Assembly: GCA_002368175.1 (NCBI GenBank)
Contig: AP018172.1
Location: 8,574,327 to 8,606,326, forward strand
Direction: 5' to 3'
DNA length: 32,000 nt
Source of the DNA: Calothrix sp. NIES-2098
Lineage (GTDB): Bacteria; Cyanobacteriota; Cyanobacteriia; Cyanobacteriales; Nostocaceae
Shown: piece after piece, positions 1 to 32,000 of the stretch
Numbering within the stretch: the stretch's first letter is position 1
How the letters are laid out: each line of letters begins with the position of its first letter
Translations under genes and position numbers: made by a program
The notes under the pieces: generated by a model
Databases searched by the model: none
What the model was told of the DNA's origin: nothing
The model's input: the letters and a program-made list of their open reading frames with translations, nothing else

Positions 1-1417
1 GATTAAATAACTGGCGCGCTTCTCTAACACTTTTGACCGTTCTGTCACTCATCTCCAGCACCATTATGCTGATGAGAGCTGCTAGTATTGCCAGCAATCC
101 ACCTAATACCTGTGTCAGTATTTTTTGCTTCTCTACAGGGCTATCTGGGGCTGAAGCCATCTCAACAATGCTGGCATTGCCTGTATTCTGCTGTTCTACA
201 ACTTGCACTTCTTGGAGTTTTTTCAGCAGGTTTTCGTAGCTCGATTGCGCTGCCTGTAAGCGTTGCTGTAACTCTCGCTGCCCCTGTTCTAGCTTAGGTA
301 AAAGTCTGGAACGCCGTTGATAAAGTTCTCTGGTATTAGAGAGGAGTTTAACTTGGCTAACTAAACCTAATCTTTCTACTTCGGTATCGACAAATTTTTG
401 AATTAGTTGTTGTTCAATTGCACCTATCTGTAAGTTTCTATTGGCTAAATTAAAGCGACCCAGAATATCTCTAGTACGTTCTTGCAAGATGGCTCGCAGT
501 GCAGTTTCTTTTTCTTTGATAGTAATGATAATGGGCGACTGCTCTTGATAAATTGCTCGCGCGCTAACTAACTGACTCTGGACGTCTTGATATTCTTTGA
601 CTGCCTGCTGCACGCTAGGAGATTGGCTCAGGGAACTAAGCGCGATCGCTGCATCGCTACTTAAACCGACTTTATCCCGCAGGGATGCTAGCCGAGAATT
701 AATATCGGCAAGCTGTGTTTGGGCTTTCGTAATTTCTTTTTCTAATTCTGACGCATTTGCCACAAGAGCTTTGGATTCTTCTTCTAGATTGGTAATCCCA
801 TTTCGCTCTTTGAAATTACGTAACTCTACATTTGCTTGCTGCATTGTCATTTCACTTTTGGGCAGTTGTTCAGCAATAACTTTCCGTGCTGCTGCTGCCT
901 GTTTTCGGCTTGACAGAATATTATTGTTAATATATACCTGCATCAATTTATTCACTACTGTTGCGGCAGTTTGCGGATTCTTCCCTTCAAAGGAAAGCTC
1001 TAAAATATCAGTTCCAGTAATTTGTTTGACCGCTAATCGCCACTGTAGATCGTCTGCTTTTAGCAGATTGCCATTGTTATTCTTTAACTGAAGTTGCGCA
1101 ATAACTTTTTCCAGCAAAGGAGCTGATAGAAGAACTTCTGATTCTGTCTTCATAGGACTACTTTGCAAAGTCAAAGGTGAAAATTGCCCTAAGTCAGTAC
1201 CCACACCTGTAAGTGAAGCAATTCGATCTACTTTTAATAAAAGTTTTCCCTGTGCTCGGTAGATTGGTTTTTGCAAAGAAGCAGACAACATCGATAAAAT
1301 TAGCACGAACGAGGAAACACAGACAGCAGGAAACCAACGGCGCTTCAAAATCAGCCAATATTGCTGTAAGTCTATTTCCAAAGAATCTAGTGAGACTGTT
1401 CGAGCTTTAGTTTTCAT
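1..1417 (-). CDS. Wzz/GumC/Wzc-like polysaccharide co-polymerase (chain-length determinant); N-terminal ~472 codons, 3' end runs off the window
   Basis: It is absent from the ORF track because it stays open to the window edge. Reading the reverse complement from the ATG (complement of 1415-1417) gives MKTKARTVSLDSLEIDLQQYWLILKRRWFPAVCVSSFVLILSML, a Wzz-type N-terminus plus TM helix. A long coiled-coil region follows (e.g. LADINSRLASLRDKVG, QRELQQRLQAAQSSYENLLKKLQEVQV). Then come a second TM helix (ILTQVLGGLLAILAALISIMVL) and the start of a cytoplasmic domain (EMSDRTVKSVREARQLFN). I saw no in-frame stop down to position 1. The four + strand ORFs at 33-1410 are antisense low-complexity. Confidence 0.85.
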   Translation of the reverse strand, partial: MKTKARTVSLDSLEIDLQQYWLILKRRWFPAVCVSSFVLILSMLSASLQKPIYRAQGKLLLKVDRIASLTGVGTDLGQFSPLTLQSSPMKTESEVLLSAPLLEKVIAQLQLKNNNGNLLKADDLQWRLAVKQITGTDILELSFEGKNPQTAATVVNKLMQVYINNNILSSRKQAAAARKVIAEQLPKSEMTMQQANVELRNFKERNGITNLEEESKALVANASELEKEITKAQTQLADINSRLASLRDKVGLSSDAAIALSSLSQSPSVQQAVKEYQDVQSQLVSARAIYQEQSPIIITIKEKETALRAILQERTRDILGRFNLANRNLQIGAIEQQLIQKFVDTEVERLGLVSQVKLLSNTRELYQRRSRLLPKLEQGQRELQQRLQAAQSSYENLLKKLQEVQVVEQQNTGNASIVEMASAPDSPVEKQKILTQVLGGLLAILAALISIMVLEMSDRTVKSVREARQLFN

Positions 1418-1538
1418 GCAAAGCCTAAAGAATTTATTACAAAGAATCAGAGCTAAAGTTTTCGATAAAACTTAAATAATTAGAACTAGATTGAAATAAT
1501 TTTCAATTTAGATTTAGCTAGGAAAATATATCGATATG

Positions 1539-2726
1539 CTAGTTTCTCGTAGTTAAAAAATAGGCTTTTCTTTTGATTTGATTGAAGTTATGAGGCATAT
1601 TGGAAATATCTCCATATAGTTTCAAGTTTTCAGTAGTAATCAAATTCCAGTTATACATCTGCATAATATGTCTTTTTGCATTAGTAGCCATTTCTGCTAG
1701 TTGTTGGGGATGATGAATTGCCCAGCCTAAAGAATTAATACAAGAGTCTAAATTGCCAGATTCAAACAGCACTCCCCGTTCCTCATTAATCAATTGCTGA
1801 TGAGGTGGGATATTGCTTGCTAGAACTGGGATACCTTCATGCATCGCCTCTAACATTGATAGAGGTAATCCTTCTAAATCAGAAGGAAGAACAAATAATC
1901 CGGCTCCGCGAACAATCTCCCAAAGACGATGTCCCCTAAGTTCACCAGCAAATACGATATTTCGATTATTTGCAACTTTTTCTAATAGGTTTGCAGTAAA
2001 TGATTTAGTATCGCTCACACCTCCAGCCAAAACAAGTTTCCACCCAAATGGTTTGAGAGCGCAGAAAGCATCTACAAGCAAGTCAGGGCGTTTTTCTGGT
2101 ACAAGTCTGCCCAAAAATAGAATGTAGCGCCCCTGTTTAAGGCCTAACTGTTTACCATAGGCAAAATTAGGGTCTGACTCTCCATAGGTGGCAGGAGCGT
2201 TGGGTATATAGGCTGTCTCGCGACCGTAGGTTTGCAAAAAGTATGTTTGCAGTGCTTCTGATACTACAACTAGTTCATGGGCGCAATTTACTGCGGTTTT
2301 CTCTCCCATTTGAAGCAAGCGAGTAGAAAAACTACCCCACTTAGCACGCTGCCAATCTAAACCGTGACAAGTAACTACAATCTTTGCAGATCTAAAAATT
2401 CTGGGTAAAAAAGTAAATAGAGATGGGCCGAGAGCATGAAAATGAACGATGTCATATTTCCTGTTATTGGCAGCTATTGCTCCCAATGCTGAGGTAAAAA
2501 AAGCGTCTATACCTCTGAAATCGATACTAGGTAGAGATATTACTCGGACGCCCTGAAACTTATAAGTTTCAAACCAAGAAGTTTGAGTATAGGAAGAGCG
2601 AGCGAATAAATCTACAGAGTGGCCTTGTGCAACCATACGAGGATAAATTTCTGCACAATAATGCTCAATTCCACCCTGTTTAGGAGGTAGACCCTTGGCA
2701 CCGATTACAGCAATTTTCATAGACAA
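1539..2726 (-). CDS. GT4-family glycosyltransferase
   Basis: 395-aa ORF. The N-terminus MKIAVIGAKGLPPKQGGIEHYC is typical of GT-B/GT4 enzymes. The C-terminal E-x7-E region is EGLPLSMLEAMHEGIPVLASN. It lies in a polysaccharide gene context. Confidence 0.9.
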   Translation of the reverse strand: MSMKIAVIGAKGLPPKQGGIEHYCAEIYPRMVAQGHSVDLFARSSYTQTSWFETYKFQGVRVISLPSIDFRGIDAFFTSALGAIAANNRKYDIVHFHALGPSLFTFLPRIFRSAKIVVTCHGLDWQRAKWGSFSTRLLQMGEKTAVNCAHELVVVSEALQTYFLQTYGRETAYIPNAPATYGESDPNFAYGKQLGLKQGRYILFLGRLVPEKRPDLLVDAFCALKPFGWKLVLAGGVSDTKSFTANLLEKVANNRNIVFAGELRGHRLWEIVRGAGLFVLPSDLEGLPLSMLEAMHEGIPVLASNIPPHQQLINEERGVLFESGNLDSCINSLGWAIHHPQQLAEMATNAKRHIMQMYNWNLITTENLKLYGDISNMPHNFNQIKRKAYFLTTRN

Positions 2727-2814
2727 AAGTTATTTTCTGCAAAAGTATCAATAGTAAAACTTGTGGATTTACAGCAGTATTACTACTTTTTTTCGATTGG
2801 TCTTGGTGTTGGGT

Positions 2815-4047
2815 TTAACTGCTAGTTGATGTAACTGCATAATTTCGCATCTCCCAGCGATTTAGCATTTCACTGTAAACATCTTTCACCACAGTCCGCG
2901 CTGCATAAGGCTGTGCTGCACGCACGCATGAAGTACTTGGGTAATTTTCGGAATGTAGAATTACTTGCTGTAAAGCAGCTGCTAACCTCTCTGGCGATCG
3001 CTGTTCGCAGACAACCCCATTGTCAGCAGTTAGTAATTTTGGCGTTTCACCACATCTAGTCGTAACTACTGGTGTTCCACTGGCAAGGGCTTCCAGAACT
3101 ACTAAAGGTAAACCTTCATAGGCACTGCTCAGGACAAACACGTTAGCGATCCGATGCAATCTCGCTAGTTCCTCTATGGGAATTGCTCCTAGCATCGTGA
3201 CCTGAGTAGACAATCCTAATTGAGCGATTTCTGTACGTACTGCTGTTGCTAACTCGCCATCACCCGCGATCAGGAGGTGAGTGTCTGGTTGATTTAAAGC
3301 TGCGATCGCACGTACTAACAAAATTGGATCTTTTTGCGGATGTAGCCGCCCTGCAAACAAGATAAACTTTGTTTCTTCGCTCAAACCCAATTTGTTTGCT
3401 AGTTCTCGTTTCTGCGCTTTCCGTTGTTCCTGACTTAAGGGATAGAAAATTTCGTTATCAAAGGAATTCTTGATATATGCGACTCGATCTTGGAGGTGAG
3501 GATACTGCTGTCTATACAATTGGGCTGAATCAGTATTACAAGAAAAAATCTGGCTAAACTGATTAACTAGCAAGCTTTCTAAAGCAAAATATGCTGTGGG
3601 AAACCTCCGCCACAAAATCGCATTTTTATCGCCTGCTGCTTGAGTTTGCGTGTGAATATCGTTATGAATAAATAAGGTTTTGTCGGCCTGCCAATTTAAA
3701 GCTGCTAAACTTGGTTCTAGACGATGAAAGTGCATAAAGTCTGAGGTAAAACTCCGTCCCAGCAGTGCTGCCGTATACTTAACTGTAGTTGGTATCAGAG
3801 TTCTGAAGTTATCATTTTCTAAGGTAAATAGCGGGAAAAAACTGATTTCTCTACCAGCTAATTCTGCTGCTTGCCACTTGCCAACTCTTTGAGTGCGATC
3901 GCATCCTGTCCCTACTAATCGCACCTCAAACTCACTAGGAGCGTATTTAATCAATGTATTTATAAGTGTTTGTATGCCACCAATAGTAGAGTGCCAAGGA
4001 TTAAATTGGTAGAAAATAGTTAGAACTGGTTTACGCATTACTTTCAA
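2815..4047 (-). CDS. GT4-family glycosyltransferase
   Basis: 410-aa ORF with the nucleotide-sugar binding region FAGRLHPQKDPILL and the E-x7-E motif EGLPLVVLEALASGTPVVTT. An alternative start is Met4 (nt 4038). Confidence 0.9.
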   Translation of the reverse strand: MKVMRKPVLTIFYQFNPWHSTIGGIQTLINTLIKYAPSEFEVRLVGTGCDRTQRVGKWQAAELAGREISFFPLFTLENDNFRTLIPTTVKYTAALLGRSFTSDFMHFHRLEPSLAALNWQADKTLFIHNDIHTQTQAAGDKNAILWRRFPTAYFALESLLVNQFSQIFSCNTDSAQLYRQQYPHLQDRVAYIKNSFDNEIFYPLSQEQRKAQKRELANKLGLSEETKFILFAGRLHPQKDPILLVRAIAALNQPDTHLLIAGDGELATAVRTEIAQLGLSTQVTMLGAIPIEELARLHRIANVFVLSSAYEGLPLVVLEALASGTPVVTTRCGETPKLLTADNGVVCEQRSPERLAAALQQVILHSENYPSTSCVRAAQPYAARTVVKDVYSEMLNRWEMRNYAVTSTSS

Positions 4048-4529
4048 AATAGCCGTATTTTTGCTAAATATATTTTTTTGATAATTATTTCATAACTCAG
4101 TATTCAGTATTTTCTACAGCATCTCTTGAAAACATAATAGACAAAACTATCTGTAGATAGTGTCCTACACAGATATCAAAATATCCACTTAGTTATCCGA
4201 TTGGATAGTGACTCAGGGAATACAGAATTTAGTAGGGTTGTACCTGATAATATTAACCTAGAATAATTTCTCGACTTCACTTAAAATTTACTTGATTTTA
4301 GGCTTACCTCATCAAAATTTAAATTTTTGATATATATTTTTTTTTATAAAAATGCTGATTTGGCTCTAATTTGCAACAAAAACATTTCCTTGAAGGAAAA
4401 TTTGATAACTCTTGTGGATTGATAGTTTTATTTTTCCAAATTTATTTAGTAATATGAATGAAATCATTGAAATCATATTCAATGAGATTATTTGCTTGAT
4501 GTATAACTACTGGTTTAGGGGTGTATTAG

Positions 4530-6056
4530 ATGATATTAGCTATTAGCTTGTTAAGCTTAAAAGCTAAGTCAAACCAAAGTAACATTCGTTTATTGACTCG
4601 TGTATACCTTAGCTTTGGTCTGTTGGTGTGCTTTTTAGTGTTGCAACAAGGCTGGAACTTTTGGTTACTGTTCCTCAATCAAAACGCAGCTAATTGTATA
4701 ACCAATACTCTACAGGTAGAGCGTGAAACACAACATCTACTTAATGAATTGAGAGATGAGGAAAGAGCTACCCAGCAGCCTTACTATAGCCCGATGAGAA
4801 CCACCTTCTCAAACAACCTCGATAGGCTATCCCATCTTTTGCAAGATATGCCTACTCTCAAGACTCAACAGATTCATAAGATTAAATATCTCTATAATAA
4901 TTGGCACAGCCAAGTAAGGCAAAGGCGTATCCTTGAACCTATTCACAGCCTTACTACCGAGGAACAGGTTTCATTAATATCTATAATTAATAATATTCAA
5001 CTGCTGTCGGAGCAATACGAGCAACTTTTGCAAGAGCGCAGACACGATCTACTGCAACTATACCGTATATACACGGTTGTTAATATCGCCAGTACAATCT
5101 TGATTTTGCTAGTAATCAGCGGGAATATCTATTTTTTATATCAAAGAGTTGAGCTTCCCCTTCGTAATTTGATGAGGATAGGCGAGCTGTGGCAAGCGGG
5201 TCAGCTTGAAGCCCGACTCGGCTATGCTTCTGCTGATGAAATTGGTCGCCTCACTGAAATTCTCAATTCAATGGCTAACAAGGCTAGCCAGCGACAGCAA
5301 AACCTGAAAGCAAAAAACCAAAAACTTGAAGATCTGATTTCTGCTCTCTCCCATGACTTGCGTACCCCTCTCTTGGCTACTCGTAATACTTTGGACTGTA
5401 TGCTGAAAGGCGCTTTTGGATATGTCAGCCATTCCTTCAAGGAGGTGCTTGAAGAGTACCGACAAGCTAACGAAGATCTTCTCCAACTTGTGGAAACTCT
5501 GTTGGACATTTCCCGATATGAAAATACTAATAAGACTCATAATAAATTAATCTGCAATTCCCTAAATTGGGAAAACATATTGGCTAAAGTAATTACTTTA
5601 ATAGAAAGCACCTCTGATAAAAAAATAATCTTTACTTGTAAAATCTCGCCATCGCTGCCAGCTGTTTATGCTAATAGCTCAGAAATCCAACGGGTTTTGC
5701 AAAATCTATTGGATAACGCTGTGCGAGTGAGCCAGCCAAATACAGAAATTGTGCTTGAGGTAGTCACGCTAGGAGATACTCAAATAAAGGTCTCTGTCCA
5801 AGATCGCGGCCCAGGTATTACAGCGATAGAGAAGGAAAAACTCTTCCATCGCTTTATTCAAGGAAGAGGTCGGCGGGGAAAATCTGGGCTTGGTCTTTAC
5901 TTGTGTCGTCAAATTATCCAGAATCACGGAGGCTTGATTGGTGTTGATAGTGTTCTTGGAGAAGGTAGTACATTCTGGTTTACTTTACCAGTGGCTAAAG
6001 AAAAAGCTGAGATCCAGAATAAAGAACAACAGATTTTAGATAAACATGTACTGTGA
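4530..6056 (+). CDS. Membrane sensor histidine kinase (CHASE3-like periplasmic region, HAMP, HisKA, HATPase_c)
   Basis: 508 aa with two TM segments (LSFGLLVCFLVLQQ and IYTVVNIASTILILLVISGNIYFLY). HAMP-like segment: LPLRNLMRIGELWQAGQLEARLGYASADEIGRLTEILNSMA. H-box: ISALSHDLRTPL. N-box: NLLDNAVRVS. G1: DRGPGI. G2: GLGLYLCRQI. Confidence 0.92.
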   Translation: MILAISLLSLKAKSNQSNIRLLTRVYLSFGLLVCFLVLQQGWNFWLLFLNQNAANCITNTLQVERETQHLLNELRDEERATQQPYYSPMRTTFSNNLDRLSHLLQDMPTLKTQQIHKIKYLYNNWHSQVRQRRILEPIHSLTTEEQVSLISIINNIQLLSEQYEQLLQERRHDLLQLYRIYTVVNIASTILILLVISGNIYFLYQRVELPLRNLMRIGELWQAGQLEARLGYASADEIGRLTEILNSMANKASQRQQNLKAKNQKLEDLISALSHDLRTPLLATRNTLDCMLKGAFGYVSHSFKEVLEEYRQANEDLLQLVETLLDISRYENTNKTHNKLICNSLNWENILAKVITLIESTSDKKIIFTCKISPSLPAVYANSSEIQRVLQNLLDNAVRVSQPNTEIVLEVVTLGDTQIKVSVQDRGPGITAIEKEKLFHRFIQGRGRRGKSGLGLYLCRQIIQNHGGLIGVDSVLGEGSTFWFTLPVAKEKAEIQNKEQQILDKHVL

Positions 6057-6231
6057 TTTAAATATCATATTTCCCTGATATTTAAGGTGAAATTACTTAA
6101 GTTTAGCGAAACTTAAACACACTTCATCTAACCTTGATAGTTATGACTCTAAGCCTGGCAATAGTATTATGAGGGTTGGCAAGCATAAGTGCTTAAATAT
6201 ACAAGTACAAAAAGCAATATCTAGGAAAATT

Positions 6232-6909
6232 ATGGCTGATAGTGTTGAATTTAAAACTATAAAAGTTCTAGTAGTTGATGACCATCCCTTGATCCGCCGA
6301 GGCATGAAAGGGCAATTTTCCCTAGAAACAGGCTTTACTGTGGTTGGCGAAGCAGAGGATGGTGCCCAAGCTATTAAATTAGCAGCACAACTTCAGCCAG
6401 ATGTAATTTTAATGGATATCGATCTTCCCGATATAGATGGGATAACAGCTACGCAGAAGATCAAAAGTGACCAGACTGCTATTCGGATTCTTGCCTTGAG
6501 TGCATTTGATGACGATACCCAAGTGGTAGGGATGCTTGCAGCTGGAGCCGATGGCTATTGCCTAAAAAGCATTAAATGGGAACAACTGGTTGCTGTTATC
6601 CAATTAGTGCTCCAAGGTGGTGCTTATCTAGATCCTTCAATAGCGCAAAAGGTTGCAAGGATGCTCAAGCCAAGTTTTGTTTCTCAAGATACCCGCGCAT
6701 CTGAAGGGAATCAGCGACCGATTCTTAGTAGTCGCGAGCGCGAAGTTTTGAAATTAATTGCTCAAGGATACTCAAACCAAGAAATAGCTGATGAACTCTA
6801 CCTCTCATTAGGAACTGTCAAATCTTATGTACGTATGCTCTTGAATAAACTCAGCGTTGACGATCGCGTCCAAGCAGCAGCCATAGCTGTACGTGAGGGG
6901 TTAATTTAA
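6232..6909 (+). CDS. NarL/LuxR-family response regulator (canonical receiver + HTH)
   Basis: The ORF track starts at 6169. The ATG at 6232 (MADSVEFKTIKVLVVDDHP), preceded by AGGAAA, is the more likely start. The receiver has the DD pair, the phospho-acceptor context VILMDIDLPDIDG, LALSAF, and GADGYCLKS. The C-terminal LuxR HTH is LSSREREVLKLIAQGYSNQEIADELYLSLGTVKSYV. It sits directly downstream of the kinase. Confidence 0.92.
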   Translation: MADSVEFKTIKVLVVDDHPLIRRGMKGQFSLETGFTVVGEAEDGAQAIKLAAQLQPDVILMDIDLPDIDGITATQKIKSDQTAIRILALSAFDDDTQVVGMLAAGADGYCLKSIKWEQLVAVIQLVLQGGAYLDPSIAQKVARMLKPSFVSQDTRASEGNQRPILSSREREVLKLIAQGYSNQEIADELYLSLGTVKSYVRMLLNKLSVDDRVQAAAIAVREGLI

Positions 6910-7220
6910 ACTGGGACAACTTCACATAAAAGCTCATACAGATCTTTCGGGTTATTCACAAATGGTAGCCTCAGATCCGCAAACGTGAGATTATCTGACC
7001 ACAAAATGTAAGGCTGGCGTATTTGATGCTGGAAACTCTCAGGTATAGGCAAACATAGAACTAAGATATCGGGAGCAAACAGATTCATCTCTTCGTTAGT
7101 AGGGATTCCATAGTACGGAAGCACATGTGGACTCTTCTTCAGGCAATAACTACTGACTCGCTGTACTGTAGTGATGTTGCTACCAACGATCATAATTCGA
7201 TGTAATTGCATGATTGGCAA
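6906..7220 (-). CDS. Hypothetical small protein, possibly a degenerate receiver-like (CheY-fold) domain
   Basis: 104-aa ORF that overlaps the regulator tail-to-tail by 4 nt. Its pattern RIMIVGSN...PDILVLCLPIP...PYILWSD loosely follows the beta1/beta3/beta4 strands of a receiver. The acidic pocket and the phospho-acceptor Asp are missing (a Cys occupies that position). There is no other support. Confidence 0.4.
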   Translation of the reverse strand: MPIMQLHRIMIVGSNITTVQRVSSYCLKKSPHVLPYYGIPTNEEMNLFAPDILVLCLPIPESFQHQIRQPYILWSDNLTFADLRLPFVNNPKDLYELLCEVVPV

Positions 7221-8033
7221 ATAAATTACTTAAATATTTTTTTGGCAAGGAGTTTGGATTATACATTATATATCTGTCAAGAGATTAAATAAATTATTTA
7301 ATATTTCTTTAAGGAAATAAATGGGAATCAACAATCTTCCTAGAAATAGGAAACTTCTACATTTTTATGAATTCTTAATCTAAAAATTATTCTCACAGAA
7401 ATATTTTAATTATCAATCGCTACTAATTCACAAAAATTATCGTTCCAGCTTTGAGTATATCTTAATAAAAATCTACACCGAGGCAATAAATCTCTGTGAA
7501 GAGTAGATTTATTATGAATTTAAATATAAACCTTATGCTACATCCAAGTGGATAACTTGCTGGATAGGTTTATGCTTACTTAAGGATACTGTATATATCT
7601 AACTCTAAGTAGCCATTAGATAGTATTTCCTCAATCTGTAGGCATAGGAAACTGTAATAGCACCTAGGAAAATTTTTAGTAGCTGTTAAATCTTGATTTT
7701 GTCATTAAGTATGAATATGTAATGCAGTGGACTTCAAGCTTTTTATAGATAAATACTCTAATTATGTTTAAAGTTCGACTTCTCAGGAATTTATCGAAAT
7801 TTGTGCAATTTAGACATATAGCCGTACTTTCAGGAGATTACTTCTAAGCAACTTTACTGGCTGGAAATTACAACAATGTCCCAAAATTAATAAGCAATAA
7901 CTACCTTCATTGCAAATATCCCCAAGAACGCTTTTGCGATAGCCGTATTTTGGCGCAGCCGACAGAGTCATTAGGTGAAACGACCTTTTAGGTGGCTAAA
8001 TTCGGAAGCTGACTCACTGAAACTATAATTAAC

Positions 8034-8726
8034 ATGCCTAAACGTTCTCATAACCACTCTATTCATGGATCGCTTATAGACGAAGCCTATAAATCTCATT
8101 TAGCGAGTCTGCCGGTTCATCCTTCTGTCACCAGCAAGGTGAAGCGCATAATTGACATTCTCGGTGCTGCAATCGGACTAGGAATTACAGGCTTGGTAAT
8201 AATTCCTGTTACTATAGCGATTCAACTAGATAATCCTGGCCCCATCTTTTACAGTCAGATTCGCTGTGGTCTGAATGGCAAATCCTTTAGGATCTGGAAA
8301 TTTCGTTCTATGGTTGTCGGCGCAGATCGACACAAGCATCTGGTGAAGAATGAAGCGAAAGACCATCATATCTTCAAAAATCAGAATGACCCTCGGATTA
8401 CCCGTGTAGGCAGGTTTTTACGCCGCACCAGCATAGACGAACTTCCTCAGTTCTGGAACGTACTACGAGGGGAAATGAGTTTAGTTGGTACTCGACCACC
8501 GACTCCCGATGAAGTGATGCATTACTCAAATCACCACTGGCAAAGGCTGAATGTCAAACCAGGAATGACTGGAGAATGGCAGGCTAATGGACGATCTAGT
8601 ATTAAGTCGTTTGAAGAGATTGTGCGGATGGATTTAGATTATCAATATAAATGGTCTATTACCTATGATGTTAGTTTGATACTGAAAACGCTAAAGGTTG
8701 TGTTTAATAGGAATGGTGCTTTTTGA
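8034..8726 (+). CDS. Priming sugar transferase (undecaprenyl-phosphate hexose-1-phosphate transferase, EpsL/WcaJ C-terminal-domain type)
   Basis: 230 aa with one TM helix (IIDILGAAIGLGITGLVIIPVTIAI). Hallmarks of the bacterial sugar transferase family follow: PGPIFYSQIRCGLNGKSFRIWKFRSM and DELPQFWNVLRGEMSLVGTRPP. Confidence 0.92.
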   Translation: MPKRSHNHSIHGSLIDEAYKSHLASLPVHPSVTSKVKRIIDILGAAIGLGITGLVIIPVTIAIQLDNPGPIFYSQIRCGLNGKSFRIWKFRSMVVGADRHKHLVKNEAKDHHIFKNQNDPRITRVGRFLRRTSIDELPQFWNVLRGEMSLVGTRPPTPDEVMHYSNHHWQRLNVKPGMTGEWQANGRSSIKSFEEIVRMDLDYQYKWSITYDVSLILKTLKVVFNRNGAF

Positions 8727-8746
8727 TAGGGTTTGTATAAATAGTA

Positions 8747-10291
8747 TTACTTGCGGGTATAACGATGCTTCACCCCAATAGGGAAATATTCTGCGTCACC
8801 AGTGGGAGCTAATGCAACTTGTGGCATTTGATATTCTTTTGGAACGTAGTTAGCAAATTCGCTATTAAGACGTAAAAGTTGCGAGAGAATGGAAGATGCG
8901 ATCGCAACTCTTTTGTCTTCGCTAGCTTCTACTCCTGGTGCTAACTCTACGACTATAGATAAAAATCGGTTTTTGTCTGCGTCTTCTTTAACTTGCAAGA
9001 CAAATTTACCTGTTACCCAGTCGGGAATTGGCGATCGCTCTAAACCTACTGTGACATTTTCTGGATAGATATTTGCACCAAAGTAAGAAACTGTAAAATT
9101 AGAACGTCCGAAGACATATACAAAAGGTAGGGCGCGAATACCTCTAGTGGCTTGATTGTCAACGCAGAGATGTTCATCTTGAAGCGGATCGAATCCCCAT
9201 TGTGCCAAAAATTTCAGCATGGCATCGTAATTAATTACCCCACCTGTATCTAAGATGTTATAACGCACCAGAGGAATACCATTGTTTCCCGAAAACAGCA
9301 ATGTGCCATCCTGCACTTCAAAAAAGCGACTGATAGGGTCGTATTGTACTAATGTTGGCAGTCGAGATTCGCCAAATAAAGCTTTCGCTGCATCGGGATG
9401 TTGTGCCAAAAAACGACGAATGCAGATACTCAAAGGTGTTTCATTACCTAACACACCTGCATCAGCAGTTCCATAAAGTGATGCAAAGTCATAGCAGGGA
9501 TTTTGCGAACCGATTCTTTCACCTACCAAACTCCGCCATTCTTCACTAAAGACTTCTCCTGCCATCACCAACTTAATATGATATTGCTGCCACTGCACGT
9601 TTCGAGCAATTCCGGTATCAATTACATCTTTCAGGAATGGGGGATAACCCAACAAAACAACTTGGTCAAATCCTAAAGCAAGTTCCTGAACGGCACGCAA
9701 GATTTCTTCTTTATTATTCCCTGGTGTAATTACAGTTACAGGATAACCTTTGCTGGCAAGATAGCGACAGCAATTAGTGGTAAACATTCCACCTACCCAT
9801 GTACCCAAAGTGAAGCAAATCACCGCTAAGGTGCGTCTGGTATCTGCATAGAAACTATCGTGAAAAATTTGCTCAAAGCGGGTGGCGATTTGCAGTTCAT
9901 CTGCGAAGAAACGCGGCCAGAATGTGGGTTTACCTGTGGAACCGGAGGAAGCCGCTATCATGTCGCATTCTGATAACTTCCCATTGCGGCACAAGTCAGC
10001 TAGAGGATAACGCGAGATATAATTTTCTTTGGCGATCGCGGGTAAGTTTTGAAAATCTTCTAAACTTTGGATAGTCGCTGGATCGATTCCCCGTTCTGCC
10101 AGAAAAGCTTTGTAAGCTGGAACATGAGCAGCCACATCACGAAATAAAGCCAAAATCGCTGATTCCTTTGGTGTTTCTAGATGCTGTTGTAGTAGGGTAT
10201 CTAGGGGTGTAGATAAAAAATCACCAAACGCTGTAATTGCTCTTTGCTGTTGTGATGTGCTGTTCATGATGCTTTTTCTAGAGTGCGACAA
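8747..10291 (-). CDS. CapK/PaaK-like adenylate-forming enzyme (phenylacetate-CoA ligase family)
   Basis: 514 aa. The AMP-binding P-loop-like motif is AASSGSTGKPTFWPR. The overall layout fits the COG1541 family, which is frequent in capsule and EPS loci. It converges on the sugar transferase gene. Confidence 0.8.
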   Translation of the reverse strand: MSHSRKSIMNSTSQQQRAITAFGDFLSTPLDTLLQQHLETPKESAILALFRDVAAHVPAYKAFLAERGIDPATIQSLEDFQNLPAIAKENYISRYPLADLCRNGKLSECDMIAASSGSTGKPTFWPRFFADELQIATRFEQIFHDSFYADTRRTLAVICFTLGTWVGGMFTTNCCRYLASKGYPVTVITPGNNKEEILRAVQELALGFDQVVLLGYPPFLKDVIDTGIARNVQWQQYHIKLVMAGEVFSEEWRSLVGERIGSQNPCYDFASLYGTADAGVLGNETPLSICIRRFLAQHPDAAKALFGESRLPTLVQYDPISRFFEVQDGTLLFSGNNGIPLVRYNILDTGGVINYDAMLKFLAQWGFDPLQDEHLCVDNQATRGIRALPFVYVFGRSNFTVSYFGANIYPENVTVGLERSPIPDWVTGKFVLQVKEDADKNRFLSIVVELAPGVEASEDKRVAIASSILSQLLRLNSEFANYVPKEYQMPQVALAPTGDAEYFPIGVKHRYTRK

Positions 10292-10379
10292 AATGCGATC
10301 GCGTAGTCACTATAGCGAAAAATTATCCTCCCTACTCAAATTGTTAAAAGTATTTAGGATGATAAGGATAAATGGAAAA

Positions 10380-10778
10380 ATGACCCGTACTTTTAATCCT
10401 GAATCTTACGGTAAATTGCTAGCTGAGTATCAACCAAAAACGATTATCACAGAAGAAGAAAACGAAGCAGCAATCAGACTGGCTTTAACCTTAGAACATC
10501 GTCCCAATCGGACACCAGAAGAAGATATGTTGTTGGAACTGCTACTAACGCTAATCGAAAAGTTTGAAGAAACCCATTACCCAATTCCTCAAGGTGCGCC
10601 AAATTCGATGTTAATTCATCTGATGGACGCAAAAGATGTGACGACAGAAGCATTAGCTAATGTAATTGGATCGTTGGAAGTTGTGCGGGAAATTATTAAT
10701 GGCGATCGCACTATTAGTAAGACTCAAGCAGAAGCGCTTGCAAACCATTTTAATGTAGATGCTAGTTTATTTATCTAG
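10380..10778 (+). CDS. HigA-like antitoxin / XRE-type HTH protein (solo)
   Basis: The track ORF starts at 10257, which would overlap the divergent CapK-like gene. The internal ATG at 10380 (MTRTFNPESYGKLLAEYQPKTIITEEENEAAI) gives a 132-aa protein. It has the layout of COG5499-type antitoxins, with the C-terminal HTH LMDAKDVTTEALANVIGSLEVVREIINGDRTISKTQAEALANHFNV. No toxin ORF is adjacent. Confidence 0.7.
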   Translation: MTRTFNPESYGKLLAEYQPKTIITEEENEAAIRLALTLEHRPNRTPEEDMLLELLLTLIEKFEETHYPIPQGAPNSMLIHLMDAKDVTTEALANVIGSLEVVREIINGDRTISKTQAEALANHFNVDASLFI

Positions 10779-10933
10779 CTGATTTAAAAAATGACAAAAA
10801 AATCCAATTAAATAATAGGCGATCGCACCCGCCTTACAAGTTAAATCTTAATAAATTTGGATTATTTCTTTCCAAATGAGTTGAGCTAAATTACAATTGC
10901 TACCAGTATAATCTCGGATTTCGTGCTGAAAAT

Positions 10934-11308
10934 ATGGAGCCTGTAACACTGACAGCAGCTGCTATTGCTACTTTAGTCATTACAAAAGCTTTTGAAAAGA
11001 CTGGTGAAATCCTGGGCGAGAAGGCTTTAGAGGAAGGTGGTAAGTTATTCTCTTTGCTCAAGGATAAAGCACCCAATACGGCGGCCGCTATTGAACTGGC
11101 TCAAACACAACCTTTAGATTACGGTCAAGCTTACCTGATTGGGCAGCAAGTAGAGGAAGCAGCAAAGAAAGATGATGAAATAGCTGAAGCTGTCGCAGCA
11201 TTAGCCAAGGAAGCACAACCGCAATTAACCCAAACTATTGAAAATTATCAAGGGATAAATATTAAAGGCGGAACTAATACTATTTCTGGCAATACCTTTA
11301 ACTTTTGA
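10934..11308 (+). CDS. Small helical protein with hydrophobic N-terminal helix and G/N-rich C-terminal motif; candidate N-terminal effector module of the downstream NB-ARC protein
   Basis: 124-aa ORF: MEPVTLTAAAIATLVITKAFEKTGE, then Ala/Glu-rich helices, ending GINIKGGTNTISGNTFNF. Its TGA stop (11306-11308) is in the same reading frame as the following NB-ARC ORF, and there are no other stops between them. Confidence 0.6.
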   Translation: MEPVTLTAAAIATLVITKAFEKTGEILGEKALEEGGKLFSLLKDKAPNTAAAIELAQTQPLDYGQAYLIGQQVEEAAKKDDEIAEAVAALAKEAQPQLTQTIENYQGINIKGGTNTISGNTFNF

Positions 11309-11368
11309 CTACCGTCGCCTGAACGGGAACAGGTAAAGTCTCATCCCCAGAGTGAAATACCGCAAAAT

Positions 11369-13690
11369 TTGCCCCTGAGTGGGGTAGTGGAATTTGTGGG
11401 ACGTGGGGAAGAATTGCAGAACCTCCACAAACTTTTGCAGCAAAATCAACAAGTAGCCATTGCAGCTATTGCAGGGATGGGTGGTGTTGGGAAAACAGAA
11501 CTGGCGTTGCAATATGCCATTAAGTACCGCGACAATTATCAAGGTGGAATTTGCTGGTTGTTGCCCAAATCTGGGGATATTGGCGTGCAAATTGTCCAGT
11601 TTGCGAGGACGCAGCTTGATTTAAACCCGCCAACAGATGTAGATTTACCCGCGCAAGTGCAATTTTGCTGGTGGCGTTGGCGTGAGGGTGAAGTGCTGCT
11701 GGTGTTGGATGATGTTGCTGATTACCAGGAAGTTAAACCTTACTTTGTGTCGCTATCTTCTCGGTTCAAAATCCTGATTACCACCCGCCAGCACTGGGGA
11801 AGGATAGCAGAATTATCCTTAGATGTTCTGCAACCAGAGGCGGCGCTGGAATTATTAAAGTCAATTATTGGGGTAGACAGGTTTGAAAGGGAAAATCAAC
11901 GCAACCCCCAGGTAGCATTACAGTTATGTGAGTGGCTGGGATATTTGCCTTTGGGTTTGGAGTTGGTGGGGCGGTATTTAGAGCAAGACCCAGATTTAAC
12001 ATTAGAGAGAATGCTATCTCGATTACAGCATGATGGCTTGCGAGATAAATCCATATATGCTGCTGAAGCAACAATGACAGCAAAGCTTGGTGTTGAAGCT
12101 GCTTTTAATTTAAGTTGGCAACAATTAGATGCAGCAACTCAAGAATTAGGTTGTTTGCTGAGTTTATTTGCTACAGCACCTATCACTTGGGAACTGGTGG
12201 GAAAGGTTCTGGAAGCATATCGCGCTTTAACTCGCAACTCTAATAGTGTTTTTAAAGGGTTCCAAAAACTTTTTACTTTCTTTAGCAAACAAAATCATCA
12301 GCAGTCTGACAAATCATTTCACCTCAATACAGATATTTCCCTTGAGGAAGCCAAAATTAATTTGCTGCGTTGGCATTTACTCCAGCGCCAAGGTGAAGGA
12401 ATTTACCAACTACATCCCTTGCTGCGGGAGTTTTTCCAAAGTCAGCTTAAAAGCTTAGAACCAGCAGAGGAATTTAAGCGTTCTTTCTGCAAGGTAATGA
12501 TAGCAGTTGCCAAAACAATTCCTCAAACCCCTACCCTTGAACAAATTAACTATGTTACCCCCGCCATACCTCATATAACTGAAGTAGCAGACAATCTTAT
12601 CAAAGATGTTAACGATGATGATTTAATTTGGCCTTTCATCGGCAATGCCCGATTTTATAATGGTCAAGGATTATATGATAAAGCAGCACCTTGGTATCAG
12701 CAAAGTCTAGAAGTTACCAAAAACCGCTTAGGGGAATCACATCCACTTGTTGCTACTAGCCTCAACAATCTGGCGGAACTCTACCGTTCCCAAGGTAGAT
12801 ACAGCGAAGCCGAACCTTTGTATGTGCAAGCTTTAGAATTATGGCGACGAAGCTTGGGGGAATCACATCCACTTGTTGCTACTAGCTTGAACAATCTGGC
12901 AATACTCTACCTTTCCCAAGGTAGATACAGCGAAGCTGAACCTTTGTATGTGCAAGCTTTAGAACTCAGGCGACGAAGCTTGGGGGAATCACATCCACTT
13001 GTTGCTACTAGCCTGAACAATCTGGCGGAACTCTACCGTTCCCAAGGTAGATACAGCGAAGCCGAATCTTTGTATGTGCAAGCTTTAGAACTCAGGCAAC
13101 GAAGCTTGGGAAAATCACATCCACTTGTTGCTACTAGCCTGAACAATCTCGCGGAACTCCACCATTCCCAAGGTAGATACAGCGAAGCCGAACTTTTGTC
13201 TGTGCAAGCTTTAGAGCTATTGCAACGAAGCTTGGGGGAATCACATCCACTTGTTGCTACTAGCCTGAACAATCTGGCGGCACTCTACCGTTCCCAAGGT
13301 AGATACAGCGAAGCCGAACCTTTGTATGTGCAAGCTTTAGAACTCAGGCGACGCATACTGGGGGAATCACATCCAGATTTTGCTACTAGCCTGAACAATC
13401 TCGCCGGACTCTACAAATCCCAAGGCAGATACAGCGAAGCTGAACCTTTGTATGTGCAAGCTTTAGAACTCAGGCGACGCATACTGGGGGAATCACATCC
13501 AGATTTTGCTACTAGCCTGAACAATCTCGCCGGACTCTACGATTCCCAAGGCAGATACAGCGAAGCTGAACCTTTGTATGTGCAAGCTTTGAATATTTTT
13601 GAGCGACAATTAGGGGTGAATCATCGCCATAGTGTTACTGTACGTGGAAATTTAGCATATTTTCGCGCTCAGTTCTCTTCAGAACAGTAA
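11369..13690 (+). CDS. STAND NTPase: NB-ARC domain + winged-helix/helical region + about 9 TPR (kinesin-light-chain type) repeats; NLR-like
   Basis: P-loop: IAGMGGVGKTELA. Walker B: VLLVLDDVADY. RNBS-B-like: FKILITTRQ. GLPL: GYLPLGLELVG. MHD-like: YQLHPLLREFF. After these come repeated 42-aa TPR units (GESHPLVATSLNNLAELYRSQGRYSEAEPLYVQALELRRRSL). The track start is a TTG. The frame is open upstream to the TGA at 11306, and there is no ATG before the P-loop. Confidence 0.88.
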   Translation: MPLSGVVEFVGRGEELQNLHKLLQQNQQVAIAAIAGMGGVGKTELALQYAIKYRDNYQGGICWLLPKSGDIGVQIVQFARTQLDLNPPTDVDLPAQVQFCWWRWREGEVLLVLDDVADYQEVKPYFVSLSSRFKILITTRQHWGRIAELSLDVLQPEAALELLKSIIGVDRFERENQRNPQVALQLCEWLGYLPLGLELVGRYLEQDPDLTLERMLSRLQHDGLRDKSIYAAEATMTAKLGVEAAFNLSWQQLDAATQELGCLLSLFATAPITWELVGKVLEAYRALTRNSNSVFKGFQKLFTFFSKQNHQQSDKSFHLNTDISLEEAKINLLRWHLLQRQGEGIYQLHPLLREFFQSQLKSLEPAEEFKRSFCKVMIAVAKTIPQTPTLEQINYVTPAIPHITEVADNLIKDVNDDDLIWPFIGNARFYNGQGLYDKAAPWYQQSLEVTKNRLGESHPLVATSLNNLAELYRSQGRYSEAEPLYVQALELWRRSLGESHPLVATSLNNLAILYLSQGRYSEAEPLYVQALELRRRSLGESHPLVATSLNNLAELYRSQGRYSEAESLYVQALELRQRSLGKSHPLVATSLNNLAELHHSQGRYSEAELLSVQALELLQRSLGESHPLVATSLNNLAALYRSQGRYSEAEPLYVQALELRRRILGESHPDFATSLNNLAGLYKSQGRYSEAEPLYVQALELRRRILGESHPDFATSLNNLAGLYDSQGRYSEAEPLYVQALNIFERQLGVNHRHSVTVRGNLAYFRAQFSSEQ
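12731..13612 (+). repeat. Seven tandem near-identical 126-bp coding repeats (TPR units)
   Basis: GGGGAATCACATCC recurs at 12731, 12857, 12983 (the 13109 unit reads GGGAAAATCACATCC), 13235, 13361 and 13487. A degenerate unit starts at 13613. The last two units share an identical stretch of roughly 90 nt (about 13321-13414 versus 13447-13540). Confidence 0.95.
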
Positions 13691-13730
13691 AACTCTAGTT
13701 CTCAACCTCATCATTCAAGCTTTTATCTTC

Positions 13731-13936
13731 AAGTTCCGTGTTCTGAACTCAAAGTTTCATGTTCCAAACGAGAACGTTCCAGTTTTTAGCTCCAAGTTCC
13801 GTGTTCTGAACTCGAAATTTCATGTTCCAAATGAGAACGTTCCAGTTTTTAGCTCGAAGTTCCGTGTTCTGAACTCAAAGTTTTATGTTCCAAACGAGAA
13901 CGTTCCTATTTTTAGCTCGAAGTTTCGTGTTCTGAG
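13731..13936. repeat. Non-coding tandem repeat, 63-bp unit, 3 full copies plus a partial fourth
   Basis: The unit is AAGTTCCGTGTTCTGAACTCAAAGTTTCATGTTCCAAACGAGAACGTTCCAGTTTTTAGCTCC, starting at 13731, 13794, 13857 and 13920. It is rich in GTTC/GAAC half-sites, including the palindromes GTTCTGAAC and GAACGTTC. Each unit ends in a T5 run. Confidence 0.95.
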
Positions 13937-14225
13937 GTGGAATGATGGAGTTAAGAAGGCGATCGCTCCCTTAAAATTCTCTATGATATGCTGTGCGATC
14001 GCAAAACTTCAGCTTACATCAGTCTCATTTTAGTGAATCGGTGCGATCGCTTGATTCTATAGGCAATTGCCTGACTCGAACCAGTCGATTGCTTCACATG
14101 AATAATTGTTGTTGCTTACAAGCCATACCTACTTGCTACACAGTGTGAGAAATTGCGAAAATTTCTGTAAATGGAACTTTCGCTCTTGTAGCAATTTCTA
14201 AAAACCTAGTTTATCCTTCAACGCC

Positions 14226-15905
14226 ATGCAAGTCTATTGCACAAAACAACACGTAAATAATGGCAGTAACCGTTTTTGTACGCACTGCGGTGAACCCTTG
14301 CCTCTTCCTGTAGGGCAGCTGGTGGATAAACGCTACAAAATTATACGTCAATTAGGTGAAGGTGGTTTTGGGCGTACTTATTTGGCTGAGGATCGAAATC
14401 AATCTAACCAACAATGCGTACTTAAAGAATTTGCACCGCAAGTACAAGAACAGCAAGATTTACAAAAAGCTAAAGAGTTATTTGAGCGTGAAGCAAATGT
14501 CCTCAAAAAACTCCAGCATCCGCAAATCCCTAAGTTTCACGCCTCGCTACAAGAGAAGTTAGGGGGTAGAGATTTTTTCTTTTTAGTACAAGATTATATA
14601 GATGGTGATAATTATCGCCAGTTGTTAGAACAGCGTCAAAGTCAAGGACAGACTTTTAGTGAAGAAGAAGTACTGACATTATTAGAAAAAATCTTACCTG
14701 TGCTGTCCTATTTGCATTCCAAAGATGTAGTTCATCGCGATATTTCACCAGAGAATTTAATCTGGCGGCGTTCTGATAATTTACCAATATTAATTGACTT
14801 TGGTGGAGTGAAACAATTACCAGCTTCTCAAGGTTTTTGGTTTACCCAGTTGGCGGTAAATCATACTTTATTAGGGAAAAAAGGCTATGCTCCAGAAGAA
14901 CAACTAAGACAAGGCAAAGTTTTTTTTAGTAGCGATTTATATTCTTTAGCAGTGACAGCTTTGGTGCTGCTGACTGGAAAGGAACCACAAATGCTTTATG
15001 ACAGCTACCAAGGAATTTGGCTTTGGGGAAAAGAAATCAAAGTCAGTCCCAAGCTAGAAGCAGTGTTAAAAAAGATGTTGGCGTATCAACCTAACGCTCG
15101 CTATCAAAATGCTAGTCAAGTATTGAAAGATTTACCTTCAAAAGTTGCTACTAAACAACCAAATCCTTACATTACCAAAATTAAGACGATGGTGGTTGCT
15201 CCAGGGCGCAAACAGACTAATCAAATTATTAGTAAAATCCATAGCAAAACGCAACTAATAGCTAATAAAATGCCTCTTCCTGCTTGGCTGCGTCCTTTTG
15301 CTGTGAGTCTGGGAGGAACGGCTGTAGTAGTTTTAGTTGGTGTAGGCAGCTTTGCGGTAGTAAATGGCATTATTCGCAGTATATCGTCAATTTCTCTCCC
15401 AAAAATCCCATCAATATCGCTTCCTGCAAGTAAACCAGTTAGCGATAAAGGAACGAGTCGCATTAGTCAAATTTTAAGCCGCCGCCAACAACTGGAAATT
15501 CCCGAAGGATTTTTCATCCGCATGGTAGATAATTTGTTCTATTCACAAAAGCCAGAATTACAAGGACGCAGCCTGACCTCTAAACCAGAAGATGCCGCAT
15601 TACGAGATGAATGGTATGGTATTGCCGAAAACTTGTTGCAAAAACTGGAACAAGCTAATCTCAGTTCAGCGGCTCGTCGTAAACTAGGAAGCTACAGTCA
15701 GAGAGATTACGATACTTGGAGGCAACAAGCACGCAATGGACAGTTTGGTAACTATACAATAAATCAATTAACAAAAGATACATACGAACAATTCGATCGC
15801 TTGTTTCCCGGTCAGCCGCGTGGGAAACTGAATCAACAAACTTACGGTCAGATTTGGTATGCGATCGCAGCCGATCGAGTAAGTAAGGTACAATCTGGCA
15901 ACTAA
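14226..15905 (+). CDS. Membrane Ser/Thr protein kinase with N-terminal CHCC zinc ribbon and extracytoplasmic C-terminal domain
   Basis: Zinc ribbon: YCTKQHVNNGSNRFCTHCGEPL. Gly loop: LGEGGFGRTY. VAIK-type Lys: CVLKEF. Catalytic loop: HRDISPENL. DFG: LIDFGGV. APE-like: GYAPEEQ. TM helix: FAVSLGGTAVVVLVGVGSFAVV. The roughly 150-aa C-terminal domain is shared with the next gene. Confidence 0.9.
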   Translation: MQVYCTKQHVNNGSNRFCTHCGEPLPLPVGQLVDKRYKIIRQLGEGGFGRTYLAEDRNQSNQQCVLKEFAPQVQEQQDLQKAKELFEREANVLKKLQHPQIPKFHASLQEKLGGRDFFFLVQDYIDGDNYRQLLEQRQSQGQTFSEEEVLTLLEKILPVLSYLHSKDVVHRDISPENLIWRRSDNLPILIDFGGVKQLPASQGFWFTQLAVNHTLLGKKGYAPEEQLRQGKVFFSSDLYSLAVTALVLLTGKEPQMLYDSYQGIWLWGKEIKVSPKLEAVLKKMLAYQPNARYQNASQVLKDLPSKVATKQPNPYITKIKTMVVAPGRKQTNQIISKIHSKTQLIANKMPLPAWLRPFAVSLGGTAVVVLVGVGSFAVVNGIIRSISSISLPKIPSISLPASKPVSDKGTSRISQILSRRQQLEIPEGFFIRMVDNLFYSQKPELQGRSLTSKPEDAALRDEWYGIAENLLQKLEQANLSSAARRKLGSYSQRDYDTWRQQARNGQFGNYTINQLTKDTYEQFDRLFPGQPRGKLNQQTYGQIWYAIAADRVSKVQSGN

Positions 15906-15910
15906 GGAGC

Positions 15911-16036
15911 AGATGAGGGGAATGAGGAGGATGAGAGATTGTGGGGAGTGTGGGGAGTGTGGGGAGAAATCACTAATAAATCTTGACTCTGGACTCTTGA
16001 CGAATGACAAATGACTAATGACTATTAACTAATTAA
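15911..16036. repeat. Short tandem repeats (STRR-like) in the intergenic spacer
   Basis: ATGAGG-type repeats occur at 15913-15937. TGTGGGGAG occurs three times at 15940-15966. AATGAC(A/T) heptamers occur three times around 16003-16023. Such repeats are typical of heterocystous cyanobacterial intergenic regions. Confidence 0.8.
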
Positions 16037-16037
16037 T

Positions 16038-18191
16038 ATGCATCCTGTCTATTGCTCCAAAGGACACGAAAATCCCGCAGGGAGCCGCTTTTGCCTGAAT
16101 TGCGGTGAGAAGTTATTAGATACGCCTGTAAATTACAGTATCCAACCGGGACAAGTTTTAGGCGATCGCTATTTAATTGTGCGTCAAATTGGGCAAGGTG
16201 GTTTTGGACGTACTTATTTAGCTGAAGATGTTAACCGTTTTCGCGAACTTTGTGTTTTAAAAGAATTTTCTCCTCAAGTTCAAACGGCTTACGTTTTACA
16301 AAAAGCGGAAGAACTGTTTCAGCGAGAAGCCAGCGTTCTCTACAAGCTGCAACATCCCCAAATTCCGCGCTTTCGGGAAAATTTCCGCATCAATTTGGAT
16401 GGTAAAGAATACCTGTTTTTGGTGCAAGATTATGTAGAAGGGCAAACTTACAACTCTTTACTAAATACTCGCCGATCGCAAGGTTTGCGGTTTACAGAGG
16501 CGGAAATTAGACAGTTGTTGCAGCAAATCCTCCCAGTTTTGGAATACATACACTCTCTAGGCGTAATTCACCGCGATATTTCTCCCGATAATTTGATTCT
16601 GCGTAAGCTCGATCAATTACCAGTATTAATTGATTTTGGCGGCGTGAAACAAGTAGTAGCAACGGTCGCCTCTGAATATTACCAGCCTGGTGTTGTTGGA
16701 TCTCCCGCAGGAGCAACTTTACTGGGTAAGGTGGGATTTGCACCCCCAGAACAAATGCAAACTGGTTTGGTGTCTCCCCACAGCGATTTATATGCTTTGG
16801 CAGCTACTATGTTGGTTTTACTGACAGGAAAGCAACCACAAGAATTAATTGATACTTATACCCTAAATTGGCAATGGGACAGAGAAGTTAGCCTGAGTCC
16901 AGCTTTGGGGCAAATTTTAAATAAAATGCTATCTCCTAGACCAGGCGATCGCTATCAATCGGCTCGTCAAGTCTTAGAAGCACTCAACCCCCAGCAGGCG
17001 ATAAGCTATGTACCCACACAACCGCCTACCCAAGCACCTACACCTCCCACCACATCTGAGACTGTTGCGATCGCTTCTCCGCGTTACCCATCTCCCCCAG
17101 TTCCGATCTCGTCACCTCCACCTCAACCGACAAATTCTTGGACACCAACCAAAACCTTTCTCATTGTATTAGTAACAGCTGGGATTGCGGGAGTGGGTTT
17201 GTGGGGAGTAAATAATTTGCTGCGATCGGATTTGAATGGAGGCGATCCTACAATTTCACCTACACCCACACCTACAGCCACTACTACTCCGCCGCAGTAT
17301 TCCCCAGCAGAACAGCAACGCAAAGATAAATTGCGCGATCGCCGTCAACAGTTGGGTATAGACAATAATTTCTACGTTAACTTGGTAAATCAACTGTTTT
17401 GGGAACAAAATCCCAGTTTAAAAGGACGAACTCTGAGCGATCGCCCTGAAGATGAAAATTTGCGGGCACAATGGGATCGACTAGCAGGCGAAGTATTAGA
17501 CAAACTTGCACAACTGAGTACCAAAGCACGCCAGCAACTCGGAACTTACACATCAGCAGAACGCGATCGCTGGAAAGTGGAAGTTAACCAAGTCAACGTT
17601 GGTAGTCGTTCGTTATACGATTTAGGAGATGCTGCTTTCTTTGCTGCTTTCCCCACCCAGCGCAACAAAGATTTTGTCAATCAACCCATTGGACAAGTTT
17701 GGTATGGCTTTGTCAGTGACAAGCTGAGTGCGATTTTAGCTGGTAGCGCTTTTCAAAAAATTGTCTTTGATCAAGGTGCTACCAGTAAAACAGTTAGTGG
17801 TAATCTTAGCCCCAGTAATGGCAAAGTTTTTATTGCTGGACTTGCCAAAGAGCAATCTTTAGAAGTGAATCTCAAAGCCAATTCTAAAGTTTTGCTATCA
17901 ATATATTCACCCTCTGGCAAAATCAAATTTTTAGAAGATTCTACCCAGCGCAGTTTGTCAATCAAGCTACCTGAAGATGGATTTTATGAATTTGTGGTTG
18001 TAAATACAGGATCGCAAGCAACAGATTATCAACTAACCATCACAGCCCAAACTCCCACCCCACCAACACCGACACCAACTGTTACCGACACTCCTACACC
18101 CACACCCACCGTCACAACAACACCAACACCGACACCAACTGTCACCGACACTCCTACACCTACACCCACCCCAACATCTAATAGTCAATGA
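16038..18191 (+). CDS. Membrane Ser/Thr protein kinase paralog with CHCC zinc ribbon, Pro/Thr-rich linkers, shared extracytoplasmic domain, extra beta-rich domain and TP-repeat tail
   Basis: Zinc ribbon: YCSKGHENPAGSRFCLNCGEKL. Gly loop: IGQGGFGRTY. Lys: CVLKEF. Catalytic loop: HRDISPDNL. DFG: LIDFGGV. TM helix: FLIVLVTAGIAGVGLWGV. The domain RQQLGIDNNFYVNLVNQLFWEQNPSLKGRTLSDRPEDENLRAQW is homologous to the first kinase. The C-terminal TPTPTPTVTDTPTPTPT tail is encoded by two 60-bp direct repeats (18061-18110 and 18121-18170). Confidence 0.9.
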   Translation: MHPVYCSKGHENPAGSRFCLNCGEKLLDTPVNYSIQPGQVLGDRYLIVRQIGQGGFGRTYLAEDVNRFRELCVLKEFSPQVQTAYVLQKAEELFQREASVLYKLQHPQIPRFRENFRINLDGKEYLFLVQDYVEGQTYNSLLNTRRSQGLRFTEAEIRQLLQQILPVLEYIHSLGVIHRDISPDNLILRKLDQLPVLIDFGGVKQVVATVASEYYQPGVVGSPAGATLLGKVGFAPPEQMQTGLVSPHSDLYALAATMLVLLTGKQPQELIDTYTLNWQWDREVSLSPALGQILNKMLSPRPGDRYQSARQVLEALNPQQAISYVPTQPPTQAPTPPTTSETVAIASPRYPSPPVPISSPPPQPTNSWTPTKTFLIVLVTAGIAGVGLWGVNNLLRSDLNGGDPTISPTPTPTATTTPPQYSPAEQQRKDKLRDRRQQLGIDNNFYVNLVNQLFWEQNPSLKGRTLSDRPEDENLRAQWDRLAGEVLDKLAQLSTKARQQLGTYTSAERDRWKVEVNQVNVGSRSLYDLGDAAFFAAFPTQRNKDFVNQPIGQVWYGFVSDKLSAILAGSAFQKIVFDQGATSKTVSGNLSPSNGKVFIAGLAKEQSLEVNLKANSKVLLSIYSPSGKIKFLEDSTQRSLSIKLPEDGFYEFVVVNTGSQATDYQLTITAQTPTPPTPTPTVTDTPTPTPTVTTTPTPTPTVTDTPTPTPTPTSNSQ

Positions 18192-18289
18192 TTAAACCTT
18201 AAAGCCCAACTTAGTTATAGTTGTAGATTGCTCTGTGCAAATTTCAAACTTCTCGACAACAGCCAATGAGTAACTTATGATTTTAGTTA

Positions 18290-18500
18290 CCAGCTAAGTT
18301 CTTTGTGAACTGAAGCGGGGGCAAAAACACCGGGGGTTCACGAAAATCGCCAGAACCTTGATAAGTTAATAATTTCAGCGTTTCAAGAATTTGTTTAGTT
18401 GCAAATGCCTTGCAATAAGGTAGGCTGAAAAAGACCATTTTTTTCGGTTCGCGAAAACCCTTCCCAAAAACCTTGCTCTGGTTAAGTTTCAGAACCGAGC
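18290..18500 (+). promoter_or_regulatory. Putative CRISPR leader
   Basis: This is a non-coding, AT-rich segment immediately upstream of the first repeat. The degenerate terminal repeat lies at the opposite (3') end, which implies + strand transcription from here. No promoter elements were mapped. Confidence 0.4.
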
Positions 18501-18839
18501 GTTTCCATCAATCATTTCCCCGCAAGGGGATTGAAACACTGATATTTCGCCTTACGAATCTGGCTTAGGCGCAGTACAAAGTTTCCATCAATCATTTCCC
18601 CGCAAGGGGATTGAAACATGTCAGTGACAGCACCAGTAACACTAGTAGGAACGTCGTTTCCATCAATCATTTCCCCGCAAGGGGATTGAAACTTTGCGCA
18701 TATTAGGTGATCATGTACTCCATTAATTGTTTCCATCAATCATTTCCCCGCAAGGGGATTGAAACACTTGCACGACGGTTGTTATCCCGTCTTTACCCGG
18801 CAGTTTCCATCAATCATTTCCCCGCAAGGGGACTAAAAC
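18501..18839 (+). CRISPR. CRISPR array, 5 repeats and 4 spacers, no cas genes in the window
   Basis: The 37-bp repeat GTTTCCATCAATCATTTCCCCGCAAGGGGATTGAAAC occurs at 18501, 18581, 18656 and 18729. A degenerate last copy (…GGGGACTAAAAC) is at 18803. Spacers are 43, 38, 36 and 37 bp and are unrelated to each other. The repeat contains a CCCC-GCAA-GGGG hairpin and ends in ATTGAAAC, which would give an 8-nt 5' handle if processed by Cas6. Confidence 0.95.
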
Positions 18840-19121
18840 TTATCTCGTTTTGCGATAATTCCCGCCCTGCAATAAATTGCGGGCTAATAGCTTAAGTGCG
18901 TTGAAACGCACTCTTAATCTTGGAGATATTATACTGATGGGTCTGACCCATCAGGTAGTTCGGCAACAGTATCCTTGAGTTCCGAGCTAAATTATGAATG
19001 GCAAACCTGGAGAAAAAATAGACTTGCGATCGCCTTTTAGTGAAAATTTACCTGATAGACTTTACAATTTCAGGTTAATGTTTTCAGATATGAACTCAGC
19101 AAGAGTTGTCGGGTACTATTC

Positions 19122-20726
19122 GTGACCAAACAAGACCAAAAACCCACTCGTTCATTCGCTGGAATTGCTGGCATTGTTGCCATTGCTACCTTAATTAGTA
19201 AAATCTTTGGTTTAGTACGGCAGCAAGCGATCGCTGCGGCTTTTGGTGTTGGTGCTGCTGCCACTGCCTATAGTTATGCCTACATTATTCCTGGTTTTTT
19301 ATTAATTTTACTCGGCGGTGTCAACGGGCCGTTACACAGCGCCATTGTTAGTGTTTTAGCCAAGCGCAAACAAGAAGAAGCTGCTCCTTTAGTAGAAACA
19401 GTAACAACCCTAGTCGCGGGAATACTCTTAATCGTAACCTTAGCGCAAGTTGTGTTTGCGGATACGATCGTCGATTTCGTCGGTCATGGTTTAAAAGAAA
19501 CCACCAGAGCGATCGCGATCCAACAGATCCGCATCATGGCTCCAATGGCTTTATTTTCCGGCTTAATCGGCATTGGCTTTGGGACTCTCAATGCTGCTCA
19601 TCAATATTGGTTACTCTCCATCAGTCCCTTACTATCGAGTATTACCGTTGTTGTCGGCATTGGAATTTTGGCTTTGCAATATGGCAAAAATATTATTCTG
19701 CCAGAATACGCTTACATTGGTGGCATGGTCTTAGCTTGGGGAACTCTAGCAGGAGCCGTTCTCCAATGGTTGGTGCAGTTAATTGTGCAGTGGCGCTTAG
19801 GATTAGGCACATTAAGGCTACGATTTGATTTTAAATCCCCCGCAGTTCGAGAAGTAATTAACATCATGACTCCGGCAACCATTTCTTCGGGGATGATGCC
19901 AATTAATGTTGCTACAGACCTTTACTTTGCCAGTCCCATTCCCGGTGCGGCGGCTGGGTTTAACTATGCCAATCTCTTAGTGCAAACGCCTTTAGGGATT
20001 ATTTCTAATATTATTTTGTTGCCCCTATTGCCGATGTTTGCTAGACTCGCTGCACCAGAAAATTGGCACGATCTCAAATTACGCATTCGCCAAGGACTGC
20101 TACTGACTGCCTTTACCATGCTACCTTTAGGGGCTTTAATGGTAGCCTTATCTGTTCCCATAGTCCAAGTAGTTTATGAGCGCGGTGCTTTCAAGCAAGA
20201 AGCTACACAATTAGTTTCTTCGTTGCTAATTGCTTATGGTATTGGGATGTTTGCTTATTTAGGACGTGATGTTTTAGTCAGAGTATTTTATGCTTTAGGC
20301 GACGGTCAAACACCTTTTCGCATTAGTGCTTTTAATATCTTCCTTAATATCGTACTAGATTGGTTTTTTGTGAAACCGTTTGGCGCTCCGGGTTTAGTGT
20401 TAGCAACAGTTGGCGTAAATTGTAGCTCGATGTTAATGCTGTTATGGTTGCTCGATCGCAAACTTAATGGCTTACCTTGGCGAGAATGGAGTCTACCAAT
20501 TATTGGTTTAACAGCTGGTAGCATAGTATCTGGAGTCGCTAGCTATGGAGCTTTGGTTGGTTGTCGCCAGGTTTTAGGTAAAGAAAATTTACTAATTCTG
20601 TTGATAGAGTTATCTGTAGCTGGCTTAGTAGGGCTGGGTGTGTTTGCTATTTTTGCCTCATGGTTGAAAATACCAGAGATCAATAGTTTTGTATCTCGAA
20701 TGCGTCAGCGCTTTTTGAAGCAATAA
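19122..20726 (+). CDS. murJ: Lipid II flippase MurJ (MviN)
   Basis: 534-aa polytopic membrane protein with a GTG start. The N-terminus SFAGIAGIVAIATLISKIFGLVRQQAIAAAFG and later motifs (YAYIIPGFLLILLGG, ERGAFKQEAT, FYALGDGQTPF) are characteristic of MurJ. Confidence 0.92.
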   Translation: MTKQDQKPTRSFAGIAGIVAIATLISKIFGLVRQQAIAAAFGVGAAATAYSYAYIIPGFLLILLGGVNGPLHSAIVSVLAKRKQEEAAPLVETVTTLVAGILLIVTLAQVVFADTIVDFVGHGLKETTRAIAIQQIRIMAPMALFSGLIGIGFGTLNAAHQYWLLSISPLLSSITVVVGIGILALQYGKNIILPEYAYIGGMVLAWGTLAGAVLQWLVQLIVQWRLGLGTLRLRFDFKSPAVREVINIMTPATISSGMMPINVATDLYFASPIPGAAAGFNYANLLVQTPLGIISNIILLPLLPMFARLAAPENWHDLKLRIRQGLLLTAFTMLPLGALMVALSVPIVQVVYERGAFKQEATQLVSSLLIAYGIGMFAYLGRDVLVRVFYALGDGQTPFRISAFNIFLNIVLDWFFVKPFGAPGLVLATVGVNCSSMLMLLWLLDRKLNGLPWREWSLPIIGLTAGSIVSGVASYGALVGCRQVLGKENLLILLIELSVAGLVGLGVFAIFASWLKIPEINSFVSRMRQRFLKQ

Positions 20727-20777
20727 ATAGCTGTTGTACCAATTAACGAAAACTTTGATACAGATAGATTTCTCATA

Positions 20778-20799
20778 GGGACATGGCAATGCCATGCCC
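20778..20799 (+). terminator. Hairpin downstream of murJ (possible terminator)
   Basis: GGGACATGGCA-A-TGCCATGCCC forms an imperfect stem of about 10 bp, 50 nt after the murJ stop. Only a weak T-rich tract follows. Confidence 0.3.
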
Positions 20800-20870
20800 T
20801 TACTGTATTAAGTTTTCATAGACGACATCCAACATAAGTAATATGGTGTCCGACAAATTACCCTCAATAT

Positions 20871-20933
20871 GTCATTGCGAGTGAAACGTAGTGGAACGTA
20901 GACACGAAGTGGCTTCCCTTCGGTCGCAATGAC
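20871..20933. mobile_element. MITE-like short dispersed repeat (short variant)
   Basis: It has terminal inverted repeats GTCATTGCGA...TCGCAATGAC. Its first ~35 nt (GTCATTGCGAGTGAAACGTAGTGGAACGTAGACACG) nearly match the element at 29113. Confidence 0.7.
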
Positions 20934-21161
20934 GGTCGTTTGAACAAGACAGATACAATTGGCGATCGCCTCATCAATAACAATCCTTACTTCTTCTATC
21001 CAAACAGTATTTCCACAAATCCCTAGCGCATCATCTTGGGAAATTGTTTCTATCCTAAGGCCTATATACAAGTGGCAGAATATTGACTCTTGAGAATGAG
21101 GGAAAGCTCTCAGGAACTTTATAAAGTGTTACCTGTACATACCTAACTACGGAATTTACAG

Positions 21162-21920
21162 ATGGCTTCTCAACAAGAAAGCAAGAACAAACAAAGTGAA
21201 ACTGCCTCTAAAAAAGAAGGTGCAACAGCAACAAAAACCAATGAAAACAATAACTTGGAGCTAGATTCACTTTTTGAAGCACTTGAAGGAGACTTAACTT
21301 CTCTAGATAGTGAAGCTGCTGTTGATTTAATTGACCAGTGGTATAGTTCTTTGCACAAAGCCAAAGAACCAGAAATCAAAGAAATTGCCAATAGTCTCAA
21401 AAACCTCAAGCAACTTGTGAAAAGTGGTAAAGCCACAGGTCATGAAATTGGTGAAGTCCTCATCGAAATTGGCGACCAAACAAGCGACTTCGGTTCTGAC
21501 GCTAACAAAGAACTAAAGACTCCTTTGCAGAGATTGGGTAAGCAACTCAGCAAAATAGGTGTTTCCTTAGGTAAACAAGAAGACCGCGAGCAAATTGAAC
21601 AAATAGACTCGCTGGTAGAAACACTTGAGGGAGATCTGACAGAGATTGAGCCGGAAGTAGCGCAAGGTGCAATAGATACTTGGTACACCTTATTGCACAA
21701 GTCGGAGGATGAAAATCTCCAAGAAATCGCCAATGGATTGAAAGAACTTAAGCAACTGTTGAAGCGCAAAACTGCTAAAGGTGCAGACTTTGCACCAGTA
21801 CTGACAAAATTAGGCGAACAAACCGAACAAGCTGGTGCTGAAGCTGCAAGAGGATTTAAAGGCCCTCTGAAAAGGCTGGGTAAGTTACTGAGCAAAGCTG
21901 GTCAATCATTAGCTGAGTAA
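21162..21920 (+). CDS. Hypothetical acidic protein with an internal ~110-aa duplication
   Basis: 252 aa. Repeat A runs LDSLFEALEGDLTSLDSEAAVDLIDQWYSSLHKAKEPEIKEIANSLKNLKQLVKSGKATG...PLQRLGKQLSKIGVSLG. Repeat B runs IDSLVETLEGDLTEIEPEVAQGAIDTWYTLLHKSEDENLQEIANGLKELKQLLKRKTAKG...PLKRLGKLLSKAGQSLAE. The antisense ORFs are Ser/Cys/Leu-rich low complexity. I did not recognise any family. Confidence 0.7.
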   Translation: MASQQESKNKQSETASKKEGATATKTNENNNLELDSLFEALEGDLTSLDSEAAVDLIDQWYSSLHKAKEPEIKEIANSLKNLKQLVKSGKATGHEIGEVLIEIGDQTSDFGSDANKELKTPLQRLGKQLSKIGVSLGKQEDREQIEQIDSLVETLEGDLTEIEPEVAQGAIDTWYTLLHKSEDENLQEIANGLKELKQLLKRKTAKGADFAPVLTKLGEQTEQAGAEAARGFKGPLKRLGKLLSKAGQSLAE

Positions 21921-21940
21921 TTAAGCTGAATCAGATTTTC

Positions 21941-21997
21941 TTGTAGTAAGGACTTTAGCCCGAAGAACAGGACTAAAGCTCTTACTACAAACTTTTT
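21941..21997. terminator. Long imperfect hairpin between convergent genes (bidirectional terminator candidate)
   Basis: TTGTAGTAAGGACTTTAGCC - CGAAGAACA - GGACTAAAGCTCTTACTACAA is followed by ACTTTTT. It lies between the stop at 21920 (+) and the stop at 22003 (-). Confidence 0.55.
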
Positions 21998-22002
21998 AAC
22001 GA

Positions 22003-22635
22003 TCACAGCATAATCAAACCTAGCCTGACACCAACAGTCACAGCCTCGGTACGGGTTGAGACAGCCAGCTTTTGAAAAATCGATGAGATATGAAACTTTA
22101 CAGTATGCTCAGAAATCTGCAAATGTTTAGCGATCGCTTTATTACCTAAACCAGAACCGAGCATTTCTAATACTTCAATTTCTCTTGGCGTCAGAGTTTG
22201 CACGGGGGTAGTCGCTACTTTTTCCCGCATAGGCAATAAATCCAAAAAATCTGGGTGTAGCACCACTAAACCATCTGCGATCGCAATGACAGCAGCGATA
22301 ATTTCTGACTCTCTACTGTCATTAGGCAATATACCCCGAACGCCAGAACGGAATGCTGCTTCTATATCAATGCTTTCAATTTCCTCTGCGATCGTGAGAA
22401 ATCCTACAGGGTATTGCTCCTCTTGAAAAAGTAGCAATTTTTCCCACATAGATGCTTGTGCATTACTACTTAAATCTAGCAGTATTACATCCGGTTGTAA
22501 TTGCCCAACTTCCGCGATCGCGGTATCTAAATTTGATGCACTCCCCACAACATTCAACTGGGAATTGCTACTAACTACAGCCGATAAACCCGCCCGTACC
22601 ACCGGGGAAGTAGCAACTACCAACACCCGGATCAT
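22003..22635 (-). CDS. LuxR/NarL-family DNA-binding regulator with a degenerate (pseudo-)receiver domain
   Basis: 210 aa. The C-terminal HTH is LTPREIEVLEMLGSGLGNKAIAKHLQISEHTVKFHISSIF. The N-terminal receiver reads MIRVLVVATSPVVRAGL, so AT replaces the DD metal-binding pair. It keeps DVILLDLSS. It has GVRGILPND where the conserved Lys is expected. Its start overlaps the upstream protease stop by 4 nt (ATGA). Confidence 0.88.
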   Translation of the reverse strand: MIRVLVVATSPVVRAGLSAVVSSNSQLNVVGSASNLDTAIAEVGQLQPDVILLDLSSNAQASMWEKLLLFQEEQYPVGFLTIAEEIESIDIEAAFRSGVRGILPNDSRESEIIAAVIAIADGLVVLHPDFLDLLPMREKVATTPVQTLTPREIEVLEMLGSGLGNKAIAKHLQISEHTVKFHISSIFQKLAVSTRTEAVTVGVRLGLIML

Positions 22636-23474
22636 GTAGCCTCCACCGCAGTTTTATCACTCTGCAATCGCACATAAACCACAAGTTGTTGACCGCTACG
22701 CCAGAGTTGTAAAGGAATTGATTCTTGATTTTGGTGTTGTTGGAGATATTTGCCCAGGTCATCACTGTTAGTAAATAATTGCCCAGAAATTCCGATTAAC
22801 ACATCACCAATTTCTACACCTGCGATCGCCGCCGTACTCTCAGGAAGAACAGACAACACCAATAAACCGAGGTTGCGTCTACCCACCCAAACAGGTTGTA
22901 AAGTCACCCCCAATCGCGGACGATTTGGAGCTTGCAAAAAGCGATTGACAGCTAAACTGGGGATCGCTACAGCCAAACCGTTAACAACCATTGTATTAAT
23001 CCCCACAACTCGACCGAGACAATCAGCCAGCGGCCCTCCAGAATTACCCGGATACAGCCGGATATCAGCCATAACTGCTTTTTGATGATAAGCGTGAATA
23101 ATCCCTAAAGTAACAGCACCACTATCAGCCAACGGATTACCCACCGCCAACACTAACTCACCCACTCGCAATGCATCAGAATCACCAATAGTTGCAGTGT
23201 GTAAGTCAGTAGCAGTAATTTTCAGAGCCGCTAAATCTTGCTGTGGGTCAAAGTGGGTACGCACAGCGTCAAATACTCGTCCGTCAGCCAATTCCACCTT
23301 TGCTTGGTTGCTGGTTGCGACATGGGCATTGGTAATAATTAACCCATCACTTTGCCAGATGACACCAGAACCAACTCCTTGAGAATTGCTTTGAACTTTG
23401 ACTGTACTGTGGCGTAACTTAGCAGCGAGAGTTGCCAATTCATCGGTAAGGTTTGTAATTTTTGTAGTAATCAT
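22632..23474 (-). CDS. HtrA/DegP-like S1C serine protease with one PDZ domain; no signal peptide evident
   Basis: 280 aa with an intact catalytic triad context: GSGVIWQSDGLIITNAHV (His), DLAALKI (Asp) and GNSGGPLAD (Ser). The PDZ-like C-terminus is LGLLVLSVLPESTAAIAGVEIGDVLIGISG. The N-terminus MITTKITNLTDELATLAAKL is not hydrophobic. Confidence 0.9.
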   Translation of the reverse strand: MITTKITNLTDELATLAAKLRHSTVKVQSNSQGVGSGVIWQSDGLIITNAHVATSNQAKVELADGRVFDAVRTHFDPQQDLAALKITATDLHTATIGDSDALRVGELVLAVGNPLADSGAVTLGIIHAYHQKAVMADIRLYPGNSGGPLADCLGRVVGINTMVVNGLAVAIPSLAVNRFLQAPNRPRLGVTLQPVWVGRRNLGLLVLSVLPESTAAIAGVEIGDVLIGISGQLFTNSDDLGKYLQQHQNQESIPLQLWRSGQQLVVYVRLQSDKTAVEAT

Positions 23475-23516
23475 ATTCCCTTCTGCCCTCTGCTTTCTTG
23501 CTTCTGCCTTAATTAG

Positions 23517-24515
23517 TTAACGAGAATGGGACGAACCTCTCCTACCATGTCGCCCTCTTCTGTGGTGAGAGCGATCGCTAGATTTTTCCGAATCTTCTTG
23601 ATTTGAGTACTGCTCAAATGGTCGTTCGCCAACTGTAATTGCTAATTCAACTAACACCCCACCCCGGATAACTTGCAGTGGGACAGTTTTACCGACGCGA
23701 TCGCTACTATTTAACAGCGCCATTACATCACCCGTATCACTCACGGTTGTGCCATCGAATGCTACCAACACATCCCCAAGCAGTACACCTGCATGATCGG
23801 CAGGGCCAGCAGGCTCGACATTGACAACAATTACACCAGTAGCAGAAGTTAAACTCAAAGCTGCGATCAGATTATTAGGTAAGCGTACAGGTTGCATTCC
23901 TACACCTAAATAACCGCGTGCAATGTGTCCCTTGGCTAACAATTGATCGACTACACGATTGACTGTAGCTGCGGGAATAGTTAAAGCAGTACCGCGCCGT
24001 CCTGATGTGTTCATGCCTACCACATAACCAGCCGCATCTACAAGCGCCCCACCCGCAAAACCAGGGTAAAGAGTCATATCGGGACGGATGAATTGGTCGA
24101 TATTACCACCACTCATGCTGCGCCAAGCACCACTAATTACACTCACAGTACCTAAAGCCGCACGCAACTCGCCTGCGTTGCTTCTCGCTATTCCTAAGAC
24201 TAAATGGCCAATTTTCAGTGTTGTTGCATCGCCAATTTTCGCCACCGGAGTTTCCCCATCTTGGAGTTGGAAAACAGCTATATCAGTGCTAGAGTCATGT
24301 CCCAAATGCGTAGCAGCGACAGAACGACCATCAAACAGAGTGACAGTGATTTCGTCATAACGCTGAAGCGACTCATCGGAAGTAACAATAATACCCTGAC
24401 GCCAGTGAATTCCACTAGAAGAAATGCGCGTGCCAGCATTCACTGCAACTACAGCATTTCCTGCTTGTTCTACGGTATCAGCTAAACTATTGGACAATTC
24501 TAGTAATGAAGACAT
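23517..24515 (-). CDS. HtrA-like pseudoprotease (S1C fold + PDZ, catalytic His and Ser substituted) with His/Arg-rich tail
   Basis: 332 aa and alignable by eye to the neighbouring protease. SSGIHWRQGIIVTSDESL aligns to GSG...ITNAHV, so the His is replaced by an acidic residue. DIAVFQL retains the Asp. GFAGGALVD aligns to GNSGGPL, so Ser becomes Ala. The PDZ is ATGVIVVNVEPAGPADHAGVLLGDVLVAFDG. The tail is SSDRSHHRRGRHGRRGSSHSR. Confidence 0.88.
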   Translation of the reverse strand: MSSLLELSNSLADTVEQAGNAVVAVNAGTRISSSGIHWRQGIIVTSDESLQRYDEITVTLFDGRSVAATHLGHDSSTDIAVFQLQDGETPVAKIGDATTLKIGHLVLGIARSNAGELRAALGTVSVISGAWRSMSGGNIDQFIRPDMTLYPGFAGGALVDAAGYVVGMNTSGRRGTALTIPAATVNRVVDQLLAKGHIARGYLGVGMQPVRLPNNLIAALSLTSATGVIVVNVEPAGPADHAGVLLGDVLVAFDGTTVSDTGDVMALLNSSDRVGKTVPLQVIRGGVLVELAITVGERPFEQYSNQEDSEKSSDRSHHRRGRHGRRGSSHSR

Positions 24516-24979
24516 CTAATTTCTCCACAAACGTTTTCAGATGCTCATATCCTGTCTTGTTTTACTGATAACTGGCATCAGAAAATTGGGGAGAATGTAA
24601 CCTAGAAAAATGGCTAGTATCGAAGCGCAAAATTTGCAATAGCCTCTAAAACAGTTGCAACACTTAATTAATGCATTCTAGATCAAAGTATTTCAATGCC
24701 TTCTGATTATTTACAATATTACTCAAAATTTAAACTGGATAAATCAAAACCTTGCCCAGAGAGGTGATTCACAAATATGCATATATTAAAAATCAAGTAA
24801 TAACCTTACATGCAAGTAAATTTATTTATATTATTTGGGTTATTTAATTAATATTAAAAACAAGCAAAATCAATTTAAACTTTATTGCTATCTTATCTAT
24901 CTTGATTAAATCATAATTATTATAATTCAGCATTCAGTAGCCAAAATTTAGGAGTGGTCTATTAAACATCAAAAGTCTC

Positions 24980-25017
24980 AGATACCCAACTTATTCAAGA
25001 ATTCGGGTATCTTTTTG
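24980..25017 (+). terminator. Isolated terminator-like hairpin in the AT-rich spacer
   Basis: AGATACCC-N17-GGGTATCT is followed by TTTTTG. No ORF lies upstream of it on the + strand. Confidence 0.25.
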
Positions 25018-25959
25018 TTCATAGCTCATTTATGACTGTGATAGGGGCTAAATTGTAAAATTCAGCGCCCAATATTCAGAACCCAAAATCCTGAATTCCT
25101 ATAGGAAATTAATTCTTTAAATCTTCTAATTCCTGAATTCTCTCTTCTGAATTTTGACTCTAAATCTGCTAATTTTATAGTTTTAGCATCAATATAAACA
25201 CAAGAAAGTAAGTCATCTTTTTTATAAACTTTATGTAAAAAATAGCACATTCTATCTTTGCTTGACAGAATTACTCAGAGAATTGTAAATTTTAATTGAG
25301 GTATTTATATTTCTTGTTAGTTAAATAGTTTACTAAAAAAGGTGAGAAATAGACGAGATAATTTACTACTTATAGAATATTTGTTAAAAAAAAATAGCAA
25401 ACTAATAGCTGTTAGCTCATAGTAATTATGTTAACTCACTGTCTATCAATTTACAAGCTTGATATTAACATAATATCTATGGTAAATTTTCCAGGTATTG
25501 CCAAGCTGAGATGTCAGATTTGGCGATCGCAGCAATTGTGGGTTGCCAATAAACCATCAATATTAACGAGAAGTGTTGCAATTTTTATTGCAATATTCAC
25601 TCCGATAGGCCAATATCTAACAGATTTTGTCATGCAATATTTAAGAATAGCGAACCAACGATTAACAGTTATTCTTCAAGTAAAATTTACAATTTTGTGA
25701 AGAGGATGATTTACTGACAAAAATCCCACTATTATACTAATTTCTACCTATTTTCTAGTAAGCTATTAAATTATCGATCTCAAATATCTAATGATTTTAG
25801 ATGATTTCAGACGAAATTAGGCAAAAATATCAGATTTTTTGATTCCCTATTGGTTTTGGCAGGCTTGTAGTTCACTTTTCTATTTTCATTAGGAATTGGC
25901 TGATTAATATTAACGACTTGGGTTGGGTATACCAATTGACTAAAAGGTAAAAATGATAT

Positions 25960-28932
25960 ATGAATAATGGACTTCATGCCGAGAAAAATGGGATGAAATC
26001 AACATACCATCCCCCTGCTTTAAATTCACCATTTACTCTTGATATCGCTCGCGGTTCTGCTGCGGAAAATATTGCGAATACTCAAAATAACAAAAGTACA
26101 TCTCACACAGAAAAGAAATCTTTATTGCAGAGATTTTATAACCTTTCTCTTAGCCGCAAACAACTAATTGCTTTAATAGTATCTGAAGTCATTACTATTT
26201 TAGGACTCAGCGTAGTAAGTAGATGGTTAATTAGTCACAATTTTCAAAATACATTGCTTGAACAAGCAAAGTCAGAATTGGCTGTTACAGATATTAATTA
26301 CAATATTCAGATCGATGAGATGGGATTGGTATCTCTTAGTCAATCTGATAACCCTACAATTATTAAATCTGCGATTTTGCATTCTTCTGGACAAGCAGTA
26401 AGTCAGCGATTGCAAGCCGAAGTCAAGCAAATCCTAGAAAACGAAATCAAAGCTGGAAAAATTGATTATGCTACCCTAGTGGGTAAAGATTTTAAGATTA
26501 TTGCAAATGCCAATGCTAATCGGGAAGCTGAAATTTTTAATCCCGATAATTTAGTGAGTGAAGTATTCAATAATCTTCAACAGATGAAAGCTACGAGAAT
26601 TATTAGTGCATCGGAGCTTAGTCAAGAATTACCTTTGTTAGCGAATGCTCTTAACAATCAAGATGCTCTGATTCGTTACACAGTAACGCCCGTCAAAAAT
26701 CCAACTACACAAGCTGTTGTTGGTGCTTTAGTAACTGGTGATATTGTTAATGGTAAAGACCAGATTGTTAGAGACACATTAAAAGCTACAAATGGCGGCT
26801 ATAGTGCTGTATATTTACGTCAACCAACAGGTGAATTTACTTTAGCAACAGCGTTAGAACAAAGTAAATCTCAGAATTTAGATCGGGCACAAGCTAATAT
26901 CAAATTACCCCAAGCAGCAAAATCTTTCTTAGAAGCAGCAGCAACAGCCAAAGGTAATGTAGTTACTACAAAGTTAAATTTAGGAAACAAAACTTATGCA
27001 ATGGCTGCTAAAGCTGTACCCAATACGATCGTGGAAACAGACGAGCAATCAATCGCTAATTTTGATGAAAAATCGGTAGCTATTTTAGTGAGAGGAACTC
27101 CAGAAACTGCTCTGAGTCAATTGCTACAAAATAATTTTTGGTTAGAATTAATTGCAATTATTTTAGCATTAACACTCATTTTATTTTGGACATTCGTTTT
27201 GAAGCGGGGAGTTGTTCAACCTATCCAGCAGCTAGGGCAAACAGCTAAAAAATTTAATCAAGGCGATCGCGCTGCTCGTACTGAGATTTTTGCTAATGAT
27301 GAAATCGGACAATTAGCTAACACTTTTAACCAAATCGCCGATCGGATGACGCAACAACTCATCCGCCAAGAAAATGAAGCAAAATTAGCGCAAGTCGTCA
27401 ATGAAATTACGGCTCGTTTTCGGGGATCGCTCAACACTACACATATCCTGAATGTAGCAGTCACCAGTATCAGAGAAGCGATCGCAGTCGATCGCGCGAT
27501 CGTCTATCGCTTTGATGACAATTGGCAAGGTAAGATTATTGCCGAATCCGTTGGTAGGGATTGGCCTAAAGCCTTAGGAAAAGAGATTGCAGACCCTTGT
27601 TTTGCCAGTGATTATGTTCATAAATACCAGCAAGGCCGAGTTCAAGCGCTAGAAAACATTTATGCAGCTGGATTAACCGAGTGTCATCTTCACCAACTAG
27701 AACAATTTGCAGTCAAAGCGAATATAGTTGCACCCATTTTGCTCGATAACAAGCTATATGGCTTGCTGATAGCACACCAATGTTCCAGTACTCGGAATTG
27801 GCAACAATTGGAAATTGAGTTGTTAAAGCAAGTAGCAATTCCAGTTGGCTATGCATTAGAGCAATCATATCTTCTAGAACAAATAGAGACAGCTCGTTCC
27901 CGTGCTGAAACTGCTGCTATTGAGCAACGCCAACAAAATGAAGCACTACAAGAACAAATACTCACTCTCCTTAGAGATATTGAAGGTGCATCCCAAGGCG
28001 ATTTGACTGTGCGTTCGGAAGTCACATCTGGAGAACTTGGTACTGTTGCTGACTTTTTTAACTCAATTGTGGAAAGTCTCAGAGCGATAGTCACTAAAGT
28101 CAAAACATCAGCTATCCAGGTAAATACAGCCATTGGCGAAAACGAAGTAGCTATCCGCCAACTTGCGGCCAAAGCACTCCAACAAGCAGACGATATCAGC
28201 CTCAGTTTGGTTAGTGTTGACCAAATGAAAAGTTCGATTGAATCTGTAGCAGAAAACGCGAGAAAAGCTGCCTTAGTTGCTCATCAAGCATCCTGTACTG
28301 CTGAAGAAAATGGCCAAGCTATGGATCTGGCTGTACAAAATATTTTAAAACTGCGCTCAACCATTGGCGACACGGCAAAAAAAGTCAAGCGTCTGGGAGA
28401 ATCTTCGCAACAAATTTCTCATGTAGTGGCCTTAATTAACCAAATAGCTACTCAAACTAACTTTTTAGCGATCAACGCCGGACTTGAAGCCACAAGATCG
28501 GGTGTAGAAGGTGAAGGTTTTGCGATTATTGCTGAAGAAGTTGCTTCGCTAGCAGCTCGTTGCTCTGATGCTACTCAAGAAATTGCCCAAATTGTCGCCA
28601 AAATTCAACGGGAAACTAGTGAAGTTGTCACAGCAATGGAATTAGGAACTAATCAGGTAGTAGAAGGTACTAACATCGTCGAACAGGCTAAAAGTTCCCT
28701 GAGTCAGATTCTTGATGTCTCCAAACAAATTGATGATTTAGTACAATCAATTTCTTGGGCAACATCATCTCAGGTAGAAACATCGCAAGCAGTGAGCAAA
28801 CTAATGCAAGAAATTTCCCAAGTTTCTACACTTACTAGCAACTACTCGCGCCTGGCTTCGCAATCTCTAAAACAGACTTTTGAAATTTCCCAGGAATTAC
28901 AAGCAGCTGTAGAAACTTTCAAAGTCAATTGA
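25960..28932 (+). CDS. Methyl-accepting chemotaxis protein with large periplasmic domain, HAMP, a DXCF cyanobacteriochrome-type GAF domain and an MCP signalling domain (PixJ/TaxD1-like photoreceptor)
   Basis: 990 aa. TM1 is LIALIVSEVITILGLSVVS and TM2 is FWLELIAIILALTLILFWTFVL. HAMP: QPIQQLGQTAKKFNQGDRAARTEIFANDEIGQLANTFNQIADRM. GAF: DRAIVYRFDDNWQGKIIAESV...EIADPCFASDY...GLTECHLHQLEQFAVKANIVAPIL. The highly conserved MCP hairpin is VALINQIATQTNFLAINAGLEATRSGVEGEGFAIIAEEV. Confidence 0.92.
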   Translation: MNNGLHAEKNGMKSTYHPPALNSPFTLDIARGSAAENIANTQNNKSTSHTEKKSLLQRFYNLSLSRKQLIALIVSEVITILGLSVVSRWLISHNFQNTLLEQAKSELAVTDINYNIQIDEMGLVSLSQSDNPTIIKSAILHSSGQAVSQRLQAEVKQILENEIKAGKIDYATLVGKDFKIIANANANREAEIFNPDNLVSEVFNNLQQMKATRIISASELSQELPLLANALNNQDALIRYTVTPVKNPTTQAVVGALVTGDIVNGKDQIVRDTLKATNGGYSAVYLRQPTGEFTLATALEQSKSQNLDRAQANIKLPQAAKSFLEAAATAKGNVVTTKLNLGNKTYAMAAKAVPNTIVETDEQSIANFDEKSVAILVRGTPETALSQLLQNNFWLELIAIILALTLILFWTFVLKRGVVQPIQQLGQTAKKFNQGDRAARTEIFANDEIGQLANTFNQIADRMTQQLIRQENEAKLAQVVNEITARFRGSLNTTHILNVAVTSIREAIAVDRAIVYRFDDNWQGKIIAESVGRDWPKALGKEIADPCFASDYVHKYQQGRVQALENIYAAGLTECHLHQLEQFAVKANIVAPILLDNKLYGLLIAHQCSSTRNWQQLEIELLKQVAIPVGYALEQSYLLEQIETARSRAETAAIEQRQQNEALQEQILTLLRDIEGASQGDLTVRSEVTSGELGTVADFFNSIVESLRAIVTKVKTSAIQVNTAIGENEVAIRQLAAKALQQADDISLSLVSVDQMKSSIESVAENARKAALVAHQASCTAEENGQAMDLAVQNILKLRSTIGDTAKKVKRLGESSQQISHVVALINQIATQTNFLAINAGLEATRSGVEGEGFAIIAEEVASLAARCSDATQEIAQIVAKIQRETSEVVTAMELGTNQVVEGTNIVEQAKSSLSQILDVSKQIDDLVQSISWATSSQVETSQAVSKLMQEISQVSTLTSNYSRLASQSLKQTFEISQELQAAVETFKVN

Positions 28933-29112
28933 TCGAGGGAACAGGAAGAAAAATTTGTCTGAATATTCAGCAACAAATTTATTGATGAAAAGTTCCTTGC
29001 TTCATTGGGTGTAGGCACTATGGCTGAAACCAAGCACCGTACTCCGGTGTTTTAACGTTCAAGCTGGCTTGATCAATGGGTAATATCATGTCCGCTAAAT
29101 TAGTTGCGATAT

Positions 29113-29259
29113 GTCATTGCGAGTGGAACGTAGTGGAACGTAGACGCGTTCGCGAAGCGTTGCCGCAGGCTAGCGGCTTCTCGTTCGACGAAGTCGTTCC
29201 CGAAGGGTAGAGTAGCAATCACAAGGTCTCTGCGATTGCTTCCCTACAGTCGCAATGAC
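29113..29259. mobile_element. MITE-like dispersed repeat (long variant), nested inside a second inverted repeat
   Basis: Terminal inverted repeats are GTCATTGCGAG...GTCGCAATGAC. The 5' end matches the element at 20871. The flanking 12-bp inverted repeat is ATATCATGTCCG (29083-29094) and CGGACATGATAT (29271-29282). Confidence 0.7.
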
Positions 29260-29680
29260 AAGTGTTAAAACGGACATGATATGAGCTTGAATAAAAAACA
29301 TCAAAATGTTGTTCACAAATGCCTGGATATTCTCTATGAATGGCCTGATATTAGCAACGAAGCCTGTTTTTAACTGTGTGTTAGCGAAACACTAGTGATG
29401 TCAGAGCGTCAACATTAAAGGTACTTAGGGAATTTCTGGTGCTTGTCATAGACATTGCACCCAAAGCTTTGAACTCAGTACTCACGAGAATCCGCCATGC
29501 TGGCTTCCTGAACGTCAAACTGCTGTGCGGCAGAAGCTTAATCTTAATCAAAATTCCATTAATTAATAATTAATATTAGTCGAACTACTGAAGTGAATGG
29601 TAAGATAACTCTTTAATCATCAAATTAAAAATTTAATTGGATCTTCCTATATTCTTTTTTAGCTTAATATTACTTGTTCT

Positions 29681-32000
29681 ATGAAGCCGCTTGGTAAAAT
29701 TTTACAACAGGCCGATCTGATTTCATCCGAACAGATAGAGATAGCTCTAAAAGAGCAGAGCCAATTTAATGGATCGCGGCTTGGTGAAATTTTAGCCTCG
29801 CATGGTTGGCTGAAACAAGAAACGGCTGATTTCTTCTCTCAGCAGTGGCCAGCTGTACTAGAGCAAAAACCAAAACAGTCCTTGGGTAAGTATTTACAAG
29901 ATGCGGGACTATTAAATGAGCAGCAAATAGCAACTATCCTCGCAGAACAGCCAGACAAAAAACTTCGCTTCGGAGAATTAGCTGTACTTAAGGGTTGGTT
30001 GAAACCCACTACCATCAAATTTTTTTTAGAAAATCTGGCTTTGGAAGAGCAAATGCAGCATGACGAAATCTCAACACCTAACAGCCTAACGCAGACAGAG
30101 CAGTTGCAGGAATTGATATTACAACAGAAAAATAATATCAGAGCCGCGAACTCAATTGAGCAATCGAGTTTTGATTCTCAATTGGGAGAACAGGAATCAT
30201 CAATGTTAAGACTGTTTAGCCGCAGTACTATTAGATTATTTAAATTAGATGAAAAGGCTAGTCGTCCAGATGTGGTAATGACAGAAGTGCTGTCATGGAC
30301 AAATGGCCAACCGATTCTTACCCAAAAGCTTTGTCGAATGCTAGCAGATTCGCCAGGATTTATTCCCGCAGGTGCAGAAGCCACAACTTTACAACATCTG
30401 GTACAAACTCGTTTAATTTATCATTGGGAAACTCAACTGGCAGCCGAACATTTACAAAGAATACGCGAAAGTATTCTCCAAAATCAGCAATGCGACCCTT
30501 TATCTTTGCTGGAATTGTACCAACAAATTTTACAACAGGGAGAAATTCCCACTAATAATAGTTCCGAACAGATAGAACTTTTGCAAATAGGCTTGGTAAA
30601 GCAAAGACAGAAACAATTAAGAGTCTCAAACCGCATTTACCAATCAGTTTTTGATGCCAATTGGGTGCAGCAGGAAGCAGCAAAGTTAAGACTGTTGAGC
30701 CACAATACGATTAAATTATTCAAGTTAGAAGAAAAAGCTAGTTGTCCAGAAATTTTGATGTCAGCAGTGCTGTTTTGGACAGAAGGACAGCCGATTCTTA
30801 CCCAAAAGCTTTGTCGATTGCTAGCGGAATCACAAGAGTTTATTCCCGCAGGTGCAGAAGCAGCCACAGTTCAACAGCTAGTTAAGACGTGCTTGATAGA
30901 TAGTTGGGAAACTCAACTAGCAGCCGAACATTTACAAGGGATACGTGAAAGTATAATTAATAATCAACAATGCGACCCTTTATATTTGCTGGAATTGTAC
31001 CAACAAATTTTACAACAGGGAGAAGTTCCTACTAATAATAGCCCCGAACAAGCAGAATTATTGCGTTTAAGATTAGTAGTGCAACAACAAGACCAAATAA
31101 GAGTTGCAAATCGGATTTACAAATTAGTTTTTGATACCAATTGGATAAATCGAGAATCAGCAAGATTAAGACTGTTGAGCCGTGGTACGATTCAATTATT
31201 TAAATTAGACGAAAAAGCTATTTCACCGGAGACTGTGCTGTCGGAGATTCTGTTTTGGACAGATGGACAGCCGATTCTGACTCAAAAAGTTTGTCAATTA
31301 TTGGCGGAATCACAAGAGTTTATTCCCGCAGGTGCAGAAGCAGCAACAGTGCAACAGCTAGTCAAGATGCGCTTGATTAATAATTGGGAAACTCAAATAG
31401 CATCTGAGCATTTACAAGAAATTCACTTAGGTATTATCCACAATCGGCAATGCGATCCCTTATTAGTGCTGGAAATATACCAGAAAATTTGGCAGCAAGG
31501 TGAAGTTCCAATCAATGCAAGCCGAGAACAGGGAGAACTATTGCGCTTTGGATTAGCAGTGCAACATCAAGACAAACTGAAATTGGGGAATCGGATTTAC
31601 CAATTGGTTTTTGATCGCGCTTGGGTAGAGCGAGAATTAGAGAAGATACTACTGCCTTCTTTGGCAAAAACAGCCATCTACGAACCTACACCATCAGCCA
31701 ATACTTTGAATGTTAGCAATACTTATACACCTCCCGAACCTGGAGCAGCTAAACGATTTTGGGTGTTGCTGTTAATAGCTGGCTTGATGGTCTGTGGTTC
31801 TGGCTTGATGGTTTTAGGTTTTAGTCTATTTAGATGGTTACAAGTAGAAACAATTTTTAAACGCGGTAACGAGCTATTGCACCAAGGAGAATATCAAAAA
31901 GCGATCGCCAAATACAACAAACTTTTAGAACTCGATAGCAACTACTACCAATCTTGGACTAACCGCGGCTACGCCCTAGCTGGGCTAAAAGACTACAACC
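29681..32000 (+). CDS. Multidomain protein (partial, 3' end off window): two MshEN/T2SSE_N-like motifs, three tandem ~160-aa repeats, a TM helix, then TPR repeats
   Basis: It is absent from the ORF track because it stays open to the window end. Translating codon by codon from the ATG at 29681, I saw no stop to position 32000 (773 codons). The protein reads MKPLGKILQQADLISSEQIEIALKEQ...RLGEILASHGWL...SLGKYLQDAGLLNEQQIATILAEQPDKKLRFGELAVLKGWLKPTTIKFFLENL. It then has three copies of LRL(F/L)S..TI.LFKL.EKA...WT.GQPILTQK.C.LLA.S..FIPAGAEA...CDPL...LYQQILQQGE.P...NRIY..VFD..W. The TM helix is FWVLLLIAGLMVCGSGLMVLGFSLF. A TPR follows (GEYQKAIAKYNKLLELDSNYYQSWTNRGYAL). Confidence 0.85.
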   Translation, partial: MKPLGKILQQADLISSEQIEIALKEQSQFNGSRLGEILASHGWLKQETADFFSQQWPAVLEQKPKQSLGKYLQDAGLLNEQQIATILAEQPDKKLRFGELAVLKGWLKPTTIKFFLENLALEEQMQHDEISTPNSLTQTEQLQELILQQKNNIRAANSIEQSSFDSQLGEQESSMLRLFSRSTIRLFKLDEKASRPDVVMTEVLSWTNGQPILTQKLCRMLADSPGFIPAGAEATTLQHLVQTRLIYHWETQLAAEHLQRIRESILQNQQCDPLSLLELYQQILQQGEIPTNNSSEQIELLQIGLVKQRQKQLRVSNRIYQSVFDANWVQQEAAKLRLLSHNTIKLFKLEEKASCPEILMSAVLFWTEGQPILTQKLCRLLAESQEFIPAGAEAATVQQLVKTCLIDSWETQLAAEHLQGIRESIINNQQCDPLYLLELYQQILQQGEVPTNNSPEQAELLRLRLVVQQQDQIRVANRIYKLVFDTNWINRESARLRLLSRGTIQLFKLDEKAISPETVLSEILFWTDGQPILTQKVCQLLAESQEFIPAGAEAATVQQLVKMRLINNWETQIASEHLQEIHLGIIHNRQCDPLLVLEIYQKIWQQGEVPINASREQGELLRFGLAVQHQDKLKLGNRIYQLVFDRAWVERELEKILLPSLAKTAIYEPTPSANTLNVSNTYTPPEPGAAKRFWVLLLIAGLMVCGSGLMVLGFSLFRWLQVETIFKRGNELLHQGEYQKAIAKYNKLLELDSNYYQSWTNRGYALAGLKDYN
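30206..31645 (+). repeat. Three tandem 480-bp coding repeats
   Basis: TTAAGACTGT starts at 30206, 30686 and 31166, an exact 480-nt period. Long near-identical stretches are shared, e.g. CCGATTCTTACCCAAAAGCTTTGTCGA, TTTATTCCCGCAGGTGCAGAAGC, and TTGCTGGAATTGTACCAACAAATTTTACAACAGGGAGAA in copies 1 and 2. Copy 3 is more diverged. Confidence 0.95.

Follow-up and report, generated by a model that had tools for sequence, protein, structure and literature searches.

An ORF encoding 124 aa and a long NB-ARC/TPR ORF lie in one reading frame on the forward strand of the window (the whole 32,000-nt stretch of Calothrix sp. NIES-2098 DNA that was analysed). Together they form a single frame of 2757 nt, from 10934 to 13690, whose sole internal stop is the TGA at 11306-11308; after it the frame stays open through LPSPEREQVKSHPQSEIPQNLPLSGVVEFVGRGEEL and the P-loop (GMGGVGKT, 11474-11497) to the stop at 13690. 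This arrangement is far from chance. The features discussed below are:

10869 to 10897, + strand: candidate promoter, a -35/-10 pair TTTCCA-17-TACAAT lying 5' of ORF1, by consensus match only
10934 to 11308, + strand: ORF1, Bell-domain effector with C-terminal BASS7 motif, 124 aa, from ATG 10934 to the UGA (BAY13964.1 / WP_096595029.1, Calothrix sp. NIES-2098)
10934 to 11236, + strand: Bell helical domain, residues 1-101 (alignment A1), with an N-terminal hydrophobic helix MEPVTLTAAAIATLVI and Glu at position 2
11237 to 11305, + strand: BASS7-type amyloid signalling motif IENYQGINIKGGTNTISGNTFNF (from the BASS7 pairs of Table S2), disordered in the structural model
11306 to 11308, + strand: in-frame UGA followed by C (UGA-CUA), the proposed read-through site, from comparison of genome loci
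11309 to 11392, + strand: 28-codon linker LPSPEREQVKSHPQSEIPQNLPLSGVVE, open and in frame, from the UGA to the FVGR start of NB-ARC
11309 to 11316, + strand: 8-nt spacer CUACCGUC from stop codon to pseudoknot (alignments A3, A4 and A6)
11317 to 11347, + strand: proposed 9-bp H-type pseudoknot, from comparison of 79 distinct junctions
11317 to 11321 (GCCUG) with 11330 to 11334 (CAGGU), + strand: pseudoknot stem S1, 5 bp
11325 to 11328 (GGGA) with 11344 to 11347 (UCCC), + strand: pseudoknot stem S2, 4 bp
11322 to 11324, 11329, and 11335 to 11343, + strand: pseudoknot loops L1 (3 nt), L2 (1 nt) and L3 (AAAGUCUCA)
11369 to 11387, + strand: predicted hairpin H2 (UUGCCCC-UGAGU-GGGGUAG), which includes TTG 11369 and adjoins GTG 11387
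11393 to 13690, + strand: NB-ARC/TPR STAND sensor (NLR-like), containing the P-loop and lacking an amyloid motif of its own
12726 to 13590, + strand: TPR array with 6.9 copies of a 126-nt unit (91% nucleotide identity)

That a single TGA divides one frame had been claimed in an earlier note on this sequence, and re-reading has confirmed it. The lack of an ATG ahead of the P-loop has likewise been borne out: the first ATG falls within the P-loop itself, and the only canonical starts between it and the UGA are TTG at 11369, 11414 and 11435 and GTG at 11387 and 11396. The further remark that there is no clear Shine-Dalgarno sequence is roughly right, except that a purine-rich GAGUGGGG, within a predicted hairpin, precedes GTG 11387. 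No promoter-like -35/-10 site comparable to the one upstream of ORF1 was found between ORF1 and the NLR, which suggests a single transcript.

By its relation to a published exemplar, ORF1 is a Bell-domain protein with a BASS7-type amyloid motif. It shows 80% identity over its full length with RCJ33357.1 of locus L025, and its Bell membership is settled through that accession, which is the Bell exemplar and "Nosto" sequence of Fig. 1C in Dyrka et al. 2020 (bioRxiv 10.1101/2020.01.06.895854). Its length of 124 aa fits the description of Bell proteins (~120-140 aa, an N-terminal hydrophobic helix, an acidic residue at position 2 or 3), and the hydrophobic helix and position-2 Glu of its N-terminus, MEPVTLTAAAIATLVITKAF, are conserved throughout alignment A1. 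The C-terminal motif, of ~25 aa and rich in G, N and Q, matches the BASS7 entries NENWQGINFKNANPTISGNTFNF and NENWQGISIKGGINTIQYNNFNF in Table S2 of the Dyrka et al. supplement, from which the family number is taken. The motif string is absent from the paper texts in the literature search, and no second copy was found in any of the six frames of the window, that of ORF1 being unique. In AlphaFold, ORF1 is all-helical (helices 6-16, 19-23, 29-45, 47-58, 63-79 and 81-102; pLDDT 64, low confidence); on the question of a five-helix bundle of the HeLo, MLKL or Bab kind, a Foldseek search of the PDB gave a best E of 0.46, and a profile search of PDB sequences gave no match below E=0.1. Pfam yielded no significant match to ORF1 and PADLOC none. 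All 120 homologues among the matches listed are short (68-185 aa), and the Bell part is under purifying selection (dN/dS 0.20). The earlier note had not recognised this N-terminal module; its identification as Bell plus BASS7 changes the mechanistic picture.

The downstream part matches Pfam NB-ARC (4e-13, above the gathering score) and TPR_12 (1e-107), and its NB-ARC is under purifying selection as well (dN/dS 0.23). PADLOC gave a generic TPR match for the NLR, and its curated Avs and bNACHT defence-system models did not match the locus; a role in defence is suggested by the family to which the system belongs.

Alignment of orthologous loci at the TGA, a check proposed in the earlier note, showed that all 54 related genome loci in which a Bell homologue is followed by an in-frame NLR have this stop codon, and none a sense codon. 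The next codon is CTA in 51 of the 54, with C at position +4 in 53; as background, TGA ends 19% of 350 long ORFs from the same loci, and only 8 of those 66 TGA stops (12%) are followed by C. In bacteria, UGA followed by C is a context of inefficient termination (PMC5289835). The UGA and a product length of 124-130 aa are both conserved in many cyanobacterial genera. A junction-spanning search of a 5.8-billion-protein set found no fused, sense-codon version, its best matches covering the NB-ARC part only (~56% of the query). One apparent frame-shifted exception, P0210/L121, carries an extra A in a homopolymer on a 2.38x long-read contig and is a probable sequencing error. The earlier note had also offered a recent nonsense mutation in an all-in-one gene, or a sequencing or assembly error, as explanations of the TGA. 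Decay is clear in some related copies (L024, L035, L106 and L083b), but an error is ruled out by the presence of the same TGA in about 90 independent assemblies, and a recent mutation by the conservation of the UGA and of product length across genera together with the downstream dN/dS; both parts are under purifying selection and no sense-codon ancestor was found, so that a pseudogene or an artefact can practically be dismissed.

The linker is 24, 25, 26, 28, 30 or 31 codons long among the loci, every indel being a multiple of three, and none of nine possible stop-creating single changes is seen in it, as against 59 of 171 other changes (p=0.025). Synonymous constraint after the stop is strong (dS of 0.14 vs 0.55-0.77 in the flanks), and third positions hardly vary. 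At the peptide level, purifying selection is absent from codons 1-20 (dN/dS 1.5) and present from +21 onward; translation of codons 1-20 is suggested by the frame, the 3n indels and the modest avoidance of stops. The other two frames of the + strand through the linker contain stops in 49 and 46 of 50 loci. An antisense ORF at 11309-11590 (the conserved CTA reads TAG on that strand) is broken in most loci because TCA or TTA at linker codon 11 gives stops on the opposite strand.

No ATG, GTG or TTG precedes FVGR in 5 of 54 genome loci and 18 of 27 metagenome loci, and two loci have none before the P-loop; no start position of these NLRs is conserved among loci. Gene callers pick inconsistent NLR starts, and NCBI labels many such genes "partial" within large contigs. 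One possibility is that these are two ordinary genes, the NLR starting at TTG 11369, GTG 11387 or a non-canonical codon, with the RNA element described below regulating NLR translation or mRNA processing and the shared frame inherited and functionless. Start candidates are available in 49 of the 54 genome loci, a motif-less NLR could start at a TTG or GTG 21-27 codons past the UGA in the window and most Nostocales loci, and the onset of purifying selection at codon +21, with none at +1 to +20, is as this reading would have it; Bell and NLR genes are also normally separate and tightly spaced (Dyrka et al.). It does not account, however, for a stop that is TGA without exception, a frame link retained across orders, indels of 3n only and the avoidance of stops in the linker; two thirds of the metagenome loci lack a canonical start ahead of FVGR, and the candidate starts of the window lie within or beside hairpin H2, where the third positions of Pro and Gly codons are unusually conserved. 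We consider two ordinary genes unlikely.

The NLRs of canonical Bell/NLR pairs in the same family bear further on this point. In these pairs the Bell gene ends in TAA or TAG and the NLR, in another frame, starts at an ATG and repeats the Bell motif at its own N-terminus (L041, L046, L051, L052, L055, L060, L064, L068, L072 and L082). The same BASS7 motif as in ORF1 recurs in the NLRs of L064, L082 and P0207, and in L064 it is followed by SQSERAKLNPP, homologous to the linker of the window; the L064 sequence lacks the 5' strand of pseudoknot stem S1. NLRs of the TGA type lack an amyloid motif, and often a usable start codon is missing too. As a separate gene product, then, a motif-less NLR would have no evident route to the BASS7 effector, whereas canonical partners have the motif. 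Two frames and a proper ATG for the NLR, the pattern that the earlier note had named as contrary to its reading, occur only in this separate class with a motif-bearing NLR.

Beginning 8 nt after the stop, the proposed pseudoknot pairs in 98.5% of cells over the 79 distinct junctions (S1 99.7%, S2 96.8%), with 41 compensatory cells vs 11.2 +/- 2.5 in shuffles and pairing of at most 53% in slid controls, figures from a model built on the same, related sequences as were tested, part of it fixed by the metagenome pattern. Compensatory changes are found at four pairs, 19/34 (C-G to U-A), 21/32 (C-G to U-A to G-C), 26/48 (G-C to A-U to C-G) and 27/47 (G-C to A-U). Thirteen "type B" loci have lost the 3' strand of S2 and kept the UGA and the frame. 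Folding of the single junction sequence is not significant (z = -1.0), the structure being drawn from comparison. A literature search found no description of pseudoknot-stimulated read-through on bacterial ribosomes, and we know of none.

A UGA with an RNA structure nearby is also the layout of bacterial selenocysteine insertion, and full recoding of the UGA, by selenocysteine or a dedicated suppressor tRNA, would make the locus a single all-in-one Bell-NLR gene. But a search of Rfam, SECIS included, gave no match to the junction up to E=10, and a short pseudoknot is not a SECIS hairpin. The UGA stands in a tolerant linker that offers no catalytic rationale, these genomes use TGA as an ordinary stop, and the window holds no tRNA gene; full recoding is very improbable.

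The junction is not tied to one pair of partners. It is kept in a Symploca locus although the Bell there is only 38% identical, and in a metagenome scan it joins Bell or alpha/beta-hydrolase effectors to NB-ARC, NACHT or nSTAND1 NTPases. Downstream of a few junctions the partner is no NTPase (TM + PsbP-like, TM + Pro/Ser-rich), and in some the upstream hydrolase has no obvious amyloid motif, so that the amyloid rationale cannot be the whole story. The junction might be mainly a joint at which recombination or gene conversion shuffles effector and sensor modules, its identity reflecting homogenisation and not RNA function, an explanation compatible with read-through. The same ~45-nt junction does serve many Bell C-terminal motifs and several NTPase classes, it is near-identical in two loci, one of Nostoc and one of Aerosakkonema, the latter with a Bell only 54% identical to that of the window, and there are several paralogous copies per genome. 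Homogenisation does not predict the compensatory base-pair changes and near-complete pairing, nor the strict UGA-C and the 3n indels downstream, and as the main explanation it seems improbable.

From sequence comparison we regard as established what the domains are, that UGA, frame and context are conserved, that the NLR has no motif, that its starts are inconsistent or absent, and that the RNA structure shows covariation. The reading that we prefer, with a probability of about 0.7, is that the locus encodes a Bell/BASS-NLR amyloid-signalling system in one frame, split by a programmed leaky stop. The comparative data favour read-through, through the invariant UGA-C, the zero-frame link kept by 3n-only indels, the inconsistent starts and the covarying pseudoknot; re-initiation, which the earlier note had grouped with it, is not favoured. 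A single mRNA would start upstream of 10934, and the majority of ribosomes would stop at the UGA to release the free 124-aa effector, a putatively membrane-targeting helical domain with its C-terminal BASS7 motif. A minority would decode the UGA as sense, likely by near-cognate tRNA-Trp, helped by the weak UGA-C context and the pseudoknot, and would cross the tolerant 28-codon linker to give a Bell-BASS7-linker-NB-ARC-TPR protein of 918 aa. This fusion would endow the sensor with an amyloid motif, of which canonical NLR partners encode their own N-terminal copy. On ligand-driven oligomerisation, the clustered BASS7 motifs might nucleate an amyloid fold that serves as template for the free Bell-BASS7, present in abundance, thereby activating its putative cell-death domain. 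We also lean, somewhat less firmly, towards a wider proposal: UGA-C, 8-nt spacer, H-type pseudoknot and tolerant linker may form a dedicated cyanobacterial recoding cassette that splits NLR-like immune or cell-death genes, so that a free effector is the main product and an effector-sensor fusion a minor one; in Bell/BASS systems the fusion would provide the amyloid template of the sensor, made from the DNA copy that also encodes the effector motif.

The closest known systems are the Bell/BASS-NLR gene pairs of filamentous bacteria (Dyrka et al. 2020). They share with the window a ~125-aa Bell-BASS7 immediately ahead of a collinear NB-ARC/TPR NLR, and a host that is a multicellular cyanobacterium. 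The window differs in that the pair-defining motif is absent from the NLR N-terminus, and one frame, a conserved UGA and a pseudoknot are found instead. L025, the source of their exemplar, is itself a locus of the UGA-split type; the preprint text nowhere mentions "stop codon", "readthrough" or "in-frame", and RCJ33357 was not found in the portion of the supplementary tables that was accessible. Dyrka et al. also mention all-in-one proteins in which Bell is the N-terminal domain of the NLR. The predicted read-through product has the same order of Bell, NB-ARC and TPR, but the window has a stop and an amyloid motif between Bell and NB-ARC, and free Bell-BASS is its proposed main product. In HET-S/NWD2 of Podospora and Bab/Agp (BASS11) of E. 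coli, a motif-bearing sensor acts as template for the identical motif on a pore-forming or membrane-targeting effector, which leads to regulated cell death or abortive infection (bioRxiv 10.1101/2024.11.07.622273). The proposed templating from sensor to effector is alike; those systems have two separately translated proteins with two co-evolving motif copies, whereas one DNA copy is proposed to serve both here.

For the RNA signal, the nearest counterpart is that of MuLV gag-pol, where a pseudoknot follows the stop after a spacer of 8 nt (PMC4178896). The proposed element of the window has the same spacing after its stop, a compact H-type pseudoknot and, beyond it, an ORF in zero frame, which together could give a fixed ratio of short to extended product, while MuLV uses UAG, eukaryotic ribosomes and a larger pseudoknot with an L3 of 18 nt (PMC4178896). 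With its UGA-C, stems of 5 and 4 bp and place in bacterial chromosomal genes, the window element is a mechanistic analogy, not a homologue. In phage Qbeta, a leaky coat/A1 UGA is read by the bacterial ribosome to give a minor, C-terminally extended protein sharing its N-terminal domain with the major product (reference 20 of PMC7026636); we know of no downstream pseudoknot stimulator there. It is a phage gene, and its extension is structural rather than a STAND sensor. The literature search found no report of read-through for Bell, BASS or NLR systems, and by that search such a recoding device is probably new for bacterial genes.

If true, this would be the first conserved, pseudoknot-associated signal for programmed stop-codon read-through in cellular bacterial genes, one that is short and directly testable, and a process so far chiefly viral and eukaryotic would join bacterial chromosomal gene expression. 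Many NLR genes in public cyanobacterial genomes carry arbitrary annotated starts or "partial" labels; read-through would explain how the many cyanobacterial NLRs that follow "orphan" Bell-BASS genes, and have no motif or no start codon, connect with their effectors. It would add a third NLR signalling architecture to the two-gene amyloid pairs and the all-in-one proteins, with an effector-to-sensor ratio set by design and templating and templated motifs guaranteed identical. Anabaena regulates the fidelity of its translation (PMC10272220), so that, speculatively, read-through could even link sensor dosage to translational stress.

The frame of ORF1 (BAY13964.1 in Calothrix sp. NIES-2098), which opens with an ATG, encodes 124 aa at window positions 10934-11308 (+) and ends in TGA, continues beyond that TGA for another 793 codons, taking in LPSPEREQVKSHPQSEIPQNLPLSGVVEFVGRGEEL and the GMGGVGKT P-loop before it reaches a stop at 13690. 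Pfam gives no match in ORF1, and an NB-ARC domain with a strong TPR array downstream of the UGA (the NLR). An earlier note had described a small ORF and an NB-ARC-TPR protein sharing one frame across this TGA, and the sequence, Pfam and inspection of the start codons all agree with that description.

A search of 5.8 billion proteins found 212 matches to ORF1; the 120 matches listed, from Nostocales and other filamentous cyanobacteria, are short proteins without exception (68-185 aa). In their alignment an N-terminal hydrophobic helix is kept, with Glu at position 2, followed by a helical body, while the C-terminal G/N/Q-rich motifs swap among homologues; this is the anatomy described for Bell domains with a bacterial amyloid signalling sequence, or BASS (Dyrka et al. 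2020). ORF1 is 80% identical to RCJ33357.1 (locus L025), one of the Bell exemplars in Fig. 1C of that preprint, and by sequence is thus directly a member of the Bell-domain family; its C-terminal IENYQGINIKGGTNTISGNTFNF agrees with the BASS7 pairs of Table S2 there, such as NENWQGINFKNANPTISGNTFNF. AlphaFold models ORF1 as helices followed by a disordered C-terminus, at a low pLDDT of 64, and neither Foldseek nor PDB profile searches found a significant match to the fold. Directly upstream of ORF1 lies an HTH_3 protein (10257-10778; PADLOC PD-Lambda-2_B match, 4e-12), whose open frame overlaps the end of a 514-aa minus-strand ORF at 8747-10291. A 221-aa Nostoc sp. NLR homologue, P0192, has MEPVSLTAAAIA at its start and then directly GMGGVGKT; a deletion appears to have brought the Bell N-terminus up against the P-loop of NB-ARC, and recombination between the two AAIA-coding stretches may have been the cause.

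Further along the locus the following features were detected:

12726-13590, TPR array, 126-nt unit x 6.9, 91% nucleotide identity
14226-15905, downstream Ser/Thr protein kinase gene 1, PADLOC PD-T4-6 model, E 1e-82
16038-18191, Ser/Thr protein kinase gene 2, in tandem, PADLOC PD-T4-6 model, E 3e-79

TPR units this similar are suggestive of a sensor that has recently recombined and diversified. The PD-T4-6 models matched by the two kinase genes just downstream are defence kinase models, and this part of the window may be a defence island.

For comparison of the junction, 80 genome loci coding for ORF1 relatives were retrieved, and in 54 of them a Bell gene is followed by an NB-ARC NLR in the same frame. 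The stop is TGA in all 54, with CTA as the next codon in 51; as background, 350 long ORFs from these loci end in TGA in just 19% of cases, and only 8 of the 66 TGA stops are followed by C. Between the UGA and the FVGR that begins the NB-ARC region lie 24, 25, 26 or 28 codons in genomes, and also 30 or 31 in metagenomes, every indel in this linker being a multiple of three. Of the 9 single substitutions that could create a stop within linker codons 1-20, the loci show none, vs 59 of 171 others (p=0.025); in the two remaining frames stop-creating changes turn up as often as the rest (3/7 and 4/7), and those frames hold stops in 49/50 and 46/50 loci. A junction-spanning query found no protein with a sense codon in place of the UGA, its best matches covering the NB-ARC part only. 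Two of the explanations offered in the earlier note can therefore be excluded: a recent nonsense mutation, because UGA and frame are conserved, the indels are in threes and no sense-codon version was found, and a sequencing error, because the same TGA and frame recur across the loci. At L121 (P0210) the NLR is one base out of frame through an extra A in GGGAAACGG; since the source is a long-read contig at 2.38x, this is probably a sequencing error and no real exception.

No start position for the NLR is conserved across loci. In the window the only candidates between the UGA and the P-loop are TTG and GTG, the first ATG lying inside the P-loop; many loci have TTA, CTC or CTT in place of the TTG at linker codon 21, and the GTGs of codons 26 and 27 are variable too. 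ATG, GTG and TTG are all missing ahead of FVGR in five of the 54 genome loci and in 18 of 27 intact metagenome loci, two of the latter having none before the P-loop either. Annotated starts among homologues P0121-P0200 differ (MEFVGR, MVEFVGR, MPLSGVV, or a CTG right after the TGA), and many homologues are tagged "partial" by NCBI despite their position inside large contigs, a pattern suggesting that genes of this class are systematically mis-annotated.

Other loci of the same Bell family are canonical pairs, in which the Bell stop is TAA or TAG and the NLR lies in another frame with an ATG start, its N-terminus carrying a repeat of the Bell C-terminal motif. In L064 the Bell protein ends in ENWKGINIKGGNSTINNPNFNF and the NLR begins MTTENWNGINIKGGNPVINISQSERAKLNPP, and in L082 the corresponding segments are NENWQGINIKGGSPTINNPSFNFGK and MMSDPIEENWEGINIKGGSPTINNPTF; L055, L068, L060 and the group L041, L046, L051, L052 and L072 are also canonical, with motifs other than these. 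Two frames with a proper ATG, the arrangement that the earlier note had set against its reading, were found only in this class, where the NLR has its own motif. The TGA-type NLRs, in contrast, lack one, and the window holds no second copy of the ORF1 motif in any frame. In L064 the SERAKLNPP that follows the NLR-side motif is homologous to the post-UGA linker of the window. Read-through would give exactly the canonical order of motif, linker and NB-ARC, with Bell in front.

Pairwise dN/dS is 0.20 for Bell, 0.39 for the motif, 0.23 for NB-ARC and 1.5 for linker codons 1-20, the last because dS there drops to 0.14, vs 0.55-0.77 in the flanks. Third positions of these codons are nearly invariant while first positions vary, which suggests that the constraint acts on the nucleic acid and not on the peptide. 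RNAalifold predicts a 5-bp hairpin that begins 8 nt past the UGA and whose loop is able to pair with UCCC further downstream, giving a putative H-type pseudoknot. The predicted elements (+), including a second hairpin, are:

11317-11321 with 11330-11334, stem S1, GCCYG with CRGGU
11325-11328 with 11344-11347, stem S2, GGGA with UCCC
loops: L1 3 nt; L2 1 nt; L3 A-rich, 9 nt, AAAGUYAAA
11369-11387, hairpin H2, UUGCCCC-UGAGU-GGGGUAG

Under a model derived from the same sequences, the 79 distinct, mutually related junctions have the predicted pair in 98.5% of cells (S1 99.7%, S2 96.8%), and sliding the partner by 1-3 nt lowers pairing to <=53%. Compensatory changes occur at four pairs, with 41 double-change cells vs 11.2 +/- 2.5 in shuffles, a count reached in 0 of 500; several of these substitutions alter the amino acid, which accounts for the high linker dN. 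The single-sequence fold of the window junction is not significant, and no Rfam family matches. The L064 canonical NLR has a shortened form of the sequence without the 5' strand of S1, so the full pseudoknot goes with the UGA. There (3040-3090) one reads CAG TCT GAA CGG GCA AAG TTA AAT CCT, with a single GAACGG unit, vs CCC GAA CGG GAA CGG in read-through-type junctions; S1 may have come from a small duplication. In 13 loci (type B: L003, L012, L013, L015, L016, L018, L019, L021, L025, L030, L031, L032 and L034) a 9-nt deletion removes the 3' strand of S2 while UGA-CUA and the frame are kept; an alternative 7-bp bulged hairpin, lacking covariation support, is predicted 5 nt past the stop. H2 holds the first TTG start candidate (11369) and adjoins the first GTG one (11387); it is under synonymous constraint, its Pro (CCC) and Gly (GGG) codons varying unusually little at the third position from locus to locus.

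Scanning metagenomes with a degenerate form of the junction added 38 loci. The upstream ORF that shares the frame of the UGA codes for a Bell protein, with C-terminal motifs of many kinds, or, in three cases (L098/L101, L105 and L109), for an alpha/beta-hydrolase (DUF676/PGAP1-like) joined through the UGA-pseudoknot junction to an in-frame NACHT-type NTPase; the L109 hydrolase ends in a BASS9-like NFQTQIEGGTAYIAE. The in-frame downstream partners are NB-ARC/TPR, NB-ARC/DUF7779, NACHT and nSTAND1/WD40 proteins, and in L033, L036 and L067 a Bell-BASS and UGA junction leads in frame to a non-NTPase protein that combines a TM helix with a PsbP-like domain or a Pro/Ser-rich region. Some junctions have no obvious amyloid motif upstream or NTPase downstream; like the type B loci and H2, they sit awkwardly with the proposed read-through. 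Symploca keeps the junction, with U-A and G-C variants of S1, though its Bell is only 38% identical to ORF1. Copies at L024, L035 and L106 are decayed; such loci do suffer mutation, and the intactness of the other junctions carries more weight for it. L073, from 6415 onward, shares only TGA CTA CAG TCG with other junctions, followed by LQSIAQVLGGIVVYVSGGQAIFG and an nSTAND1-WD40 NTPase; the intervening stretch is rich in G, V, I and Q and might be amyloid-like in its own right.

For frameshift and read-through stimulators in general, an 8-nt spacer places the structure at the mRNA entry of a ribosome whose A site holds the stop. Termination at UGA followed by C is inefficient in bacteria (PMC5289835), and the window junction resembles the read-through signal of murine leukaemia virus, in which a compact pseudoknot likewise follows the stop codon after an 8-nt spacer (PMC4178896). 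Read-through is therefore proposed. The majority of ribosomes would stop at the UGA and release free Bell-BASS7, while a minority would pass into the NLR to give a fusion, with an expected peptide GGTNTISGNTFNF[W/C/R/G]LPSPER across the UGA; the BASS7 of the fusion would be the sensor-side template for the free effector upon sensor oligomerisation. From the conserved frame and signal we infer both that the fusion is made and that it acts by amyloid templating. Bell/BASS-NLR pairs are already known. The defining preprint (Dyrka et al. 2020) makes no mention of an architecture with an in-frame UGA and an RNA element behind it, a wider literature search did not find it, and RCJ33357 has no entry in the supplementary tables of the preprint that were searched. 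If confirmed, this recoding mechanism would be new for bacterial cellular genes.

Follow-up and report, generated by a model that had tools for sequence, protein, structure and literature searches.

A conserved in-frame UGA junction suggests programmed read-through between a Bell-BASS7 effector and an NB-ARC/TPR sensor in filamentous cyanobacteria

Our results favor the view that positions 10934-13690 of the window (the whole 32,000-nucleotide stretch of Calothrix sp. NIES-2098 DNA that was analysed) hold a Bell/BASS amyloid-signalling NLR immune module, which would be encoded as one recoded frame and not as two genes. A small ORF for a Bell-type effector and a large NB-ARC/TPR ORF lie there in one frame, and a TGA is their sole interruption. 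We consider it fairly probable, from the comparison of related junctions, that this UGA is a site of programmed read-through, giving abundant free Bell-BASS7 protein and a rare Bell-BASS7-NB-ARC-TPR fusion that nucleates amyloid. What was obtained directly are the identities of domains and motifs, the conservation of the in-frame UGA with its context, the finding that no start codon is conserved, an RNA structure with covariation and the suppression of synonymous variation. Bell-BASS-NLR signalling as such is already known; the read-through wiring would make this locus a new variant of it, and no description of read-through at Bell/NLR or cyanobacterial NLR loci was found in the literature searched.

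The first ORF (10934..11308, forward strand, ATG start, 124 amino acids) is present as the original prediction had it, and its product is 100% identical to a hypothetical protein of Calothrix sp. NIES-2098. Bell domains are alpha-helical, about 100 residues long, and begin with a hydrophobic helix whose second or third residue is negatively charged, known as the "MEPIS" signature (Dyrka et al. 2020; 10.1101/2024.11.07.622273). The 124-aa protein begins with MEPVTLTAAAIATLVITKAF, a hydrophobic MEPxT start resembling the "MEPIS" signature of Bell/Hell domains. Its N-terminal helix, MEPVTLTAAAIATLV, is uncharged with Glu at position 2, and the N-terminus is almost invariant among 33 relatives. 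The AF2 model contains helices at residues 8-16, 19-23, 29-45, 47-58, 63-79 and 81-97, with moderate confidence only (pLDDT 63.7). Family, N-terminus and AF2 helices together delimit a Bell-type alpha-helical effector domain at residues 1-98 (10934..11227, forward strand), which has the expected length of about 100 residues and the acidic position 2; an adjacent, collinear gene for an NLR-like STAND NTPase is found both in the window and in relatives. Upstream, 37 nt 5' of the Bell start, lies a promoter-like site, TTTCCA-17-TACAAT (10869..10897, forward strand), a weak consensus match that is tentative since the region holds five such sites against 6.2 expected by shuffle.

The original prediction of a Bell/HeLo-type membrane-targeting module thus stands for its Bell part, by virtue of family and gene context and not of profile matches. 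Its HeLo part found no backing in the HMM search, as a Pfam scan of the 124-aa protein returned no HeLo, HeLo-like or SesA match at E ≤ 1. Scans with Pfam, NCBIfam and PADLOC assigned the protein to no family, and none of the three has a Bell model; the published Bell profile was grown with jackhmmer from ONI86675.1 (Dyrka et al. 2020). A PDB sequence search with the family profile returned just designed coiled coils (E > 0.1). Structure prediction bore out a helical module, with six helices over residues 8-97, and went no further: Foldseek of the AF2 model against PDB gave no match below E = 2 (best E = 2.1). No sequence or fold likeness to HeLo, HeLo-like, SesA, MLKL 4HB or Bab structures was found in these searches and, with a model at pLDDT 63.7, the empty Foldseek result leaves a fold-level kinship to HeLo, MLKL or Bab unproven. 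Very low similarity and variable topology among such domains are described in the Bab preprint (10.1101/2024.11.07.622273).

The 124-aa ORF ends in ...GINIKGGTNTISGNTFNF (11252-11305), and the TGA (11306-11308) follows directly. The amyloid-like C-terminal motif predicted for this segment matches a published family, and its placement at the junction with the NB-ARC region is confirmed. It extends over residues 98-124 (LTQTIENYQGINIKGGTNTISGNTFNF; 11225..11305, forward strand) and corresponds to BASS7: 19 of 22 residues are identical between ENYQGINIKGGTNTISGNTFNF in the window and ENWQGINIKGGTNTINNNTFNF of AKG20974.1 (Dyrka et al., Table S2), a table that has further BASS7 rows from Calothrix elsteri and PCC 6303. 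A match to the BASS7 consensus is accordingly found where it is expected, at the C-terminus of a Bell protein. Residues 99-124 are disordered in the AF2 monomer model (pLDDT below 50). The sequences thus support a 124-aa protein made up of a Bell-type domain and an amyloid-signalling motif. We infer that BASS7 forms amyloid; fibril and prion tests have covered BASS1, BASS3 and BASS11, and none was found for BASS7 (Dyrka et al. 2020; 10.1101/2024.11.07.622273).

The second ORF, as a gene caller would list it from a TTG start (11369..13690, forward strand), encodes an NLR-like sensor with Pfam matches to NB-ARC (3.9e-13) and TPR_10 (2e-107; TPR_10/TPR_12 range 1e-101 to 1e-107), and it scores 293.6 bits against NCBIfam FxSxx_TPR, slightly below the cut-off of 300. 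The P-loop or Walker A motif GMGGVGKT (11474..11497, forward strand) lies 55 codons past the stop, in frame with the Bell ORF, and the NTPase domain is followed by a TPR array whose units are nearly identical (126 nt x 6.9 copies, 91% identity; 12726..13590, forward strand), presumably the ligand-sensing part. With a start at 11369 the sensor polypeptide has no effector or adaptor domain, and it gains one, Bell-BASS7, if the UGA is read through. The same holds for the signalling motif. The adjacent NLR does not begin with a paired motif, and fuzzy searching in all six frames across the 32-kb window found no second copy of BASS7, as had been noted for the NB-ARC ORF at the outset; a pair could arise in the window only by reading through UGA 11306. 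The earlier remark that templating would require a read-through fusion was correct, and the comparative data argue that such a fusion is produced by programmed read-through.

The small ORF is no chance feature, since homologues of its 124-aa protein number 214 (121-163 aa) and come nearly all from filamentous cyanobacteria, mostly Nostocales. They combine a conserved N-terminal part of about 100 residues with interchangeable C-terminal motifs of about 20-45 residues, including BASS7 and BASS5, both given for Bell proteins in Table S2 of Dyrka et al., and relatives stand directly upstream of NB-ARC, NACHT or nSTAND genes. At three related loci (L004, L070 and L085) the C-terminal motif is repeated on the N-terminus of the NLR, and two of these (L070 and L085) are classical two-gene BASS7 pairs. 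A metagenome scan added about 32 further instances of the junction, behind many different BASS-like motifs. The junction is also found behind an NmrA-like effector and an alpha/beta-hydrolase-like effector (the latter at L119), and it stands in front of different STAND NTPases; on sequence comparison it is a modular unit.

Conservation at the stop codon itself goes together with the reading frame. Among 84 intact related genome loci, 68 have an in-frame extension of at least 100 aa, and all 68 of these stop with TGA; loci without the extension mostly stop with TAA or TAG, and none of the ten loci ending in TAA or TAG carries such an extension. CTA follows the TGA directly in 77 of 82 distinct junctions; this count, like the others across these loci, is over related sequences and hence not of independent events. 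The codon before the stop is variable (TTC 51 times, TTT 13 times, other codons in the remaining junctions), and at +4 the window's other TGA stops carry T or A. Of the three stop codons UGA leaks most, and its read-through is promoted by C at +4 and by the UGA-CUA context (PMC7026636). The proposed read-through site (UGA with CUA at +4 to +6; 11306..11311, forward strand) thus combines a leaky stop with a weak context, both conserved. A prfB-like +1 frameshift at UUU-UGA was rejected, as the ORF past the stop keeps frame 0 and different codons precede the UGA. No tRNA gene was found in the window, hence no suppressor tRNA is encoded there.

An RNA element follows the stop, separated from it by an 8-nt spacer with almost invariant columns (CTACCGTC, consensus CTACAGTC; 11309..11316, forward strand). 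All 77 instances of the structure begin exactly 8 nt after a TGA. Stem 1 is a hairpin in which GCCUG (11317-11321) pairs with CAGGU (11330-11334) around the loop AACGGGAA (11317..11334, forward strand); it is supported by covariation and was independently predicted by RNAalifold. Pair 19-34 occurs as CG 55 times and UA 20 times, and pair 21-32 as CG 42, UG 17, UA 12 and GC 6. Stem 2 would join the loop sequence GGGA (11325-11328) to UCCC (11344-11347) across an A-rich loop 3 (11335-11343), forming a putative H-type pseudoknot (11325..11347, forward strand). Pairing counts are the basis for this second helix, which is paired at 94.5% (pair 26-48: GC 56, GU 10, AU 3, CG 2, other 6); with few compensatory events, the pseudoknot is less certain than stem 1. 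Both stems are short, of 5 and 4 bp, and the whole signal from the stop to stem 2 spans 42 nt.

Pairing holds in 97-99% of cells and falls to 18-52% once the partner columns are shifted, a control that is biased in favor of the structure since the structure was derived from the same sequences. Changes on both sides of a pair were found in 45 cells against 12.1 ± 2.6 in shuffles, none of 500 shuffles reaching 45. Among the compensatory changes, a silent Pro change is coupled with an R/Q change and a P/S change with a V/T change. Synonymous variation is suppressed about fivefold in codons +1 to +13 (pS = 0.11, against 0.35-0.59 in the flanks), and the 5' arm of stem 1 is absent from the NLR linker of the classical locus L070. 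A conserved 3' structure at the distance expected of a read-through signal, together with suppressed synonymous variation, is thus present apart from one subgroup of 16 loci (linker LKSPQGESIV...), in which TGA-CTA and the frame are kept and no supported structure was found. Three further structures were considered and rejected: a hairpin including the stop (UGAC-UACA-GUCG), which a frequent C at alignment column 16 breaks with no possible compensation; a second hairpin, GCCCCUGAGUGGGGU (11371-11385), which overlaps conserved LPLSGV codons and has no counterpart in distant loci; and an outer helix CAGU/ACUG enclosing the pseudoknot, which shows no covariation.

The frame and the initiation signals bear on the best-placed alternative, that these are two ordinary genes. 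The NLR would then be translated separately from TTG 11369, GTG 11387 or a non-canonical start, perhaps by termination-reinitiation, the hairpin would tune coupling or mRNA stability, and the "headless" NLR would reach Bell-BASS7 without templating by a shared motif. Gene callers do annotate two genes here, both start codons are in frame before the FVGR motif in the window and either might serve to translate the NLR separately, the genes of classical Bell/NLR pairs as a rule overlap or are tightly coupled (Dyrka et al.), and programmed read-through is rare in bacteria. The start codon is, however, not conserved: this applies to TTG 11369 of the window, in 23 of 82 junctions the stretch from the TGA to FVGR, ahead of NB-ARC, is free of ATG, GTG and TTG, and in 13 more such a codon occurs only within three codons of FVGR. 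Nor would independent genes be expected to keep a common frame while their spacing changes, and yet Walker A lies in frame 0, with the frame open, in 83 of 83 distinct junctions (none in frame 1 or 2), at distances of 47-64 codons that represent at least 11 linker lengths. Separate translation also leaves the exclusive use of TGA with CTA unexplained, as TAA and TAG occur freely in classical loci, and an NLR with neither an N-terminal effector or adaptor nor a BASS motif has no evident output. We therefore regard two ordinary genes as unlikely.

On the read-through interpretation, the linker codons LPSPEREQVKSHPQSEIPQNLPLSGVVE (11309..11392, forward strand) would be translated only when the UGA is decoded, there being no conserved initiation codon. 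Linker pN/pS is about 1.3 (1.33 in codons +1 to +13), which indicates no constraint at the protein level, so that translation of the linker is argued only from the maintenance of frame and ORF. What follows the stop is thus an open extension, conserved in frame, that leads into a functional domain and lacks an initiation signal of its own. The scan found no terminator from the stop (11308) up to the NB-ARC region; the closest terminator-like match (11601-11614) falls inside the NLR ORF. Promoter and terminator counts in the region were at shuffle expectation. With the read-through product as query, no protein covering both halves was found among 5.8 billion, which means that in the sequences found the stop has never been replaced by a sense codon. 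From these comparisons we infer read-through at UGA 11306 and its efficiency; the NLR sensor probably arises solely as a fusion, when ribosomes occasionally read through the stop.

According to our hypothesis, most ribosomes would stop at UGA 11306 and release the 124-aa effector, in which BASS7 is the C-terminal tag of a Bell membrane-targeting domain, and a minority would decode the UGA, probably as Trp by a near-cognate tRNA. Read-through would be promoted by the poor UGA-C(UA) context, the 8-nt spacer and the hairpin or H-type pseudoknot at 11317-11347, giving a 918-aa Bell-BASS7-linker-NB-ARC-TPR protein (10934-13690). Sensor and effector would then carry one and the same BASS7 copy, a second motif or start codon would be unnecessary, and translation would fix the ratio of sensor to effector, as it does for retroviral Gag and Gag-Pol. 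A trigger detected by the TPR array would lead to NB-ARC oligomerisation and so gather BASS7 segments, which would nucleate an amyloid fold and template the excess of free Bell-BASS7. Release of the N-terminal helix of the templated protein could then damage the membrane and result in regulated cell death or abortive infection; both the membrane attack by the Bell domain and the trigger belong to the hypothesis. We lean, if only slightly, toward a broader form of this hypothesis, in which filamentous cyanobacteria possess a dedicated recoding cassette (UGA-CUA, 8-nt spacer and small H-type pseudoknot) between an effector and a STAND NTPase sensor, so that one mRNA would give an abundant free effector (Bell-BASS, occasionally NmrA-like or a hydrolase) and a rare fusion that seeds the free pool through a shared amyloid tag.

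Read-through could also be real and serve another end. The product would in that case be an "all-in-one" Bell-NLR, comparable to the CC-NLRs of plants or, among bacteria, to Avs/bNACHT proteins that have a MEPIS N-terminus; leakiness of the stop would mainly keep a dangerous full-length protein scarce, and the free 124-aa protein would be a by-product, a buffer or an inhibitor. All-in-one Bell architectures are reported by Dyrka et al., the Bab/Agp preprint (10.1101/2024.11.07.622273) cites antiphage NLRs whose N-terminus is Bell-like (MEPIS), and the alpha/beta-hydrolase-like effector at L119 precedes the junction with no obvious amyloid motif. Against this, a BASS-type motif of one of many sequence types is kept beside the stop in nearly all junctions, which argues that the motif is used, and classical relatives employ the same motifs in pairs. 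We find this explanation improbable.

It is very hard to credit that the UGA encodes selenocysteine, with the downstream hairpin as a bacterial SECIS, even if an in-frame UGA followed within a few nucleotides by a conserved hairpin inside the coding sequence has the geometry of one. A G or U at the start of the apical loop is a feature of bacterial SECIS elements, and the loop AACGGGAA begins with neither. An Rfam search of 10800-11700 at E ≤ 10 gave two chance matches and no SECIS, the Sec-decoding trait is not detected in Cyanobacteria, the UGA is placed in a disordered linker and not in a redox motif, and no homologues with Cys or another sense codon at its position were found. The lineage, the RNA element and the homologues thus all lack the marks of a selenoprotein gene. 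Nor is it any more credible that a former Bell-NLR fusion was broken by a nonsense mutation and is decaying: a lone in-frame stop in a continuous frame does resemble a fresh mutation and a few related loci are damaged (L030, L041, L045 and L001), but the same TGA at the same position, with both flanking ORFs intact, recurs in over 90 distinct junctions spread across many genera, constant while the neighbouring codon varies, purifying selection acts on the NB-ARC region behind it (pN/pS 0.2-0.4), and identities of 48-94% among related loci exclude recent copies of one element.

Amyloid-controlled cell death of fungi and animals has its bacterial counterpart in Bell/BASS-NLR pairs, whose logic rests on a motif shared by sensor and effector. 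The more than 90 junctions point to a different solution, in which one copy of the motif would be shared through a recoded stop. If true, this would give NLRs a third architecture, intermediate between the "all-in-one" type and "two-gene" amyloid signalling, and it would show that the ratio of sensor to effector can be set by translation. It would also account for a class of "headless" NB-ARC genes, several of which carry the NCBI label "partial", and the annotation of these loci would be corrected. If confirmed, the junction would moreover be a natural signal for UGA read-through, assisted by RNA structure, in chromosomal genes of bacteria. To our knowledge, very few bacterial cases of read-through of any kind exist, and we know of none in which a pseudoknot stimulates stop-codon read-through in a cellular bacterial gene, nor did the literature searched yield one; the precedents for UGA-CUA and for a spacer with a pseudoknot are eukaryotic or viral.

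Among these precedents, the same UGA-CUA context as at the window junction occurs in plant viruses and mammalian genes, and the MuLV signal consists of an 8-nt spacer plus a pseudoknot (PMC7026636). MuLV gag-pol resembles the present junction in its leaky stop, conserved 8-nt spacer and compact pseudoknot, and in the production of short and extended products at a fixed ratio; unlike it, the window holds a bacterial chromosomal gene, with much shorter stems (5 + 4 bp), UGA in place of UAG, and a role of the structure that is proposed. That bacterial ribosomes read through a natural UGA at a few per cent is illustrated by phage Q-beta coat/A1, where an essential extended protein results (PMC7026636). 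This is a phage gene, however, with unrelated biology. We know of no stimulatory pseudoknot there.

The architecture of the read-through product, a membrane-targeting helix bundle followed by a STAND NTPase and repeats, is that of all-in-one NLRs with a Bell/MEPIS N-terminus (for example Avast2 and bNACHT02/11/23; cited in 10.1101/2024.11.07.622273), which in contrast are single uninterrupted ORFs with neither amyloid motif nor internal stop. Fungal HET-S/NWD2 and HeLo/HeLL pairs are alike in logic, NLR oligomerisation templating an amyloid on a neighbouring pore-forming helical effector; the window locus differs in being bacterial, in giving no HeLo, HeLo-like or SesA Pfam match, and in relying on one motif copy through recoding. 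In Bab/Agp of E. coli ECOR25 the Bell domain acts in abortive infection through amyloid templating (10.1101/2024.11.07.622273). There too a Bell-type effector with a C-terminal amyloid motif is converted by a sensor bearing the same motif, as we propose here from sequence, and the output of membrane damage and abortive infection is proposed likewise for the window locus, although no sequence similarity of the 124-aa protein to the solved structures was detected. The closest likeness is to the Bell-BASS/BASS-NLR pairs (10.1101/2020.01.06.895854), with which the locus shares an effector of about 100 helical residues, a hydrophobic N-terminus and an acidic position 2, and in particular to the cyanobacterial BASS7 pairs of the same study, with which it shares the C-terminal BASS7, a collinear adjacent NB-ARC/TPR NLR with highly similar repeats, and a filamentous cyanobacterial host. 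Unlike the NLRs of those pairs, the one in the window has neither a BASS copy nor a conserved start codon; its ORF and that of the effector share one frame, split by a conserved UGA-CUA and an RNA hairpin or pseudoknot, and the motif would come to stand on both proteins only when the stop is read through.

The small ORF at 10934..11308 (+) starts with ATG and runs for 124 codons to a TGA stop in the ORF listing; its product begins MEPVTLTAAAIATLVITKAF and ends GINIKGGTNTISGNTFNF at 11252-11305, and the ORF, the motif and the junction were all found where the original prediction had placed them. The protein matches a hypothetical protein of Calothrix sp. NIES-2098 at 100 % identity and has 214 homologues of 121-163 aa, nearly throughout from filamentous cyanobacteria and mostly from Nostocales, none of which carries a Pfam domain. 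When 33 homologues were aligned, about 100 N-terminal residues were conserved (MEPxxLTAAAIATLVITKAFEKTGE is nearly invariant) and the last 20-45 residues fell into several unrelated types. In Bell domains with bacterial amyloid signalling sequences (BASS) the helical part stays constant and the short motif at the C-terminus is exchangeable (bioRxiv 10.1101/2020.01.06.895854), and the small proteins follow this Bell/BASS pattern of Dyrka et al. A ‘MEPIS’ N-terminal signature is reported to be common to Bell, Hell and some antiphage NLRs (10.1101/2024.11.07.622273). AlphaFold2, given the 33-homologue alignment, predicted a helical bundle with moderate confidence (pLDDT 63.7; helices at residues 8-16, 19-23, 29-45, 47-58, 63-79 and 81-97) and a disordered tail (residues 99-124). 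Profile and fold searches with the 124-aa protein detected no similarity to HeLo, HeLo-like, SesA or MLKL, nor to any solved structure, so that the N-terminal signature and the genomic context are what argues for its kinship to the HeLo superfamily.

The C-terminal motif, ENYQGINIKGGTNTISGNTFNF, had been described as amyloid-like, and a match at 19 of 22 positions assigns it, by sequence, to the published BASS7 PTIINENWQGINIKGGTNTINNNTFNF of AKG20974.1 (Calothrix sp. 336/3); the partner of the latter on the neighbouring NLR is ENWHGINIKGGKNEIKGNTFIF, and Table S2 of the same report holds further Calothrix BASS7 pairs (bioRxiv 10.1101/2020.01.06.895854). KLAEKIG..V.GGT.NI, on other members of the small-protein family, is BASS5 of that table. 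In a Calothrix membranacea locus (L004) the small protein ends ...NYGKLAESLPNLKTVFQGGTFYGDFNF and, 440 nt downstream, the N-terminal region of a NACHT protein contains NFDKLAEEIQEIKAVFQGNTFVNSTLNF. A Pleurocapsa locus (L085) reads ...ENWKGINIKGGTNTVSDNTLNF-TAA, followed after 7 nt by an 863-aa P-loop/TPR protein beginning MVSEDWQGINLKGESKNVIRDNNFNY, and another relative (L070) reads ...ENWKGINIKGGNSTINNPNFNF-TAA and, 5 nt on, MTTENWNGINIKGGNPVINISQSERAKLNPPKHLPYQGVRNFVGRGEEL...GMGGVGKT. Both partners carry the motif in L085 and L070, and thus the published two-gene use of BASS7 occurs among relatives; in classical relatives of this type the S-ER-KLNPP linker of the NLR follows the NLR-side motif.

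The layout in the window is unlike this two-gene arrangement, as had been noted, in that a single TGA separates two halves of one frame, an organization conserved in relatives. The NLR ORF, listed mechanically from TTG 11369 to 13690 (Pfam NB-ARC 3.9e-13, TPR_10 2e-107), shares the reading frame of the small ORF, and translation across the stop gives ...GNTFNF*LPSPEREQVKSHPQSEIPQNLPLSGVVEFVGRGEEL...GMGGVGKT. A six-frame fuzzy search of the 32-kb window returned no second motif copy, which bears out the claim that the NB-ARC ORF has none. The 17 other long ORFs of the window stop at TAA (8), TGA (7) or TAG (2), and the +4 base after these seven TGA stops is T or A, never C.

Stop and frame were compared in 84 intact loci, which came from the window, 80 genome loci fetched by small-protein homology, and six more. 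A TGA stop with a same-frame continuation of 100-1053 codons is present in 68, and no extension of that kind in the 10 TAA/TAG loci. TGA-CTA is found in 64 of the 68, which include Nostoc, Calothrix, Aulosira, Komarekiella, Amazonocrinis and Dendronalium as well as the non-Nostocales Aerosakkonema, Potamolinea and Coleofasciculus; at least five different C-terminal motif types precede the stop. Metagenomes scanned with a degenerate DNA pattern of the junction yielded 65 stretches, of which about 32 are real junctions with a Bell-like ORF upstream and an in-frame STAND NTPase downstream, bringing many new BASS-like motifs; the remainder (e.g. from human gut) are without ORFs and without pairing. 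Walker A lies in frame 0 with no stop between in all 83 distinct junctions that have it within 110 codons, and in frames 1 and 2 in none, at stop-to-Walker A spacings of 47, 48, 49, 50, 51, 52, 53, 55, 58, 59 and 64 codons; the sequences are related, and junction and pairing counts alike are non-independent. With the hypothetical read-through product as query, no protein spanning both halves was found among 5.8 billion proteins, and hence a sense codon never replaces the stop in the data found.

The main rival to read-through is that the NLR is initiated separately, by reinitiation at TTG, GTG or a non-canonical codon. However, 23 of 82 junctions have no ATG, GTG or TTG between the TGA and FVGR, the opening of the NB-ARC domain, and in 13 more the sole such codon is at most 3 codons from FVGR. 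The ‘start’ TTG of the window is a Leu codon that varies synonymously among junctions. CTA follows the stop in 77 of the 82, and the codon preceding it is variable (TTC, TTT, CCT, ACT and others). Separate initiation explains neither why start codons are missing, nor why the frame is so strictly conserved, nor why TGA-CTA is used exclusively. NCBI records mark several such NB-ARC partners as ‘partial’, even on long contigs, consistent with annotation pipelines lacking an acceptable start codon.

Nei-Gojobori counts over 41 distinct loci gave pS 0.59 and pN/pS 0.57 for the BASS codons -20 to -1, 0.11 and 1.33 for codons +1 to +13, 0.20 and 0.66 for +14 to +20, and 0.35-0.49 and 0.2-0.4 for +21 to +140, from the NB-ARC start onward. 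Since pS is low, pN/pS high and the third-position excess of variation absent from the first 20 codons past the TGA, this region is conserved as nucleotides and not as protein. Predicted stem 1 pairs 11317-11321 (GCCUG) with 11330-11334 (CAGGU) around the loop AACGGGAA, and predicted stem 2 pairs loop bases 11325-11328 (GGGA) with 11344-11347 (UCCC), leaving a third, A-rich loop of 9 nt in between; together, past the 8-nt spacer CUACCGUC, they can form a compact H-type pseudoknot. RNAalifold independently predicted stem 1 (-8.0 kcal/mol). Pairing was scored in two ungapped alignments, from the same sequences that had yielded the structure. Among 46 genome junctions 98.6 % of cells pair, versus 18-52 % with partners slid, and in four of the nine pairs both partners have changed. 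In 78 junctions including metagenomic ones, where the search pattern fixed some stem 1 bases, the alignment columns 19-34 are CG 55, UA 20 and other 2; 21-32 are CG 42, UG 17, UA 12 and GC 6, with none unpaired; 18-35 are GU 47 and GC 30; and 26-48 of stem 2, which has few independent compensations, are GC 56, GU 10, AU 3, CG 2 and other 6. Cells changed on both sides number 45 against 12.1 +/- 2.6 in shuffles, a value reached in 0 of 500. The compensations cut across the protein code, since a silent CCC/CCU Pro change goes with an R/Q change five codons on, and a P/S change is coupled with a V/T change. In the fetched loci (about 1.2 Mb) the structure pattern has 77 distinct instances, each exactly 8 nt past a TGA, and the linker of the classical L070 NLR is without the roughly 9 nt corresponding to the 5' arm.

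A subgroup of 16 sequences (L009, L018, L019, L021, L022, L024, L025, L027, L028, L031, L034, L036-L038, L040 and L041; linker LKSPQGESIV..., LKSPQGESIVSTEIPQN) retains both TGA-CTA and the frame; its P-loop lies 52 codons past the stop. Its stop regions have no supported structure, the 3' arm of stem 1 being missing and only small unsupported hairpins drawable; read-through there, if it occurs, has a different stimulator or does without one. The window has a further small hairpin, GCCCCUGAGUGGGGU (11371-11385), which begins at the last base of TTG 11369-11371 and shares sequence with the LPLSGV codons. Most Nostocales loci have it, with G-U changes and an altered loop in one (L056); it is absent from distant loci, and could be a by-product of Pro and Gly codons.

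Behind the same junction stand NB-ARC proteins of several subtypes, and other partners as well. In Floridaenema (L076, 4001-6810) a Bell protein is followed by TGA-CTACAGTCG and an in-frame nSTAND1 NTPase (PF20703, 5e-105); the hairpin is absent, the stop context and spacer alone being retained. Another locus (L093) retains TGA-CTA and the spacer before a non-NTPase partner. Two Nostoc MAGs (L039:4001-5130 and L042) share Bell-BASS7-TGA plus the hairpin, which has one mismatch in L042; the in-frame extension that follows is 252 aa long, is not an NTPase and matches no Pfam family, and it includes a hydrophobic segment and, as its tail, a long Pro/Ser-rich stretch. Upstream stand Bell domains with many motif types; in two metagenome contigs TGA-CTA, spacer and hairpin are instead preceded by an NmrA-like NAD(P)-binding domain with the C-terminus ...NNQTNNFNNF (L105:1-1083; PF05368, 2e-31) and by an alpha/beta-hydrolase-like protein with no obvious amyloid motif (L119:1-1951). 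The latter, a hydrolase-type effector, hints that read-through might be real and the module an all-in-one NLR with the free effector as a by-product, which is possible in some loci. Decoding of the UGA as selenocysteine is unlikely, as the junction has no Rfam match and the Sec trait is undetected in Cyanobacteria (PMC1794560), and pseudogene decay is excluded by conservation over more than 90 junctions.

Modules do get lost: a decayed copy in a close relative, the Nostoc sp. ‘Lobaria pulmonaria’ cyanobiont (L001, 5370-5900), has the junction intact and the NB-ARC frame broken 104 codons past the stop. Three loci (L030, L041, L045) have premature stops inside the Bell gene.

Genes of an ordinary chromosomal type surround the module: they encode a sugar transferase, two Ser/Thr kinases, MurJ, a histidine kinase and an MCP-type protein, and nothing points to a phage or mobile element. 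The products of the tandem kinase genes (14226-15905 and 16038-18191, both +) resemble each other in their C-terminal regions, and each has a CxxC...CxxC N-terminus and a transmembrane segment; a long Thr/Pro-rich tail is found in the second. Directly upstream of the module, 10257-10778 (+) encodes 173 aa from a GTG, overlaps the 5' end of the opposite-strand ORF 8747-10291 and may specify an antitoxin-like regulator (a helix-turn-helix of HTH_3/XRE type at its C-terminus scores E = 2e-4, below the Pfam cut-off); the other loci showed no association of such an ORF with the Bell/NLR module. The TPR region 12726-13590 is a tandem array at the DNA level (126 nt x 6.9 copies, 91 % identity). Near-identical repeats are noted for bacterial and fungal NLRs (bioRxiv 10.1101/2020.01.06.895854), and highly similar repeats such as these are reported from fast-diversifying NLRs.

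Among stop codons UGA is the leakiest, termination is weakened by a C at +4, and UGA-CUA is a known read-through context (PMC7026636). Judged by sequence, several features of the junction are hallmarks of programmed stop-codon read-through. The sensor in addition lacks its own start codon and its own N-terminal domain, and the combination is read most economically as follows: termination at the UGA would release free Bell-BASS7, and occasional read-through would produce a 918-aa Bell-BASS7-NB-ARC-TPR protein. According to the original prediction the motif would template a free effector only if such a fusion exists; the comparative data support UGA read-through, and the fusion itself we infer. 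By analogy, this reading fits the logic of amyloid signalling, in which the NLR-side motif seeds that of the effector (bioRxiv 10.1101/2020.01.06.895854; 10.1101/2024.11.07.622273): one motif copy would serve sensor and effector, and translation would set their ratio. In the Bab/Agp system a Bell domain executes abortive infection (10.1101/2024.11.07.622273); for the present module we infer read-through, BASS7 amyloid formation, membrane attack and the trigger alike.

Stop codons, reading frames and read-through are unmentioned in the Bell/BASS papers (10.1101/2020.01.06.895854; 10.1101/2024.11.07.622273), and full-text literature searches found no description of this arrangement. The components, Bell, BASS7 and NB-ARC/TPR, are already known; what appears to be new is their recoded architecture in a single frame, along with the RNA signal. 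In its layout the window junction, a stop, an 8-nt spacer and a predicted pseudoknot, resembles the MuLV gag-pol signal, which likewise consists of a stop, an 8-nt spacer and a pseudoknot (PMC7026636).

Follow-up and report, generated by a model that had tools for sequence, protein, structure and literature searches.

HtrA proteases are textbook enzymes of extracytoplasmic quality control and signalling, and the basic unit of the classical Deg/HtrA proteins is a trimer, which may be a homo- or a hetero-oligomer. In DegS-RseA-sigmaE of E. coli and AlgW-MucA-AlgU of Pseudomonas, a membrane-anchored or periplasmic HtrA enzyme controls a transcription factor; its single PDZ domain reads hydrophobic C-terminal peptides and the enzyme cleaves an anti-sigma factor. 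Two-component control of htrA genes is known from CpxAR-degP, CssRS-htrA/htrB and MprAB-pepD, with a sensor kinase, a canonical receiver and exported proteases that sometimes feed back on signalling. There are also atypical, phosphorylation-independent regulators, such as CsgD, VpsT, Streptomyces BldM/WhiI and JadR1 of the NarL/LuxR family and the cyanobacterial OmpR-type NblR, whose activity is set by the binding of a ligand or partner and not by a kinase; VpsT, a LuxR-type regulator with a degenerate receiver, is controlled by c-di-GMP rather than by a protease. We know of none of these regulators in an operon with HtrA-family proteins. Pseudoprotease partners have been described as well: MamO, a degenerate HtrA protein encoded near the active HtrA protein MamE, promotes proteolysis by MamE, and pseudoproteases arose repeatedly in this group (PMC4794232). 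In CspC/CspA-CspB of Clostridioides difficile, dead serine-protease paralogs serve as sensors for, or regulators of, an active one (PMC6636752, PMC7200643). A review of cyanobacterial Deg/HtrA proteins reports that Nostoc punctiforme ATCC 29133 and Anabaena variabilis ATCC 29413 carry peptidase-mutated Deg genes, for which it proposes neo-functionalisation (PMC4877387).

We analysed a window of 32,000 nucleotides (the whole stretch of DNA under study) from Calothrix sp. NIES-2098, in which two HtrA-family genes, A and B, and a LuxR-type regulator gene, C, follow one another on the minus strand (Table 1). The ORF coordinates agree with the earlier note on this DNA, which had described three co-directional genes with a 42-nt A-B gap and a 4-nt ATGA overlap joining the stop of B to the start of C. 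Of 72 Nostocales loci, 66 share the B-C overlap, as do 37 of 49 soil loci. For A and B, the 4-nt overlap is usual outside Nostocales, the gap being -4 nt in 29/60 loci and within 5 nt in 56/60, and the Nostocales spacer is anywhere between 0 and about 700 nt long, with tandem repeats often filling it. Retention of these overlaps across phyla suggests matched production, which is typical of physically cooperating proteins.

Table 1. Features of the cassette and its upstream region (positions in the window)
Feature	Position	Strand	Description
Conserved non-coding element 5' of gene A	24540..24618	minus	Candidate operator plus promoter for C
Distal box	24601-24617	minus	CTAGCCATTTTTCTAGG
Proximal box	24574-24593	minus	CTCCCCAATTTTCTGATGCC
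-10-like block	24540-24563	minus	AAAACAAGACAGGATATGAGCATC
Gene A	23517..24515	minus	332 aa; predicted leaderless HtrA-family pseudoprotease; N-terminal helix, chymotrypsin-like domain, then single PDZ domain
A C-terminal tail, His/Arg-rich	23520..23618	minus	Residues 300-332, ends ...SHHRRGRHGRRGSSHSR
A-B spacer	23475..23516	minus	42 nt
Gene B	22632..23474	minus	280 aa; predicted leaderless HtrA-family protease, weaker PDZ domain
Gene C	22003..22635	minus	210 aa; LuxR/GerE-type transcription factor
C pseudo-receiver domain	22276-22635	minus	Residues 1-120
C HTH	22024-22200	minus	Residues 146-204
C hydrophobic C-terminus	End of gene C		GLIML, conserved

The A-B-C order was found in 70 of the 76 Nostocales loci long enough to judge and in 35/44 loci of the soil metagenome set, where C stood beside A in 44/44. 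C is almost always present in cassette loci, and reciprocal look-ups from C homologs found HtrA-like genes directly upstream. Flanking genes are unrelated between lineages and the gene order is nonetheless kept; no fourth gene is conserved with the trio. We therefore regard the trio, with high confidence, as a conserved operon with a dedicated regulator. The unit is no cyanobacterial peculiarity and reaches further than had first been thought. Besides Nostocales and other cyanobacteria, it is present in Acidobacteriota, Chloroflexota and Gemmatimonadota as well as on many soil metagenome contigs, and outside Nostocales the gene order is kept in three other cyanobacterial lineages, Blastocatellia, Chloroflexota and Gemmatimonadales. 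Together with its upstream element, it recurs in at least four bacterial phyla. The literature searched gave no description of the A-B-C cassette, in line with the earlier note, which knew of no described function for the trio, and the cassette is apparently undescribed. The differing flanks in every lineage, a copy on a plasmid of Nostoc carneum (locus L009) and another beside a run of toxin-antitoxin genes (L082) would fit a mobile protease-plus-repressor module for stress or defence (like ImmA/ImmR, IrrE/DdrO or CapP/CapH) that moves horizontally and derepresses itself on some insult. We consider this very improbable, because no effector or mobility gene accompanies the cassette, its proteases are HtrA-type and not metalloproteases as in those systems, and identity within Nostocales tracks taxonomy, as expected of vertical inheritance. 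PADLOC likewise gave no system-specific match, only generic domain-level ones to the RT-Protease_XI protease domain and to the HTH of CARF and CasR proteins.

Protein A matched Trypsin_2 (61.7 bits) and PDZ_2 (66.9 bits) in Pfam, its AF2 model (pLDDT 86) comprised two beta-barrels and a PDZ domain, and its best Foldseek matches were DegQ, MucD, DegS and AlgW (E about 1e-25). The active-site columns were read by aligning A, with phmmer, to HtrA proteins of solved structure (MucD, DegP-like, H. pylori HtrA). The segment 'iivtsdes' aligned with 'yvltnnhv', placing Glu48 in the catalytic His column; 'stdiav' aligned with 'rtdvav', retaining the catalytic Asp as Asp78; and 'pgfagga' aligned with 'pgnsggp', placing Ala154 in the catalytic Ser column. 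The acidic residue for His and Ala for Ser that the earlier note had read are thus the residues in these columns, and A is an HtrA/S1C homolog but not an active member, because its triad is incomplete. Fixation of residues was counted across 80 related genomes. In Nostocales, Glu was present in 81/81 sequences and Ala in 76/81, and across Nostoc genomes A shares 76-80% identity with the window protein, compared with 68-75% for B. The carboxylate-binding loop R-G-Y-L-G of the PDZ domain is invariant or nearly so in active and dead members alike. A is a genuine pseudoprotease, as the earlier note had it, and is strongly constrained; these features, and its persistence beside C in loci that lack B, speak for a function despite the dead active site. 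Some public records of A homologs carry the wrong name 'LuxR family transcriptional regulator'.

A dead A is not a general feature of the cassette, since in most lineages A has an intact His-Asp-Ser triad with the Ser within a GFSGG motif. The dead form is a derived state, present in Nostocales and some other cyanobacteria, and the order of loss can be read from the sequences, the His-to-Glu change preceding that from Ser to Ala. Catalytic residues have been replaced in many different ways in the A family, a likeness to the MamO/MamE group, and the family of leaderless HtrA paralogs comprises about a thousand 50%-identity clusters at E <1e-30. MamO and MamE differ in being magnetosome-membrane proteins with extra domains, with di-histidine metal binding in MamO and without a transcription factor, and both A and B fell far below the cut-offs of the NCBIfam MamO and MamE models. 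The inactive Deg genes of the cyanobacterial review are probably orthologs of gene A; the part consulted mentions no paired active paralog, LuxR regulator, absent leaders, upstream element or non-cyanobacterial distribution (PMC4877387). As regards the tail of A, its composition (4 H and 7 R in 33 residues) and pLDDT <50 over residues 302-332 agree with the description of a disordered His/Arg-rich segment. It is confined to one small clade: only the Calothrix, Tolypothrix, Aulosira and Mojavia loci (L001-L008) conserve the motif HHRRGRHGRRG, and most other Nostocales A proteins stop 1-4 residues past GERP.

Protein B matched Trypsin_2 and PDZ in Pfam, and many of its relatives, about 200 aa long, have no PDZ domain. 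Its motifs TNAHV, QDLAAL and GNSGGP are all intact, giving the full triad His51/Asp80/Ser145 that had been noted. All three residues are kept in 75/75 Nostocales sequences and, among 66 from soil, in 61-65, the remainder being gaps. Neither A nor B carries an export leader. Their listed ORFs begin at the first possible start codon after the upstream stop, so that no longer N-terminus exists, and their N-termini showed no basic-hydrophobic leader, the hydrophobic windows lying only in PDZ or core strands; the earlier note's reading of no obvious signal peptide or TM helix is therefore upheld. Residues around 30 of both proteins align with residues ~65-110 of deposited HtrA chains, so both begin where mature HtrA domains begin, and most wider-family relatives are about 300 aa long and align almost from the first residue. 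Against the NCBIfam HhoA/HhoB/HtrA model, A and B scored 137 and 150 bits (cut-off 450). From the absent leader we infer that both proteins are cytoplasmic.

The regulator C matched GerE in Pfam (73.3 bits, residues 146-200) and only marginally Response_reg (31.1 bits against a cut-off of 30.2), while another LuxR-type regulator of the window, a canonical one (6169..6909), scored 99.2 bits for its receiver. The AF2 model nevertheless has five beta-alpha units in residues 1-120 (pLDDT 80-96), which superpose on the VraR receiver (TM 0.86, rmsd 2.1 A), and helices in residues 150-204 that form a C-terminal GerE-type DNA-binding domain. Sequence and structure searches matched C to NarL, VraR, LiaR, RcsB and DesR, with VpsT also among the structural matches; it scored far short of the cut-off in all named NCBIfam regulator models, MadR giving the highest score (119 bits against 300). 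Alignments to NarL, ChrA and VraR placed A8/T9 at the NarL acidic pair D13/D14, D54 at the phospho-acceptor D59 and N105 at K109. The missing acidic pair and Lys had both been reported, the latter at the right place (GILPND), with the Lys column now read as N, not P. A8 is present in 76/76, T9 in 72/76 and Asp54 in 76/76 Nostocales proteins; the acceptor Asp is kept in only 24/56 non-Nostocales members and is otherwise E, A, G and others. No member examined has acidic residues at both positions of the pair, and none has K in the Lys column, which is R, H or S elsewhere in the family. The Thr/Ser column, where alignment is ambiguous, holds V or A in most members. Like the atypical regulators, C has thus kept the receiver fold and lost phosphorylation residues, and these residues make control by phosphorylation, as in a normal response regulator, very unlikely, which accords with the phosphorylation independence proposed before.

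An unlinked kinase phosphorylating Asp54, with A and B exported by an unrecognised route in the manner of classical Deg/HtrA proteins, would make the locus an ordinary two-component output. Asp54 in every Nostocales C protein, the fold match to the phospho-activated LiaR, VraR and DesR and the many orphan kinases in cyanobacterial genomes of this kind all speak for it. It is most improbable given the loss of the acidic pair and Lys in all C proteins, the replaced acceptor Asp in more than half of the non-Nostocales members, and A and B proteins that cannot be extended upstream, begin like mature HtrA domains and have ~300-aa relatives aligned almost from the first residue. Nor is a cognate kinase adjacent, as had been stated: the nearest histidine kinase gene (4530..6056) is 16 kb distant and forms a pair with a canonical regulator of its own, and no kinase gene is conserved beside the cassette in about 120 loci.

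Upstream of gene A, the distal and proximal boxes form direct repeats 24 nt apart. They were found in 64-71 of 74 Nostocales A upstream regions, in which the remaining intergenic DNA is unrelated, and could also be recognised in other cyanobacteria, Blastocatellia, Chloroflexota and Gemmatimonadales. When the upstream regions of 60 non-Nostocales loci were submitted to EM motif discovery, a motif of 20.6 bits emerged at a consistent distance from the A start codon; 92% of the training sequences scored above the 99th percentile of shuffled ones, which is not an independent test. The matrix trained on these sequences picked the same position in 72/74 held-out Nostocales sequences. Each locus has one copy of the element and none in the A-B spacer. 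Inspection of the aligned upstream regions revealed no hairpin in the boxes that is kept across lineages, and Rfam gave no relevant match in 21900..25960, the sole match being a chance snoRNA (E = 0.2). The -10-like block fits the sigma-70 consensus poorly, and a simple promoter scan found nothing notable there. The proximal-box consensus had no further copy above a shuffle-derived threshold in the 32-kb window, the cassette's own AT-rich box also lying below it, and the Nostocales-style box pattern occurred nowhere outside the A upstream region in ~12-kb Nostocales loci except for one isolated match.

Since the element accompanies the cassette from phylum to phylum, C probably regulates its own operon. 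We propose C as the binder of the boxes because the cassette encodes no other DNA-binding protein and the recognition helix of C is near-invariant across phyla (ISEHTVKFH invariant or nearly so in 23 sequences spanning them); on this co-conservation, binding of C to the element is fairly likely. The boxes may equally be used for activation, for repression or by a different factor. The element and its single promoter position fit equally well a simpler regulator that senses a ligand or partner through its pseudo-receiver and induces A and B, with no feedback on C, for cytoplasmic protein quality control in which B is the protease and dead A a holdase. LuxR-type regulators with degenerate receivers do respond to ligands, for example VpsT, itself a structural match to C, and HtrA proteins such as DegP can act as chaperones without catalysis. 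We judge this account rather unlikely: the 4-nt A-B-C overlaps across phyla suggest physical cooperation, no ligand-binding motif was recognised in C, and loci with A and C but without B are left unexplained.

The reading we prefer, tentatively and at a little under even confidence, is a self-contained autoregulated operon of two cytoplasmic HtrA paralogs and a dedicated LuxR-type factor on which A and B act. In this scheme, C would bind the two direct-repeat boxes and control A-B-C transcription, and its receiver, not being switchable by phosphorylation, would leave its activity to be set by the proteins under its control. A and/or B would bind C, possibly through its free hydrophobic C-terminus in the PDZ groove, and B may cleave it, as may an active A in other phyla, so that the amount of free C would track the load of other HtrA clients. 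Such homeostatic logic would resemble that of sigma32-DnaK or DegS-RseA-sigmaE, but in the cytoplasm. Every C protein ends G-x-x-x-x-COOH, with x almost only hydrophobic (GLIML in 71/75 Nostocales; GLILL, GLIML and similar elsewhere), and the final residues lie outside the last helix in the AF2 model. This conservation may stem from DNA binding or dimerisation and not from docking in a PDZ domain, because the C-terminus directly follows the last HTH helix, itself highly conserved. That A or B act post-translationally on C is a step we put forward with more doubt than the scheme as a whole. In Nostocales, A would have lost catalysis and been kept as a non-catalytic PDZ-bearing subunit, which could be a sensor, scaffold, holdase or allosteric partner of B and C.

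The unit can do without B: at three of the 76 Nostocales loci (L007, L020 and L053, A being dead in all three) and at 7/44 soil loci, C directly follows A. Cleavage of C by B is thereby weakened as the core mechanism. These loci also bear on the proteolytic switch of the earlier note, in which B, with dead A as adaptor, cleaves C or the A tail and so switches a distant regulon. The disordered inter-domain linker of C (residues 137-144, pLDDT <50) is a natural candidate cleavage site, the triad of B is intact everywhere, and activation of an HtrA neighbour by a pseudo-HtrA has a precedent in MamO/MamE (PMC4794232). The switch is nonetheless improbable, since B is missing from loci that keep A and C, the A tail is clade-specific, and the box searches of the 32-kb window and the ~12-kb Nostocales loci showed no distant regulon. 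The observations of the earlier note are confirmed in full, its interpretation in part: the conserved unit, the pseudoprotease A, the atypical C and the missing kinase have stood, and the range of the cassette, the dead state of A, the part of B and the spread of the His/Arg tail called for correction. For the autoregulated operon that we prefer, regulation of the cassette by itself alone would be odd in genomes with only A and C, where it would induce only the non-catalytic A, unless A has a chaperone-like or sensor role.

Compared with the known systems, the cassette shares with DegS and AlgW a single-PDZ HtrA protein tied to a transcription factor and, if the proposed scheme holds, the homeostatic logic; it differs in its leaderless paralogs, its LuxR-type partner, its single overlapping operon and in that one paralog can be catalytically dead. 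With CpxAR, CssRS and MprAB it has in common a dedicated regulator beside an HtrA gene, but it has no kinase, a degenerate receiver and proteins without leaders. The Csp proteins are subtilisin-family proteins of spore germination and involve neither a PDZ domain nor a transcription factor (PMC6636752, PMC7200643).

Protease-linked transcription switches and pseudoprotease partners are both already known; the cassette suggests a gene switch of the protease-linked kind that works within the cell and not in the envelope. In its broadest form, a widespread cytoplasmic pathway in which HtrA-type PDZ proteins read exposed hydrophobic C-termini and control a phosphorylation-independent LuxR regulator that drives its own operon, with one paralog in Nostocales a pure sensor or allosteric subunit, this is speculative and rather less likely than the operon scheme itself. 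If true, it would represent an unstudied intracellular route of gene control or proteostasis across distant phyla, a cytoplasmic counterpart of the DegS/sigmaE envelope-stress pathway in at least four of them. The cassette predicts a defined operator sequence and a candidate PDZ ligand, and the existence of some cassettes whose A is active and of others whose A is dead constitutes a natural experiment.

The cassette in the window consists of an HtrA-like pseudoprotease gene (A), an HtrA-like protease gene (B) and a LuxR-type regulator gene (C). All three ORFs are co-directional; A is separated from B by 42 nt, and B and C overlap at ATGA, just as the earlier note had described. Pfam assigned Trypsin_2 and PDZ_2 domains to A, Trypsin_2 and PDZ to B, and GerE with a barely significant Response_reg match to C (31.1 bits vs a cut-off of 30.2). 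As an internal yardstick, the receiver of the canonical LuxR-type regulator elsewhere in the window scored 99.2 bits.

Features of the cassette, its upstream element and the surrounding window (window coordinates)
Feature	Position	Strand	Description
Gene A	24515..23517	minus	ORF, 332 aa
Gene B	23474..22632	minus	ORF, 280 aa
Gene C	22635..22003	minus	ORF, 210 aa
Element	24540..24618	minus	block of about 80 nt common to A upstream regions of 74 Nostocales loci
Distal box of element		minus	CTAGCCATTTTTCTAGG
Proximal box of element		minus	CTCCCCAATTTTCTGATGCC; 24 nt on from distal box; repeats distal-box core
-10-like block of element		minus	about 21-23 nt downstream of proximal box
Two-component pair	4530..6909		canonical histidine kinase and LuxR-type response regulator
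STAND-type protein	11369-13690		NB-ARC/TPR
Ser/Thr protein kinases	14226-18191		two adjacent genes
252-aa protein	21162-21920	plus	two similar halves; convergent with gene C
Intergenic region	24516-25959		AT-rich, 1.44 kb, GC about 0.29-0.38, between gene A and the divergent gene
Divergent gene	25960..28932		990-aa HAMP-GAF-MCP-signal protein

Alignment to solved HtrA structures placed Glu48 of A on the catalytic His ('iivtsdes' vs 'yvltnnhv'), Asp78 on the catalytic Asp and Ala154 on the catalytic Ser ('pgfagga' vs 'pgnsggp'), while all three catalytic residues of B are present in their usual motifs. No hydrophobic leader was found in A or B, the first residues of which correspond to the mature-domain start of periplasmic HtrAs, and since both ORFs are maximal, an upstream leader is impossible in both proteases. 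In alignments with NarL, ChrA and VraR, C has A8/T9 in place of the acidic pair and N105 at the conserved Lys position, with Asp54 on the acceptor Asp. The earlier claims of an acidic residue for His and Ala for Ser in A, an intact triad in B, no signal peptide in either protease and a receiver of C that lacks the acidic pair and Lys were all borne out by these comparisons.

The predicted structure of A (pLDDT 86) comprises an N-terminal helix, two beta-barrels, one PDZ domain and a disordered His/Arg tail, and it matched DegQ, MucD, DegS and AlgW in structure comparison. The fold and domain content make A and B homologs of the HtrA family; A lacks the catalytic triad of the family, and neither protein has the leader that would mark it as extracytoplasmic like the classical Deg/HtrA groups. 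Seven A orthologs (database proteins P0021, P0053, P0088, P0101, P0107, P0118 and P0119) are named 'LuxR family transcriptional regulator' in public records. These records hold Trypsin_2 and PDZ domains only, so the name was probably carried over from the adjoining gene C.

With each species represented by a single genome, the locus scan yielded 80 loci, all from Nostocales or close relatives. Among the 76 with enough downstream sequence, the order A-B-C was kept in 70, A was followed directly by C in three (L007, L020 and L053), B was truncated and C absent in two, and A stood alone in one. The genes flanking the cassette differ between genera. In A, Glu was found in 81/81 and Ala in 76/81 proteins, the triad of B was complete in 75/75, and C kept A8 in 76/76, T9 in 72/76 and Asp54 in 76/76. 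The 4-nt overlap of B and C recurred in 66 of 72 loci, and the A-B spacer ranged from 0 to about 700 nt. Across Nostoc loci, dead A shared 76-80% identity with its window counterpart vs 68-75% for live B; given this better conservation, A is a functional pseudoenzyme rather than a decaying gene.

Several local peculiarities were noted among these loci. A full A-B-C copy lies on a 554-kb plasmid (L009, Nostoc carneum NIES-2107 plasmid1, AP018181.1 434969-447835). In two MAGs (L057, Nostoc sp. isolate P12642 bin 1; L077, Nostoc sp. S4), B breaks off behind its protease domain and C is absent, with G-rich short tandem repeats (GGGGAGTGTGGGGAG...) in place of the lost B end and C, which looks like a recent disruption. 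The A-B spacer of the otherwise tightly coupled operon has grown to 300-700 nt in L016, L026, L049, L004 and other Nostoc loci (e.g. L026:6877-7485), and consists of tandem repeats of about 40 nt with TTGAGCCTCTGAACTCGGAACTTCCACCTTTTTGCTCGGACG-like units plus heptamer-type repeats. The two-component pair, the STAND-type protein and the Ser/Thr kinase genes of the window are not kept beside the cassette in other genomes. The HAMP-GAF-MCP-signal gene adjoins it only in L001-L004, L007 and L009-L012, which comprise some loci of Calothrix/Tolypothrix/Aulosira type and a few from Nostoc, and the 252-aa protein does so only in L001, L005, L006 and L012. Each half of the latter reads ...D.WY..LHK......EIAN.LK.LKQL... 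with a closing ...PL.RLGK.LSK.G.SL..., and the protein had no match in Pfam or NCBIfam.

An exhaustive homolog search with A over 1.8 billion cluster representatives placed it in a large family whose members measure about 300 aa and align almost from the first residue, with 1,024 representatives below an E value of 1e-30. Named members came from cyanobacteria, Eremiobacterota, Acidobacteriota, Gemmatimonadota and Chloroflexota. In this unbiased set, from which the frequency of dead A was taken, about 94 of the best 150 members have His-Asp-Ser, usually within GFSGG; in roughly a third, the loss of His and/or Ser has taken many forms, among them His to Glu 17 times. The carboxylate-binding loop of the PDZ domain (R-G-Y-L-G) shows little or no variation, whether the member is active or dead. 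Cyanobacterial A proteins have His and Ser (P0361, P0450), Glu with Ser (P0397, P0422) or Glu with Ala (Nostocales, P0419); the loss of catalysis here looks stepwise from these sequences.

The A-B-C order was found in all seven distant members whose genomic context was inspected, with overlaps or few-base gaps and unrelated flanks: L081 (A = Glu/Ala), L082 and L085 (both A = His/Ser) from other cyanobacteria, L086 from Blastocatellia, L088 from Chloroflexota, L090 from Gemmatimonadales, and one further contig of 158 kb. A metagenome scan added 80 mostly soil loci, of which 44 were non-redundant and long enough to judge; 35 had A-B-C, seven A-C and two a rearranged order, and C was present in every one. 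The search pattern required GFSGG, which makes this set uninformative on the frequency of dead A. B of the wider family keeps the triad and often lacks the PDZ domain, being then about 200 aa long. Outside Nostocales the A-B spacing is -4 nt in 29/60 loci and within 5 nt in 56/60, and the B-C spacing in soil loci is -4 nt in 37/49. Starting from C-family proteins, three look-ups each led to HtrA-like genes immediately upstream. The neighbourhood survey that had been proposed thus shows the order kept beyond cyanobacteria, and the remark that no kinase lies adjacent extends to the family: no fourth gene, such as a kinase or anti-regulator, recurs beside the cassette in Nostocales or non-Nostocales loci. 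A defence or mobile module has little support, as PADLOC models gave generic domain matches only. In a single case, L173 (GCA_041748155.1 contig, 1-8636), the cassette is tied to a cluster resembling a protein-folding stress locus, with an LTXXQ/Spy-CpxP-like gene, a 408-aa HtrA, a rhomboid protease, A-like, C and a third HtrA-like gene.

The predicted structure of C (pLDDT 87) combines a receiver fold of five units with a disordered linker and an HTH of four helices, and matched LiaR, VraR, DesR and NarL. C has the receiver fold and GerE HTH of its class, with an incomplete phosphorylation site. The Lys column is S, G, N, D or T in Nostocales. Among 56 C proteins from outside Nostocales, A, S, V or I occupies the first acidic position and the second varies; the acceptor column holds Asp in 24, E in 14 and A in seven, and the Lys column R in 35, H in seven or another residue, never K. 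C is accordingly a pseudo-receiver protein family-wide, with greater degeneracy beyond Nostocales than in the window. The idea of an orphan kinase acting on C finds little support. Across phyla, by contrast, the recognition helix (ISEHTVKFH) and the last helix vary hardly or not at all. Every complete C ends in G and four almost always hydrophobic residues before the stop (GLIML in 71/75 Nostocales; GLILL, GLIML, GLVML and similar elsewhere), and these residues lie past the last helix in the predicted model. HtrA PDZ domains bind hydrophobic free C-termini, as is established for DegS and DegP; by analogy, the C-terminus of C may be a ligand of A's PDZ domain, which we offer as a lead only.

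Upstream of A, the 74 Nostocales loci share the element alone, the remaining intergenic DNA being unrelated; in the window, nothing else was identified in the intergenic region. The element occurs once per locus, is absent from the A-B spacer, and can be recognised by its arrangement in other cyanobacteria, Blastocatellia, Chloroflexota and Gemmatimonadales. In some GC-rich loci (L107, L090) the boxes are obvious direct repeats with a 24-nt period. Motif discovery in 60 non-Nostocales upstream regions returned nCCCgCCCATTCGGCCGATGCC (20.6 bits), located 80-110 nt from the start codon in nearly all of them; 92% of the sequences exceeded the 99th percentile of shuffled controls, these being the training sequences and hence no independent test. 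As an independent test, the matrix trained without Nostocales was applied to the 74 held-out Nostocales regions, and in 72 of them its choice fell on the same position. No second promoter or operator was found in the long Nostoc A-B spacers. A weak scan of the 32-kb window gave no further operator copies above the shuffle-derived threshold, below which the cassette's own AT-rich box also fell.

Other readings of the boxes fared poorly. The CTAG...CTAG stem of the distal box shows no compensatory changes and the proximal box lacks complementary arms in many lineages; a hairpin is thus not kept across lineages and a DNA-level site is preferred, and an Rfam search of the upstream region had no match. 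A sigma-54-like reading of GGCACG was rejected: the -12 element is lacking, and cyanobacteria are not known to have sigma-54. The distance between proximal box and -10-like block does not fit a simple sigma-70 -35/-10 pair. The element is accompanied by A, B and C only; of these, C alone is a DNA-binding protein, and its recognition helix is near-invariant, so the most economical explanation is binding of C to the boxes, which would imply one promoter and autoregulation of A-B-C. C may act as activator or as repressor.

A separate feature, a leader stem-loop, was seen in many non-Nostocales cassettes downstream of the -10-like block and ahead of A's ribosome-binding site, constant in position and variable in sequence (GCCACGCAACAATGCGTGGC, GCGGGCGCTGACGCCCGC, GGGACAAGTCGTCCC; loci including L082, L085, L093, L094, L140, L147 and L129). 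The median folding z-score was -1.5, below -2 in 43% of 49 leaders; that the stems differ in sequence between loci suggests a real hairpin. Nostocales leaders had no clear equivalent.

The best-supported reading is a self-contained autoregulated operon of two cytoplasmic HtrA paralogs with their own kinase-independent regulator. C would control A-B-C from one promoter. Beyond this, A and/or B may act back on C through binding or cleavage, and substrate load would thereby set the level of free C, with Nostocales A as a non-catalytic sensing or scaffolding subunit. Its main rival holds that C senses something else and that A and B are merely outputs. For feedback on C speak the overlapping genes, which keep production matched across phyla, the lack of a plausible phosphorylation input or other partner gene for C, and the persistence of A-C pairs where B was lost. 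The earlier proposal, in which B cleaves C and A serves as adaptor, is possible, but it is weakened by the dispensability of B in some lineages and by the His/Arg tail of A (HHRRGRHGRRG), which is conserved only in the Calothrix/Tolypothrix/Aulosira/Mojavia group.

The proposed autoregulated operon has partial parallels. Working analogues are DegS-RseA-sigmaE and AlgW-MucA, in which a transcription factor is under PDZ-HtrA control, and htrA genes governed by two-component systems; atypical LuxR-family regulators such as VpsT and CsgD are analogues of C. MamO is a dead HtrA that promotes proteolysis by live MamE, and such pseudoproteases have evolved repeatedly (PMC4794232). A 2016 review mentions inactive Deg genes in two Nostocales and offers neo-functionalisation as a guess (PMC4877387). 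In the literature on HtrA/PDZ/LuxR, cyanobacterial and cytoplasmic HtrA and pseudoproteases, this brief mention was the sole relevant text; neither the trio nor its occurrence outside cyanobacteria nor the upstream element was found described. HtrA signalling in the cytoplasm would come as a surprise, and the widespread cassette yields predictions open to direct testing.
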